DNA of 59,231 nt, filler included. It is 4 parts of 4 records of this genome, joined end to end, with 100 filler letters (N's around TTAATTAATTAA, not from the genome) between each part and the next. Parts side by side here need not be neighbours in the genome. Positions count along the whole stretch, not along the records: positions 7,425 to 35,113 come from SRR2962707_5441; 3 more parts are not named here. One strand, 5' to 3'. Positions within the stretch are counted from its first letter, which is position 1, and the number at the start of each line of letters is the position of its first letter. Made by a program: the position numbers and the translations under genes. Shown piece by piece: positions 1 through 59,231 of the stretch. The notes under the pieces were generated by a model. It made no database searches. It saw nothing but the letters and a program-made list of their open reading frames with translations, and had not been told where the DNA came from.

Positions 1-25
1 TCATCCCGGCGAAAGCCGGGATCCA
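1..25. repeat. Palindromic REP-like element (CGTC/GTCAT...ATCCA type), truncated at the contig start
   Basis: ATCCCGGC-GAAA-GCCGGGAT hairpin (3-22) inside a TCAT...ATCCA frame typical of alphaproteobacterial extragenic repeats. Confidence 0.7.
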
Positions 26-59
26 TGGGCTTATCCCCAACCCCCAGCTTTCTCTACTT

Positions 60-94
60 CGTCATTGCGAGTAGCAAAGCGACGAAGCAATCCA
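60..94. repeat. Second CGTC-tagged palindromic repeat
   Basis: CGTCATTGCGAG...CGAAGCAATCCA, the common gtcattgcgag-cgaagcaatcca extragenic repeat form. Confidence 0.65.
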
Positions 95-247
95 GAGCCG
101 CCTGCTCCGCGCTCAACTTTATCCCCCTCCGCCATCCGATCTATCGTCCACCCGGGGATAACCCGCGCGCGCATTTATCCTCTCCTGGCCGAACGGTCTG
201 CGCCATAGAACCCCCGCGTCGCCACCGCCGCGCGCGCGATTCCATTT

Positions 248-276
248 GTAACAGTATGATGACAGTTCGATGACAG
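248..276 (-). promoter_or_regulatory. Triple Pho-box-like array (putative PhoB site)
   Basis: Minus strand reads CTGTCAT-CGAA-CTGTCAT-CATA-CTGTTAC: 7-mer units at 11-bp period matching the Pho box consensus. Confidence 0.6.
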
Positions 277-280
277 TCGG

Positions 281-1018
281 TCAGTCGCAGGGGCCGTTTA
301 TCCCCAGTTGCACGGAATTCATCCGTGCAGAGATCGTTCCCGCGCGCCCCGTCGAACCCGGCCGCCACTCCAGCGGGTTCGGCAAAACGGAAGCCAACTG
401 CGCCGCCTGTACCGGCGAAACTTGTCCCGCACGCACCCCGTAATAGTGCCGCGACGCCGCTTCCACGCCATATATGCCGGGCCCGAACTCGATCACGTTC
501 AGATAGAGCTCCATGATCCGCCGCTTGCTGAGCAGCGTTTCAAGCCACACCGTGATGTAAGCCTCGCCGCCTTTCCGGATAAACGTCCGCCCCGGCCACA
601 GAAACAGGTTCTTGGACGTCTGCATACTGATGGTACTCGCCCCTCGGAGCCGTCCACCGCCACGATACCGCTCAAGCGCCGTGTCGACCGCTTCCCAGTC
701 GAAACCCCCGTGTTTACAGAACTTTCCGTCTTCGGCGGCGATCACCGCGCGCTGCAGATGCGGCGAAATTTCACTGAGCGGCACCCAGTCCTTCGCAAGC
801 CCGTGCCCCTCCACAAGCCGCAGCAGCATCAGCGGCGTCGCAGGCGGCGGCACCACCGCATAGACGAGGATCACTACGGCGGGCCCGAAGAAAAGCAGCA
901 GCAGCGCACGCCCTGCATAGATCGCAACGCGTCGCGCAACGCTCCGCTCGACGGGAGGCGCATCGCCTTCCGTTTCGTCGAGGCGGTCACCGCCCGGGCC
1001 TTCCGGTTTGAAATTCAT
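281..1018 (-). CDS. mtgA: Monofunctional biosynthetic peptidoglycan transglycosylase
   Basis: GT51 motifs [36 protein letters not shown]-terminal TM helix; start placed at ATG 1018. Confidence 0.93.
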
Positions 1019-1169
1019 GCTCACACGCGGATCATCCGCAACGCCCCGCTTCGGCACAAGTGGCTTCGCCTCGAAATCGGTCCCTAATTGCCCAAACACC
1101 GCCATTTTCCGTGAGGAACAGGCCCTCCCCACGGACGTTTTTCAATCAGTAACCACGGAGGCGAACGTG

Positions 1170-1403
1170 ATGACCAAGACAGCTATCGCAGCGGTGGCAG
1201 CCGCGTTTCTCTTTACCGCGGGCTGCACCAATATGGGCAAGACCGAACAGGGCGCCGTCTCGGGCGGTGCCATCGGTGCCGGTGTCGGCGCGGCCGCCGG
1301 CGCGATTACCGGTGGTGACCCCGGTACCGGCGCCGTGATCGGCGGCGCGGTCGGTGCCGCCGCAGGCGGCTACAAGGGCTGCCGCGCGGAAGGCAAGTGC
1401 TGA
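1170..1403 (+). CDS. Small glycine-zipper lipoprotein
   Basis: Lipobox-like FTAG-C, GAIGAGVGAAAGA and GAVIGGAVGAAAGG repeats, GGAG RBS upstream. Confidence 0.85.
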   Translation: MTKTAIAAVAAAFLFTAGCTNMGKTEQGAVSGGAIGAGVGAAAGAITGGDPGTGAVIGGAVGAAAGGYKGCRAEGKC

Positions 1404-1424
1404 CCTCGTTCCCAATCTGAAAGC

Positions 1425-1459
1425 AAAATGGCCCGGCGCTTCGGCTCCGGGCCATTTTT
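1425..1459 (+). terminator. Rho-independent terminator
   Basis: AAAATGGCCCGG...CCGGGCCATTTTT stem and T-run after the lipoprotein stop. Confidence 0.75.
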
Positions 1460-1578
1460 CTGGCCGAAATCCAGGCTTTGCTCCCATAATGCGGCACAAT
1501 ATCACACTTATTTTTTGGGTTTTAAGGGCCATATTCAAGGCAACAGAACGCAATCTCCCAACCTCGAGGAGCCGTTTC

Positions 1579-2442
1579 ATGAAGCCCGAAGTCACAGCTT
1601 TCTTCGACGAGGCGACGGCAACCGTCACCTATGTCGTAGCCGACCCGGAAACGCATCGCGCCGCGATCATTGATGCCGTCACTGACTACGATCCCGCCTC
1701 CGGCACGATTTCGCGGCAATCCGCCGACCGCGTTTCAGAGTTCGTCGCATCGCACAGCCTCACCGTCGAATGGGTGCTCGACACACATGCCCATGCAGAC
1801 CACCTCACCGCAACGAGCTACCTCCGCGACAAACTCGGCGTAAAGAGCGGCATCGGCGAACACATCGCCGACATCCAGGCCCATTGGCGCACCGTCTTCG
1901 GCATGCCCTATGTCGCCGCCGACGGAACGCCTTATGACCGCCTGTTCCGCGATGGCGACACCTTCTCCATCGGCAAGCTGGAAGCTCGCGTCATCCATAC
2001 GCCCGGCCACACCGCCGCCGACTGCACCTATGTAATCGGCAATGCGGCCTTTGTCGGCGACACGCTTTTCATGCCGGACTACGGCACGGCTCGCACGGAC
2101 TTCCCCGGCGGCGATGCGCAAACGCTTTATGCATCCATCGGCAAGATTCTCGCCCTTCCCGGCAGCACCCGCGTCTTCGTCTGCCACGACTATCTGCCCG
2201 AAACCCGCAAAGACATCCGCTGGGAATCCACGGTCGCCGAACAGCGCACATCAAACAAACATGCCCATGAAGGCGTGAGCGAAGAGGAGTTCGTGAAATT
2301 GCGCGAGGAGCGTGACGCAAAGCTCGGCTCGCCGCGGCTTCTCTTCCCCTCACTCCAGGTCAACATCCGAGGCGGCCATCTGCCGGAGCCGGAAGAGAAC
2401 GGCGCCGTCTATCTGAAAACGCCCGTCAGGGAAGCGAGCTGA
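1579..2442 (+). CDS. MBL-fold metallo-hydrolase, persulfide dioxygenase (ETHE1/Blh-like)
   Basis: THAHADH, HTPGHT, GDTLFMPDYGTARTDFPGG, VCHDY, SLQVNIRGG; adjacent to YeeE/YedE genes. Confidence 0.88.
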   Translation: MKPEVTAFFDEATATVTYVVADPETHRAAIIDAVTDYDPASGTISRQSADRVSEFVASHSLTVEWVLDTHAHADHLTATSYLRDKLGVKSGIGEHIADIQAHWRTVFGMPYVAADGTPYDRLFRDGDTFSIGKLEARVIHTPGHTAADCTYVIGNAAFVGDTLFMPDYGTARTDFPGGDAQTLYASIGKILALPGSTRVFVCHDYLPETRKDIRWESTVAEQRTSNKHAHEGVSEEEFVKLREERDAKLGSPRLLFPSLQVNIRGGHLPEPEENGAVYLKTPVREAS

Positions 2443-2450
2443 GGAACGCG

Positions 2451-2870
2451 ATGGAAAACTTCACACCTGTTTCCGGCCTCATCGGCGGCCTTCTCATCGG
2501 AGCCTCTGCGGCGATGCTTCTCGTGTTGACGGGACGCATCGCCGGCATCAGCGGCATTCTCGGTGGCGTGCTCGACCTGCGCCAAGCCAACCCGGGATGG
2601 CGCTTCGCTTTCCTCGCAGGGCTGATCGCTGCGCCCATCGTCTATGCGAGCCTCGTAACCGTCGAGATCGACGTAGGGGCGTCGCCGTTGCTGCTCGTCG
2701 CCGCAGGATTGCTCGTCGGCTTCGGCACGCGGCTTGGCAGCGGCTGCACAAGCGGCCATGGCGTTTGCGGCATTTCTCGCCTTTCCGCTCGCGGCATCGT
2801 CGCGACGGCAACGTTCATGGCCTTCGGCGTGGCGACCGTCTTCGTCGTGCGGCACATGGCGGGAGGCTGA
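2451..2870 (+). CDS. YeeE/YedE family sulfur-compound transporter subunit
   Basis: GRIAGISG and [12 protein letters not shown] motifs, about 4 TM helices. Confidence 0.9.
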
Positions 2871-2871
2871 A

Positions 2872-3291
2872 ATGAAGAGAAACACGGTATTTGCGGCGTT
2901 CGGTGCGGGCATTCTTTTCGGACTTGGCCTCACCATTTCCGGCATGGCGAACCCGGCAAAGGTGCTCGCGTTCCTCGACGTCGCAGGCAACTGGGATCCG
3001 ACACTCGCTTTTGTCATGGGCGGCGCGGTCCTCGCTGCCTTTCCCGCTTTCCAATGGGCGAAGCGCCACAAACATCCGCTCCTCGGTGACAAATGGTACA
3101 TCCCGGAACGTGCCGACATCGACAGTCGCCTCGTCGGCGGAGCGGCGCTTTTCGGCATCGGCTGGGGGCTCGCCGGTTTCTGCCCCGGCCCCGGTCTCGC
3201 GACGCTCGGCCTCGTGCCTGAACAGGCACTTACCTTTATCCTTGCGATGATCGCCGGGGCGCTCGCCTATCGCTACACGTTGGGGCGCTGA
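2872..3291 (+). CDS. YeeE/YedE family partner subunit
   Basis: [34 protein letters not shown] motifs. Confidence 0.9.
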
Positions 3292-3327
3292 TAACGCCTC
3301 AACGCAGGACACTGGCGCCGGGCCTTT

Positions 3328-4038
3328 TTATTTGCTGGAAAGCAGATGCTTTTCCACGAGGGCGAAGGAACCGGCGACCGGCCCCTGCTCGTCTTCCGTC
3401 CACGCATCGGCGGCAACCGACCGGTCGATGCGAACGGCCTTCATCCCCGCATGGAGCGCCGCGCCGATTTCGCCTGCGTGATCGGAGAGGAAAAGCATCT
3501 CGCCGGCCGGCAGCCCCGCCTCGCGGGCGATAGCTTCATAAGAACCTGCCTCGACCTTGGCGCCGATCCGCGTATCGAAGAACCCTTCGAAGAGCTGCGC
3601 AAGATCGCCCTTGTCGGAGTGGCCGAAGATCAACCGCTGCGCTTCCTCGGAACCGGACGAATAAACGAAGAGACGAAGCCCGCGCGCGCGCCACTCTTTC
3701 AGCGCGGCGGCTGCATCGTCATACACCTCGCCCTTCAGCACGCCGTCCTCATAACCCTGCCGCCAGATCAGCCCCTGCAGCAGCTTGAGCGGTCCAGCCT
3801 TGCGGTCCTCGTCCATCCAGGAAAGCAGGAGGCGCACGGTTGCGTCCGTATCGGCATCTGCGATGCCGCCCAGCTCACGCGCCTCGGCAAGCGCCGCCGC
3901 GACTTGGCTGTCGCTCTCGTTCGCTGTCACGAAACCGGCGAGCCGTTCGCGCGCATAGGGAAACAGGACCTCGTGCACAAAGGCGAGAGGCGTGGTCGTT
4001 CCCTCGATATCGGTAACGACGGCGCGAACGGCCGTCAT
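3328..4038 (-). CDS. mtnC: Enolase-phosphatase E1 (acireductone synthase)
   Basis: HAD motif DIEGTTT, FVHEVLFPYA, YSSGS, LFLSD; operon with mtnD and mtnB. Confidence 0.93.
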   Translation of the reverse strand: MTAVRAVVTDIEGTTTPLAFVHEVLFPYARERLAGFVTANESDSQVAAALAEARELGGIADADTDATVRLLLSWMDEDRKAGPLKLLQGLIWRQGYEDGVLKGEVYDDAAAALKEWRARGLRLFVYSSGSEEAQRLIFGHSDKGDLAQLFEGFFDTRIGAKVEAGSYEAIAREAGLPAGEMLFLSDHAGEIGAALHAGMKAVRIDRSVAADAWTEDEQGPVAGSFALVEKHLLSSK

Positions 4039-4589
4039 GCCGCCTCGCTCTCGAATTTCGGGAAACGAGTCGCGATATCGTCGCCGGTGAAATGGCCGAC
4101 CCAGCCTTCGGGCGTTGTGAAAATGCGGATCGCGCAGAAGTCGGGCGCCGGGCCCGTGTCGAACCAGTGCGTGATGCCGGCCGGCACACTGATGAGATCG
4201 TTGCGCTCACACACCACGCGGAAAACCCGGGCGTTCTTTCTGAGGTAGAACGCGCCCGCGCCGTCGACGAAGAAGCGCACCTCGTCATCGTCATGCGTGT
4301 GCTCGGCGAGGAATTTCTGGCGAAGCTCTGCGCGGTTCGGATTGTCGGGCTTCACGCGCACGACATCGGCGCTCTGATAGCCGCCTTCTTGCATGATCCG
4401 CGCGACATCGCGCTCATAGGCTGCGAGCACAGCCTCCTGATCGGCGTCCCCGGCAAGCGCGTGCGGCGCGTCCCACCGCGCGAAGGAAACGCCGATCGAC
4501 GCGAGTTCTTTCGCGATCTCGTCGCCGTCGCGCGTTTCGAGCAGAACGGTGTTCGGGTCGGTATCGGGATATACGGTGAGCCGGGTCAT
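4035..4589 (-). CDS. mtnD: Acireductone dioxygenase
   Basis: FLAEHTHDDDEVRFFVDG and VPAGITHWFD cupin motifs. Confidence 0.95.
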   Translation of the reverse strand: MTRLTVYPDTDPNTVLLETRDGDEIAKELASIGVSFARWDAPHALAGDADQEAVLAAYERDVARIMQEGGYQSADVVRVKPDNPNRAELRQKFLAEHTHDDDEVRFFVDGAGAFYLRKNARVFRVVCERNDLISVPAGITHWFDTGPAPDFCAIRIFTTPEGWVGHFTGDDIATRFPKFESEAA

Positions 4590-5212
4590 CTGGCACCCTC
4601 CTCATGCATTTGTGCGGTCAGCAGAAAATCGAACGCTTCCATATGGCGGATCGTCTCCGCCGCGGTGCGTCCCCATACATATAGGCCGTGTCCCGCGATC
4701 AGGTAACCGTGGAACGGTCCGCCCGTCGCGAGCCTCTCCTCGACAAGCGCCGCCAGCCGGTCCGTATCCTGGTCGTTCGGAACGATGGGAATATCGAGAT
4801 GCGCCTCATGCGTCTCGATACCGGGAAACGCCTTCAGCAATTCCCAGCCTTCAAGCCGCAGAGAGCCTGCCTTCTCGTGACGCCGCGACAGGACCGTTGC
4901 CGCCATGCTGTGCATATGCGCGATGGAGCCGATCTCGGGCGTCGTGGCGTACCGCATCAGATGCAGCGGCGCCTCGGCGGATGCTCTCGGATGCTTCGGC
5001 CCCGAAATCTCCGCTTCGATGACGCCCGCCTCGTCGAGCTCCGCCTTGTTCGCGCCCGTGGCCGTAACCGCCGCTTTTCTTGCATCCATTCTGACGGAAA
5101 AATTGCCGCTGGTCGCCGGCACCCAACCCCGCGCGCCCGCAAACCGCGCCATCGCGATGACGCCGCTCGCCGCCTCCGCAAAACTCACACCCTGCGACGA
5201 AATACCCTTCAT
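4586..5212 (-). CDS. mtnB: Methylthioribulose-1-phosphate dehydratase
   Basis: GWVPATSGNFS, SAEAPLH, HMHS, GHGLYVWG class II aldolase motifs. Confidence 0.92.
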   Translation of the reverse strand: MKGISSQGVSFAEAASGVIAMARFAGARGWVPATSGNFSVRMDARKAAVTATGANKAELDEAGVIEAEISGPKHPRASAEAPLHLMRYATTPEIGSIAHMHSMAATVLSRRHEKAGSLRLEGWELLKAFPGIETHEAHLDIPIVPNDQDTDRLAALVEERLATGGPFHGYLIAGHGLYVWGRTAAETIRHMEAFDFLLTAQMHEEGAR

Positions 5213-5428
5213 CCGTACGGCCTTACCATCCCTGAACCAATTCGCGCGCCACCATAATCGATTTGCCCAACGATAAAAACACAGCCTGTTTCAAGCGTTT
5301 AAAAGAACCGCCTTGGAGGATTACACTATAGGAACTAGGTATATGTATTTAAAGTTGCATAAACCTTTTTATGTGTGTCATGGTGGTTGAACACAATCCG
5401 ATTCGCCTAATCATAAGGGTCTAGTTCA

Positions 5429-6469
5429 ATGATCTCCATTACGCAGAATCTTGAGGCTCCGGCTTTCACATCCCTGCTTGATCCCGATTGTGCCACCCTT
5501 TTTCGCGACGGCGATATCGCTCCGCCCTCGACGGCCGAAACAAAGCTCGCCTGGCAGGTTGCTGCATCGCGCGGTGCCGTGAAGGACCGGCTGATGAAGG
5601 ACGAGACGGTCCGCGTTGTATTCATCGCCGCGGCGTCGGAAACAGACCCTTTGCTGAGGGATATCGCTCGAAACGCCGCGCAAATGCCCGCCCGCTCATG
5701 GCTGCACCTTGTTCTGGTGACGACCGGCCGCGTCACCCCGCTTCTCCTCACCCAATTGAGGCAGTTCACCTCCTGGTCGGTTCTCGCAGCCCCCTGCTCG
5801 AACGACGAACTGGCGGACATCATGATCGACGCCGCCGCCAAATCGGCGGACCAGCACCGGCTCGCAATGTTGTCGACGGCGATCCGCGCAGAAGCCGAGG
5901 ACCTTCTCATCCGAACGAGGAACATTGTTGGCGCGCTTCAGAACGCCGGCACGCCAGCTGCGCTGGGCAATCTCGTAAGCATCGCCGATCGTCTGAGCGG
6001 CGGAGCCATGGACCTCGAGCTTCCGCCGCAATCCACGGCGGCGGCACTACCGGCTGCTCCCGCGAGGTCTTTTGCCGAGCACGGTTTCACCCAGCCGGAC
6101 AGCTCGGACAGGAGCTGGACCCGCAACCTCATAGACCTGTGTTCGACGCGGCAGAATTACTTTCCCGATGGTCTGTTCTCGGATCCGGCCTGGGACATGT
6201 TGCTCGACCTGACCCACGCCCGGCTGTCGGGCAAGCGCGTCTCGGTCTCAAGCCTTTGCATCGCGTCCCGCGTGCCCGCGACAACGGCGCTGCGCCGCAT
6301 CGGCGATCTCGTTTCGCAAGGCCTCGCTACCCGTGTACGCGACGAAAGCGACGGCCGCCGCGTCTTCGTCGACCTGACCGAGGAGGGCTACACCCGCATG
6401 CTCGCTTATATCGAGAATGTCCGCGGAACATTCTCGGCCGAGCCCCGGACGCACCTCAGAAAGGCGTGA
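5429..6469 (+). CDS. Winged-helix DNA-binding protein with an uncharacterised (receiver-like?) N-terminal region
   Basis: C-terminal LFSDPAWDMLLDL...VSVSSLCIASRVPATTALR...DGRRVFVDLT MarR-like wHTH. Confidence 0.75.
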   Translation: MISITQNLEAPAFTSLLDPDCATLFRDGDIAPPSTAETKLAWQVAASRGAVKDRLMKDETVRVVFIAAASETDPLLRDIARNAAQMPARSWLHLVLVTTGRVTPLLLTQLRQFTSWSVLAAPCSNDELADIMIDAAAKSADQHRLAMLSTAIRAEAEDLLIRTRNIVGALQNAGTPAALGNLVSIADRLSGGAMDLELPPQSTAAALPAAPARSFAEHGFTQPDSSDRSWTRNLIDLCSTRQNYFPDGLFSDPAWDMLLDLTHARLSGKRVSVSSLCIASRVPATTALRRIGDLVSQGLATRVRDESDGRRVFVDLTEEGYTRMLAYIENVRGTFSAEPRTHLRKA

Positions 6470-6566
6470 GAGGCGCTAACCTGCAAAACTTGCATTAAGT
6501 ACCGCCACCCGGCGAAACTGGGAAACGCCCGTTTTCGGGGCGCGACCAACTGGGTTCGGGGGACCA

Positions 6567-7232
6567 ATGATAAATCGAATCATCGCGCTGATCGCCGTTA
6601 TGACGATCATGCTGCTGGGTGGCTGTGCCACGTCGCGCAGTGTCGTTACGGTGAACGGCACACCGCAAGACACCGCAGCAAATCCCGAGCGGGGGACGGC
6701 CATCAGGTTTGAAACGGAGGACGTGCGCGTGTTCGAAGCGAAGCCCGCGACGCCCGACATTCCTTCCCTGAAGAACGGGGAAATTACTAATGAGAGCATC
6801 ACCTCGCGCGCCATCGCGCGCAAACGGAACAGCTACGGAAGAGGCCTTGGCGACGTCTTGCTGCCGGAGGGGCAGACCGTCGCGAAGCTGATCGAGAACG
6901 CCGTCGCATCGAGCTTTCGCGAAGCCGGATACCGCGTTCTAACATCTTCGGATCCGGGATTCGACAAGGCGCTGCCCGTCGACACGAAAATCAACCAGTA
7001 CTGGTCCTGGATGAACCCCGGGTTCTGGGCGATCACACTTAGTTGCCGTACCGAGGTAACGATCACCGCACCGATCGCCGGTTTCGAAGACGGCCGAAAA
7101 ATAACCGCGCTCGCAGAGAACTCGATGCAGGCTGCTTTCGAAAGCGCGTGGCAGGAAATCGCGACAGAGGGACTGACGGAATTGAAACGAAGCCTGTCCC
7201 GCTCGATCCCGCGCGAAGTGGCCTCCAACTAG
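6567..7232 (+). CDS. Uncharacterised lipoprotein (YajG-like)
   Basis: Signal peptide with lipobox LGGC; conserved-looking RAIARKRNSYGRGLGDVLLP. Confidence 0.7.
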   Translation: MINRIIALIAVMTIMLLGGCATSRSVVTVNGTPQDTAANPERGTAIRFETEDVRVFEAKPATPDIPSLKNGEITNESITSRAIARKRNSYGRGLGDVLLPEGQTVAKLIENAVASSFREAGYRVLTSSDPGFDKALPVDTKINQYWSWMNPGFWAITLSCRTEVTITAPIAGFEDGRKITALAENSMQAAFESAWQEIATEGLTELKRSLSRSIPREVASN

Positions 7233-7255
7233 AGGCGCATTGGCAGTACACCAAC

Positions 7256-7291
7256 AAAAAAAGCCCGCCGGAGAAATCCGGGCGGGCTTTT
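7256..7291. terminator. Bidirectional terminator
   Basis: A7-GCCCGCCGGA-GAAA-TCCGGGCGGGC-TTTT between the convergent lipoprotein gene and tRNA. Confidence 0.8.
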
Positions 7292-7296
7292 GATTT

Positions 7297-7324
7297 TGGT
7301 TGCGGGGGCAGGATTTGAACCTGC
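7297..7324 (-). tRNA. 3' part of initiator tRNA-fMet, cut by the contig end
   Basis: Minus strand GCAGGTTCAAATCCTGCCCCCGCAACCA: T-arm, acceptor strand and CCA of tRNA-fMet; anticodon not visible. Confidence 0.85.
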
Positions 7325-7424
7325 NNNNNNNNNNNNNNNNNNNNNNNNNNNNNNNNNNNNNNNNNNNNTTAATTAATTAANNNNNNNNNNNNNNNNNNNN
7401 NNNNNNNNNNNNNNNNNNNNNNNN
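7325..7424. other. Artificial contig linker
   Basis: N-run / TTAATTAATTAA / N-run, stops in all six frames. Confidence 0.99.
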
Positions 7425-8090
7425 AAGTGTCCCGAGAGTCCGTACATATCTACAGACGGCAACCACGTGCACATCGATTTTCCGTCACAAGATGGGGAGT
7501 AGACGAGGGCAGGTGCCAGATACGAACGCCACATAGCGCCGCCCCGAAACCCCGAGTTGAAGCGGGATCAGACCGCCGCAGAATCGCCTGAAGCTAACGC
7601 AGCAGCATCCCCGTGATGTGTTGCGCATTTGCCCGCCGACTGCACATTACAGCCCGAATCTGAAGGGGCGCGCGTCCCGAAACCTCCCAAAGGGTGCATG
7701 TAGAGGTAAAATCTCTTATTCCAATCAAACGCTCTAAATTGATCGTACTTTGTCGCTGTGTGAACTGAAGTGGCACCTGAAACGGTCGCCATTCAGGAGC
7801 GTTCAACAAACCCTCGTTTTTGGCAGGTGTTCTAACCATCACGACTGGCGCTGTTCTAAACGCCGTGCCAAACCCTTAAGATTGTTTAATGTTTTCAGAT
7901 TTCGCGTGATGGCATAAATTCTCCGCGTTGCAGGGCTCCGGTCAATCGAGGCTCTCATCATCCGCTCGCCTTGGACCTTCACGTCACATTTCTGAACTCA
8001 GAAGATGGTGCTGTGATAGATGCGGGTCCTGTGACTTTGGTGCAAAAATCACGCAGGCGTTGTGGCCGGAAGTACACACACATTCTGGCC

Positions 8091-8104
8091 TTGATTTAAA
8101 TCAA
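8091..8104 (+). promoter_or_regulatory. FNR/FnrL-type box
   Basis: Perfect TTGAT-TTAA-ATCAA; TATATT at 8127-8132 fits class II (-41.5) geometry. Confidence 0.75.
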
Positions 8105-8212
8105 TGTTCAGATGACCGGAACTGGCTATATTATATTCAGATATTCATTTTCATGCTTTTTCCTGAGGGTGATAATGTCTGAATTTTTGGCACTAGTTGG
8201 AGGGATGCTAAA

Positions 8213-10477
8213 TTGAATATGCGTAAATATATGATGGGGACAGTCACCCCGTTGGCGATTATTGCGGCGTCCTGTAGCGCCGCTTGGGCGGATACACTGG
8301 ACAGCGATCCTTTGATTTCGATTTCCGGGGACGGCTCGCTGTTTGCCGACCCAGATGAAGGTGTATTGGAACCCGGCCTTAAGGCGGTAACTTTTACATC
8401 CACGAGAGTTGGCTCAGGTGACAGCGCAACTTATGTCGATCCATTCGAAAACATTATCACTGATTTTTCGACGCTAAGCTCTCGCGGCGACGTTCCAAAC
8501 TGCTTGATGGCAAGCAACCCCGACATCTATTGCGATTCAGCATCTGGATCTGGCAAACGGATCAAGGCTTGGTTGACTGGCCGCAACCCGTTCGATATTC
8601 GGCTGCGCACGACCGCAAGCCCCGCAACGCCTTCGGTTGATTACTTTACTTTTGGTAAGGTTTCCAACTTCACCGGTGCCCGCCTGACCGGCTTTGAGCT
8701 TCAATTGCTGGATGCCGACGGGAACTCAATGGGCGCGCTGACCCCAGCAAATGCTGCTTTGTTCAACCTCAATGCCACGGCTATTGGTCTTGGATCGGGC
8801 TTGCCTGATGGCCTGTTCGGCGAAGGCGGTAACGAGGGCGAGATCGGCTTTTTCTCTGATGAGAAAGCGCGTTTGGCACTTACATCTTCAACCGATGTGC
8901 TGGCATTCGGAGAGCTAACGAACACGGCATATGTCGAAAACTTCGGCAGCTATTTCCTTGATGACTCCATGGTGCCGGACGGTTTGTTCTGGGACGATAA
9001 CACCGATCCGGATGACGAAAGCGCGCTTGTCGCATGGAACAATATTGCTGACGGCGGCTGGACTTACGGTACCTTGGACACAGCGGCAAATATTGCTGCG
9101 CGTCTTCAGGAACTGGCGACGACTTTGGGCGTCGAGGTGGCTGATCTTAATTACGTCGAAGGCGGCCTTCTTCCTGCTGACATTGTTGCGGCTGCAACCG
9201 CAAACGGCTTGTTCGCCATCGATCCGATCGAGGATTTGCGCAATGCGAACCTCAACTACACGACCACAATCGGCACCATTGACGGTGGCGAGATGATACT
9301 TCGGATGGTGCCGCAATTTGCGCCTATCGTGACAAGTGCGACAACAGACTACCAGTTCAGCACAGCAGGCTATCTTGATGCAGCGGCAAACGTACCATAC
9401 TTGGACGTGGGCAATGCAGCAGCCTATCAAACAGCGATCACTGAGCTGCTTGCAATGGATGCGGCTGATAGATCACTGGCATTGGACAGCACGGGCTTTG
9501 GTTATGCAGCAGCATTTTCAAGCGTGGCGTCCGAAGCTGCACGTGGCCAGGTTTCTGCAGTCACGAGCTTTGCGCCATTGGCGGTAAGTACGGATGGTCC
9601 AGCAGCCGTTTCGACCAGAGGCACGGGCAATATTTGGTCCATGACCGATGGAATGTACGGCCTTGCGTCGATCGGCGGGTCGAGTTCAAACTTCGATGCG
9701 ACAAGCACGTCTTTGGGCTACGATGTTGATATCACATCCTTCACAGTCGGCGTCGAAAAGCTCATCGATGGCTCCAACTCTTCGTTGGGTCTGGCACTGG
9801 GTTACATCAACGGTTCTGCAAGTGCGGATAACGGTTTGGGCGATGTAGACGCAGATGGTTACACCCTGACAGCGTTCTCACGGACCCGTTTCGGCCAAGG
9901 TGGATTGGTGCAAGCGTTGATCGGCTATCAGGACCTGTCGTATGACTCCTCCCGATATGTAATGGGTCAGACGGCAACCGGTACCGCAGATGGCTCGCAG
10001 GTCTTTGCGGCGGTGAAAGTCGATTACATGAAAGACAGAGGAGCATTCAAGTTCGGTCCTACTGCGTCGCTCGAATACTATGACAGCTCCGTCGATGGCT
10101 TTACCGAGACTGGTGCAGGCATCTGGAACCGGACCGTGGGCGGGCTTTCGTCAGACACTTTCCTAGCATCGATCGGTGTTCGCGGAGAGTATGCGTTCCA
10201 CAGCGGCGGGAATGAAAACCGTGTGGTCGGCAGCGTCAAATATACAAAGGCGTCCGGTGACGATCTTGTCGTACAAAGCGGCTTTGTAGGTTTGCCCGGT
10301 GCCGCCTCTACCGTGGCCGGACTTGACGAAGACCTGATCGATGTGGCCTTCGGATTTGACAGCGTGTTGTCGTCAACATCCTCCAATCAGGTTGTCCTTC
10401 AAGCCGGTTATCGTGGCAGCTTTGGTAAAGACTATGACAGCCAAGGCGTACATATCGGGATCAAGATGGCCTTCTAA
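8213..10477 (+). CDS. Autotransporter-domain surface protein with a choice-of-anchor-F-like passenger
   Basis: Signal peptide ending AAWA; acidic passenger with NCLMA...CD...SGKRIK and KVSNFTGARLTGFELQL; C-terminal amphipathic beta-barrel ending in F. Confidence 0.8.
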   Translation: MNMRKYMMGTVTPLAIIAASCSAAWADTLDSDPLISISGDGSLFADPDEGVLEPGLKAVTFTSTRVGSGDSATYVDPFENIITDFSTLSSRGDVPNCLMASNPDIYCDSASGSGKRIKAWLTGRNPFDIRLRTTASPATPSVDYFTFGKVSNFTGARLTGFELQLLDADGNSMGALTPANAALFNLNATAIGLGSGLPDGLFGEGGNEGEIGFFSDEKARLALTSSTDVLAFGELTNTAYVENFGSYFLDDSMVPDGLFWDDNTDPDDESALVAWNNIADGGWTYGTLDTAANIAARLQELATTLGVEVADLNYVEGGLLPADIVAAATANGLFAIDPIEDLRNANLNYTTTIGTIDGGEMILRMVPQFAPIVTSATTDYQFSTAGYLDAAANVPYLDVGNAAAYQTAITELLAMDAADRSLALDSTGFGYAAAFSSVASEAARGQVSAVTSFAPLAVSTDGPAAVSTRGTGNIWSMTDGMYGLASIGGSSSNFDATSTSLGYDVDITSFTVGVEKLIDGSNSSLGLALGYINGSASADNGLGDVDADGYTLTAFSRTRFGQGGLVQALIGYQDLSYDSSRYVMGQTATGTADGSQVFAAVKVDYMKDRGAFKFGPTASLEYYDSSVDGFTETGAGIWNRTVGGLSSDTFLASIGVRGEYAFHSGGNENRVVGSVKYTKASGDDLVVQSGFVGLPGAASTVAGLDEDLIDVAFGFDSVLSSTSSNQVVLQAGYRGSFGKDYDSQGVHIGIKMAF

Positions 10478-10504
10478 TTAACCAAGCCATCCTACTAACC
10501 ATGT

Positions 10505-10531
10505 AAACGGCGTCTAGTTTAGACGCCGTTT
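10505..10531. terminator. Hairpin/terminator after the autotransporter
   Basis: AAACGGCGTCTA-GTT-TAGACGCCGTTT, perfect 12-bp stem. Confidence 0.7.
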
Positions 10532-10760
10532 GCGATTCCAGCGTATATCTTGCCAGCCGGAAGCTTTCAGTAAGCTGCGAGAGTGCGACCAGAATGCTTG
10601 GCGAAGAACGCAAATCCGGAGCGACGATGTCGGATAAGGTCCGCGCTAAATCGGGTATTTGCAAAGGCTGGCATTTCATTGGTGCGGACACGGCACCACG
10701 CCCAAAAACGGTGCCGCAGATCAGCGCAATCATCTAAAACGAAAAAAAACAATAACTTGG

Positions 10761-10775
10761 GCGGCAGTTTGCCGC
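10761..10775. promoter_or_regulatory. Possible RegA/PrrA/RegR box
   Basis: GCGGC-AGTTT-GCCGC (GCGGC-N5-GYCGC form) about 100 bp upstream of the response regulator. Confidence 0.35.
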
Positions 10776-10873
10776 ACACGCAATATTTCTGCCGCATTCC
10801 ACCTATAGTTCGAAACGTGCTATAGATCGTGCAAGACGCCGCCCTTGGACGGCGTCATGTTGAAGGATGTGAA

Positions 10874-11839
10874 ATGAAAATACTTGCTGTTGACGACGAT
10901 GAAGTCATCCGCGGACTTTTAGCCGAGATTTTAAAGATCATCGGATTTACGGATGTCACCTTCGCGGCGTCAGGGAAAGAAGCCCTGAATATTTTGCAGG
11001 CAGCAAAAGATCCTTTCGAGTGTTTCCTGCTGGATATTGAGATGCCGGGTATGACGGGCATCACCTTGGTCACGCACATCCGGAAAATGGCTGAATACGC
11101 AAGAACACCAATACTGATGGTCACGTCAATGGCTGAACGTGTGTATGTCGACAACGCGTTTGCCGCCGGTGCCACTGATTATGTGAACAAGCCAATTGAT
11201 GTCGGCGAGATGCACGCACGATTGCAGCTGGTTTCCGAACTGGTGGCCGAGCGGAAGAAAGCCAAAGGGGCCCACGCGGGTGGTGCCGATGTGGCGCTTG
11301 CCCCGGCAGACACAAGCGAGCGTCTGCATATCGAGAATATTGACGGTGTCATCGACTATCTTTCGCTCGAAAACTATTTGCTGCAACTGTCGCGATTGTC
11401 GTTGTTCGGCAATTGCGCCTTTGGCGTCGCGATCAAAGATTCAAAGCACCTGTTCCAAGGGCTAAGCAGTTACGAGTTTCATTCCGCCATCACCGATGTC
11501 GCAGAGGCATTGTCGGAATGTTTGAAACCACACCGGTTTTTCCTGGCACATATCGGGGGCGGCGATTTCGCGGGGATCAGTGACGCCGGGCGCCAGTTTG
11601 ATGCCAGCGAATTCGAAACCGCAGTGAGCGACAAGCTGCGAGAGATGGATCTTTACTATTCTAACGGTCGCCCGATGATGGTTCATCTCGCGGTCAGCGA
11701 TCCGATCCAGTTGGACTGGCGGTCTTCGCGCAGTTCGGTCAACGCCCTGCTCGAGGCGGTAGGACAGGCAGAGCAAAAGACCCTTTCGCCGGCGGATGCA
11801 CTGATCGAGATTCAGCCGCCTGTTAAGCCAGGGCACTAG
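10874..11839 (+). CDS. Response regulator: receiver domain plus degenerate GGDEF-like domain
   Basis: KILAVDDD, LLDIEMP, MVTS, YVNKP intact; HIGGGDF in place of GGDEF. Confidence 0.85.
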   Translation: MKILAVDDDEVIRGLLAEILKIIGFTDVTFAASGKEALNILQAAKDPFECFLLDIEMPGMTGITLVTHIRKMAEYARTPILMVTSMAERVYVDNAFAAGATDYVNKPIDVGEMHARLQLVSELVAERKKAKGAHAGGADVALAPADTSERLHIENIDGVIDYLSLENYLLQLSRLSLFGNCAFGVAIKDSKHLFQGLSSYEFHSAITDVAEALSECLKPHRFFLAHIGGGDFAGISDAGRQFDASEFETAVSDKLREMDLYYSNGRPMMVHLAVSDPIQLDWRSSRSSVNALLEAVGQAEQKTLSPADALIEIQPPVKPGH

Positions 11840-11858
11840 TAAAAAGGGTAGGTACCCA

Positions 11859-12179
11859 ATGAATGGCGATTTTCTTGCTGGCATGGAAAAGGTGCGGGTA
11901 AAGTTTTTATCCGAATTATCGGTGCGCAAGCAGTCGCTGAATGACGCCTATTCCACGCTGGTGGCCGAGGGTGCAGATGATAGCGTGATCCAGGACATAT
12001 CCTGGATCGCACATAAGGTGTCGGGATCCGCCGCTACCCTTGGCTTTAAAGAACTGGGCCGGCAGGCGTCGCGGACGGAGCGGTTGATACTCCAATCCGC
12101 GGGCGACCAAACCCTTGATGATGGTGCATTACGGGTCGAAGTGGTCGAGCTTCTCCGATTGATGGATGACCCCAGCTGA
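11859..12179 (+). CDS. Stand-alone Hpt phosphotransfer protein
   Basis: AHKVSGSAATLGF Hpt motif; 106-aa helical protein. Confidence 0.85.
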   Translation: MNGDFLAGMEKVRVKFLSELSVRKQSLNDAYSTLVAEGADDSVIQDISWIAHKVSGSAATLGFKELGRQASRTERLILQSAGDQTLDDGALRVEVVELLRLMDDPS

Positions 12180-12310
12180 CCCGGACAACGGACCACCCTG
12201 CGGTAGCACCGAACCCGACCTTCACCATGCGCCTAGGCCTTTGCCTGTGAAGGTAGGGAGAATTTCACCGGCCTATCAAACTGTGGGTTGGGGGCAGGGG
12301 CCCCGTTATC

Positions 12311-13678
12311 TTAGCCCGCAGATTTCAACGTCACTTTGAACGTCGTTCCCATACCCAGTTCGCTATCGTATTCGATGGTGCCGCCATGGCCCTCAACGAT
12401 ACGCTTTGAGATCGACAGCCCCAGACCTGTCCCTTGGAATTTGCGCTGGTCACTTGAATCAATCTGACCGAATTCTTCAAAGATCTGGGTCTCACTGCCT
12501 TCGGGGATCCCGATGCCATTATCTGACACCGACAAGACAAGGTTTTCACCTTCGCTGGCCAGAGACACATGTACAATGCCACCCGTCTCCGAAAACTTGG
12601 CTGCGTTGGAAAGCAGGTTCGTAACCACCTGACCTAAACGCTTTTTGTCACCCAGAACAAAATGTTTTTCCTGCGGAATATCAACGTCTACCTCGACGTT
12701 CAGTGTTTTGGCATAGGGTTGAAAGTTATGGATGTTCGCGGTCACGAGGCTGCCCATATCAACCATTTCCAAGTTTAGCGTAAACTTGCCCGCATCCGAG
12801 GATTGCAACAAAAGCAGATCACCGACGAGGTCGATCAGACGGCTGCTGTTGCTGCGGGCAATGCCCAGCAGGCGGGACATCTTGGCGGGAACTTCCCCGG
12901 CAGAGCCCACATCGATAAGATCAAGCGCGCCCTTGATCGACGTCAAAGGCGTGCGCAGTTCATGGCTGACCGTGGCGAGGAAGCGTGTTTTCGCCTCGCT
13001 TGCGGCCAGCGCGTTCTTGTGTTCGATCTGAAGGGCGAGGCGGCTTTTGAGCAGAACCGTGTAGCCCAAGATAAAGGTGCGCGCGAGTTCAAGAACAAAG
13101 CCCAATACAAACAATACCGTAAAGAGATTGAGCCAAATCTCGGACTTGAGCGGTGGCCTGACGATCCACACGTCGCGAATGGCAATATACAGAATTGCAG
13201 CCACATAAATGGCGAGCCGCGAAGCGAGGACAGGAATAAACTGGTGGTTGTTCATAGTCGCAAAAATTGAGGCCGAAACAAGCAAAAATAAAGGCAGGAA
13301 GTGCCCGCTGTCGGTGCCCTGCTGAATGGCGATCGAGACGCAAAACAACGAGATGGTTACCGCGCTCAGAATCGTCCCGAAGTAGATGTGGTAAAACGTC
13401 CTCCGCGGCTTCATCGTCTTTGACGCGCTGGTCGCTAGAACGTGGCGCATTAAAAGGGTGTCATATGTCTCGCAAATACCAATCGCTATAAGGAAAAATA
13501 GCGCCACCTTCGGGTCATAGTAAAAGCCCGCAAGACCCAGTGCTGACAGGTAAATGATGGCTCTTTGCCAGAACAGTTTTTGTCCAACAATTGCATAGTC
13601 ACGCAACCGTTTCAAAACGGAGCGGTGTTCGGCCACATTTATGCCTGGCAAGGATATAAGGTCTTTAGAGTCTACCAT
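12311..13678 (-). CDS. Membrane sensor histidine kinase (about 6 TM, HisKA, HATPase; no receiver)
   Basis: FLATVSHELRTPLTSI, NLLSNAAKF, DNGIGIP, GTGLGL; hydrophobic N-terminus; start placed at ATG 13678. Confidence 0.92.
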   Translation of the reverse strand: MVDSKDLISLPGINVAEHRSVLKRLRDYAIVGQKLFWQRAIIYLSALGLAGFYYDPKVALFFLIAIGICETYDTLLMRHVLATSASKTMKPRRTFYHIYFGTILSAVTISLFCVSIAIQQGTDSGHFLPLFLLVSASIFATMNNHQFIPVLASRLAIYVAAILYIAIRDVWIVRPPLKSEIWLNLFTVLFVLGFVLELARTFILGYTVLLKSRLALQIEHKNALAASEAKTRFLATVSHELRTPLTSIKGALDLIDVGSAGEVPAKMSRLLGIARSNSSRLIDLVGDLLLLQSSDAGKFTLNLEMVDMGSLVTANIHNFQPYAKTLNVEVDVDIPQEKHFVLGDKKRLGQVVTNLLSNAAKFSETGGIVHVSLASEGENLVLSVSDNGIGIPEGSETQIFEEFGQIDSSDQRKFQGTGLGLSISKRIVEGHGGTIEYDSELGMGTTFKVTLKSAG

Positions 13679-13836
13679 ACTTGAGCGTCCCGTCAGCCCT
13701 GGAGGGCATCTACTAAAAAAAACATGCGACCATACTACTTTGGGTGGAAATTTTGTTGCGAATATGGCAGAAACATGGCTGTATACCATTTATTAACTTT
13801 TTTCGGTCTCGTAACCAAGGCGTTAGGTAGTAAAAT

Positions 13837-14544
13837 ATGGGGTTTCATAAGGTAAAGGCGATTGGTGAGGCTGAATCGGTAGAGATCAAGGTTTCTTCCA
13901 GCCGCAAATCGACCGCACATAAGGTGGATCCGCCGCTGCCGTCGATGGTAACCAGAATTGAAGAAACCGTTGTATCTGCCAATAACCAGCACCACTATGG
14001 GCAGCTTTACGCGGATAACCTTCGGGCGCGCAAAGCGGTATTCATTGATCAGAAATCGTGGGATCTGCCCCAAACCGACGGGATGGAGTTCGATCAGTAC
14101 GACACACCGCAAAGCCGTTCGGTCGTGATCCACGAATACGGGCGCGTATTGGCGGGTGTCCGGCTTTTGCCGACGACAGCGCGCTGTGGATGCTATTCAT
14201 ATATGCTTCGGGATGCGCAGCTTGGGTTGCTGCCTAATATCCCCGAGCACGTGCTTTATGAGCGCGCACCGGTGATGCCCCATGTCTGGGAGGCAACACG
14301 GCTTTTCCTGACCAAAGACGAACCCGCCGAGCGCCGCCTGTTTATTCAAACCAAACTGATCAAGGCAATGGCGCGTGCCGCTACTGAGCAGGGCGCAACC
14401 CATGTGATCGGCATCGTGCCAGCTGTTTTCCAGCGTTGGATGAACCGTCTGGGGCTTAACGCGCTACCGATGGGGCCAAAGCTGGACATTAGCGGCGATC
14501 ACACGCAGGCCGCCGTAATGCATGTGGCTGGCCAATCATCTTAG
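13837..14544 (+). CDS. luxI: Acyl-homoserine-lactone synthase (LuxI family); start may be ATG 13945
   Basis: RKAVFIDQKSWDL, EFDQYD, GVRLLPT, SYMLRDAQLGLL, VWEATR signature residues. Confidence 0.9.
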   Translation: MGFHKVKAIGEAESVEIKVSSSRKSTAHKVDPPLPSMVTRIEETVVSANNQHHYGQLYADNLRARKAVFIDQKSWDLPQTDGMEFDQYDTPQSRSVVIHEYGRVLAGVRLLPTTARCGCYSYMLRDAQLGLLPNIPEHVLYERAPVMPHVWEATRLFLTKDEPAERRLFIQTKLIKAMARAATEQGATHVIGIVPAVFQRWMNRLGLNALPMGPKLDISGDHTQAAVMHVAGQSS

Positions 14545-14790
14545 GTCTCAAGAGAGCAGTAACTGGGTAGTCGCCTGCGAGCGTCCTGCATGAGCAGAAG
14601 AAATTATTGAGAACCTTGAGTCAGCTCTTCAAGGCTAAAAGCATGCGTGCCGCGTTGGAAAATCACATAAGCTAAATGGGCGCTCGAACCATCTTGTGGG
14701 TGATTTGCTAGCTAAAGGGTCGCTAGGACGAAACCGACCGTACTTCGGTAGGCGCAAAACCGGCATAGTATTGTATATGATCTGTAAAAG

Positions 14791-14899
14791 TGGTGCCCAG
14801 GGGCGGATTGCATACATCTAGGAAAAACAATGATTTGTGAAAAAGTGGGGCACTAAATTTGATCATAGTTTATTGGGAGATTTCGAATTGTTGTCCCAC
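14791..14899 (-). mobile_element. att-site remnant: duplicated tRNA 3' end (probably tRNA-Leu) plus putative integrase arm sites
   Basis: Minus strand TCCGCCCCTGGGCACCA (14791-14807) without the rest of a tRNA; AT-rich flank with imperfect inverted repeats GTGGGGCA (14845-14852) and TGTCCCAC (14892-14899). Confidence 0.6.
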
Positions 14900-15600
14900 G
14901 GGTTTGTATGGCTGGCTCGCTCGTGCTGAACTAAGCGTCGGGTCTCATTGGGGCGTGAGGTGGCTTTTTTTTGGGGGGGGGCAAGCTGATGCGGAGCTAT
15001 TTTCAAAAATCCGCTGATAGGATAGCCCCTTGGGCAGCTCGAGAAATAAAGTAGCTGGGGATCCGTGACTTACTGACATTGTTGCTTGCGCGCGCCGCAG
15101 ACAATACCCACTTGAACAGTTGTGCTGTTTACCCCGCATTGTGCTTTCAACGCGGGGTGATGTCCTTGAACGGCGCAGTGAAGGGCGGGAAGCCGTCATT
15201 TGCTTCACGATGAGCCAAGAACACTCTCTTAGCAAATAACGCTATTTGGACACATAAGCGCTGACGTCAGACAGCAGAGTGCAATACGCATCGGTTACCG
15301 CCACGGACGCAGGTGCCATCCACATGCGAATTCAAGCGACGCCAAGATCGGCGTTTGACGGGGCGTGTCGCTATCTCCAAGACAACCTAGCGTACCTGTC
15401 GCGGAATTCTCCTCAAACATCCAATCGAAACCTGACTAATCAACAGACCCATGACATGTCTACCGACCTGTCCCAGGCCAACGCAGAAATATCTGCTGAC
15501 CGCTAAGTTATAAAAACCCTACCTTCGTCGTGCGTTTCGTGAACCGACAGATCGCGGAGACCATGCGCAGCGCGTTATAAGTGACTTTCTACGCGGGTAT

Positions 15601-16356
15601 CTAGGGTTTGGACGCACTGATTGCGTAGCGATGTTCGGAGCGACGCAGAAGTGATTTTCGCCAATCAAGCTGTGTGGCTTGCGCGCGGTGAATTGGTGCG
15701 AGCCGTGTGTCGATAACAATCTCGTCGTATCCGGTTGAACGTAACAATGCAGCCACTTGATCCGCGCGTGCCCCAGCACTGAAATGTACCTTGGCAAGGA
15801 TATCCTTGTGACGGGCAGCATTGGCCGCGGACATTGCGCTGTGCGATCCATCTGGCATAATCCACTGAAATATCCTGCCCAGCAGGCTGCGGGATACAAA
15901 ATCGCCATCCACAATCAACAATTTTCCTCCTGGCTTGAGCACACGAAACCATTCGGCAAAGGCGGCCGCAGGGTCCACCAATGTCCAGACTAGATGGCGC
16001 GTGACGATCACGTCCATGCTGTCCGAGGGCAGCGTCGTGCGCTCTGCGTCGGCCTGCAGAAAGATCACGTCCGGAAGTTTTCCCCGCGCACGTTCCAGCA
16101 TCGGTTCCGCCCAATCAAGACCCGTAACAACAAAGCCCAACCGCTGACACAAACGCGCGATTTCTCCCGTGCCTGACGCAAGATCGAGAAGTGCGCGCCC
16201 GTCTCCATCGCTAAGATGACGCCGAAACAGAACCTCCCACTCGGCCATTTCGGTACCGTCATCTATGCGGTGGCCAGGATCATCGTCAAAAGTGGCCGCG
16301 CGGTCCGACCAATAGTCGCGGATATCGTCGCGCAGGTTTCGGTTAGTTGGCGTCAT
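15601..16356 (-). CDS. Class I SAM-dependent methyltransferase
   Basis: LLDLASGTG, DVIVTRHLVWTL, RVLKPGG. Confidence 0.9.
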   Translation of the reverse strand: MTPTNRNLRDDIRDYWSDRAATFDDDPGHRIDDGTEMAEWEVLFRRHLSDGDGRALLDLASGTGEIARLCQRLGFVVTGLDWAEPMLERARGKLPDVIFLQADAERTTLPSDSMDVIVTRHLVWTLVDPAAAFAEWFRVLKPGGKLLIVDGDFVSRSLLGRIFQWIMPDGSHSAMSAANAARHKDILAKVHFSAGARADQVAALLRSTGYDEIVIDTRLAPIHRAQATQLDWRKSLLRRSEHRYAISASKP

Positions 16357-16391
16357 GATGTTACTCCAATAGTGTTATCGTCGTTTTATTT

Positions 16392-16435
16392 AGTTGATTA
16401 AAAGTGTCAACTTTTTAATTGACTGAAACAGTATG
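16392..16435. promoter_or_regulatory. Iron-responsive TGA-N9-TCA operator(s) (Iron-Rhodo/IRO-like)
   Basis: AGTTGA-TTAAAAGTG-TCAACT palindrome (16392-16412) and partial TTGA-CTGAAACAG-TATG (16419-16435) in the divergent promoter. Confidence 0.65.
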
Positions 16436-16478
16436 GAATACTAGGCGGTCTGGAGAGATCATTCTTCAGGAGCTTTAC

Positions 16479-17615
16479 ATGACCCTTCGTCCACTTCTCG
16501 GTGCCACTGCGCTGAGTCTTTTCGCAGCCAGCCTTGTGCAAGCCGATCCCATCACCCTGACCGACATCGCCGGTCGCGAAGTTACGGTCGACGCACCGGT
16601 CGAACGCGTGATCCTGGGCGAGGGTCGGCAGGTCTTCTTTACTGCAGTATTGGACAGTGAAAACCCATTCGACCGCGTCGTGGGTTGGCGCGACGATTTC
16701 CGCCAGGCCTCACCGGAAAGCTATGACATCTACGCCGAGAAATTCCCGCAATTGAAGGACATCCCGACCTTTGGCGGGTTCAAAGACGGGTCGTTTGACA
16801 TCGAACAAGCGGTGGCGTTGAATCCCGACGTGCTGATCATGAACCTTGAATCCAAGGCCGCGACAGACGAGGCAGGTTACGAGGCTAAGTTGGCCAAGGT
16901 CGGCATCCCTATCGTTTACGTAGACTTTCGTGAAAAGCCGTTCGAGCACACCACGCAGTCTATGAATATCGTCGGGCAACTCTTCGGCGAAGAAGACAAA
17001 GCCGCGGAATTCCAGACCTTCTACGAAGAACAGATGGCCCGCGTAACTGATGTGATCGCAGCGCAGCAGGATCTGCAGCGCCCGCTGGTCTTCGTCGAGC
17101 GCGCCGGCGGCTATTCCGAAGATTGCTGCATGTCCTTTGGTGACGGCAACTTTGGCCGGTTCGTGGAACTGGCAGGGGGCACCAACATGGGATCAGAGTT
17201 TATTCCCGGCACCTTTGGCACGGTGAACGCCGAACAAGTCATCGCCTCGGACCCCGATCAGATTGTCGTCACGGGTGGCAATTGGGACGCTTATGTACCC
17301 GGCGGCGCATGGATTGGCATGGGGCCGGGCTCGGACATGGCCGAAGCAAACCGCAAACTCGCAGCTCTGATGGAACGGCCTGCTTATACAGGCGTGAAAG
17401 CAGTTAATAGCGGGCAGGTCCACGGCATTTGGCACCAATTTTATAACTCGCCCTACAGCTTTATCGCCGTCCAACGGCTGGCAACATGGCTTCACCCTGA
17501 GCTTTTTCCCGATCTTAACCCCGAAGCAACGCTGAAAGAGCTGCACACCCGGTTTTTGCCGGTGGATTACAGCCCGGGTTATTGGACCACTCTGGGCGAC
17601 ACAGCGGGCAACTAA
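16479..17615 (+). CDS. Iron-siderophore/cobalamin-type ABC substrate-binding protein
   Basis: Signal peptide, TLTDIAGREVTV, ERVILGEGR, EQVIASDPD, IWHQFYNSP. Confidence 0.9.
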   Translation: MTLRPLLGATALSLFAASLVQADPITLTDIAGREVTVDAPVERVILGEGRQVFFTAVLDSENPFDRVVGWRDDFRQASPESYDIYAEKFPQLKDIPTFGGFKDGSFDIEQAVALNPDVLIMNLESKAATDEAGYEAKLAKVGIPIVYVDFREKPFEHTTQSMNIVGQLFGEEDKAAEFQTFYEEQMARVTDVIAAQQDLQRPLVFVERAGGYSEDCCMSFGDGNFGRFVELAGGTNMGSEFIPGTFGTVNAEQVIASDPDQIVVTGGNWDAYVPGGAWIGMGPGSDMAEANRKLAALMERPAYTGVKAVNSGQVHGIWHQFYNSPYSFIAVQRLATWLHPELFPDLNPEATLKELHTRFLPVDYSPGYWTTLGDTAGN

Positions 17616-17675
17616 GTCCGTTTGCATCTAAACATGGCGGCCCTTAACGGGCCGCCAAATGCCATTGGGGACACC

Positions 17676-18743
17676 ATGATAACCGCCGAATTACATACAT
17701 CCGAATCCGCGAGCGTACAAAGTTACCGCGGGCTGGTGGCCCGCCGCATCGCGATCCTTGCAGGTCTAACCATAGCACTGGTGTTGTCGGTGGCGGTGGA
17801 CGTTTCGCTGGGGCCTGCGCGCTATGCCTTATTGGACGTTCTGAAAACGCTTTTTGCGCCGGGGGCCGCCGATTTGCAGATACGCGTCGTCGTCTGGGAT
17901 ATTCGAATGCCGATGGCGTTGCTCGCTGTGACAGTCGGGGCAAGCTTGTCGCTGGCCGGCGCGCAGATGCAGACCATTTTGGCAAACCCGCTGGCCAGCC
18001 CGTTTACCTTGGGTCTTTCGGCGGCTGCAAGCTTCGGGGCGGCGTTGGCGATGGTACTGGGCGTTTCATTGTTTCCCGGCGCTATTTCATTAATGGTTCC
18101 AATCAACGCTTTTGCCATGGCAATGGCGGCTTCTCTTTTGATTTTTGGCCTGTCGACACTCAGAGGCGTGACTGTAGAAACGATCGTGTTACTGGGCATC
18201 GCGTTGGTGTTCTCGTTTAATGCAGCTCTGGCATTGCTTCAATATTTCGCCTCCGAACAAGCGCTTTCTGCGGTGGTTTTCTGGACCATGGGAAGCCTGT
18301 CCAAGGCCACTTGGGGGAAGGTCGCGGTGACCGCGATTATTCTCGCGATCTGCACGCCGCTATTCGCCCGCCGTGCTTGGGCGCTGACTGCGATCCGGCT
18401 GGGCGAGGTTCGGGCCTCGGCCATGGGGGTGCCCGTGAAACGGTTGCGCCTCGAGGCACTGGTGCTGGTCTCGGTGCTGGCCGCGGTGCCCATAAGTTTC
18501 GTCGGCACGATCGGTTTCATCGGCATCGTCGGACCCCATGTGGCGCGCCTGCTGTTGGGCGAAGATCAACGGTTCTTCCTGCCCGGTTCGATGCTGTCGG
18601 GCGCAGTGATCCTTTCGGCCACGTCAGTTTTATCCAAGGCGATCCTGCCGGGTGCCGTGCTTCCTATTGGGATCATCACCGCCCTTGTAGGGGTGCCGTT
18701 CTTTGCAGCACTGATCCTGACGAAGGGACGCAAATCATGGTAA
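17676..18743 (+). CDS. FecCD/BtuC-family ABC permease
   Basis: DIRMP, QTILANPLASPFTLG, GTIGFIGIVGPH. Confidence 0.92.
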   Translation: MITAELHTSESASVQSYRGLVARRIAILAGLTIALVLSVAVDVSLGPARYALLDVLKTLFAPGAADLQIRVVVWDIRMPMALLAVTVGASLSLAGAQMQTILANPLASPFTLGLSAAASFGAALAMVLGVSLFPGAISLMVPINAFAMAMAASLLIFGLSTLRGVTVETIVLLGIALVFSFNAALALLQYFASEQALSAVVFWTMGSLSKATWGKVAVTAIILAICTPLFARRAWALTAIRLGEVRASAMGVPVKRLRLEALVLVSVLAAVPISFVGTIGFIGIVGPHVARLLLGEDQRFFLPGSMLSGAVILSATSVLSKAILPGAVLPIGIITALVGVPFFAALILTKGRKSW

Positions 18744-19498
18744 GTTTGACGCTGGACAAGGTTGGCGCGCGTTATGGTCGGCACCAAATCCTGTCTGATG
18801 CCTCGGCCAGTTTGCAAGGTGGTGTGTTGACTGCATTGGTTGGGGCCAATGCGGCCGGAAAATCAACCCTATTTCGTCGCATCGCCGGGCATCTACGTGG
18901 TGCCGGTGACGTCCGGTTAGAAGGGGCCCATGACCATGACCTGCGTTATATGCCCCAAGACACCGGCATGACCGCCGCGCTAACGGTCTATGAATCGATC
19001 ATATTATCGCTGAAGCAAGGTAGCGGCGGCTGGCGTCTGTGTGCTGAGGAACTGCGCGCCGTTGACGAGACCGTGCGCCGCTTCAACATCACGCATCTGG
19101 TCGATCAACAACTGTCCGAACTTTCCGGTGGGCAGCGACAGGCGGTATCAATCGCGCAAACGCTCGTCAGCCAGCCCAAAGTTGTTCTCATGGACGAGCC
19201 AACCTCTGCGCTTGACCTCAACCGCCAGTACGAAGTGTTAGAGTCACTGCGCCTGTATGCCGAGGAAACCCAAGCGGTGTTGATTTTGGCGATGCACGAC
19301 TTGAATCAGGTAATGCGCTGCTGCTCTACGACCATAGCACTGGCGGAAGGGCGCACCCTTGCCTGCGGCCCCACCCTCGACGTGTTGACCCCTGCCCTGA
19401 TCCGTCGCCTTTACGGCATCGATAGCCGGGTAGAACGGTGCTCACGCGGTAACCCTGTAATGATCGTGGACGGCCCAGCTGCACAGGATGCGATCTGA
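18737..19498 (+). CDS. Iron-chelate ABC ATP-binding protein
   Basis: GANAAGKST, LSGGQRQ, LMDEPT, MHDLN. Confidence 0.92.
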   Translation: MVSLTLDKVGARYGRHQILSDASASLQGGVLTALVGANAAGKSTLFRRIAGHLRGAGDVRLEGAHDHDLRYMPQDTGMTAALTVYESIILSLKQGSGGWRLCAEELRAVDETVRRFNITHLVDQQLSELSGGQRQAVSIAQTLVSQPKVVLMDEPTSALDLNRQYEVLESLRLYAEETQAVLILAMHDLNQVMRCCSTTIALAEGRTLACGPTLDVLTPALIRRLYGIDSRVERCSRGNPVMIVDGPAAQDAI

Positions 19499-19650
19499 TA
19501 GCCTGTGGTGCTGCCTGAGGATCATTTGTCGTATGGGAGGAAAGCCGCCATGTTCCAGCTGTCGGGCTCCACGTGCCAATTGTCGACATGCAAAGCGGGA
19601 TTTTCCGGTCTCTGCGGATCGCACCAAGGCAACCGCGCCAGACAAATCCG

Positions 19651-20616
19651 TCAGCTGTTCAAATCAACTTTCAGGCCCGCCCGTTCGCAACGCACCAAGC
19701 TTCCGTTGATTTCGCGCAGAACCTGGAGCCGCGTCCGGCAACTGTCCAATACATCAGGGCAGCGTGGGGCGAATAGGCATCCAGTCCGGGGTGCGAATGG
19801 GTCAGCCGCCGTCGCGCCAAGCTTTAGGTCGGGCAATCCCATGCCCGGTTTCGGAGCCAAGGTCGCCGCCAAGAGTGCACACGTATAAGGGTGTTGAGCA
19901 GCCTCGAATAATACCTCGGTCCGTGCCTCTTCTACCTTTTCACCAAGATACATGACTGCAACCCGGTCGGCCAAATGCTCCACTACCGCGAGATCATGAC
20001 TGACAAAGATCATGGTTAAATCAAGCTCGGCCTTAAGGCTCAGCAGCAGATTGATAATTTGGGCCTGCACGGACACGTCCAAGGCAGAGGTGGGCTCGTC
20101 GCATATCAGCACGCTCGGTTTCAGGATCAGGGCACGGGCGATAGCGACGCGCTGGCGTTGCCCACCAGACAATTCACCCGGATAGGCATCGGCCAGACGG
20201 GACGGAAGGCCCACAATATCCATCATCCGGGCGACTTGTGTTTTTTCTCCGGTGCCGCCATGCAGTCGCAAGGGTTGCGCGATGAGAGTCCGAATACGCT
20301 TAACCGGATTAAGCGAGGCATTCGGGTTCTGAAACACCGGCTGGATAAGGCGCACACGCTCGGCGACCGGCATCGCACCTATTGGCTGACCAGAGATCAG
20401 GATTTCGCCGGAATCGGGCTGTGCCAATCCCAACATGATACTGACAGCCGTGCTTTTGCCGCAGCCGGATTCGCCGACGAGCCCGAGTGTTTCACCCTTG
20501 GCAACCTCAAGCGAAAGGTTGTTTACCGCCAGCAGTTCCTCGGTCTGGCCAAGTAACCCACGGCGCAGGCGGAAGGTTTTACGGATGTCGGTCATTTGGA
20601 TCATAGGATGGATCAT
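19651..20616 (-). CDS. Peptide/opine/nickel-family ABC ATPase (DppF/OppF-like)
   Basis: GESGCGKST, LSGGQRQR, CDEPTSALD, HPYT, GCLFAPRC. Confidence 0.92.
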   Translation of the reverse strand: MIHPMIQMTDIRKTFRLRRGLLGQTEELLAVNNLSLEVAKGETLGLVGESGCGKSTAVSIMLGLAQPDSGEILISGQPIGAMPVAERVRLIQPVFQNPNASLNPVKRIRTLIAQPLRLHGGTGEKTQVARMMDIVGLPSRLADAYPGELSGGQRQRVAIARALILKPSVLICDEPTSALDVSVQAQIINLLLSLKAELDLTMIFVSHDLAVVEHLADRVAVMYLGEKVEEARTEVLFEAAQHPYTCALLAATLAPKPGMGLPDLKLGATAADPFAPRTGCLFAPRCPDVLDSCRTRLQVLREINGSLVRCERAGLKVDLNS

Positions 20617-21602
20617 TGTAACGCCTCGCCTGGGGCTGCCATAAAGCACTCGACAAACCCGTCTGGTCCATGTGCGTAGCGTGGGACGGGGCTACTGGCA
20701 CATTCCTCACTCGCCAGTTCGCACCTGTCGCGGAACGCGCAGCCGTGCATCGTACCGATGAGCCCCGGAACCCGCCCCGGGATTGCCGGCAATTGGCTAC
20801 CGCGTTTTGTCACGCCCGGCACGGGGATCGCACGCAGCAGACCTTGAGTATAGGGGTGCAACGGTGCACGAAACAGCTCGTTGGCAGGGGCCAATTCCGC
20901 AATGCGCCCCGCGTACATCACAGCAACATCGGTCGCGATTGCGGCAACGACGCCAAGGTCATGCGTAATCAAAAGCATTGACAGCCCCAGATCCGATTGC
21001 AATTCGCCCAGCAAGCGCAGGATTTGAGCCTGAATGGTCACATCCAAGGCCGTGGTTGGTTCATCCGCGATCAGCAGACGCGGGCGGCCCATCAGCGCAG
21101 ACGCGATCATAATGCGCTGGCGTTGGCCACCCGAGAATGCGTGCGGGTATTGGGTCAGTCGAGCAGCTGGATTGGATATCCCGACACGGTCCAGCATTTC
21201 AATGGCCCGTGCGTCTGCCGCCGAACGGTCGAGCCTCTCTGAGCGCATCACGCCTTCGGTCAACTGTCGTCCGATGGTCAGCGTCGGGTTGAGCGAGCTT
21301 GTGGGATCCTGAAAGATCATGGCAACGTCACGTCCGCGCAATTGCGCGAGTTTAGATTGCGGGTTGTGGGTCAGATCCTGACCAGCCATGTCGAAGCGAT
21401 CGCATGTCACCGATGCATAGCGCGGCAGCAGGCCCATTAGCGCCATTGCCGTCAGCGACTTGCCGCAGCCAGATTCGCCAACTAGACAAAGCGTATGTCC
21501 GCGTGCGATCTCCAGATCGACTCCGCGCACGGCGTTCAACAGCCCCCTATCGGTCGGCAGTGAGACCGACAGGTTTTTGATATCCAAAAGTAATTCAGTC
21601 AT
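20613..21602 (-). CDS. Peptide/opine/nickel-family ABC ATPase (DppD/OppD-like)
   Basis: GESGCGKS, FSGGQRQR, ADEPTTALD, HPYT. Confidence 0.92.
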   Translation of the reverse strand: MTELLLDIKNLSVSLPTDRGLLNAVRGVDLEIARGHTLCLVGESGCGKSLTAMALMGLLPRYASVTCDRFDMAGQDLTHNPQSKLAQLRGRDVAMIFQDPTSSLNPTLTIGRQLTEGVMRSERLDRSAADARAIEMLDRVGISNPAARLTQYPHAFSGGQRQRIMIASALMGRPRLLIADEPTTALDVTIQAQILRLLGELQSDLGLSMLLITHDLGVVAAIATDVAVMYAGRIAELAPANELFRAPLHPYTQGLLRAIPVPGVTKRGSQLPAIPGRVPGLIGTMHGCAFRDRCELASEECASSPVPRYAHGPDGFVECFMAAPGEALQ

Positions 21603-22471
21603 CTTCTTGCAGGCCCCGTAATGTCGCGCATGCCGTCTCCGAACAGGTTGACGGCCAATACCAGCAGGCAGAGCGCCGACCCCGGCAAAGCGATCAACCA
21701 CGGATCGAACAGGATGTTGTCCCGGCCTTCGGAGATCATCAGCCCCCACGACGGAGTGGGCGGTCGCACGCCAAGACCAAGGAAGGAAAGCGCGGCCTCG
21801 AGCAAGATGACGTTCGCGACCTCGAGCGTCACCACGACAAGGATCATGCTTTGCATGTTCGGCAATATCTCAAGGAACAGAATCCGGGCGCGGCTTGCGC
21901 CAATGGCCCGCAGCCCATGAATGAACTCTTGATGTCGCAGGCTTTGCGTCGCTGCCCGAGCGACGACAGCGAACCTGTCCCACAGTAGCAACCCCAAAAC
22001 GGTGATCAGTGTGGTCAGCGACGCCCCCCCAAGGGCCACCGCTGCCAAGGCGACCAGAACAATCGGCAGCGAGAGCCGCGTGGTAATGGCAAAGCTGATC
22101 ACCATATCGACCCAGCCGCCAAAATAGCCAGCAAGCAGGCCCAACGTCACGCCGATCATGCCAGAGACCAGCGTAACACCCAAACCAACGCCAAGAGAAA
22201 TCCGCGCGCCGTAGATCATACGTGAGAGGTAGTCTCGACCCAAGTGATCCGTGCCCAGCAGGTGCTCGGGCACAGACCGGTCGTGCCAGAACGGTGGCAG
22301 CAAGCGCCGAGTCAGGTCCTGTGCAACGGGATCGTGCGGCGCAAGCAGTGGGGCGAATACTGCAACCAGCACGATCAGCAGCAGGATCGATCCACCGATC
22401 ATAACACCGGAGTTGCGTAAAGATTTTTGCCACACCGTAGCGGGCCGGGTTTCAGCGGAAATGTCGGACAT
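21599..22471 (-). CDS. ABC permease (DppC-like)
   Basis: HLLGTDHLGRD, LSFLGLG, PTPSWG, NLFGDG. Confidence 0.92.
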   Translation of the reverse strand: MSDISAETRPATVWQKSLRNSGVMIGGSILLLIVLVAVFAPLLAPHDPVAQDLTRRLLPPFWHDRSVPEHLLGTDHLGRDYLSRMIYGARISLGVGLGVTLVSGMIGVTLGLLAGYFGGWVDMVISFAITTRLSLPIVLVALAAVALGGASLTTLITVLGLLLWDRFAVVARAATQSLRHQEFIHGLRAIGASRARILFLEILPNMQSMILVVVTLEVANVILLEAALSFLGLGVRPPTPSWGLMISEGRDNILFDPWLIALPGSALCLLVLAVNLFGDGMRDITGPARR

Positions 22472-22472
22472 T

Positions 22473-23393
22473 TTACGCAGCTCCTCTGAGACGGGGGTCA
22501 AGCACAGCGTTCAGGATATCGGCGCAGGTTGTCAGTGCGACATAGAGCAACGAAAGGATCAGAATGATCGCCTGAACCACCGGCAGGTCGCTGCGCAGCA
22601 AAGATTCCCAAGCCAGCCGCCCCAGTCCGTTCAGCGCAAAGACGCTTTCGATCACGATAGAGCCGGACAGAAGCAAACCCAGTTGCACAGCGGCCAGCGA
22701 TACCAATGGCAGAACGGCATTGCGCAATGCATGGCGATAGATAACCGTCGTCATTGGCAATCCTTTTGCCCGTGCCGCGCGAATGTAGTCGGTTGCCAAA
22801 ACGTCGATCATCCCCGACCGGGTGATCCGCATCATTGCGGGCATCGCATAATAGCTCAGCACGATCACCGGTAGGATGTAACCCTGCCATGTCTCCGCGC
22901 CGGAAATAGGCACCCAGCCGTACCAGACCCCAAACACGACTATCGCCATGAGGCCAAGCCAAAAGCTTGGGATGGCTTGGCCGGTCACGGCCAGAACAAG
23001 TGCTGCACGGTCGACCCAACCATTGGGACGCAGTGCCGCCGCTACCCCGAGTGGAACCGCAACCACCAGGGCCAGCAAAAAGGACATCACACCGAGCTTT
23101 AAAGTCACGCCGAAACGGTTCCCGATAATCTCGGTGACCGGAATATTGAAATAAATGCTTTGGCCAAAGTCACCCGTCAGGGCGTTGCCGACCCAATCGA
23201 GATACTGGATCAAGAGCGGGCGATCAAAGCCGTACGCGACACGAATAGCTTCGGCATCTTGTGCCCGACCACCGGCACCAGCAATCGCGATTGCCGGATC
23301 GCCAGACAGAAACATCAGGGCGAAACTGATCGCCGATACGGTTACGCAGACGCAAAAGGCGACGAACAGCCGTCTTAAAATGAATGAAACCAT
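22473..23393 (-). CDS. ABC permease (DppB-like)
   Basis: GDFGQS, DYIRAARAKGL, HALRNA, DPRLR. Confidence 0.92.
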   Translation of the reverse strand: MVSFILRRLFVAFCVCVTVSAISFALMFLSGDPAIAIAGAGGRAQDAEAIRVAYGFDRPLLIQYLDWVGNALTGDFGQSIYFNIPVTEIIGNRFGVTLKLGVMSFLLALVVAVPLGVAAALRPNGWVDRAALVLAVTGQAIPSFWLGLMAIVVFGVWYGWVPISGAETWQGYILPVIVLSYYAMPAMMRITRSGMIDVLATDYIRAARAKGLPMTTVIYRHALRNAVLPLVSLAAVQLGLLLSGSIVIESVFALNGLGRLAWESLLRSDLPVVQAIILILSLLYVALTTCADILNAVLDPRLRGAA

Positions 23394-23463
23394 GGTGTAT
23401 TCCCGTATAAAGGTCCGGACGACGGGGAGAAAGCCGCCCGGACCATTGCCTTTTGAGGGTGAC

Positions 23464-24996
23464 CTATTTCCAGCTGGCCATCCACCAACGGGCAAACTCG
23501 TCGGGGTGCGGAGTAAAATTCAGATCATTGGACAGGCCATAGTTGACGTTGAAATTGTACATCGGCATCCAATAGGCTTCGTCAGCGATCTTCTTGACGG
23601 CGAGGCTGTAATTCTCGGCACGCACGTCACGGTCGGCCGCAGTGTCGGCCACAGTCAACCAACCCGCCACTTCCTTGTCCTGAACCAGATCGTCGGCACC
23701 GCCGCCAAAGAAGTTTGACAGAATAAAGACGGCATCGCCGATCCCGTAGCTGCCCCAGTTAGAGAAGAACGCTGGCAGTTCTTTGGCGCGCCATTTACCA
23801 ATGCCCGCCGCATACTGTTGTTCGTTCAGAACAAGCGTCACGCCGACTTTGGCCAGATCAGCGGCGATAGCTTCAGCTGTCGGGCGGGGCATAGCGGCAA
23901 AGACCATTTCAAGCTCGAACCCATCCGCATAGCCCGCTTCGGCCAGCAATGCGCGGGCCTTTTCCGGGTCATACTCATAGGTCGTCACATCCTGCTCGCA
24001 GCCAAACTGTGCCGGGTTACAAGGCGTGTTTAGAACTTTTGAAGCGCCGCCCGCAAAAGCATTGACGACGGCCTCGCGGTTGGTGGCGTGGATCAAGGCT
24101 TGGCGTACACGCTTGTCTGCGATTGGGCTGTTGCCCTCGATCGCTTCGGGGGCAAAACCGACATATCCGATGCGCATAATCGGAGCGCTGATGATCTGAA
24201 CGCGGCTTTCAAGACGCGCCGCCTGATCGGGGGCAATGCGCCAGATCCAGTCCAGATCGCCAGACATCAGTTCGGCGAATTGTGTGTTCATTTCTGGCAT
24301 GGTGCGGACCACGATCTTGCCGATCTCCGCCCCGCTTTTCGGGCTACCGGCGTAGTGGTCTTCAAACCGTTCCAGTTCGTAACGAATGCCGGGCTCCTGC
24401 GACACCAGCTTGTACGGCCCGGTGCCGATGGGGGTTGCGGCCATACCCGCTGATCCGTTCTGCGCAAAAAACGCATGTGGATACATCGGCAAAGCATCTG
24501 CCAGCATTTCGACCGCACCAGCAAATGGCTTGGACATGTTGATACGAACTTTGTAATCGTCCAGCTTTTCGACGCTGTCGATCCAGTCAACCGAGATCGA
24601 ATAGCGGGTGCCATATTCGGCAGCGATGACAGTGTTTAGGGTCTCAACGACGTCATCGGCCGAAAAATCCGATCCGTCGTGGAACTTGACACCTTTGCGC
24701 AGCGAAAAATCCATCGTGAGCGGACCGGTGAATTCCCAGCTTTCTGCAAGCGCAGGTACGATTTCGCCAGTGTCGAGGTTCTTGTATAAAAGCCCGTCGT
24801 AAATGTGACGCGCAAGTATAAGCCCCTCGCGGCCGGCGATCTTGTAGGTATCCAGGGGTTCCGGCTCGGCTGCGAAGGCCACGTTAAGGGTGTTGCTTGC
24901 CTTGTCAGCCAGGACCGGTGTGCCGGTCGAAAGAACAGTACAGGCGGCAAGCGCCGCGAGCCCTGTCAGAATTCGTTTAGATTGAAAGTATGTCAT
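23464..24996 (-). CDS. Family 5 ABC substrate-binding protein
   Basis: Signal peptide, PALAESWE, LRKGVKFHDG, PIGTGPYKL. Confidence 0.92.
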   Translation of the reverse strand: MTYFQSKRILTGLAALAACTVLSTGTPVLADKASNTLNVAFAAEPEPLDTYKIAGREGLILARHIYDGLLYKNLDTGEIVPALAESWEFTGPLTMDFSLRKGVKFHDGSDFSADDVVETLNTVIAAEYGTRYSISVDWIDSVEKLDDYKVRINMSKPFAGAVEMLADALPMYPHAFFAQNGSAGMAATPIGTGPYKLVSQEPGIRYELERFEDHYAGSPKSGAEIGKIVVRTMPEMNTQFAELMSGDLDWIWRIAPDQAARLESRVQIISAPIMRIGYVGFAPEAIEGNSPIADKRVRQALIHATNREAVVNAFAGGASKVLNTPCNPAQFGCEQDVTTYEYDPEKARALLAEAGYADGFELEMVFAAMPRPTAEAIAADLAKVGVTLVLNEQQYAAGIGKWRAKELPAFFSNWGSYGIGDAVFILSNFFGGGADDLVQDKEVAGWLTVADTAADRDVRAENYSLAVKKIADEAYWMPMYNFNVNYGLSNDLNFTPHPDEFARWWMASWK

Positions 24997-25049
24997 GTGA
25001 TCCTCTGTTGGTTGGGAGCGATAGTATTTTCACGGCCGGTTTTCCGGCG

Positions 25050-25664
25050 TTATGCGGACGATTTTTCGCCTCTGGTTATCTGGGCTAGTGTCTCTCCGGC
25101 GCGCAGCCGGTCGAGAATGTCTATTTCCTGATGTTGCATGAGGCGCGCGCGCCGACAGAACGTTTCGGCCTGTCCGGGATCCATAACGACAACGCCACTT
25201 TCGTCAGCGAGCACCATGTCTCCGGGCCGTACCGCGACACCGCCGCAATTGATCGCAACATTCACATCCCCACCAATCCCTCTGGGTTTGGTGGTGATCG
25301 GAGAATGGCCACGACACCAGACGGGAAAAGCTTCATCAATGATGGCCGAGCGGTCGGTGATAAAGCCGTCGATCACCACTCCGGCAATGCCGCGCGCTTT
25401 GGCAGCGCAGGTGGTTACGGCACCCCAGCAAGCGTGGCGAAAATCTCCGCAGCGATCCACGACAATTATCTGTCCGGGCTGCGCAATAGACAGCGCATCA
25501 ACCAAGGCCGCGCCATCATCGCCGGGCATACGTACGGTCAACGCCGGTCCGAACACTCGTGTTTCAGGTATCAGGGCTTGGATCGAAGGGGCCATGAACC
25601 CGTCGCTCAGAAAATGCCCAAGCGTAGCGGTTTCAATATCAGACAGATCAAGATGGGAGTTCAT
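25050..25664 (-). CDS. RraA/HMG-aldolase family protein
   Basis: GPALTVR, ACWG, GVVIDG, VRPGDMVLADESGV. Confidence 0.85.
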   Translation of the reverse strand: MNSHLDLSDIETATLGHFLSDGFMAPSIQALIPETRVFGPALTVRMPGDDGAALVDALSIAQPGQIIVVDRCGDFRHACWGAVTTCAAKARGIAGVVIDGFITDRSAIIDEAFPVWCRGHSPITTKPRGIGGDVNVAINCGGVAVRPGDMVLADESGVVVMDPGQAETFCRRARLMQHQEIDILDRLRAGETLAQITRGEKSSA

Positions 25665-25727
25665 GTGCGTTCTCGGTTTTCTTGCAGTTATTGAAACCAG
25701 ACCGCGTAATCCATCTTTGGTCAAATA

Positions 25728-25758
25728 GATCAGGGCTATGACACATATAGCCCTGATC
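25728..25758. terminator. Intercistronic hairpin after the RidA-family gene
   Basis: GATCAGGGCTAT-N7-ATAGCCCTGATC perfect 12-bp stem. Confidence 0.55.
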
Positions 25759-25764
25759 AGTGTC

Positions 25765-26109
25765 TTAGATCGCCGCCGTAACGATGAATTCGACGCGATA
25801 CTCAGGTGTCGCCAATTTGGCCTCTCCGCAGGCACGCACGGCCAAGTTGGCAGGATCGACCCACGCGTCGTAGACCGCATTCATCGCGGCAAAGTCCGAC
25901 ATATCGGACAACCAGATAATCACCTGCAGCATTTTGGATTTGTCACTGCCAACCTCGGCCAGCAAGGCGTCAATTGCATCGAGACAGTCCTGTGTCTGAG
26001 TATCGATGTCGGCACCGGCTGTACCGACTTGGCCTGCCAAATACACGGTATTGTTGTGGATCACGGCTTGGCTCATGCGCGGGCCGGGATGTAATCGGGT
26101 AATGCTCAT
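25765..26109 (-). CDS. RidA/YjgF family protein (YoaB-like)
   Basis: GPRMSQAV, VYLAGQV, FAAMNAVYDAW, RACGEAKLA. Confidence 0.9.
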   Translation of the reverse strand: MSITRLHPGPRMSQAVIHNNTVYLAGQVGTAGADIDTQTQDCLDAIDALLAEVGSDKSKMLQVIIWLSDMSDFAAMNAVYDAWVDPANLAVRACGEAKLATPEYRVEFIVTAAI

Positions 26110-26179
26110 TGGTTTCTCTTTCCTGTTAAAAACTTCAGCAACCGTACTAAATTGATGCGATTCAGCACAGACCATGTGA

Positions 26180-26216
26180 ATAGCTGACGGGAATGGCAGA
26201 AATAGCTTTATGCTAT
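26180..26216. promoter_or_regulatory. Tandem LysR boxes
   Basis: ATAG-N7-GAAT (26180) and perfect ATAG-N7-CTAT (26202), 22 bp apart, in the ridA/lysR divergent region. Confidence 0.7.
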
Positions 26217-26278
26217 GAGTTGTTTTCGTCAGTGAATGATATCATTGGCCCGCGCCGCAGACTCACTGGAAAGTAAAC

Positions 26279-27211
26279 ATGGATGCCAACCTACCATCAG
26301 GGCTAAACTGGAACCTGCTCCGGATGTTTTATATGATCGCTAAGGAACAAAGCATCACTAAAGCAGCCAAGCGGTTGGGCCTTAGCCAGCCTTCGGTCAG
26401 CAATGCCCTGCAGAAGCTCGAAGCCCAACTTGACTGCCAATTGGTGTTTCGCGACAGCCGCCACTTTGAACTAACCATGCGCGGTGACAAAATCTTTCAG
26501 GAATGCCGCGAGATTTTTCATAGCGCGGAACGCATATCGATCTTGGTGCAAGGTGCTACCGAAGAGGAGCGCGGCCAAGTCAGGTATCAAATCGTAAGCA
26601 ATCTTGTGTCGCCGATGCTGGACGAATTACTGCGCCTGTATCACCAGCGGCATCCTTCTGTGATGTTCCAGAGCGAGATTCAAAACAGCCAAACCATCGT
26701 GCGTAACATTCAACAGGGTCGTCTTGGCCTTGGGTTCTGCCTGTTGTCCAGACCGATTGTCAATTTAAGCTCGATACGTCTGTTTCGCGAAGAGTTTCGC
26801 GTGTTCTGCGGCGCAGAACATCCGCTGTTTGGGATGGAAGCCGTGAGCGTCCGAGACCTGCAGCGTGAACCTTTCATTTCGTTCGCCTGCGCTACGGAAG
26901 GGATGGGGCTTGAACCCATGTCGGTGCTGCGTGAAGGCACGCGCCTTGGCAACCGGATCAATGGTCTAAGCACGAACCTTGAGGAAGTGCGCAGGATGAT
27001 TGTCGCGGGGTTGGGTATAGGCATTCTGCCCCTTATGTCGGTCACCAGCGACATTCGCGATGGTACCCTATGGCCGCTTAAAATAACGGACGAACCGATT
27101 GGCGCAGATGTGTATCTGGTACATGCCCCGTTAGACAAGTTGACCGAGTCAGAGCAGAAGTTCGTGCTAATGGCGCAAGAATTGATTGCGCTTTATCCCA
27201 ACATGACCTGA
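26279..27211 (+). CDS. LysR family transcriptional regulator
   Basis: SITKAAKRLGLSQPSVSNALQKLE HTH, 310 aa. Confidence 0.95.
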   Translation: MDANLPSGLNWNLLRMFYMIAKEQSITKAAKRLGLSQPSVSNALQKLEAQLDCQLVFRDSRHFELTMRGDKIFQECREIFHSAERISILVQGATEEERGQVRYQIVSNLVSPMLDELLRLYHQRHPSVMFQSEIQNSQTIVRNIQQGRLGLGFCLLSRPIVNLSSIRLFREEFRVFCGAEHPLFGMEAVSVRDLQREPFISFACATEGMGLEPMSVLREGTRLGNRINGLSTNLEEVRRMIVAGLGIGILPLMSVTSDIRDGTLWPLKITDEPIGADVYLVHAPLDKLTESEQKFVLMAQELIALYPNMT

Positions 27212-28140
27212 CCGTGTGCCAGCGTGGCTGCCGCCAAATCCTGTAGCGCCATGCCCGCGGATTTGAATACGGTAAATGCGGCATCGTCCTGCCGCCCCAC
27301 ATGCTGCCCCTGACTTAGCTCGGAAAGATCACCCAAAATATGGCTCGGGTCGATCAGACCCGCCGCCAGAGGTATCGCCAAATCGCCCGCCATGGTGGCA
27401 CCGTCGCGACGGTCTACAAACACTTGCGCCTGGAGAATTGCCCGATCATCGCTTTCGCGCATGTCGCCTTTGAACGCGCCGATCAGATCCAGATGGGTAC
27501 CGGGCCTAAGCCAATCCCCATGTACAACAGGACGGGTTGAGGCGGTCACGGTGCTGATCACATCCGCCGCACCGCAAGCCGCTTTAAGATCACCGACCGC
27601 TGCAGCTGCGATGCCCAATTCGCATAGCTCGTGCGCAACCGCCGCCGCCTTGCTTGGGTCGCGTCCCCAAACGGAGACACTGGAATATGGCCGCATCGCA
27701 CACTGGGCCGCTGCTACCGGAACAGCCAGTTGACCTGTGCCGACAATCAACAACCGTGTGGCATCCTTGCGCGCCAGATAATCCGCCGCAAGAGCAGAGG
27801 CAGCGGCTGTACGGCGCGCTGTCAGCGTGTCACCATCCAACGCCGCCTGCATCTCGCCTGTTTTGCCGTCGAACAACAGATAGCCCGCATTGATCGTGGC
27901 CAACCCTTTTGATGCGTTTTCCGGAAAGAAAGTCACGACCTTCACCCCGATACTCTCTCCAGGAACCCAAGCCGGCATGATCAGCAGCGATCCTTCGCTG
28001 CCATCAGGTTGCCGGATGGTCAGCACCTGTCGCGCAGATGCTTCGACTGCATTCTCGCGGTACCATTCCCGCAGTCGGCCAATCAGCCCGGACCAGTCCA
28101 GCGACTGCTCCAGTGCTTCATGTGTTATCAGGGTGCTCAT
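27193..28140 (-). CDS. Ornithine cyclodeaminase/mu-crystallin family protein
   Basis: GVKVVT, LTARRTAAASALA, PGTHLDLIG, FKSAGMALQD. Confidence 0.9.
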   Translation of the reverse strand: MSTLITHEALEQSLDWSGLIGRLREWYRENAVEASARQVLTIRQPDGSEGSLLIMPAWVPGESIGVKVVTFFPENASKGLATINAGYLLFDGKTGEMQAALDGDTLTARRTAAASALAADYLARKDATRLLIVGTGQLAVPVAAAQCAMRPYSSVSVWGRDPSKAAAVAHELCELGIAAAAVGDLKAACGAADVISTVTASTRPVVHGDWLRPGTHLDLIGAFKGDMRESDDRAILQAQVFVDRRDGATMAGDLAIPLAAGLIDPSHILGDLSELSQGQHVGRQDDAAFTVFKSAGMALQDLAAATLAHGQVMLG

Positions 28141-29381
28141 CTGTCTGCCCGTGCCACGACTGCATGTAGCAAAATGTTCAGTCCGGCGACGAAATCAGCG
28201 GGCTCGCAGCTTTCGTGGTTGTTATGCGTAATGCCGTCCTTGCAGGGCGTAAAAATCATCGCCGTAGGGCAGTGCGTGGCGAGAAAATACGCGTCATGTC
28301 CTGCCTGGCTCTGAATATCGCGCCAGTTAAAGTCCATGCGCACTGCCTGCGCGCGCAAACCGTCGATCAGCTCGTGGTCAAAGATATCGCCGCCCCATTC
28401 CCATTCATCTTCAATGACAGCCTCACAACCGCAACGCGCAGCGGATTCGAACAGCGCCCGACGCATTTTTTCGGTCATTGCACGGGTCGTGATGGGATCA
28501 GGATGGCGCACATCGCAGACAGCTTCGGCAGTGTCTGACAGAATTCCCGGCTTGTTCGGCCAAGCGGTCAGACGCGCCGCTGTCGCCTTGCCGTCATGCA
28601 CGGCAAAATCCCAACCGATATCGTCTACAGCCGTTAACCAGCGCGCGCCTGCCGCCAGCGCATTGCGCCGCAGGTCCATCGGCGTCGGGCCGGTATGTGC
28701 TGTCTGTCCTTTAAACGACGCGCGCATCCCGCGCACAGGATACCCACCAGTGACGATCCCGACTTCACGGTTTTCGGCATCAAGAATTGGACCTTGTTCA
28801 ATATGCAGTTCGAAATACGCGTCGATGTCTCCGGCCTTGCAAGGACGGCCCCCCTTGTAGCCAATCCGATCAAGCTCGTCCCCAAAGCGCGCGCCATCGT
28901 CGCTGATCAGGTCATGCACCCAGTCGATGTCGTACTTGCCGACAAAACAGCCAGATGCCACCATGGGCGGCGAGAACCGCGCGCCTTCCTCGTTGGTCCA
29001 ATCAACAACCACGATAGGGCGTCGTGTGGTGTGGCCCAAGTCGTTCAGGCACCGGACAACTTCCAGTCCAGCCAAAACACCCGCAATCCCGTCAAAGCGC
29101 CCACCATTGATCTGGGTGTCCAAGTGGCTACCGATCAAAATCGGTGGCAAGCTGTTGTCTGTACCGTCACGACGCCCAAATATGTTGCCCGCCGCATCTA
29201 CTTCGATGGTTAACCCCGCCTCTACGCACCACTCGCGAAACAGGTCACGCATCTTGCGATCATCATCACCCAGCGTCAGGCGCGAAAGGCCACCGGGGCG
29301 GCCTTTTCCGACCTCGGCAGAGGCTTCAATCGTTGACCAAAAGCGGTCAAGGTCAACACGGGCGTCAAGTGTCATCGGCAT
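28137..29381 (-). CDS. Zn-dependent M20 amidohydrolase (N-carbamoyl-L-amino acid hydrolase/allantoate amidohydrolase family)
   Basis: GSHLDTQ, GGRFDG, NEEGARF, ELHIEQGP, AGHDA, GITHN. Confidence 0.92.
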   Translation of the reverse strand: MPMTLDARVDLDRFWSTIEASAEVGKGRPGGLSRLTLGDDDRKMRDLFREWCVEAGLTIEVDAAGNIFGRRDGTDNSLPPILIGSHLDTQINGGRFDGIAGVLAGLEVVRCLNDLGHTTRRPIVVVDWTNEEGARFSPPMVASGCFVGKYDIDWVHDLISDDGARFGDELDRIGYKGGRPCKAGDIDAYFELHIEQGPILDAENREVGIVTGGYPVRGMRASFKGQTAHTGPTPMDLRRNALAAGARWLTAVDDIGWDFAVHDGKATAARLTAWPNKPGILSDTAEAVCDVRHPDPITTRAMTEKMRRALFESAARCGCEAVIEDEWEWGGDIFDHELIDGLRAQAVRMDFNWRDIQSQAGHDAYFLATHCPTAMIFTPCKDGITHNNHESCEPADFVAGLNILLHAVVARADR

Positions 29382-29411
29382 TTTTTGCGTCTTTCTGTCT
29401 TGGAAAACGGG

Positions 29412-30695
29412 TCAGAAAAGGACCCCAGGAAGTTCGGTAATCAAAGCGGGGAACAGCACCAGCAAAAGCAGCACACCCACCATCACACCAAGGAACGGCA
29501 GCAGGTACTGGAACGCGGCACTGAGAGGTATTTGTCCGACCCGACAGGCCGCCATCAGATCGATACCAAGCGGCGGTGTGTTTGCACCGATCGCCAGATT
29601 GATTGTCAGAAGGATGCCAAAATAGACCGGATCGATGCCATAGTGTTGCAGGATCGGCAGGAACACCGGTGCAAGGATCAGGATGATCGCGATGGATTCC
29701 ATAAATGTGCCGAGAATAAGCAGGACCAGCATCATCATCAGCAAGGCGACTGTCGCGCTTTGCGTGGTCTCGGTGATGCCTGCCACGGCCATCTGCGGCA
29801 CCTGTTCTGCGGCCAAGATCCAGCCAAAGACCGAAGCCGACGCGATGACCAGCAGAATGACCCCCGTCATTTCGGTAGTTTCGCGCAGCAACCGCATCAA
29901 AAGCGATAGGCTAAGGGCGCGGTAGACGAAAATGCCGATGAACAGGGCATATGCTACGCCGATACCTGCTGCTTCGGTCGGGGTGAACACGCCCAACCGG
30001 ATGCCGCCAACGATGATCAACGGTGCCAGCATCGCAAGGACTGAACCCTTGGCCGCGCGGCCGAGTTCGCCCCAAGAAAACGGTTCACCGCCCTGCCATC
30101 CATTCTTGCGAGAAATCCACCAAGCGACGATCAAAAGACCGAGGCCCAATAATACACCGGGGACAATCGCAGCAACGAAAAGCTGCCCGATAGAACTATT
30201 TGTGGCAGTTCCATAGACGATCAGCACGATCGAAGGCGGGATTACCGTTCCAAGCGATCCAGCGCACCCAAGGGCAGAAGCGCTGAAGCCCGGCGCATAG
30301 CCTTGTTCGCGCATCGCGGGCAACATCATCGTCCCGATAGCGACCACGTCCGCAACCCCGGAGCCCGAAAGAGACCCAAAAAGCATGCAGGCGATGATCA
30401 TCACCATTGCAAGGCCGCCAGTACGCCGCCCGATCAAGGCCGCACATAAGGTGATGATACGTGGCGCGAGCCCGCCGTGGACCATCAAAAGGCCCGCCAG
30501 CAGAAACAGCGGTATGGCCAGCAAAGTGAAACTGTTGATTCCGGCTACGGCGCGTTGCGCAACCACGATCATCGGGGCGGTATCTGCAATCAGCAGGTAG
30601 AACATCGATGACAGCCCAAGCGACACGGCAATAGGCGCGTCAATCAGGACCAGAATAACAAAAACGACCAACAACAACCCAAGCGCAATACTCAT
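29412..30695 (-). CDS. dctM: TRAP transporter large permease
   Basis: LLAIPLF, SGSGVAD, IPPS, FTPTEAA, TPPLG. Confidence 0.92.
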   Translation of the reverse strand: MSIALGLLLVVFVILVLIDAPIAVSLGLSSMFYLLIADTAPMIVVAQRAVAGINSFTLLAIPLFLLAGLLMVHGGLAPRIITLCAALIGRRTGGLAMVMIIACMLFGSLSGSGVADVVAIGTMMLPAMREQGYAPGFSASALGCAGSLGTVIPPSIVLIVYGTATNSSIGQLFVAAIVPGVLLGLGLLIVAWWISRKNGWQGGEPFSWGELGRAAKGSVLAMLAPLIIVGGIRLGVFTPTEAAGIGVAYALFIGIFVYRALSLSLLMRLLRETTEMTGVILLVIASASVFGWILAAEQVPQMAVAGITETTQSATVALLMMMLVLLILGTFMESIAIILILAPVFLPILQHYGIDPVYFGILLTINLAIGANTPPLGIDLMAACRVGQIPLSAAFQYLLPFLGVMVGVLLLLVLFPALITELPGVLF

Positions 30696-31165
30696 GACCG
30701 GCCCGCCTTTAGGATAAGTCCGAGCAGCGCAAACCCGCAGCTGACTGGCAATGCCAGATAGAAAAGCCCGACAGGTAACGACAGCGCCGTGGTGGTATGA
30801 GACCAAGTGATCTCAACCAATCGCGCGCCGGTGTATAAAAACACCCCAAAAAACGTTGCTGTGGCGAGGCCGGCCAAAACAGCAAAGAGCCTGCGCAAGC
30901 CGGTTGATAGCGAAATCAAATCCAAAAGTCCGGCGCGGAAATGACTGCCGCGCACAAAGCCTGATATCGCACCGACAAATGTCAGCCAGACCAGCAGCAG
31001 GCGCGGCAGCTCTTCGGCCCAACGTGGCGTTGATGAAAACAGATACCGCGAGACCACAACGTAAACGACCATCACCGCAAACAGTGCAACAAGTACCGCG
31101 CCGATCCAACGGGCCGCGCGGTCAATATAATTGGCCGCTTCAAGCGACTTAACAGATATGCTCAT
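30692..31165 (-). CDS. dctQ: TRAP transporter small permease
   Basis: VVSRY, WAEELPR, 4 TM helices. Confidence 0.9.
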   Translation of the reverse strand: MSISVKSLEAANYIDRAARWIGAVLVALFAVMVVYVVVSRYLFSSTPRWAEELPRLLLVWLTFVGAISGFVRGSHFRAGLLDLISLSTGLRRLFAVLAGLATATFFGVFLYTGARLVEITWSHTTTALSLPVGLFYLALPVSCGFALLGLILKAGRS

Positions 31166-31539
31166 GTTTTCAAAAACCCTTCTGGGCCGCGACACAGCAT
31201 GCATTCATCGCAATAGGCAGCGACAACGACCCATTCGTCAGAGATCACTTCGACCGTGTGATCCAAACCGGGCGGCAAGCGCACCGCCGTGCCTTCGGTC
31301 ATCCGGTATTCTTCGCCGCCTGCACGCAGAATTGCTTCACCTTTAAGGGTGAGAGTAACTTCGTCGCGGGGGTGGCAATGCGCGGTTGATTTTGCGCCCT
31401 TTTTACCCGTGGTGACAGTCAGCTTGATAAAGCCCTCGCCGCGGGCCGCTGGGGAAAACAGCACTTTCTGGCTGAAATCGTAAAGCTGCACCGGATTCAC
31501 CGATGCAACTTCTGTTATTTCGGGACGCAACGTGGTCAT
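31162..31539 (-). CDS. Cupin domain protein
   Basis: HCHPRDE and LPPGLDH metal-binding motifs; C-terminal CDECMLC; stop/start overlaps with both neighbours. Confidence 0.85.
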   Translation of the reverse strand: MTTLRPEITEVASVNPVQLYDFSQKVLFSPAARGEGFIKLTVTTGKKGAKSTAHCHPRDEVTLTLKGEAILRAGGEEYRMTEGTAVRLPPGLDHTVEVISDEWVVVAAYCDECMLCRGPEGFLKT

Positions 31540-32525
31540 TTTCTGTAAGTATTCAGAATGACCAGCAGGTCTTCGCCGTATACGTCTTTCTGGCTTTCCC
31601 AGATCGGCGCGACCGCTTCGATAAAGGCCGCCTTGTCCACGTTATTGAACTGCATGCCCTTCTCTTCAAGCTTGGCCACCAATTCGGCATTGGCCGCTGC
31701 GACCATTTCGCGTTGTTTTGTGCCCCATGTTGTTGCCGCTTCGCTGACGATGACCTGATCTTCCGCTGAAATCTTGTCCCAGACGGATTTGGACATGGTC
31801 AGCGTCGCGGCACCCCAGATGTGCTCGGTCAGCGAGACGTATTTTTGCACCTCAAAGAATGACGATGAATAGATGATCGCCAGTGGGTTTTCCTGTGCAT
31901 CGAAAACGCCCTGCTGTAGCGCTGAATACAGCTCGCCGAACGACAAAGGTGCTGGCTGTGCACCCAACAATTCGAATGTGGCCAAACGCACTTTGTCCGG
32001 TGTGACGCGGATCTTGAGACCGGCCAGATCAGCGGGCTTTTCAATCGGGCGTACATTGTTGGTTATGTTGCGAAACCCGTTTTCCCACCAACCGAGAACC
32101 TTGATACCCTTGGCATCCAGCATGCCCTCAAGGGCTGCGCCAAGATCACCGTCAAGGGCTGCGAACGCCTGATCCCGAGCACCCCATGCATAGGGCATTT
32201 CGATGATCCCCATGCGAGGCTCAACCGCCTGAAAGGAACCTGAACCGATCAACCCAGCCTGGACGGACCCAAACTGGAGACCCTCGATTACTTCTTTCTC
32301 GCTTCCCAATTGGCCGGAAGCAAAGACTTCGACCGATACGCGACCATCGGTGCGCGCGGTGACTTCTTCCGCAAAGCCGGTGGCCGCCTGATGCCAGCTA
32401 TGGCTTTCGGGCAGCACGTGGCCAAGGCGGATTGTTACGTCTGCAGCCAGTGCCATGGCCGGCGAAAGTGTTGCAAGGCAAGCGGCCAATAGGCCCCCTT
32501 TGATTAGGCTTCGTTGGTGTTTCAT
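31536..32525 (-). CDS. dctP: TRAP substrate-binding protein
   Basis: Signal peptide, SGQLG, ENGFRN, GLKIRV, ELYSALQQGVFDAQENP. Confidence 0.93.
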   Translation of the reverse strand: MKHQRSLIKGGLLAACLATLSPAMALAADVTIRLGHVLPESHSWHQAATGFAEEVTARTDGRVSVEVFASGQLGSEKEVIEGLQFGSVQAGLIGSGSFQAVEPRMGIIEMPYAWGARDQAFAALDGDLGAALEGMLDAKGIKVLGWWENGFRNITNNVRPIEKPADLAGLKIRVTPDKVRLATFELLGAQPAPLSFGELYSALQQGVFDAQENPLAIIYSSSFFEVQKYVSLTEHIWGAATLTMSKSVWDKISAEDQVIVSEAATTWGTKQREMVAAANAELVAKLEEKGMQFNNVDKAAFIEAVAPIWESQKDVYGEDLLVILNTYRK

Positions 32526-32588
32526 TATTTATTCTCCTGTTGGCCGTATTGTTTCCGGAATGAGATACTGTTCTTCGTTTCCGCGCAA

Positions 32589-32625
32589 ATAGGCCGGAGC
32601 TATGGTAGATAAAGTTTTTATGAAT
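32589..32625. promoter_or_regulatory. Tandem LysR boxes upstream of dctP
   Basis: Perfect ATAG-N7-CTAT (32589) and degenerate AAAG-N7-GAAT (32611), 22 bp apart; same layout as 26180-26216. Confidence 0.65.
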
Positions 32626-32819
32626 GCTCGCCGATAAGCTTGAGCAACAAACGTCCGAGCAGTGTGCGCAAAGCGTCACCGCGAGGGTGGCATATGAGCA
32701 ATTGGGGGAATGCAGCATCAGCCCCAACTTGCCATTGTAAGCTGAAAGACTCAGGGGATACGTGCCTGATTACAATCGTTTATATCTGACGGCCTCGTAA
32801 CGGGTCTGCCCGTACTGCC

Positions 32820-33959
32820 CTAGCCGTTCGACCAAAGTGTCTGGCTCTGCGCACGGCTGAACCCGTGCTGATAGAGAGCGTTCATGTAAGTTGACGAAAA
32901 CCGGTCCGAGGGGTCATAGATGATGCCTGACGTTGGACTGATTGATGCGACCGAAAACTCCAGCCCTTGTGCTCGGGCGAAGAATTGCGTTGCGTTCACC
33001 TGCAGCAGCGCACTTGCCCGCCCCGTTGTCGTAAGCGCCTGTTGCGAAATACCGAGCGCTGACCGCGATACCGATGCAGGCGCAGGACGGAGCGTGTTGT
33101 TGATCAACACATAAATGTGCCCGCCCTCCAGCTTCTGATCAGGGGTCGTAAAAGCAAAGTTCGGGACCGCCAGAAACTGCATATGAATGCCGCCATCGAT
33201 ATGGGTTTCCGTATAGCTTTTGCCATCAAAAACATACCTCAGGCTGACGGGCGGAAAGAGCCCCGGCAACGCAGCAGAAGCACGCATGATACTACGGAAC
33301 AGATCGTAGTGCCCCGCCTGCGCGATGGCCCCCATATTCCAGACCGAGGCCCGTGCGCTGTCCAGCTCCGAGGTCACGACAAGAAGGCTGTTTCCTGTCG
33401 CGTGCCGCGCGGCGACAGCCCGAAGGAAGCTGGGCGGTGTATTTTCGGCAATCATTGCCGCAAGGGGTGCCGTGTCATAAAGGGCGTCGCTGACGACCGC
33501 CTGAAAGGGCCGCAGTCGCATGATGTCGCTCGCATCGCTTTGAGTGAAAACGCGGGTCAGTGCCTCGTCATACTCCTGTCCCATAAAGGCAAACGGTGCC
33601 ATCAGGGCGCCAGTGGAGATGCCGGTGACCATGTCAAACTCGGGCCGGTCGCCGCGCTGCGACCACCCGACAAGCGCTCCTGCGCCAAATGCGCCGTCCT
33701 CGCCACCGCCAGAAAGCGCCAGTATATTGGGGCCGATCGATGACGGTGACGTTTGCGGTGAATGCAAATGTTTCCTCCACATGTCTGGTCCATCATCGGC
33801 AAACAGCCGAAACTCCGACAGCGGGTCATCCCCCGCCTCGATGGGCGGCAAAGCCGGTGCATGAACGCGGCTGGTGCAAGCCGAAAGACCGATCGCCCCG
33901 AGGCCCACCAAAACTGCGCGCCGCCTCATGTTCCCGCTGGCCGAATAAATTCGAGTCAT
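32820..33959 (-). CDS. Patatin-like phospholipase, probable Tat-exported lipoprotein
   Basis: LSGGGEDGAFG, GISTG nucleophile, IDGG; RRR...LSAC N-terminus. Confidence 0.88.
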   Translation of the reverse strand: MTRIYSASGNMRRRAVLVGLGAIGLSACTSRVHAPALPPIEAGDDPLSEFRLFADDGPDMWRKHLHSPQTSPSSIGPNILALSGGGEDGAFGAGALVGWSQRGDRPEFDMVTGISTGALMAPFAFMGQEYDEALTRVFTQSDASDIMRLRPFQAVVSDALYDTAPLAAMIAENTPPSFLRAVAARHATGNSLLVVTSELDSARASVWNMGAIAQAGHYDLFRSIMRASAALPGLFPPVSLRYVFDGKSYTETHIDGGIHMQFLAVPNFAFTTPDQKLEGGHIYVLINNTLRPAPASVSRSALGISQQALTTTGRASALLQVNATQFFARAQGLEFSVASISPTSGIIYDPSDRFSSTYMNALYQHGFSRAQSQTLWSNG

Positions 33960-34019
33960 TTCAATGTCCTGTGGAAGGTCCGCGCAAACAGCTTTGCCCG
34001 GCGCGTTCTTGTGCTGTTT

Positions 34020-35113
34020 TCAGCGGTTCGGCGCTTGCGGAAGGGCGGCACGCAAATTGTCTTCGGTGAGCCCCAGCTTTTCTGCTGCAACCGCCATATC
34101 TGGCGGGCCCGCTTGTGGATCGCCCAGGGCTTGCATCAGTGCATCCGGTGTCACACCAAGCACTTGTGCCGCTTCATCGAAATCGGGAGGCCGTTGCCCC
34201 GCCGCTTGGCCGTGGTGGTTCATTGCGTCCACCGGCACCGTCCCGTGTCGCGCCAACGCCAGCAGTTGCTGTGGTTGAGAAGTTATCCATAGCCTGCACA
34301 CCAACCAGACAAGCGGGAAGGTTCGGAGAGCCATCGGTTGCATGATAATGATAGGCCTCGCTCGTAGGTCTTGCCCCGATATGACCGTTGCACGCATCCA
34401 GGCCGGTCACAGCTGTGCCGTCCGCCTCAAGGCTGCCAATCATCGCAAACCCGTCGAAAGCATAGCCGAACTGGGCCGAGCTGTTTTGTTCCAATGCGCA
34501 ATCCGCCACAACGCCTTCTTTTTCAAATACGGTCTCGATGTCTGTCGATGTGGCATGCCAGTGATACCAGCCACCGGGGTCGATATGGCCGCCGCAAGTA
34601 TCAAGCGCTGGCATATGTCTGGTCTGCTGGACACTGGGCGCGTCGGAAAAGATCGGGACACCGTCAAGCGCCACACCCACCTTTGACACAGTGCCCAACC
34701 GGGTCGGGCTGGCCGCTAACACCGGCCTGACGGGCAGCAACATGGTGATCTCGACGTTTTCATCACGCGAGACGTTGATGCAGGCATGGTCGACCTTCGG
34801 TTGCTCTGTCGCGGCATCAACAATATGAACTTTCCCGTCGTCATCAAAGAAGCGGTAACCCAGATCATCAAGCATCCTGAGAAACGCACCATCGACACGG
34901 TAGAGCTTGGCGTTCTCTCCGGTCCATTCCCAGATGCGCCCTGCATCATTCAGGCTCTCAGGGCAAAATGGCCCGATCTCCAAGCCCTCCGGCAGGTAGT
35001 TGACCGTGATTTTGTAGCAGCTCGATGCTGTGCCGTCTTCCAATGTGCAATCAACTGTTACGGGTTGCTCGGCAAAGGCCGTGTCGGAGAATTCTTCGAT
35101 GTCGGGATGGACC
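34020..35113 (-). pseudogene. YHYH-domain protein, 5' cut by the contig end, apparent +1 frameshift near 34197-34200
   Basis: GVALDGVPI, DTCGGH, YHWH, GYAFDGF, DACNGH, YHYH; the C-terminal repeat tail (PPDFDEAAQVLGVT...) lies in another frame. Confidence 0.7.
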
Positions 35114-35213
35114 NNNNNNNNNNNNNNNNNNNNNNNNNNNNNNNNNNNNNNNNNNNNTTAATTAATTAANNNNNNNNNNNNNNNNNNNNNNNNNNNNNNN
35201 NNNNNNNNNNNNN
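35114..35213. other. Artificial contig linker
   Basis: N-run / TTAATTAATTAA / N-run. Confidence 0.99.
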
Positions 35214-35249
35214 TGATTCCGCTGCTCTAACCAACTGAGCTACACCGCC
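35214..35249 (-). tRNA. 5' half of tRNA, probably elongator Met (CAT), cut by the contig end
   Basis: Minus strand GGCGGTGTAGCTCAGTTGGTTAGAGCAGCGGAATCA: acceptor strand, D-arm, anticodon beginning CA. Confidence 0.8.
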
Positions 35250-35349
35250 AGACCGTGCGGCTGAGTATTTCAGGGGCAGGTTTTCGTCAACCCAAAAATG
35301 ACAAGACAGGGGTAGAAAAATTGCGCTTTTTTCGAGATCGGCTGCACCG

Positions 35350-36657
35350 CTAATTCACAATCGTCTCGTCGACGACAAACATATTGGCCCAGGCTCGGTC
35401 AATCAGCTCTGGTGTCATTTGGTATGGGACGCCTTCAAAGTCACAGATTGCGATCATTTGGTCGATCAAGAAGACGGGCTGATAGTTGGCAAAAACATTG
35501 TTGATGGTTGAGTATTTGTTCTTAAGAAGATGAACCAAAGAGGCCTCATCCAGCTTAATTTTCTTCTTTCTGGCAACTAAAGCCATGATTTTGAGAAAGT
35601 TTTCCTGATCCGGGCCATCAACTTTGATCTTGAAGAAAATCCGACGCAGGGCGGCTTGATCAAAGATTTCATTCGGATGAAAGTTGGTAGAGAAAATAAC
35701 TAGCGTGTCAAAGGGCACTTCAAATTTCTCGCCCGACTGCAACGCAAGAATGTCCCGATCTTCTTCCAGCGGTACGATCCAACGGTTTACCAAAGCCTGT
35801 GGAGATTCAGTCTGCCGTCCGAGATCATCGACAATAAAAATGCCGCCCGACGCTTTTAGCTGCAACGGGGCCTGATAGGTGCGGGCGGTGGAATCATAGA
35901 CAAGATCAAGCATGGAAAGCGACAGCTCGCCGCCTGTGATCACTGTGGGACGGGCACATAACACGTAACGTTGGTCAAACCGGCGCTTGCGGCGCAGCTG
36001 GATGGTGTCTTCCTCTTGGGTTTCGACGGCGCTGTGCACGATAGGGTCATAAAGGGTGATCACCTGGCCAGAATATTCGATGGCTTGTGGGACAAAGATA
36101 TTGTCGCCCATGGCATCCCGAATACCGTTGGAAATAGACGATTTACCATTACCGGGTGGGCCATACATCAGAATAGACCGGCCGGCGCTGACCGCAGGGC
36201 CCAAAGTGTCAAGCAACGTATCCGGCAGGATCAGATGGCGCATGGCTCTAACTAGTTGAGACCGTGTGATTGCGACATTCTTGATGGACTGACGAGCGAC
36301 CTGTTTACGATAGGCATGCAAGGGGACCGGCATCGCCCCAAAATATTCGGACTGCGCCAGAGCGTCGAGCGCACGGGAGCGACCTGCGTCGGTCAGTTGG
36401 TAGCCCATTTCGCTCACACCTTCGGTTGTGCGCGTCCCAGTGGCTTCCATCAGGGCCTGCTGGCGGGCAATATCGATCAGGTCTTGGGTTAATGGGATGG
36501 GAAGGCAAAGCGCATTGGCCAATTTGCCGAGATTTGTCAGGTTCTTGCGAAAGACCGTCTTGATCAAGATGTCCCGCATCATAACGACAGGCAATTGCAC
36601 GTCATCCAGAGACCGTGGCTGTGGTGGCGCCAAAACATCGGAGATTTGAAGATTCAT
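35350..36657 (-). CDS. Tad-locus-associated AAA+ ATPase
   Basis: YGPPGNGKS, IVDDLGRQ, FSTN, ALRRIFFK. Confidence 0.85.
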   Translation of the reverse strand: MNLQISDVLAPPQPRSLDDVQLPVVMMRDILIKTVFRKNLTNLGKLANALCLPIPLTQDLIDIARQQALMEATGTRTTEGVSEMGYQLTDAGRSRALDALAQSEYFGAMPVPLHAYRKQVARQSIKNVAITRSQLVRAMRHLILPDTLLDTLGPAVSAGRSILMYGPPGNGKSSISNGIRDAMGDNIFVPQAIEYSGQVITLYDPIVHSAVETQEEDTIQLRRKRRFDQRYVLCARPTVITGGELSLSMLDLVYDSTARTYQAPLQLKASGGIFIVDDLGRQTESPQALVNRWIVPLEEDRDILALQSGEKFEVPFDTLVIFSTNFHPNEIFDQAALRRIFFKIKVDGPDQENFLKIMALVARKKKIKLDEASLVHLLKNKYSTINNVFANYQPVFLIDQMIAICDFEGVPYQMTPELIDRAWANMFVVDETIVN

Positions 36658-36757
36658 ACCCAAGACCTGTCACATAAAGATGGCGGCACTAGACAAAATC
36701 TTTGTGGCGAGAGCTTGGCTTTGCTCTGTCTTGTGAAGGTTTTTTGCAGGAAATTCG

Positions 36758-37252
36758 CTACTTTCCGAAGAATACACCCATAGCAATATATAGGATTACC
36801 GTTGTTCCAAGCGGTAGGCCCATCGGAAATTTTGCCCCTGCGTCCCAGCTTTTCCATTCAGGCGCAAGCCGTCGAAGCGGGGTGATCTTGGCAATACGGT
36901 GGGCGGCAAATGAGGCCAAAAGGTTCACGGCAAATAGCGCCAATAAAAAGAGCAAATCGCCAATCGCCATAAACGGGGCGGCAACAGCGAGGAACTTTGC
37001 ATCACCGGCCCCCATGGCCCCCAACGCGTTCAGGGCGATACCAATCACCAAAACGACAAGTAAATGGACATAGCGCCACGCATAAACATCAAACGGCATG
37101 GCAATCAGCCCGACCAGACAGAAGACCGCAAACATCGCGATGACAGTGGCATTCGGGATCCGCATGCTACGCAAATCAGAGAGGGCCACAAAGAAGCAAA
37201 TTGGAAGAACGAAGGGCAAAAACCACAGGGCTTCTGACAGGGTCAGGGTCAT
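36758..37252 (-). CDS. cpaA: A24 prepilin peptidase (CpaA/TadV)
   Basis: SDLRSMRIPN, MGAGDAK, FPMG. Confidence 0.88.
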   Translation of the reverse strand: MTLTLSEALWFLPFVLPICFFVALSDLRSMRIPNATVIAMFAVFCLVGLIAMPFDVYAWRYVHLLVVLVIGIALNALGAMGAGDAKFLAVAAPFMAIGDLLFLLALFAVNLLASFAAHRIAKITPLRRLAPEWKSWDAGAKFPMGLPLGTTVILYIAMGVFFGK

Positions 37253-37256
37253 CGCT

Positions 37257-38114
37257 TTAGTTCGTCACGTTATTTTCAAGCGCAGTGAGGCTCCGGGCCG
37301 CGGCTTCAAAATGTTGTGGGTGGGTATCGATGGCTTCGCGGAACAGGCCCTTGCCAATTTCCACGTCCCCTCGTTTGACCGCCGACAGGCCAAGCGTGTG
37401 CAGCAATTGTGCGCGCTCTGTCTGAGACATTGGCATGACTGGCAAGGTATAATGGCCCTGAGCACCACGCGCCAAAATCAGATTATTCTTGGCCGTGAAC
37501 AAGTTATTGTCCTGACGGATCGCCTGGGTGAACAATTGTTCCGCGCCGTTGAAATCACCGCGGCTTAGTTTTGAATAGCCCCAGTTGTTCAGCGTAGATG
37601 CCGGTTTCGTCGTAAGCCCAATGGCTGTTTCGTAAAAGCTGTCTGCTTTTTTCCAGTCCTTTTGCCCATCGGCAAGAATGGCTTCTAAACGGTATCGTTT
37701 AAACGTTTCATGTGTCGGGGGAACAGTATTCAGAACGGTTCTTGCCCGATCCCATTGATCCGCGCGGATCAACGCGTCTGCCAGTTGGACTTTGTCCTGA
37801 TGTATGCTGTCTTTATGATCGGTGACCTTGGTCCAGGCAGAAACAGCTTCGACAGGGCGCTGAGCGCGAATGAGAGACACGGCCATTCCGCGCAACAGGT
37901 CAATCCGGCCAGGGGCCGAGGCGTTGGCGCGCTGGAAGTACCGGACAGCTTCGTTCGGGTCTGCGACGGTCAGCATGACTTCGTTCAAATTGGTCTCGTC
38001 GATGACGTTAACGTCCTGGATTTTCCGGTCGACATCGTTGCCTTTGAGAGCGCCACATCCAGACGTCGCCAATAGTGTGGCGGCGCAAAGTGACAAAAGT
38101 ATTGGTTGGCGCAT
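37257..38114 (-). CDS. TPR lipoprotein, TadD-like
   Basis: Lipoprotein-type signal (TSGC), TPR repeats, LNNWGYS, AKNNL. Confidence 0.8.
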   Translation of the reverse strand: MRQPILLSLCAATLLATSGCGALKGNDVDRKIQDVNVIDETNLNEVMLTVADPNEAVRYFQRANASAPGRIDLLRGMAVSLIRAQRPVEAVSAWTKVTDHKDSIHQDKVQLADALIRADQWDRARTVLNTVPPTHETFKRYRLEAILADGQKDWKKADSFYETAIGLTTKPASTLNNWGYSKLSRGDFNGAEQLFTQAIRQDNNLFTAKNNLILARGAQGHYTLPVMPMSQTERAQLLHTLGLSAVKRGDVEIGKGLFREAIDTHPQHFEAAARSLTALENNVTN

Positions 38115-38144
38115 GTTTTTGCGTCCTTGTCCTGCTCGGTCCTG

Positions 38145-38729
38145 TCAGATGGCGCTTCGGATCAAGTAGCTGCTGCTGCCCCTGCGCACCAATTTATAGT
38201 CTTGCCTCTGCGCTTCATCATATGTTGTTTTTTCAATTTTTTCGAGCGCTAGCCTTAGATTATCACGAATTGAGTCACTTTGGCCATTATCTAATGCATA
38301 GGCGCGTTGAAAGATCTGTGATGCCTCTGCCGTTTTCTGTCTTTCCATCAAGACGACACCCAGATTGTTCCAGGGTTCTGGCCAGTCTGGCTCTGCCTCG
38401 GTGGCGCGGCGCAGCAGGTCTTCTGCCTGGTTCAAACGTCCAAGACCAAGATTGGCAGAGCCTAAGGAGGTCAGGACTTCTGCGGTGAGGCCATGCTCTC
38501 CGGCGGCGCGGGTAAACGCTTCTAGGGCCAGTTCATATTGTCCGGCTGCCATCATGCGGTGCCCAACAACCAACCCGTCCACGGCTTGTCCCTTGGGATC
38601 AAGCGTTGGGGCATAGACATTGTTCTCAGAACGGCCAAAGCCGCCCGGTGAACAGGCGGCCAAAAGGCAGACGAGCATGATTGCCCAGCTAGCGCGAGGC
38701 TTCGACCCTGGCTTGTTTGGACCTGTCAC
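38145..38729 (-). CDS. TPR lipoprotein (Tad locus); start uncertain
   Basis: LAAC lipobox, LGSANLGLGR, WNNLGVVL, RDNLRLA. Confidence 0.8.
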   Translation of the reverse strand: MTGPNKPGSKPRASWAIMLVCLLAACSPGGFGRSENNVYAPTLDPKGQAVDGLVVGHRMMAAGQYELALEAFTRAAGEHGLTAEVLTSLGSANLGLGRLNQAEDLLRRATEAEPDWPEPWNNLGVVLMERQKTAEASQIFQRAYALDNGQSDSIRDNLRLALEKIEKTTYDEAQRQDYKLVRRGSSSYLIRSAI

Positions 38730-39705
38730 TCATTTCTCCCATTTTCGTAATCCCTACAGCCGAAGGACCAACGAGAATAATCAGTAATGGGGGCACGGTA
38801 AGCATCATTGTGGTCAATGTCATCTTCGTCGGCAACTTGTTGGCTTTTTCCTCTGCGCGCATGACCCGTTTGTCACGCATTTCGGCAGAATACACCCGCA
38901 GTGCGTCGGAAATCGGGGTCCCGAAAGTTTGAGACTGGTTTAACACGGTGACAAAGCTCGAAATATCCTGAACGTCACATCTGTCGGCCATGTCGTTCAA
39001 AACTTCGGTCTTGTCTTTGCCCGCCTTCATTTCGTGGGACACGATTGCGAATTCATAAGCCAGAAGTGGATAAGACGAACGCAATTCTTTGGCGACCCGC
39101 ACGATGGATTGATCCATGGATTGGCCCGCCTCGACACACACCAGCATCATATCCAACGCATCCGGAAAACCGATCTCGATTTCTTCGACGCGTTTTTCAA
39201 CCCGCTTTGTGATCCAGTATTTCGGTGCCATATATCCCACGACCAGTGGCCCCAGAATATACATCATCATTTGTTGCGTTGTTGTGCTGTCCTGCTTGGA
39301 AAGCACCAACAAATAATAGGCGACACCGAGTGTCAGCCCAAGCAACCCCAACCCGAACTGCGCTAAATAATAGATGCGCACCGCGTCTTTTGAGCGATAG
39401 CCCGCGGCCATCAACTGTTTTCGCATTTTGCCCAGTTCTTTTTCATCCTTTGGTTCAAGGAATTGGGCATATTTGTTGAGTTTTTCACCGTCGCTTTTCT
39501 CGCGAAGAACGGACTTGGTCGTGTTCTGTTGGGTTTGGCGCCGATTGGACTCAGTCAGTTTTTTGAGCGGATCATTCTTGTCGCGTAAAAAGAAGGGCAG
39601 GGACATAAGCACGATCAACAGGGCAACCGCCCCGGCGGCATATGTCGGCCCGTTCGGACCAAGTAGATCGGTCAGCGCAAAGATCAGGATCGAAAAGAAT
39701 TCCAT
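38689..39705 (-). CDS. tadC: Tad pilus platform protein
   Basis: FPDALDMMLVCVEAG, AEEKANKLPTKM. Confidence 0.92.
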   Translation of the reverse strand: MEFFSILIFALTDLLGPNGPTYAAGAVALLIVLMSLPFFLRDKNDPLKKLTESNRRQTQQNTTKSVLREKSDGEKLNKYAQFLEPKDEKELGKMRKQLMAAGYRSKDAVRIYYLAQFGLGLLGLTLGVAYYLLVLSKQDSTTTQQMMMYILGPLVVGYMAPKYWITKRVEKRVEEIEIGFPDALDMMLVCVEAGQSMDQSIVRVAKELRSSYPLLAYEFAIVSHEMKAGKDKTEVLNDMADRCDVQDISSFVTVLNQSQTFGTPISDALRVYSAEMRDKRVMRAEEKANKLPTKMTLTTMMLTVPPLLIILVGPSAVGITKMGEMSDRSKQARVEASR

Positions 39706-39713
39706 AGTCCCTC

Positions 39714-40682
39714 CTAAACCTTAATATTCACGAGCATGCGCATAACGATGAGATTTGCGATGAGGAATGTTGCGACGATAAAGCATGCCGGGATGAACCA
39801 CGGGTGATCCAATACATCGTCATAGAAATGAGGGTCGGTCACTTGCACAAAGACAAGGGCACCAACTGGAAAACCCGATAGGAACTTGCCGGACCATTGA
39901 GCTTCGGCAGTGATAGCCTTGACCCGTCGGAACAACCGGAACCGGGCGCGGATGACCTTGGCCAGACCTTCGAGAATTTCAGCCAAATTACCGCCCGAGG
40001 TTTGTTGAATCGTGACGGCAACGGCCAGGAAGCGTAAGTCTTGCATATCAAGCCGTTCCGCCATGTTTTTCAGCGCTTCACCGACGTCCCGCCCATAGGT
40101 CGCCTCGTCAGCAATAATGCCGAATTCCGTCGCAAGCGGATCCTGAATCTCTTTGGAAACGATTGAAATGGCCGAGGAAAAGGGATGTCCGACCCGCAAG
40201 CTCCGCACCATAAGTTCCACGGCGTCCGGGAGCTGTTCTTCTAGCATGCTCATGCGCGTTGCCGCCTTGTGGTTCACCCACATAAAGACACCGCCAACAC
40301 CAATGACAGCGCCCATTACCGCACGCACGGGCAACGTGGCTTCTGTCCCAACCGTCAGCCCCACAAACGACAAGAGGCTAAGCCCGATCATGATCAAAAC
40401 CAGCTGTTTCGGCGTGAACGCCAAGGCGGCCTTCTGAGCCCGGTCTGCAAGAATGGCATAGATCGGAACCGAGCGCGTTTTCAGGTGCTGGTCCATTTCC
40501 TTGCGTAGCTTGGTCAAAACCTCGTCGCGACGTTCGCCCTTGTCCAACATTTCCAACCGTCGGTTGACCCGTCGTCCCAGACGGATCGATTTCCCGAAGA
40601 ACAAAAGGTAAAGCCCCTCAACGAGGAGCAAGACAGCCAAAAATATCAGACCGTAGATCAGGAGTTCTGGACTCAGTGCCAT
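39714..40682 (-). CDS. tadB: Tad pilus platform protein
   Basis: QLPDAVELMVRSLRVGHP, QQTSGGNLAEIL. Confidence 0.92.
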   Translation of the reverse strand: MALSPELLIYGLIFLAVLLLVEGLYLLFFGKSIRLGRRVNRRLEMLDKGERRDEVLTKLRKEMDQHLKTRSVPIYAILADRAQKAALAFTPKQLVLIMIGLSLLSFVGLTVGTEATLPVRAVMGAVIGVGGVFMWVNHKAATRMSMLEEQLPDAVELMVRSLRVGHPFSSAISIVSKEIQDPLATEFGIIADEATYGRDVGEALKNMAERLDMQDLRFLAVAVTIQQTSGGNLAEILEGLAKVIRARFRLFRRVKAITAEAQWSGKFLSGFPVGALVFVQVTDPHFYDDVLDHPWFIPACFIVATFLIANLIVMRMLVNIKV

Positions 40683-40687
40683 GGTGC

Positions 40688-42145
40688 TCAGCCCCCGTGC
40701 ATCGGTTCAAAAATGGAGGCAGGAAGGTCATATCCCCACATCCGGAACCGTTCTGTAAAGTGGGAGCGAACTCCGGTGGCTGTGAAATGCCCCAGAATTC
40801 TATTGTCTGGTGTTAGGCCGGTACGCTGAAACCGAAACACTTCTTGCATTGAAATGACGTCGCCTTCCATGCCGGTGACTTCTGTGATCGAGGTCATGCG
40901 GCGAGAGCCGTCTTGTAGGCGGCTGACTTGAACAATCAGGTTCACGGCTGACGAAATTTGCGATCGAACGGCCTTGAGCGGCATTTCAATACCGGCCATC
41001 GCAATCATGTTTTCCAACCGGCTGACGCCATCACGCGAACTGTTCGCGTGAATCGTGGTCATAGAGCCATCATGGCCGGTGTTCATTGCCTGAAGCATGT
41101 CGATCACTTCTTCGCCACGTGTTTCCCCGACAATGATCCTGTCAGGGCGCATCCGAAGCGCGTTTTTCAGACAATCGCGGGGTGTGACCGCGCCTTTGCC
41201 TTCAACGTTCGGCGGGCGACTTTCCATTCGGCCCACATGTGATTGCTGCAACTGAAGTTCGGCGGTGTCTTCGATGGTCAGGATACGTTCATTGTCGTCA
41301 ATAAAACTGGACAGCGCGTTCAGCGCGGTTGTTTTGCCCGAACCGGTCCCGCCAGATACGATCACATTCAGACGCGTGGCGACCGCTGCCTGAAGATAGA
41401 CAGCCATCTCTTCGGTAAAGGCGCCGAAACGAACCAGATCATCAATGCCAAGTTTGTCTTTTTTGAATTTTCGAATTGAAACAAGCGAGCCATCAACCGC
41501 AATTGGCGGGACCATCGCGTTGAAACGCGAGCCATCCGCCAAACGGGCGTCGACATATGGGTTCGATTCATCGACCCGCCGCCCAACGGCGGAAACGATC
41601 TTGTCGATGATCCTAAGTAAGTGGCGTTCGTCTTTGAACTCAACGTCCGACATCTCTAACTTGCCATCACGTTCGACAAAAATCTGATGTGGGCCGTTGA
41701 CCAAGATGTCGCTGATAGAGTCGTCTTTCAAAAGGGTTTCGAGCGGGCCTAGACCTCTGACTTCATCATATAATTCGTTGTTAACAGTTGTGCGATCTTC
41801 CCGATTTAGAATGACGGATTTCTCTTCCAGAGTTTCCGTGATGATCGCGTTGATTTCTTCGCGTAGCTCTTGCTCTGTGGCGTGTTCCAAGGCGGCAAGG
41901 TTGAGGTTCTCAAGCAACGCACTGTGTAATTGCAGTTTGAGTTCGCCCAGTTTGGCTTTCTTTTTCTTCTCACGCTCCGGCCGGGCGCTTCGCGCCGCGA
42001 TGGTGAGGGGTTTTCGCGCGACGTTTGAAACGGGGGTGCCAACGCGTTTGGTGTCTGCCGGTTTCGTAGGCGCCAGCGATTCGGCAATTTTTTCCAGTTC
42101 AAATTCAGCGGATTTTGCTGATGATTTTTTGTAGCGTGAAAACAT
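40688..42145 (-). CDS. cpaF: Tad pilus assembly ATPase (CpaF/TadA)
   Basis: [41 protein letters not shown]. Confidence 0.95.
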
Positions 42146-42159
42146 TATCTACGTCCAAT

Positions 42160-43407
42160 CTATGCGGCTTCCGAGTCGGAAGCTCCTAACCGGTGAAGCG
42201 ACCCTGCCATTTTGGCAATTTCCTTGCGGAGTGGATTATTTGACGCTTCACTTCCCAAAGGCAGCCCGTGATCACAGGCTTGAGTGACAGCTTTGCCGCC
42301 GTCCGGTAGTTGAACGTCAATCGCAATGCCCAGACCTTCGGCCATACGTTTCACACGGCTTTTACCTTGCAGGTCCGTGAACTTAGGGGCCCGGTTCAAC
42401 AGGAACCGAATTTTTTCGAATGGCAGGTTTTCTGAGTGAAGCGTGCGTTTGAGGCGCAAGGCGTTTTGGGCGGACCGCATATCAAGTTCGATCAGACCAA
42501 AGAACACAGAGGCGCGTTCCAGGACAGTTTCCGACCAGTTAACCAAGGTATTTGGCAGATCCAGGATAACGTAGTCGAAGTTATCGGCTGCAATGGTAAG
42601 CAGCTTGTCGATGTCGTTTGGTTCCACAATGTCCAAGGGGAGGACATTGGGCGGCGCCGTCAGAACGTGCATTTTGCCTTCATAAGATTCGAGAACAGCT
42701 TGAAAGCTGTCGTCATCCAGAGATTCCATATCCGTCAGCATCTCGAAAACCGCCTCTTTGCGCGGCAAATCAAGATAGGTCGAAACGGACCCGAACTGGA
42801 GGCTCAGGTCGATCAAACAAACGCTGGGCGGGGAGGCCTTGTCGATATTGGCCAATTCCCAAGCGAGGTTCACGGCAAAAGTGGTCGCACCGGTGCCGCC
42901 GCTTAGACCTTGGGCGGCGATGATTACACCTTGTCCCGAGGTCTTACGTTCTGGTTTGTGCGCCTGAGCTTCGGATTCATTGGCGGTGGCAGCCGGCTTT
43001 GAAATCGAGCGCAGACGAGAGACAGCTGAACGCAGCTCTCCCTCTGGCAGCGGATAGGGTACAAACTCATCTGCGCCATTACGAAGCAACTGATGCAACG
43101 ATGCAGGGGTAACGTCTTCGGCAATGAGGATGACTTTGATATTGCGCGCTTTGGCAGCAACGATGGTTTGTTTGATTGTTGTGAGGTTCTCTTCGTCGAC
43201 GCTATCTATCGCGATAGCAACAAACTCCAGATCCCCAGCGTCTGGTTGGCCCATAAACTGATAAGCCTGGTCAAAGCCAAGGTCGCCCCAGCTTTCACCC
43301 ATGATGTCTTCCATGTCTTCGATTAACAGGTCAAAATTTTGCACGTCACGACTAATTGTGCAGGCCTTTATGGGGCCTGGGTCTTCCGTGTACATGATAC
43401 TCGTCAT
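42160..43407 (-). CDS. cpaE: Pilus localisation protein (CpaE/TadZ): atypical receiver plus MinD-like ATPase
   Basis: SGGTGATTFAVNLA, LIDLSLQFG, DYVILDLP. Confidence 0.9.
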   Translation of the reverse strand: MTSIMYTEDPGPIKACTISRDVQNFDLLIEDMEDIMGESWGDLGFDQAYQFMGQPDAGDLEFVAIAIDSVDEENLTTIKQTIVAAKARNIKVILIAEDVTPASLHQLLRNGADEFVPYPLPEGELRSAVSRLRSISKPAATANESEAQAHKPERKTSGQGVIIAAQGLSGGTGATTFAVNLAWELANIDKASPPSVCLIDLSLQFGSVSTYLDLPRKEAVFEMLTDMESLDDDSFQAVLESYEGKMHVLTAPPNVLPLDIVEPNDIDKLLTIAADNFDYVILDLPNTLVNWSETVLERASVFFGLIELDMRSAQNALRLKRTLHSENLPFEKIRFLLNRAPKFTDLQGKSRVKRMAEGLGIAIDVQLPDGGKAVTQACDHGLPLGSEASNNPLRKEIAKMAGSLHRLGASDSEAA

Positions 43408-43604
43408 AAAAGTAGTCCCTTACAACCTAAGCCCGGCAAGCCGGCAGCAGAACGTGGCCGCAGAAAGCCAATGTTCTTCTGGGTCGCGATATTGTTCCTG
43501 CAGAAACCAACTCAGCAGTTCACATACCGCATGCCTAGATTGACAAGGAAAATGGGCAAGAATTGGGCTAAATCCGAGAAAAATTGTGATTCAGCCTGTG
43601 GTTG

Positions 43605-44255
43605 CTAGCCGCCTGTGGTGGTGCCTTGGGCTGCAACGGTGCTTCTTGGAGAGGCACTGATAACGTATTCCCGATAGATGACGTGCGCATATTTTCCGTC
43701 AAGCAGTGACGGGTGGTTACGAACAAGGCCAGAGACCTGTGTAACAGTGCGTCGATTGCGCCGGTCCCGTCTTTGCGTCAAAACCAACGGCTGTGTTTCG
43801 CCAAATGAGGCCACAGCTTCAAGTCTGGATCGGCTAATTCCTTGAGAAACAAGGAAATTTACAGCTGAATTTGCGCGTCGTAGTCCAAGGCGTTTGTTGT
43901 AACTTGTCGATCCAACAAGGTCAGTATGACCATAAACCCGAAAACGAACCTCAGGAAATTGGCGAATCCAGGTGGCTTGTTGACGTAGGGTGGTCATCGC
44001 GGAAGCGTCTAAACGGGCGCTGTTAAACGCGAAGTTAATCATAGGATTTACTTCGTTTGCAAAGCGGTTTGCCAAGTTGGTCGTTGCGTCAACTTCACCC
44101 GTCATACGCAAGGTGTTTTGCATGGTGGCATTGCCGAATTCGCCACTGTCCACTTCAGAACCGGCTTCTGGGCCAAATTGTGAATTAATTGTGTCACCGG
44201 CACAGGCGGAAAGCAGGGCTGCTGCGCAAATCGAAAGGGTCAAAGGTTTGAACAT
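43605..44255 (-). CDS. OmpA-family lipoprotein of the Tad locus
   Basis: LSAC lipobox, FAFNS, GHTD...NKRLGLRRA, NRRT. Confidence 0.88.
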   Translation of the reverse strand: MFKPLTLSICAAALLSACAGDTINSQFGPEAGSEVDSGEFGNATMQNTLRMTGEVDATTNLANRFANEVNPMINFAFNSARLDASAMTTLRQQATWIRQFPEVRFRVYGHTDLVGSTSYNKRLGLRRANSAVNFLVSQGISRSRLEAVASFGETQPLVLTQRRDRRNRRTVTQVSGLVRNHPSLLDGKYAHVIYREYVISASPRSTVAAQGTTTGG

Positions 44256-44271
44256 TGGCGCCAGTTTCCTA

Positions 44272-44380
44272 TCAATCCATCACATAGCCATAAGAACCCG
44301 AAAAATCTTGCTTCGCAACTTCGCCGGCTGCGCCACGGGTCGGCCTGTTTCCACCGGCGACGCGGCCAAACAGGAAGAGA
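44272..44380 (-). CDS. cpaC: C-terminus of Tad secretin (CpaC/RcpA), partial
   Basis: Translates to LFLFGRVAGGNRPTRGAAGEVAKQDFSGSYGYVMD-stop at the expected position in the locus. Confidence 0.75.
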
Positions 44381-44480
44381 NNNNNNNNNNNNNNNNNNNN
44401 NNNNNNNNNNNNNNNNNNNNNNNNTTAATTAATTAANNNNNNNNNNNNNNNNNNNNNNNNNNNNNNNNNNNNNNNNNNNN
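44381..44480. other. Artificial contig linker
   Basis: N-run / TTAATTAATTAA / N-run. Confidence 0.99.
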
Positions 44481-44509
44481 GTGACAGTTTGATGACAGTT
44501 CAGTGACAG
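44481..44509 (-). promoter_or_regulatory. Intragenic triple Pho-box-like array
   Basis: Minus strand CTGTCAC-TGAA-CTGTCAT-CAAA-CTGTCAC at 11-bp period. Confidence 0.55.
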
Positions 44510-44794
44510 AAGGCCGGGGACAAGCGCGAAAGCGGCCTTTCTGGCCCGTCCGAGGTCGCGCTTCACCTCCGCCTCCGAAGGCGCCCCTTCGAGCCCCGCC
44601 GCCGCCCAGAGAGCCGCCGCCGCTCCCTCGAAATCGTAAGCCTTTACAAGGTCTTCGACGTCGTAGCCCGCCACCACCAGCCGTCCCGCTTCGCCATCCA
44701 CATGGCTCAGCGCGGTTTCCGCCGCCACCACATTGTCGAGGCCGCTCGCGCTCGGCATGTGCGTCTCGTTGCTCGGGATCGTTCTCTCGGCCAT
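44481..44794 (-). CDS. Citrate synthase/2-methylcitrate synthase family protein, 3' truncated
   Basis: SGLDNVVAAETALSHVDGEAGRLVVAGY; RBS AAGGAG. Confidence 0.85.
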
Positions 44795-44930
44795 TTGATC
44801 TCTCCTTCTCGTCCGGACCTGAAAGGCAAGCAATATCAATTGGTTGATAGTTCCTGCCGGGTCGCGGCCCGCGCGTCGCGGCGGGCCTCCTTGCCCTTCA
44901 AGCTGGAGACAGGTTGATCGTCAGTCAATC

Positions 44931-44947
44931 TTGATTAAGATAATCAA
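44931..44947. promoter_or_regulatory. Palindromic operator in the divergent citrate synthase promoter
   Basis: TTGATTA-AGA-TAATCAA; related TTGAT/ATCAA units at 44834-44849 and 44914-44928. Confidence 0.55.
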
Positions 44948-44968
44948 TATATAGAAAAGAGGCGCGAA

Positions 44969-46189
44969 ATGGCCGAACTCCCGGAGAGCCTGTACCTCAC
45001 CGCCCGCGAAGCGGCGGCGGAGCTCGGCGTCACCCTCCCCACCCTCTACGCCTATGTGAGCCGTGACCTGATCCGCTCCGAGCCGGTGCCGGACAGCCGT
45101 GCCAAGCGCTACCGGGCGGAGGATGTGCGTGCGCTCAAGCGGCGGAGATCGCAGGAAAATCAGGAGGTTAGCGGCACGCCGGGCACGCTTTCCTTCGGCC
45201 AGCCGGTGCTCGATTCCGCGATCACGCTGATCGCCGACGGCCGCCTCCACTACCGCGGCTCGGACGCGACGGCGCTTGCCCGCAATTCGAGCCTCGAACA
45301 GGTCGCCGCCCTTCTCTGGGGGTGCCGGGACGTTCAGCCCTTCACGAAAGACGCCGTTTTCCGCCCTTCCGAGCGGCTTTCCGCGCTTGCTACGTCGCTC
45401 GCCCGCGTGCCCCGCATCGAGCGCTGCCTGTCGCTGCTCCCACAGGCAACGTTGGAAGACGCCGCCGTCTACAACATGACGGATCGCGGCCTCGCCGCCA
45501 CGGGTGCGCGGCTGCTGCGCTACGTCGCCGCCGTCATCGCGGGCGAGGTTCCAAGCGACAAGCCGGTCCACGAGGTGCTGACCCGCGCGCTGACGCAGGG
45601 CGAGAAACCCGCCTCCGAGCTCATCCGCGCGGCGCTCGTGCTCTCCGCCGATCACGAGCTCAATGCGTCGGCCTTCACGGTCCGCTGCGTCGCGGGCACC
45701 GGCGCGACGTTATACGGCGCGGTCCAGGCGGGGATATGTGCCGCGCAGGGGCCGCGCCATGGCGGCTTGTCGGGCCGCGTCGAAGGATTGCTGCTCGACA
45801 TGTCGAACCGGCAGGACGTGGAAGACGCGGTGGTTCAACGGCTTAAGGACAATGACCCCGTGCCGGGCTTCGGCCATCCGCTTTACCCGGACGGCGATCC
45901 ACGCGCGGCCGCGCTGCTTGCGATGGTCGCGGAGAAGTATGGCGATGACGCCAATTTCATTCGCGCCCAGCGCGTCGTCGGCGTCATGGCGGAAGCGGGC
46001 GGGTTGAAGCCCAACATCGACTTCGCGATCGCGACCGTCGGCACGGTGTTGCACCTGCCGCGCGGCGCGGGGCTCAGCATGTTCGTGCTCGGGCGCACGG
46101 CGGGCTGGATCGGCCATGCGATGGAGCAATATCGCACAGGGCTGATGATCCGCCCCCGCGCACGCTATACCGGGGAAGCACCGCGCTGA
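44969..46189 (+). CDS. HTH-fused citrate synthase family protein
   Basis: N-terminal YLTAREAAAELGVTLPTLYAYVSRDLI; ADHELNAS, GPRHGG, GFGHPLY, NIDF, RPRARY. Confidence 0.9.
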   Translation: MAELPESLYLTAREAAAELGVTLPTLYAYVSRDLIRSEPVPDSRAKRYRAEDVRALKRRRSQENQEVSGTPGTLSFGQPVLDSAITLIADGRLHYRGSDATALARNSSLEQVAALLWGCRDVQPFTKDAVFRPSERLSALATSLARVPRIERCLSLLPQATLEDAAVYNMTDRGLAATGARLLRYVAAVIAGEVPSDKPVHEVLTRALTQGEKPASELIRAALVLSADHELNASAFTVRCVAGTGATLYGAVQAGICAAQGPRHGGLSGRVEGLLLDMSNRQDVEDAVVQRLKDNDPVPGFGHPLYPDGDPRAAALLAMVAEKYGDDANFIRAQRVVGVMAEAGGLKPNIDFAIATVGTVLHLPRGAGLSMFVLGRTAGWIGHAMEQYRTGLMIRPRARYTGEAPR

Positions 46190-46236
46190 ACCCCGTGCTA
46201 AGTTCCTGCACGGCAACGGATTTCAAGGAAACAATC

Positions 46237-46905
46237 ATGAGCGGCAGAACGGCGCTGGTCGCGGGCGCAACGGGTCTTGTCGGCGGGCATCTCATCCGCC
46301 AACTGGCCGGCGACAATGCCTGTGCAAAAGTCACAGCGGTTTTGCGGCGGCCGCTTGAAGGCATCGCCTCTCCGAAACTCAACGAGGTCATTGCTGATTT
46401 CGACAAGCTCGATATCTCGCTGACAGGTGTCGCGGCGGACGACGCCTATTGCGCGCTCGGAACGACGATCAAGAAAGCCGGCAGCCAGGCAGAATTCCGC
46501 AAGGTCGATCACGACTACATCGTCTCCTTCGCCCGCGCCGCGCAGGCCGCAGGCGCAAAGCGCTTCATGCTGGTCTCCGCCATCGGCGCCGATCCCACCT
46601 CATCCGTTTTCTATTCGCGCGTAAAAGGCGAGACGGAACAGGCCGTTACGGCGCTCGGTTTCGAGACGCTCCATATTTTCCGGCCCGGACTCATCCTCGG
46701 CGAACGCGCGGAGCGGCGCACGCTTGAAGGCCTCGGCATGGGGCTTGCGCCCTTCCTGAACCCGCTAATGCTTGGGCCCGCCCGCGTCTACCGCTCGATC
46801 CCCGCCGAGACCATCGCCCATGCCATGAGCGGCGCCGCGATGTCGGGGCTGACCGGAAGGCATGTTCACACCTATGACGCGATGACCCATCTCGCCGGGC
46901 TTTGA
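46237..46905 (+). CDS. NAD(P)-binding oxidoreductase (YraR/HTATIP2-like)
   Basis: GATGLVG, CALGTTIKKAGS, FYSRVKG. Confidence 0.88.
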   Translation: MSGRTALVAGATGLVGGHLIRQLAGDNACAKVTAVLRRPLEGIASPKLNEVIADFDKLDISLTGVAADDAYCALGTTIKKAGSQAEFRKVDHDYIVSFARAAQAAGAKRFMLVSAIGADPTSSVFYSRVKGETEQAVTALGFETLHIFRPGLILGERAERRTLEGLGMGLAPFLNPLMLGPARVYRSIPAETIAHAMSGAAMSGLTGRHVHTYDAMTHLAGL

Positions 46906-47011
46906 TTTCCACGTCTTGTGGTAAGGTTCCAAAAAGGAATTTATCTATGGAGGACCTTCCAATGGCGGCTTTCAGCCGGATTCAACGGGCGCGTGCCAGC
47001 AGGCGGGCTCA

Positions 47012-48262
47012 GTGAACGAGATGGCGCCGGCACCGGAAGCCGCGGCCGTCGCGGCAGCGCGCCAGCAGCGGCTCAACCTCTATCTCGGTGGACAGGCGAG
47101 CTGGTTCATCAGCCTCGGCATCCAGTTCGTCATCTTCCCGTTCCTCGTGACGCAGGTGCTGCACGAACCGGCGGCGCGCGTCGGCATCGCACAGATGTCG
47201 CTGATGATTCCCTCGCTGCTTTTCATGTTGCTGGGCGGCACGGTGGCGGATCACGGCGATGCGCGCCGGATTCTCATTCGTGTGCATTTGTTCGCAACTT
47301 TGCCACCGCTCCTACTCGCCGTGGTCTTCCTCACCGACAACCTCACCTACGGAACGCTCATCGTTTACGCGCTGACGATGGGCACGCTCGGCGCCTTCGC
47401 GATCCCCGCCCGCGACAGCGCGTTGTCGCGCGTTGCCGAAACGAAAATCCAGCAGGCCGTCACCATGGCGATGGGTGTGCAGATGGGCTCGCAGCTTGTC
47501 GGCATGCTGATCGCGGCGCTCGCCGCGATCACCGGCACGCCTGCATTGCTGTTTTTCCAGGCGGCCGTCATGTTCGCAGGGCTCTGGATGTCGGTGCGGC
47601 TCGCGCCACTGCCGCCCACCAACACCGCAGCCACCAATCGCTTCGCGCAGATCGTCGATGGCGTGAAGTCAGCCGCGGCGATTCCGATTGTCGCCACGGT
47701 CATCGCGCTCAATTTCGCGGTCGGGTTGTTTTATGTCGGCAGTTTTCTCGTGGTGCTGCCGCTCATGCTGCGCGACATCTACCAGAGCACCCCAGCCGAG
47801 TTCACGCGCGATTTCGCGATCATCAACATCTGCTTCTGGGGCGGCACCATCTTTGCCAACATGGCGCTGCTCCGCGTGGGCCATGTTCCCTATCGCGGAC
47901 GTGTCATGATGGCGTCGCTGACAAGCGGGCTCATCATTCTCGCCCTCTTCCACTTTCACATGCCGTTCTGGGTGCTCTGCGTGCTCATCCTGTGGTGGGG
48001 CATGGGTGCGGGAACGACGATGACGATGGGCCGCACCATCGTGCAGGTGGCAGCGTCGGAGAGCCATCTCGCGCGCGTTCTCGCTGCCTATCAGCTCGGC
48101 TTTTCCGGTGGCGCTCCGCTTGGCGCGCTGATGATGGGATTGCTTGTCGGCTGGCTCGGCATTTTCGATGCCGTCCTCGTTCCCGCCACGATCATGGTCG
48201 GAATACTGGCGCTGCTCTATTTCCTGACGCCGATCTGGAGCTACCGGGCGGAAGCGGACTGA
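47012..48262 (+). CDS. MFS transporter
   Basis: About 12 TM helices, GGTVADHGDARRIL. Confidence 0.88.
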   Translation: MNEMAPAPEAAAVAAARQQRLNLYLGGQASWFISLGIQFVIFPFLVTQVLHEPAARVGIAQMSLMIPSLLFMLLGGTVADHGDARRILIRVHLFATLPPLLLAVVFLTDNLTYGTLIVYALTMGTLGAFAIPARDSALSRVAETKIQQAVTMAMGVQMGSQLVGMLIAALAAITGTPALLFFQAAVMFAGLWMSVRLAPLPPTNTAATNRFAQIVDGVKSAAAIPIVATVIALNFAVGLFYVGSFLVVLPLMLRDIYQSTPAEFTRDFAIINICFWGGTIFANMALLRVGHVPYRGRVMMASLTSGLIILALFHFHMPFWVLCVLILWWGMGAGTTMTMGRTIVQVAASESHLARVLAAYQLGFSGGAPLGALMMGLLVGWLGIFDAVLVPATIMVGILALLYFLTPIWSYRAEAD

Positions 48263-48289
48263 CGCGAAAGCGTCAGCCCGCTTGTGCGC

Positions 48290-49789
48290 TCAGCTTGCGA
48301 GGCGTTCGGGTTCGCGCTCGGCGCGCGGCGCCGAGGCAGGCTTCGAGAATTCCATCGCGCCGTCGTCCACCTTGCCGAACTTCAGCGTCATGATGTCGAG
48401 CGCATAGTTCTGATAGAGCTTCCACGGCTTCTTGGAGCCCTGCTTGGGAAACTTGTCGAGCGAACGCTGCACGTAGCCGGAGCTGAAGTCGAGCCAGGGC
48501 TCTTCCTTGACTTCCGGGTCGTTGAGGCGCGGCGTTGCCTGCCGCGTGCCGGTGTCGTCCATGTGGTTCAGCAAACGGCAGACATATTCGCAGGTCAGGT
48601 CGCATTTCAGCGTCCATGACGCATTGGTGTAGCCAAAGGCCGAAGCGAGGTTCGGCACGCCGGAATACATCATGCCCTTGTAGCTCATCGTTTCGGAGAG
48701 ATCGACGTGGCTTCCGTCGACGTCGATCTCCATGCCGCCAAGCACCTTCAGGTTGAGGCCGGTCGCCGTGACAACGAGATCCGCTTCAAGCTCCTCGCCC
48801 GACTTCAGCAGAATGCCGTTCTCGGTGAAGCTCTCGATGTGATCCGTGACGACCGAGGCGCGGCCTTCCTTGATCACATCGAACAGGTCGCCATTGGGCA
48901 CGAGGCAGAGGCGCTGGTCCCACGGATTGTAGTTCGGTGTGAAGTGCTTCTTGACGAACTCCGAGCCGAGCTGCTCGCGCACGCCGTTCAGGATCATCTG
49001 CTTCGCCTTCGCGGGCTTCGCACGGCAATATTTGAAGAAGGCCATGCCGAGCAGCACGTTCTTCCAGCGCGTGATCGCATAAGCGAGCTTCGCAGGCAAT
49101 TTGCTGCGCAGCCAGTTCGCGACGCCGTCTTCGGCGGGCCGCGACACGACGTAGGTCGGCGAGCGCTGCAGCATGGTGACGTGCGAGGCTTCCTTCGCCA
49201 TTTCCGGCACCAGCGTTACCGCCGTCGCGCCGGAGCCGATCACGACGACGCGCTTGCCGCTATAATCGATGTCTTGCGTCCACTTCTGCGGATGCGCGAT
49301 GCGGCCCTTGAAGCGCTCGACGCCCGGAAAGTCCGGCGTGTAGCCCTTCTCGTAGTCGTAATAGCCCGAGCACATGAAAACGAAATTGCAGGTGAAGCGC
49401 ACACGCTCCTTCGACGGGCCGGTTTCGGCCTCGATGGTCCAGGTGGCGTCTTCGCTCGACCAGGACGCGCTCTTCACCATGTGGCCGAAGCGGATGTGGC
49501 GGTCGATGCCGTTGTCGCGCGCGGTTTCACGCACATAGTTCAGGATCGAGGGGCCATCCGCGATCGCCTTCGCTTCCGTCCAGGGTTTGAACGAATAGCC
49601 GAGCGTGTACATGTCCGAGTCCGAACGAATGCCGGGATAACGGAACAGGTCCCAGGTGCCGCCGATGGCTTCGCGGCCTTCTAGGATGACGTAGCTCTTG
49701 CCGGGGCAGTTCGCCTGCAGGTGGTAGCCCGCGCCGATGCCGGACAGGCCGGCACCCACAATGAGCACGTCGAAATGTTCATTCGTCAT
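48290..49789 (-). CDS. Flavin-containing Baeyer-Villiger-type monooxygenase (EthA-like)
   Basis: GAGLSG, GGTWDLFRYPGIRSDSD, FKGRIAHPQKW, GSGATA. Confidence 0.92.
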   Translation of the reverse strand: MTNEHFDVLIVGAGLSGIGAGYHLQANCPGKSYVILEGREAIGGTWDLFRYPGIRSDSDMYTLGYSFKPWTEAKAIADGPSILNYVRETARDNGIDRHIRFGHMVKSASWSSEDATWTIEAETGPSKERVRFTCNFVFMCSGYYDYEKGYTPDFPGVERFKGRIAHPQKWTQDIDYSGKRVVVIGSGATAVTLVPEMAKEASHVTMLQRSPTYVVSRPAEDGVANWLRSKLPAKLAYAITRWKNVLLGMAFFKYCRAKPAKAKQMILNGVREQLGSEFVKKHFTPNYNPWDQRLCLVPNGDLFDVIKEGRASVVTDHIESFTENGILLKSGEELEADLVVTATGLNLKVLGGMEIDVDGSHVDLSETMSYKGMMYSGVPNLASAFGYTNASWTLKCDLTCEYVCRLLNHMDDTGTRQATPRLNDPEVKEEPWLDFSSGYVQRSLDKFPKQGSKKPWKLYQNYALDIMTLKFGKVDDGAMEFSKPASAPRAEREPERLAS

Positions 49790-49997
49790 GGATCACTCTT
49801 CTCCGAATTGACGCAGCGCCATAAAGGGCTTTCTGGCGCAATCTCTACCTTGCTGCGAGGAAAAACGCACTAGTCAATTGACAAGACAGTAAGTAACGGA
49901 ATGGAACCGCAGAAACCCGCCATATTTCCTTTCAATTCCACGCATCACAGATAGTTAGTAAGGTGCCCGAACAAAAGAAGGTCAGGGGATTCGATCA

Positions 49998-51224
49998 TTG
50001 ACGACGCCAGCGCGCGACCATCGGGCCGACCATCGCTGGTACATGGCGGGGATCTGGAGCTATTTCCTCGCGGGTGGCATTCAGGGTGTGCTTTTCCCCT
50101 GGATCATCACTGTCGTCCTGAATGAGAGTTCGGACCGCGTCGGTATTGCGCAGATGTTCTCGATGCTGCCGATGCTGCTTCTCGGTCTCTTCGGCGGCGC
50201 GGCAGCCGACCGCACGGAACTTCGACGCCATCTGATGCGGCTGCAGGCAATCGCCATGCTGCCGCCGCTGATCCTCGCCATTCTCATGTACAACGGCATC
50301 GTTACCTACGAACTGATGATCCTGTACGTGCTGTCGCTCTCCTCGCTCGGCGGCTACATCATGCCGGCGCGCGATTCCATGCTGTCTCGTGTCGCCCTTA
50401 ACAGCATGGGCGGCAACATTCAGCGCGCCGTCGCGCTGGCCATGAGCGGTCAGTTTCTTGGCCAGGTGGTGGGTTTTCAGATCGGCGCGCCGGCGGAATA
50501 TATCGGTGCATGGCCCTTGCTCCTGTTGCAGAGCGCGCTGCTCGGCTTCGCGATGTTCACGACTTCGCGCCTTCCGCCGGTCCTTCCCTCGCCGCGCGAA
50601 CATACCCGGCGGCAACCCTTCAAGGATGTGAAGGAAGGTTTCATCGCCGTGCTGAAGCATGACCGCATCAGGCCGGTGCTCATGCTCATGTTCTTTTCGG
50701 GCATCCTGTTCATGGGTGTCTTCATGGTTCTCTTTCCGATTCTCATCCGCGACGTCTATCAGGGCGGCTCGCGCGAGATCGGCAATGTCATGGCATCGTT
50801 TTTCGGCGGCATCGGCATATCGTCCTTCGCGCTTTCGCGCCTGAAACCGATCCGCAGGCAAGGCCGCGCGATCATGCTCGCCATGTGCACCGGCTCGGTG
50901 GTGATGGTCATGATCCATTTCAATCCGCCGATCTGGGGCGTCTATCTGCTCGCGCTCGGCTGGGGGCTTGCTGCCGGCGTTTCCATGAGCCAATCGCGCG
51001 CCATCGTGCAGGAAGGCGCCTCCGATGCCCTTCGGGCGCGAATGCTGGCCGGTTTCAACCTTGGCACCATGGGCGGCGGGCCTATCGGCGCATTGCTGAC
51101 GGGCTTCGTCATCCGCTGGGTAGGGCCGCTCGACGCGGTTCTCGTTCCCTGTTCGCTGATGGTGGTTCTCTGGGGCGCGATCTTCCTTTTCACGCCGCTC
51201 TGGCGGATTGAAGCGCCCCGGTAA
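49998..51224 (+). CDS. MFS transporter (paralogue of 47012-48262)
   Basis: About 12 TM helices, GGAAADRTELRR, PARDSMLSRVA. Confidence 0.88.
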   Translation: MTTPARDHRADHRWYMAGIWSYFLAGGIQGVLFPWIITVVLNESSDRVGIAQMFSMLPMLLLGLFGGAAADRTELRRHLMRLQAIAMLPPLILAILMYNGIVTYELMILYVLSLSSLGGYIMPARDSMLSRVALNSMGGNIQRAVALAMSGQFLGQVVGFQIGAPAEYIGAWPLLLLQSALLGFAMFTTSRLPPVLPSPREHTRRQPFKDVKEGFIAVLKHDRIRPVLMLMFFSGILFMGVFMVLFPILIRDVYQGGSREIGNVMASFFGGIGISSFALSRLKPIRRQGRAIMLAMCTGSVVMVMIHFNPPIWGVYLLALGWGLAAGVSMSQSRAIVQEGASDALRARMLAGFNLGTMGGGPIGALLTGFVIRWVGPLDAVLVPCSLMVVLWGAIFLFTPLWRIEAPR

Positions 51225-51293
51225 TCCCCACCTTCCGCGGAACGTGTATGCTGCCCGCCGGTACTGTGCGATCACGCTTTTCGGGGCCCTTTC

Positions 51294-53144
51294 ATGAATG
51301 ACAATCCGGCGCTTGCCGCCGCGCTGATCGTGTTTATCGGCGCAGCCGCGCAATGGTTCTCCTGGTGGATGAAACTGCCGGCGATCCTGCTTCTTTTGAT
51401 CGCAGGTCTCCTCATCGGGCCTGGCTTGCAGCTCTTCAGCCCGGATGAAATGTTCGGCGACCTGCTCTTCCCCTTCGTCTCGCTCGGCGTCGCCGTCATT
51501 CTGTTTGAGGGGAGCCTGACGCTCCGCTTCAGCGAAATTCGTGGACACGGCCAGATCGTGACCCGGCTCGTCACGCTCGGCGCGGGTGTCACCATCGTCG
51601 TCGCGGCGCTCGGTGCGTGGATGCTCGGTCTGTTGAGCTTTGAGGTCGCGTTCCTCTTCGGCGCGCTCGTCTCTGTTACCGGCCCCACCGTCATCATCCC
51701 GATCCTGCGATCCGTCGGCCTCACCCGCAACGCGGCCAATGTGCTCCGCTGGGAAGGCGTGATCATCGATCCGCTCGGCGCGCTTGCGGCCGTCGTCATC
51801 TTCCAGTTCGTCGCCGTCGACGCGGCGGACCCCGGCAACCTCCTCCTGATCGCGGAAATCTTTGCGGCGGGCGTCGTTCTCGGCGCGGGCGCAGGCTATG
51901 CCTTCGGCTGGATTTTGCGGCGGCATGTACTGCCCGACTATCTGCACAACGTCATCGCGCTGGCGCTGGTGCTGGCGGTCTTTGTCGGTGCGAACGAAAT
52001 CGCGCATGAATCCGGGCTCCTCGCCGTCACCGTCATGGGCATCTTTCTCGCCAACATGCGCGATGTCGATGTCGAGGACATTTTGGACTTCAAGGAAAGC
52101 CTGACGATCCTTCTCACCTCGATCCTCTTCATCGTTCTCGCTGCGCGGCTTCCCATCGACGCCTTCACCGCGAACTGGACGATGGTGGCGGCGCTGATGG
52201 GAATTATTCTCTTCGTCGCCCGCCCGCTTTCGGTTTTCGTATCGACGGCGGGAACCTCGATGCCCTGGCGGGAACGCGCGATCCTCTCCTGGATCGCACC
52301 GCGCGGCATCGTCGCCGCCGCCGTGTCCGGCCTGTTCGCGATCCAGCTCGACCTCGCAGGCGTCGAGGGCGCACAAACGCTCGTCGCGCTCACATTCACC
52401 GTTATCGTGACGACGGTTTTGCTGCAGAGCCTGACGGCGCGCCCGCTGGCGCGGCTTCTCGGTGTTGCCGATCCCGAGCCGCGCGGCCTTCTCATCGTCG
52501 GAGGCAATCCCGTCGCGCATGCGATTGCGAACAGCCTCAAGAAACTCGACTTCGAGGTGATCCTTGCCGACACCTCATGGGAACAGACGCGCAAGGCGCG
52601 GATGGCGGGGTTGCGCACCTTCTTCGGAAACATCGTCTCGGACGATGCCGACCGCAGGCTCGATCTTGTCGGTATCGGGCAGTTGCTGGCGCTGTCCACG
52701 CGCGCGCCGCTCAACACGCTTGCCTGTCTGCGCTATGCACGGGAATTCGGCTCCGGCTCTGTGTTTCGCATTCGCCTCGCCGATCAGGCAGAGAACGTCG
52801 CCGCGATTGAAGGCCGCCTGCTCTTCAAGGAAGATACGACGCTCGAAGCGCTTGAGCAGCGGCTCGCGGAAGGCTGGCAGATCAAAATGACGAAGCTGAC
52901 GGAAGAGTATGGCTTCCAGCAGATGCTGGAGCAGCAAGGCGGCGAGGCCATTCCGCTCTACGCGATCTCGAAGGACAATGTCGTCTATCCCTTCGCCGAG
53001 GACCGCACCTTCAAGGCGAACCCCGGCTGGCAGGTGGCCAATCTTGTGAAGCCCACCGTGGAAGTAGCGGCGGCCGAAGCGTCCGTGGCGGAACGCGCCA
53101 AGTCGCATCTTCAGAAAGTGACGCCGCCGAAGTTGCCGGACTGA
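51294..53144 (+). CDS. CPA1 cation:proton antiporter with a C-terminal TrkA-N-like domain
   Basis: ILFEG, VTGPTVI, WEGVIIDPLGA, APRGIVAAA. Confidence 0.9.
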   Translation: MNDNPALAAALIVFIGAAAQWFSWWMKLPAILLLLIAGLLIGPGLQLFSPDEMFGDLLFPFVSLGVAVILFEGSLTLRFSEIRGHGQIVTRLVTLGAGVTIVVAALGAWMLGLLSFEVAFLFGALVSVTGPTVIIPILRSVGLTRNAANVLRWEGVIIDPLGALAAVVIFQFVAVDAADPGNLLLIAEIFAAGVVLGAGAGYAFGWILRRHVLPDYLHNVIALALVLAVFVGANEIAHESGLLAVTVMGIFLANMRDVDVEDILDFKESLTILLTSILFIVLAARLPIDAFTANWTMVAALMGIILFVARPLSVFVSTAGTSMPWRERAILSWIAPRGIVAAAVSGLFAIQLDLAGVEGAQTLVALTFTVIVTTVLLQSLTARPLARLLGVADPEPRGLLIVGGNPVAHAIANSLKKLDFEVILADTSWEQTRKARMAGLRTFFGNIVSDDADRRLDLVGIGQLLALSTRAPLNTLACLRYAREFGSGSVFRIRLADQAENVAAIEGRLLFKEDTTLEALEQRLAEGWQIKMTKLTEEYGFQQMLEQQGGEAIPLYAISKDNVVYPFAEDRTFKANPGWQVANLVKPTVEVAAAEASVAERAKSHLQKVTPPKLPD

Positions 53145-53146
53145 AA

Positions 53147-53171
53147 GAGGCGGGGAAGTTATCCCCGCCTC
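53147..53171. terminator. Hairpin between convergent genes
   Basis: GAGGCGGGGA-AGTTA-TCCCCGCCTC. Confidence 0.65.
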
Positions 53172-53182
53172 CCGTTTCGCGA

Positions 53183-54088
53183 CTAGCTGTATTTGCGCTC
53201 ATCCCACCACGGATAAAAGGACGGCATGTCCTTGGAGACCGTGCAGGGATATTCCGCGGCGCGCTTTTCGAGGAAGGACATGACGCCTTCCTTTGCGTCC
53301 GCCGAAGCGCCGCGGGCATAGATTGCGCGGCTGTCCACTTTATGCGCTTCCATCGGATGGTCGGCGCCGAGCATGCGCCAGAGCATCTGGCGGGTGAGAG
53401 CGACGGAAACCTGCGCGGTGTTGTCCACGATTTCCTTTGCCAGTTCGCGGGCGGCGGGAAGAAGATCGTCCGGCTTGTGGAGCGAGCGTACAAGCCCGCC
53501 CTTCAGCGCTTCCTCTGCGCCGAAGACACGGCCCGAATAGGTCCATTCGAGCGCCTGGCTGATGCCGACGACACGCGGGAGGAAATAGCTTGAGCAGGCT
53601 TCCGGCACGATGCCGCGTCGCGCGAAGACGAAGCCGAACTTCGCGCTCTCCGAGGCAAGGCGAATATCCATCGGCAACTGCATGGTGACGCCGACGCCCA
53701 CCGCCGGGCCGTTGATCGCGCCGATGACCGGCTTCAGGCTCTCGAAAATGCGGAGCGTCAGCCGTCCGCCGCCATCGCGCACGCTTTCATGGCTCCAGTC
53801 GATGTCGCCGTTCTGCTTCACCGGTGTGCCCTGCTTTTCGGGACGGTCCTCGCGCTCGGCATAGTCGAAGGTCTTGGCGCCCGCCGAAAGGTCGGCGCCG
53901 GCGCAGAAGGCGCGGCCCTCGCCCGTCACGATGATCGCGCGCACATCGTCGTCCGCATCCGCCTTGTCGAAGGCATCGATCATTTCGAACATCATCTGGC
54001 CGGTGAAGGCGTTCAGTTTGTCCGGGCGATGCAGCGTCAGCGTGAGAATGTTGTCCGCCACTTCGTATTTGATCGTCTCGTAAGCCAT
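53183..54088 (-). CDS. Crotonase/enoyl-CoA hydratase family protein
   Basis: RAFCAGADL, KPVIGAINGPAVGVG, GIVPE. Confidence 0.93.
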   Translation of the reverse strand: MAYETIKYEVADNILTLTLHRPDKLNAFTGQMMFEMIDAFDKADADDDVRAIIVTGEGRAFCAGADLSAGAKTFDYAEREDRPEKQGTPVKQNGDIDWSHESVRDGGGRLTLRIFESLKPVIGAINGPAVGVGVTMQLPMDIRLASESAKFGFVFARRGIVPEACSSYFLPRVVGISQALEWTYSGRVFGAEEALKGGLVRSLHKPDDLLPAARELAKEIVDNTAQVSVALTRQMLWRMLGADHPMEAHKVDSRAIYARGASADAKEGVMSFLEKRAAEYPCTVSKDMPSFYPWWDERKYS

Positions 54089-54341
54089 TTATTCGCTTCC
54101 TGTTTCTGGATGTTTCTGGTTTTACCGAATTTCCGGTTCCTTGAAGGCCCCTTGCGCACTGCCGTTGCGTCAACTCCGCGCCGCCCGAAGGAAGTTGACG
54201 AGCACGTCATCTTGCTGTGTCTTTGCGCCTCAAAGGGCCGCAATTTCATGGGCCCAGATATAACAATGGACTCGCATAAAAGCGAAATCCGGGCGGGGTG
54301 TCTGCTCCGCCTCTCAGTTTCATGCCGGGAGACGACCAGCG

Positions 54342-55898
54342 ATGCATCCTTCTGCCCATGCGAAAACGACACCCGACAAGCCTGCCTACATCATGGCGGC
54401 GACGGGCGAGACCGTGACCTACAAGGAGCTGGACGAACGGTCGAACCAGTTGGCGCATTTCTTCCGTGAGGCGGGTCTGAAGGCGGGCGATTCCATCGCC
54501 CTCTTCATGGACAACAATGCGCGCTTCTACGAAATCTGCTGGGCGGCGCAGCGGGCCGGTCTTTACTACACCTGCGTTTCCTCTCGTCTCACGGCGAGCG
54601 AAGTCGCCTATATCGCCGACGATTGCAATGCGCGGATGTTTTTTGCCTCTGCGACGCTTTCCAGCGTGGCGGAGGAACTTCTGAAGGACGGTCTCCTTCC
54701 TTCGCGGGTCGAACGGAAATTTGCCGTCGACGGCGCGATTCCGGGCTATGAAAATTTCGAGGAAGCGCGGGCGAAGTTCCCGGCAACGCCGATTGCCGAC
54801 GAGACGGCGGGAACCGACATGCTCTATTCCTCCGGCACCACCGGACGGCCGAAGGGCGTGAAGCATCCGTTGACAGGCGGCGCAATCGACGACGACACAG
54901 CGCTCGAAGGCCTCGCCATGCTGCTATACGGCATGGACGCAAATACGATCTACCTGTCGCCCGCGCCGCTTTATCACGCTGCACCGCTGCGCTGGTCGAT
55001 GACCGTGCAACGGCTCGGCGGCACCGTGGTCGTGATGGAGCATTTCGACGCCGAGGATGCGCTCCGCCAGATCGAAAAGCACAAGGCGACGCACAGCCAG
55101 TGGGTGCCGACCATGTTCGTGCGCATGCTCAAGATGCCGGAAGAGGTGCGCGCGAAATACGACGTTTCCTCGATGAAGGTCGCGATTCATGCCGCCGCAC
55201 CCTGCCCCGTCCCCGTGAAGGAGCAGATGATCCAGTGGTGGGGTCCGGTGATCTACGAATATTATGCGGGCTCGGAGGGCAACGGCTTCACGGCGCTCAA
55301 TTCGGAAGAATGGCTCGCGCACAAGGGTTCCGTCGGCAAGCCGCTCAACGCCATCGCGCATATTTGCGACGACGAGGGCAACGAGCTTCCGGCCGGCGAA
55401 GCGGGCACGATCTATTTCGAAAGCGAAAGCCAGTTCGAGTATCACAACGATCCGAAGAAGACGAAGGAAGCCCGCCACCCGGACCATCCGACATGGTCGA
55501 CGCTCGGCGATATCGGCCGTGTCGATGAAGAGGGTTATCTTTATCTGACCGACCGCAAGGCCTTCATGATCATTTCCGGCGGTGTGAACATCTATCCGCA
55601 GGAGGCCGAGAATATCCTCGTCATGCACCCGAGCGTTGCGGATGTCGCTGTCATCGGCGTGCCCAACGAGGATTTCGGCGAGGAAGTGAAGGCCATCGTA
55701 CAACCCATTGACTGGGCGGATGCCGGACCGGCGCTTGAGGCCGAACTGATGGAGTTCTGCAAGAGCCAGCTCTCCGCCATCAAATGTCCGCGCTCCATCG
55801 ATTTCGAGGAGGAACTGCCGCGGCACCCGACGGGCAAGCTCTACAAGCGGCTCATCCGGGATCGCTACTGGGGCAACCGGGACAGCAAGATCGTATGA
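54342..55898 (+). CDS. Acyl-CoA synthetase (AMP-forming)
   Basis: YSSGTTGRPKG, PLYHAAP, YAGSE, GDIG, TGKLYK. Confidence 0.93.
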   Translation: MHPSAHAKTTPDKPAYIMAATGETVTYKELDERSNQLAHFFREAGLKAGDSIALFMDNNARFYEICWAAQRAGLYYTCVSSRLTASEVAYIADDCNARMFFASATLSSVAEELLKDGLLPSRVERKFAVDGAIPGYENFEEARAKFPATPIADETAGTDMLYSSGTTGRPKGVKHPLTGGAIDDDTALEGLAMLLYGMDANTIYLSPAPLYHAAPLRWSMTVQRLGGTVVVMEHFDAEDALRQIEKHKATHSQWVPTMFVRMLKMPEEVRAKYDVSSMKVAIHAAAPCPVPVKEQMIQWWGPVIYEYYAGSEGNGFTALNSEEWLAHKGSVGKPLNAIAHICDDEGNELPAGEAGTIYFESESQFEYHNDPKKTKEARHPDHPTWSTLGDIGRVDEEGYLYLTDRKAFMIISGGVNIYPQEAENILVMHPSVADVAVIGVPNEDFGEEVKAIVQPIDWADAGPALEAELMEFCKSQLSAIKCPRSIDFEEELPRHPTGKLYKRLIRDRYWGNRDSKIV

Positions 55899-55903
55899 CT
55901 TTC

Positions 55904-55930
55904 AAACGGGCGCCTCGGGCGCCCGTTTTT
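55904..55930 (+). terminator. Rho-independent terminator
   Basis: AAACGGGCGCC-TCG-GGCGCCCGTTTTT. Confidence 0.8.
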
Positions 55931-56000
55931 CATGCCGGAGCCCGCCGCCGCTTCACGCGTTATGTGATAGATTGAGACGATTCACCGTAAGGAGACACCG

Positions 56001-56480
56001 ATGGCCAAGGGAAAACGCAGGCTCGTATGGGCCGGAGTGATGCTAGCGGGCATGGTTGCGACAGGCGGAGCGGTTCTCGCCCAGACATCCGAAATGCACA
56101 CGCAAGGCCATCAGTGCCGGAATCTCGGCAAATCGAACAAGCTCTTCGACAAGAATTACTACGTCTATTTCGAGACCAATTCGAGCCGCATCGACCCCAA
56201 ATACCAGGAAGATTTCGAGCGCATCCACAATCTCGCCGAGGGCCAAAACGCTCAGCAAATCTGCCTCTTCGGCAAGTCCAGCAAGACGGGCAACCCGGCC
56301 GCCAATGCGGAGCTCTCACGCAAACGCGCGCGGAACGTCGCGGATGCCTTCACGGCGCTTGGCTGGCCAGCCTCCAAGATCGCCATCAGCTCCGAGGGCG
56401 AGGCGTGGGGCTGGCTCGAGGAAACGCTGACCTGGGACGCCAAGGAAGACCGCCGCGTCCGCATCAGGCTTTCGCGCTGA
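56001..56480 (+). CDS. Secreted single-domain OmpA-family protein
   Basis: Signal peptide, YFETNS, NAELSRKRA, DRRVRI. Confidence 0.8.
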   Translation: MAKGKRRLVWAGVMLAGMVATGGAVLAQTSEMHTQGHQCRNLGKSNKLFDKNYYVYFETNSSRIDPKYQEDFERIHNLAEGQNAQQICLFGKSSKTGNPAANAELSRKRARNVADAFTALGWPASKIAISSEGEAWGWLEETLTWDAKEDRRVRIRLSR

Positions 56481-56581
56481 TTTGAGCTTCCCGCTTGGCG
56501 CGCGGCGGATGGGTCGCTAATTTGCCTCCCGAATGGCTCCCAAGGGGCCGAACAATCGCCACCACCCAACGGGAGAGCCAA

Positions 56582-57034
<453 letters not shown>

Positions 57035-57119
57035 GCAGGAAGCGGGCGCCCTTCGGCTTGCCCGGAAGGTGCCCGCGCCCCATATCCTCTTCAGGAAATC
57101 CCTGACCCGGAAGAAGCAA

Positions 57120-57542
57120 ATGGCTGACGACAAGTCCCGGAAGCTCGAGAAAAACGACTCCGAATGGCGCGAGAAGCTCACGCCCGAGCAATTCGCCGTG
57201 ACGCGCGAGGCGGGCACCGAACGGGCCTTTACCGGACCGTGGGTAAACGAGCATCGCGACGGGACCTACAAGTGCATCTGCTGCGGCGAACCGCTGTTCC
57301 GCTCCGAAACCAAATATGAGAGCGGGTCGGGCTGGCCGAGTTTTTACGAGCCGATCGGAAAGGACGCGGTCGAGGAACACACAGACGACAGCCACAACAT
57401 GCGGCGAACCGAAGTCGTGTGCGCGAAATGCGATGCGCATCTCGGCCATGTATTTCCAGACGGGCCGCGCCCGACGGGCCTTCGCTACTGCATGAACGGT
57501 ACCGCGCTCGACTTCAAGCCCGACGACGCCTCCGGCGATTGA
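57120..57542 (+). CDS. msrB: Peptide-methionine (R)-S-oxide reductase
   Basis: [31 protein letters not shown]. Confidence 0.96.
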
Positions 57543-57552
57543 ACGCACAAAA

Positions 57553-59231
57553 ATGAAATTGACACCTCCCGCGGCGGCGCCGCGCGCCGAGAAGCGGCCG
57601 CAGCCCGATGAACATCACGGCATCACCCGCATCGACAACTACGCCTGGTTGCGCGATGAGAACTGGCGCGACGTCATGCGCGATCCGAATGTTCTGAACG
57701 GGGATATCCGTGCCTATCTCGAAGCCGAGAACACCTATACGGAAGAGGCGTTGAAGCCACTCGCCGAACTCCGCGACACGCTCTTTAAGGAAATGAAGGG
57801 CCGCATCAAGGAAGACGACAGTTCCGTGCCGTCGCCGGACGGACCATTCGCCTATTACACGCGGTTTGTCGAAGGCGCGCAGCATCCTCTCTTCTGCCGG
57901 CGGCCGCGCGATGCGGAAAGCGGCGAACAGATTATCCTCGATGCCAACAAGGAAGCGGAAGGGGAAGCCTATTTTCGGGTCGGCGACGTCGATCACGCGC
58001 CCGCTCACAACCTCGTTGCATGGTCGGCGGACCGCAAGGGCTCCGAATATTTCACCGTCCGGCTGCGCGATCTCGCAACGGGCGTGGACCTCGACGATGA
58101 GGTGCCCGACACATCGCCCGGCATCGCGTGGGACGCGGAGGGAAAGAGTTTTCTCTATACGCAGGTCGATGACGAGCATCGCCCGCTCAAGGTCTTTCGG
58201 CATGTCGTCGGCACGCCAACCTCGGAGGACAAGCTCGTCTATGCAGAACAGGACGACGGCTTCTTTGTCGGCGTCGGCAAGACGCAAAGCGGCAAATGGC
58301 TCGTCATATCAAGCCACGATCATCAGACAAGCGAGGTCTATCTCGTTCCCGCCAGCGCGCCGGAGACGCCGCCGAAGCTCGTCGCACCGCGCGAGGACGG
58401 CGTTGAATACGATCTCGAACACGATGTGGCCCGCAACCGCTTCCTGATCCTCACCAATGCGGATGGTGCCGAAGATTTCAAGATCGTCGAAGCGCCGGAG
58501 GATGCGCCCGCCCGCGAGAACTGGCGCGACTTTATTCCGCACCGTCCGGGCACGCTGATCCTCAACCATGTCGGCTATCGCGACCATTATGTGCGGCTTG
58601 AGCGGCAGGGCGGCTTGCCGCGTATCGTGGTTCGCCGCTTGTCTGACGGCGCGGAACACGAGATTGCCTTCGACGAGGAAGCCTACGACCTCAACATGGG
58701 TGCGGGCTACGAATACGACACGACGCGGATGCGCTTCTCCTACAGCTCGATGACGACGCCCGCCGAAGTTTACGATTACGATCTCGAAACGCGGGAGCGC
58801 AGCTTGCGCAAGCGGCAGGAAGTACCTTCCGGCCACGACGCGGCGGACTATGTGACCCGCCGCATCTTCGCGACGGCGGCGGATGGCGAGCGGGTGCCGA
58901 TATCGCTGGTCCACAGACGTGGCCTCGCGCTCGACGGCAGCGCGCCCTGTCTTCTTTATGGCTATGGCTCCTACGGCATCAGCATCCCTGCATCCTTCTC
59001 CACGACCTGTCTGTCGCTTGTCGATCGCGGCTTCGTCTATGCCGTGGCGCATATCAGGGGCGGCAAGGAGAAAGGATATGGCTGGTACACGGACGGCAAG
59101 CGGCTGACGAAGCGCAACACCTTCACCGATTTCATCGCGGCGGGCGAGTATCTGTCGAAGGAAGGCTTCACATCGCGCGGCAACATCGTCGCGCATGGCG
59201 GCAGCGCGGGCGGCATGCTGATGGGCGCGGT
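57553..59231 (+). CDS. ptrB: Oligopeptidase B (S9 family), runs off the window end; absent from the ORF track
   Basis: Own translation of both ends: MKLTPP...HGITRIDNYAWLRD and YGYGSYG...HIRGG...GGSAGG nucleophile motif. Confidence 0.92.
   Translation, partial: MKLTPPAAAPRAEKRPQPDEHHGITRIDNYAWLRDENWRDVMRDPNVLNGDIRAYLEAENTYTEEALKPLAELRDTLFKEMKGRIKEDDSSVPSPDGPFAYYTRFVEGAQHPLFCRRPRDAESGEQIILDANKEAEGEAYFRVGDVDHAPAHNLVAWSADRKGSEYFTVRLRDLATGVDLDDEVPDTSPGIAWDAEGKSFLYTQVDDEHRPLKVFRHVVGTPTSEDKLVYAEQDDGFFVGVGKTQSGKWLVISSHDHQTSEVYLVPASAPETPPKLVAPREDGVEYDLEHDVARNRFLILTNADGAEDFKIVEAPEDAPARENWRDFIPHRPGTLILNHVGYRDHYVRLERQGGLPRIVVRRLSDGAEHEIAFDEEAYDLNMGAGYEYDTTRMRFSYSSMTTPAEVYDYDLETRERSLRKRQEVPSGHDAADYVTRRIFATAADGERVPISLVHRRGLALDGSAPCLLYGYGSYGISIPASFSTTCLSLVDRGFVYAVAHIRGGKEKGYGWYTDGKRLTKRNTFTDFIAAGEYLSKEGFTSRGNIVAHGGSAGGMLMGA

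Follow-up and report, generated by a model that had tools for sequence, protein, structure and literature searches.

A luxI gene of a marine Sulfitobacter-type bacterium is accompanied by the gene for a six-helix membrane histidine kinase, and sequence and genomic context suggest that this kinase probably senses the predicted long-chain acyl-homoserine lactone (AHL) of its neighbour and passes phosphate to a regulator in which a receiver is joined to a GGDEF-like domain. More generally, N-acyl amino-acid esters seem to be what this kinase family detects. A broader reading, which we put forward more tentatively and at slightly below even chances, is that these Rhodobacterales kinases are receptors for N-acyl amino-acid esters that act independently of LuxR and LuxN. 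Most of them would read the AHLs of a captured LuxI, some would have switched to methyl esters produced by FeeM together with a methyltransferase, whose genes would be the missing NAME genes, and all would feed a roseobacter relay with catalytically dead GGDEF proteins at its end. Alphaproteobacteria are assumed to sense AHLs by way of LuxR, and the receptor for the signals of orphan LuxI proteins in roseobacters was listed as an open question in 2013 (PMC3824088). The locus offers a concrete candidate receptor, found in 39 of the 301 sampled genomes of the family, with a short list of conserved residues. For NAMEs, the same family suggests both a candidate receptor and candidate genes. If this reading is true, LuxR-based reporters and genome surveys overlook part of the chemical signalling in abundant marine bacteria.

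The luxI locus and its proteins

The genes lie on contig SRR2962707_5441 (27.7 kb), which occupies positions 7425-35113 of the window, i.e., of the whole stretch of 59,231 nucleotides that was analysed, with N spacers on either side. All four genes are intact, in the layout originally described. The luxI gene (13837-14544, plus strand; PF00765, 235 aa) is divergent from the gene of a non-hybrid membrane histidine kinase (12311-13678, minus strand; PF00512 and PF02518, 455 aa), with 158 bp between them (13679-13836), and the kinase converges on a response regulator (10874-11839, plus strand; PF00072, 321 aa) and a stand-alone Hpt (11859-12179, plus strand; PF01627, 106 aa). The latter two are separated by 19 bp and likely form one operon. 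The claim that the contig has no luxR also held, as a family scan found no luxR-type or autoinducer-binding family among its 70 ORFs of at least 100 aa. An assembly artefact was excluded, as positions 7425-21536 match a contig of the isolate Sulfitobacter sp. CW3 with 98.5% identity over 14.1 kb; a chance adjacency of luxI and the kinase was ruled out by the recurrence of the pairing in relatives. Scans for promoters and terminators gave no more hits than expected by chance. No sigma-70-like site was found in the intergenic region, in which a segment 40-100 bp ahead of luxI is partially conserved in five relatives.

In the LuxI protein, which carries an N-terminal extension of ~40 aa, PF00765 scored 54.1 bits against a cut-off of 24. 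Residues R65, F69, W75, E84, D86, D89, R109, E152 and R155 are invariant in 36 homologues, and we take them to be the LuxI catalytic signature. The score in the curated AHL synthase models was low, at 31 bits where the cut-off is 250, and the nearest relatives are LuxR-paired LuxI proteins of 195 aa with ~52-55% identity. The product is predicted to be a long-chain AHL.

The kinase, counted from the ATG at 13678, is as long as its homologue P0001, to which it is 91% identical. A six-helix membrane domain (~residues 25-215) is followed by HisKA (H239) and HATPase, and it is non-hybrid, as a receiver domain (PF00072) is missing. The predicted architecture of about six transmembrane helices without a large periplasmic domain agrees with both AlphaFold models, in which the kinase core follows a run of six long helices joined by loops no longer than 7 residues (pLDDT of 90.6 in the TM-only model of the sensor). 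A hydropathy scan gave five peaks above 1.5, with helix 1, which bears Q38/R39, falling under the cut-off. The conserved polar residues that line the bundle include R39, E70, D73, N143/N144, R154 and D169. The sensor had no family match in Pfam or NCBIfam and none among the PDB sequences, no NCBIfam sensor-kinase model was matched by 55 sensor domains at E<=5, and Foldseek with the predicted sensor returned nothing at E<=0.001; this is no proof of a new fold. The best natural fold matches were the six-helix anchors of membrane cyclases (class III), with Z 13.8 (rmsd 2.7, 174 aligned) for 8sl3, 11.6 for 6r3q and 11.2 for 8wcn, although helical bundles can reach such Z by common arrangement; first place was shared by a designed cage, a Z near 13 being possible for any helical bundle. 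PMC4821796 ties the CqsS-type six-helix design to cyclase anchors and reports that the CqsS receptor is able to substitute for one. Across the class, the sensor was present in two of 351 sampled genomes, both of which were also in the family-level sample, while a search of 1.84 billion representatives gave 109 matches, and 24 of the 26 scanned were kinases. Fifteen matches were weak (22-39 bits); each of the eight that were fetched was a hybrid kinase, 680-780 aa long, with neither luxI nor FeeM near it. No experimental test of the kinase was found in the literature covered, from which subscription journals were mostly absent.

Conservation and exchange of the synthase partner

Among the best 80 genome loci of the LuxI-seeded set, the kinase lay within 7 kb of luxI in 64; the others were 13 luxR-paired loci of the sister type and three that were interrupted by contig ends. 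The kinase-seeded sample of 301 taxon-drawn genomes of the family contained 41 strong kinases, 35 of which adjoin an acyl-amide synthase, namely luxI in 30 cases (within ~3 kb) and FeeM with a methyltransferase in five; the other six had no synthase in the fetched 13-15 kb. The link was kept across divergent (44 of the 64 LuxI-seeded loci), tandem and convergent layouts. The luxI-kinase linkage is conserved, whereas the luxI-HK-Hpt-RR neighbourhood is not: all four genes were together in only seven of the 41 taxon-drawn loci, six of which had an additional single-domain receiver, and adjacent in 12 of the 64 LuxI-seeded loci, while the closest relatives retain luxI and the kinase only. The conserved unit is the synthase with the kinase, not the four-gene relay. 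The LuxI and sensor-domain trees were congruent (86 pairs, rho 0.82, 24 shared splits, one conflict), and the same agreement is expected from physical linkage alone. Co-evolution of LuxI and the sensor beyond linkage was considered and rejected, since the initial partial values (0.74 versus 0.24) were not robust; after the removal of two clades, the agreement of LuxI was 0.69 with the sensor and 0.67 with the kinase core.

FeeM occurred in eight of the 301 family genomes and adjoined the kinase in five of them. In metagenomes, the kinase was adjacent in 23 of 25 close FeeM loci (the other two were truncated) compared to none of 54 distant ones. The FeeM-linked kinases fall in two separate places within the tree of luxI-linked kinases and are accompanied by two unrelated methyltransferase types, while eight kinase-linked LuxIs were placed inside the luxR-paired LuxI clade (FastTree only). 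Judged from these sequence placements, the trees indicate that the kinase has swapped its synthase partner repeatedly, as would suit a receptor whose ligands are N-acyl amino-acid esters. An NNH motif is near-invariant in 86 luxI-linked kinases, compared to YNS in 24 of 26 FeeM-linked kinases, which represent one origin only. On a plasmid of Loktanella salsilacus, FeeM and a methyltransferase stand beside the kinase; at one FeeM locus (L123) the methyltransferase is present and the kinase absent, and at another (L084) a luxR gene lies directly behind the kinase. FeeM and a methyltransferase beside the kinase would make up the gene set required for NAMEs; the window has no FeeM. For the NAME synthase, no candidate genes had been found as of 2024 (PMC11580390).

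The regulator, the Hpt and the proposed signal path

The regulator has a receiver domain with D54 and K106 and a second domain with a degenerate GGDEF fold, whose family profile (A4) matches diguanylate cyclase structures (best E 1.4e-4). In contrast to the diguanylate cyclase response regulators of the PleD/WspR type, it is devoid of the GG[DE]EF active-site motif; the motif at 228 reads GGGDF, and GG[DE]EF is kept in none of 61 aligned members. Neither a DNA-binding nor an AAA+ domain was found in the regulator. The Hpt has its phospho-acceptor at H52, a histidine that is invariant in 25 aligned members, and matched no NCBIfam family at E<=0.01. The regulator family was present in all 39 kinase genomes and in 29 of the other 262, as counted with a profile built in part from loci of the same genomes, and the single-domain receiver family in 22 of the 262 genomes without the kinase. 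In the 12 kinase genomes that had no match to the single-domain receiver, the regulator lay within 1.4 kb of the kinase, with no Hpt in the fetched region. Of five close relatives checked, four had the RR-Hpt pair away from the luxI-kinase locus, and the single-domain receiver family was likewise encoded elsewhere in the genome in four of five; close relative G307 had luxI and the kinase but no match to the regulator or to the single-domain receiver. Since a His-Asp-His-Asp relay requires two receivers and the window locus has one, a self-contained relay is unsupported. The signal probably passes from the kinase to the regulator, and the Hpt would provide the connection to a shared relay. The original prediction of a four-gene cassette with the kinase as the AHL receptor is partly supported. 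The receptor is favoured by genomic context, i.e., a kinase beside luxI in three orientations, congruent trees and, often, another acyl-amide synthase where luxI is missing, while the self-contained four-gene relay is not supported, given the few complete loci, the RR-Hpt pair located elsewhere and the one receiver.

In the mechanism that we propose, LuxI would make the AHL, as its family and intact signature residues suggest, and the lipophilic signal would enter the membrane and bind within the six-helix bundle. Binding may alter the kinase versus phosphatase activity of H239, in either direction, through the long helix 6, and phosphate would be exchanged between H239 and D54 of the regulator, a step suggested by the operon context in relatives. 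As the GGDEF-like domain has no catalytic motif, its output is probably protein contact or nucleotide binding, rather than c-di-GMP synthesis or DNA binding. The Hpt may join a single-domain receiver from another locus in a shared relay, which other kinases of the PAS and CHASE types also seem to feed.

Alternative readings and known systems

At least one autoinducer-binding LuxR is encoded elsewhere in all 39 kinase-bearing genomes, and LuxR proteins are present in five of five named relatives; the receptor role of the kinase is therefore one that we infer. The AHL could be read by such a LuxR, with the kinase sensing another cue of the membrane or the host and controlling the synthase or being co-regulated with it. 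The shared promoter region of the divergent loci and the luxR directly behind the kinase at one FeeM locus would suit this explanation, as would the report for Ruegeria KLH11 that its solo synthase, SscI, acts on a different LuxI/R pair (PMC4288048). A mere upstream regulator, however, would have no clear reason to be re-paired several times and always with an enzyme whose product is an N-acyl amino-acid ester. A DNA-binding domain is missing from the neighbouring regulator, and the luxI-linked and FeeM-linked kinases differ in the NNH and YNS motifs (the latter of one origin only). We regard this explanation as unlikely, though the likeliest of the alternatives. That the kinase reads the product of its synthase but the LuxI clade makes some other N-acyl amide than a standard AHL seems improbable to us. 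The low score in the curated models and the FeeM-type synthases served by the same kinase family speak for it, and S. pseudonitzschiae F5 has a second luxI, perhaps the orthologue, for which PMC7693213 could assign no product. Against it, PF00765 is over its cut-off, the signature residues do not vary among the homologues, and luxR-paired LuxIs are interleaved with the clade.

We give even less credit to a complete LuxN-LuxU-LuxO-like relay, from the kinase to the Hpt to the regulator, that was inherited as one cassette. In its favour, the window and other LuxI-seeded loci have the four genes side by side, and the window regulator groups with the Hpt-coupled regulators of the Roseovarius four-gene loci. 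However, His-to-His transfer would be required from a kinase that has no receiver domain, complete loci are few and mostly contain an extra single-domain receiver, close relatives carry the RR-Hpt pair at another site, the regulator and the receiver also occur in genomes without the kinase, and searches for the LuxN sensor, for LuxU and for an AAA+ domain of the LuxO type found nothing.

The luxI-kinase pairing and the analogy to LuxN that underlie the preferred reading, a kinase that senses the AHL of its neighbour, are already in print. Cude and Buchan (2013; PMC3824088) described kinase genes lying upstream of orphan luxI genes and suggested a LuxN-like role, with no test reported in the part of the paper available. 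What is new here is a sensor that matches no Pfam or NCBIfam family and is not LuxN-like, the FeeM partners and the counts across 301 genomes. In PMC3824088, the kinase-associated orphan luxI genes of Sulfitobacter and Roseovarius form the I-delta group (topologies H, I and J), and the window luxI, with an adjacent histidine kinase and no adjacent luxR, shares this gene arrangement. Roseovarius nubinhibens ISM is given an orphan luxI of topology I in that text; its luxI at locus L028, which may be that gene, is linked to this kinase and 57% identical to the luxI of the window. Topologies H and I are co-directional in that source, whereas L028 and the locus on the S. pontiacus plasmid (L222) are divergent. 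In the same portion of the paper, the sensor domain is undefined and the word "Hpt" is absent.

As in LuxM/LuxN (AinS/AinR), an AHL synthase stands beside a putative receptor membrane kinase and an Hpt belongs to the pathway. LuxN is a hybrid kinase with nine helices, whereas the window kinase is non-hybrid with six helices and its synthase is of the LuxI type. Homology to LuxN was rejected, as model NF041945 matched the orthologue in genome G002 at 446-681 of 839 only (the kinase core), scoring 29 bits where the cut-off is 1550, and the LuxU model NF041948 matched neither of the cassette Hpts of G005 and G302. Unlike LuxO, the window output is a degenerate GGDEF protein and not a sigma-54 activator with an AAA+ domain. 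The design in which a six-helix sensor kinase adjoins the synthase of a lipophilic signal is common to CqsA/CqsS and LqsA/LqsS. The ligands of CqsS, a hybrid kinase, and LqsS are alpha-hydroxyketones made by a PLP enzyme; the neighbour in the window is not a PLP-dependent synthase but a PF00765 protein, with PF21926 in some relatives. The rpoA-adjacent 195-aa LuxI of the Rhodobacterales differs in that a luxR of 203 aa immediately precedes it and the kinase is absent. These LuxR-paired LuxIs, presumably the CerI/GtaI/LuxI1 lineage, are interleaved with the kinase-linked LuxIs on the tree.

Gene content of the locus and its synthase

On the contig that carries the finding (7425-35113; one of the four that N spacers join in the window), Pfam matches were obtained for all four of the genes that had been proposed, i.e., a response regulator (10874-11839), an Hpt protein (11859-12179), a histidine kinase (12311-13678, minus strand) and a LuxI-family synthase (13837-14544). 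The original prediction had also stated that luxR is missing here, and none of the contig ORFs of at least 100 aa matched a LuxR-type family. The gene layout is real because a Sulfitobacter sp. CW3 contig is 98.5% identical to 7425-21536 and shares its gene order. Directly upstream of the regulator lies a choice-of-anchor F autotransporter (8213-10477), which among the other luxI loci searched was matched only in the CW3 contig; at locus L088, a different very long gene ends just upstream of the kinase. The remaining content (15601-35043) is ordinary: a methyltransferase, iron-type and peptide ABC transporters, RraA, RidA, LysR, an ornithine cyclodeaminase, an M20 hydrolase, a TRAP transporter, a patatin and a YHYH protein.

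The synthase retains all nine of the residues that are invariant across 36 homologues, which we take to be the LuxI signature. Most of the kinase-linked LuxIs are extended at the N terminus by approximately 35-80 aa (13837-13944 in the window), and a motif in this extension is partly conserved; their luxR-paired relatives are approximately 195 aa long and lack the extension.

Linkage of the kinase to synthases and apparent exchange of partners

Among the best 80 of the 603 stretches matching luxI, the kinase was found within 7 kb in 64 (46 divergent, 11 tandem and 7 convergent), a small luxR directly upstream, in place of the kinase, in 13, and the remaining 3 end at contig edges. The kinase is present in seven records of complete Sulfitobacter pontiacus plasmids, and the one examined carries luxI and the kinase only. 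In a contig from a viral collection (L001, 3577-6597), a receiver, the kinase and luxI are flanked by an integrase-like gene and Mu-like transposase genes, as assigned by eye.

Counting from the kinase, 301 genomes drawn from the family were searched with the sensor profile; 41 matches, spread over 39 genomes, were strong and a further 15 were weak. luxI lies within approximately 3 kb of 30 of the 41 strong kinases; a FeeM-type N-acyl amino acid synthase adjoins five, each time with a methyltransferase (soluble and SAM-dependent in three, membrane PEMT/ICMT-like in two), and neither synthase is near the other six. FeeM is rare in this sample (8/301 genomes). In a metagenome scan that was seeded with the first FeeM type (80 of 576 loci kept), the kinase was adjacent in 23 of the 25 close loci and the methyltransferase was likewise present in 23 of the 25, the misses being contig ends; one further partial locus was truncated, and the kinase was found in none of the 54 distant loci. 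This shows conservation within one clade, not independent origins. At L084, where a methyltransferase, FeeM and the kinase follow one another, the gene immediately after the kinase is a small luxR (5531-6160).

Trees of LuxI and the sensor, built with FastTree and rooted at the midpoint after removal of duplicates and of two fragments, agree over 86 pairs (rho 0.82; 24 shared splits, one conflict), which shows co-inheritance. An agreement of LuxI with the sensor beyond that with the kinase core was lost after two clades were removed. It appears that the kinase has changed its partner on several occasions, in each case for an enzyme set that would give an N-acyl amino acid with a closed carboxyl (lactone or methyl ester), because FeeM-linked kinases occupy two places among the luxI-linked ones and eight kinase-linked LuxIs (L051, L095-L097, L099-L101 and L120), for which a second capture of luxI by the kinase family is probable, fall inside the luxR-paired LuxI clade. 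From this apparent repeated re-pairing, the strongest argument available, we infer that the kinase reads the synthase product.

The sensor domain and the kinase as a probable receptor

As originally proposed, the kinase has about six transmembrane helices; in predicted structures these are long, have very short loops, and the last one is continuous with the HisKA domain. No receiver domain was found in it using Pfam. The sensor had no match among Pfam families, NCBIfam sensor-kinase models or PDB sequences, yet it contains numerous invariant polar residues. The NNH motif (143-145) is nearly invariant in 86 luxI-linked sensors; 24 of the 26 FeeM-linked sensors have YNS instead, and since the other two, which by our reading are of the PEMT type, keep NNH, the change is a single event. 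Among natural structures, the predicted sensor was most similar to the anchors of membrane cyclases, which likewise have six helices: 8sl3 (Z 13.8, rmsd 2.7, 174 aligned), 6r3q (Z 11.6), 8wcn (11.2) and 7yzi (9.3). However, a designed cage shares the top rank, and these Z values are within reach of helical bundles. A Foldseek search with the predicted sensor gave no match, and we treat the likeness to cyclase anchors as a lead. Hybrid kinases of 680-780 aa (L125-L132) matched the sensor domain weakly and had no synthase nearby; in two near-identical metagenome contigs (L148 and L149), the kinase frame is split in two by sequencing error or real decay.

The best explanation, which on the genomic evidence we judge moderately probable, is that the kinase senses the predicted long-chain AHL of LuxI and passes phosphate to the neighbouring regulator. 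Against this reading count a LuxR elsewhere in all 39 kinase-bearing genomes, the six kinases without a synthase nearby and one FeeM-methyltransferase locus without the kinase. The locus is a case of the published arrangement of an orphan luxI with an upstream kinase; excerpts of Cude and Buchan (2013, PMC3824088) suggest, without a test, systems similar to LuxN and give an identity to LuxN of at most 26%. The locus would most likely work like LuxN or CqsS, although its kinase is not a LuxN member (the LuxN model matched an orthologue in genome G002 in the kinase core only) and its output is not LuxO-like. The six-helix CqsS sensor is able to regulate a cyclase, according to an excerpt of PMC4821796. 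[quoted passage not shown] No experimental study of this kinase was found in the literature searched, which mostly excludes subscription journals.

The regulator and a proposed wider relay

Profile comparison showed that the C-terminal domain of the regulator is diguanylate cyclase-like, and the catalytic motif is kept in none of the 61 family members. Of the 41 kinases, 30 have the regulator, 12 have an Hpt and 14 have a single-domain receiver at a distance of up to 6 kb. All four genes occur together at only 7 of the 41 loci. The conserved unit is luxI with the kinase, and we see the locus as a putative pair of synthase and receptor that is connected to a wider relay, rather than, with the original prediction, as a closed four-gene cassette. 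The regulator family is present in 39/39 kinase genomes versus 29/262 others and the single-domain receiver family in 27/39 versus 22/262, counts for which 11-15 candidates were scored per genome using profiles built partly from the same loci. In the 12 kinase genomes without the single-domain receiver, the distance between the kinase and a regulator is at most 1.4 kb and Hpt is absent from the vicinity, which points to direct transfer of phosphate from the kinase to the regulator.

At L009, L017, L018, L021, L028, L108 and L114, up to four paralogous receiver-degenerate-GGDEF genes cluster around the cassette, often accompanied by Hpt, the single-domain receiver and further kinases. These clusters apparently represent an undescribed roseobacter relay, on which our literature search found no paper. 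Five close relatives have luxI and the kinase alone; four of them carry a regulator-Hpt pair elsewhere in the genome, and a search of the fifth (G307) matched neither regulator nor receiver. The regulator of the window clusters with the Hpt-coupled regulators of Roseovarius loci that have the same four genes.
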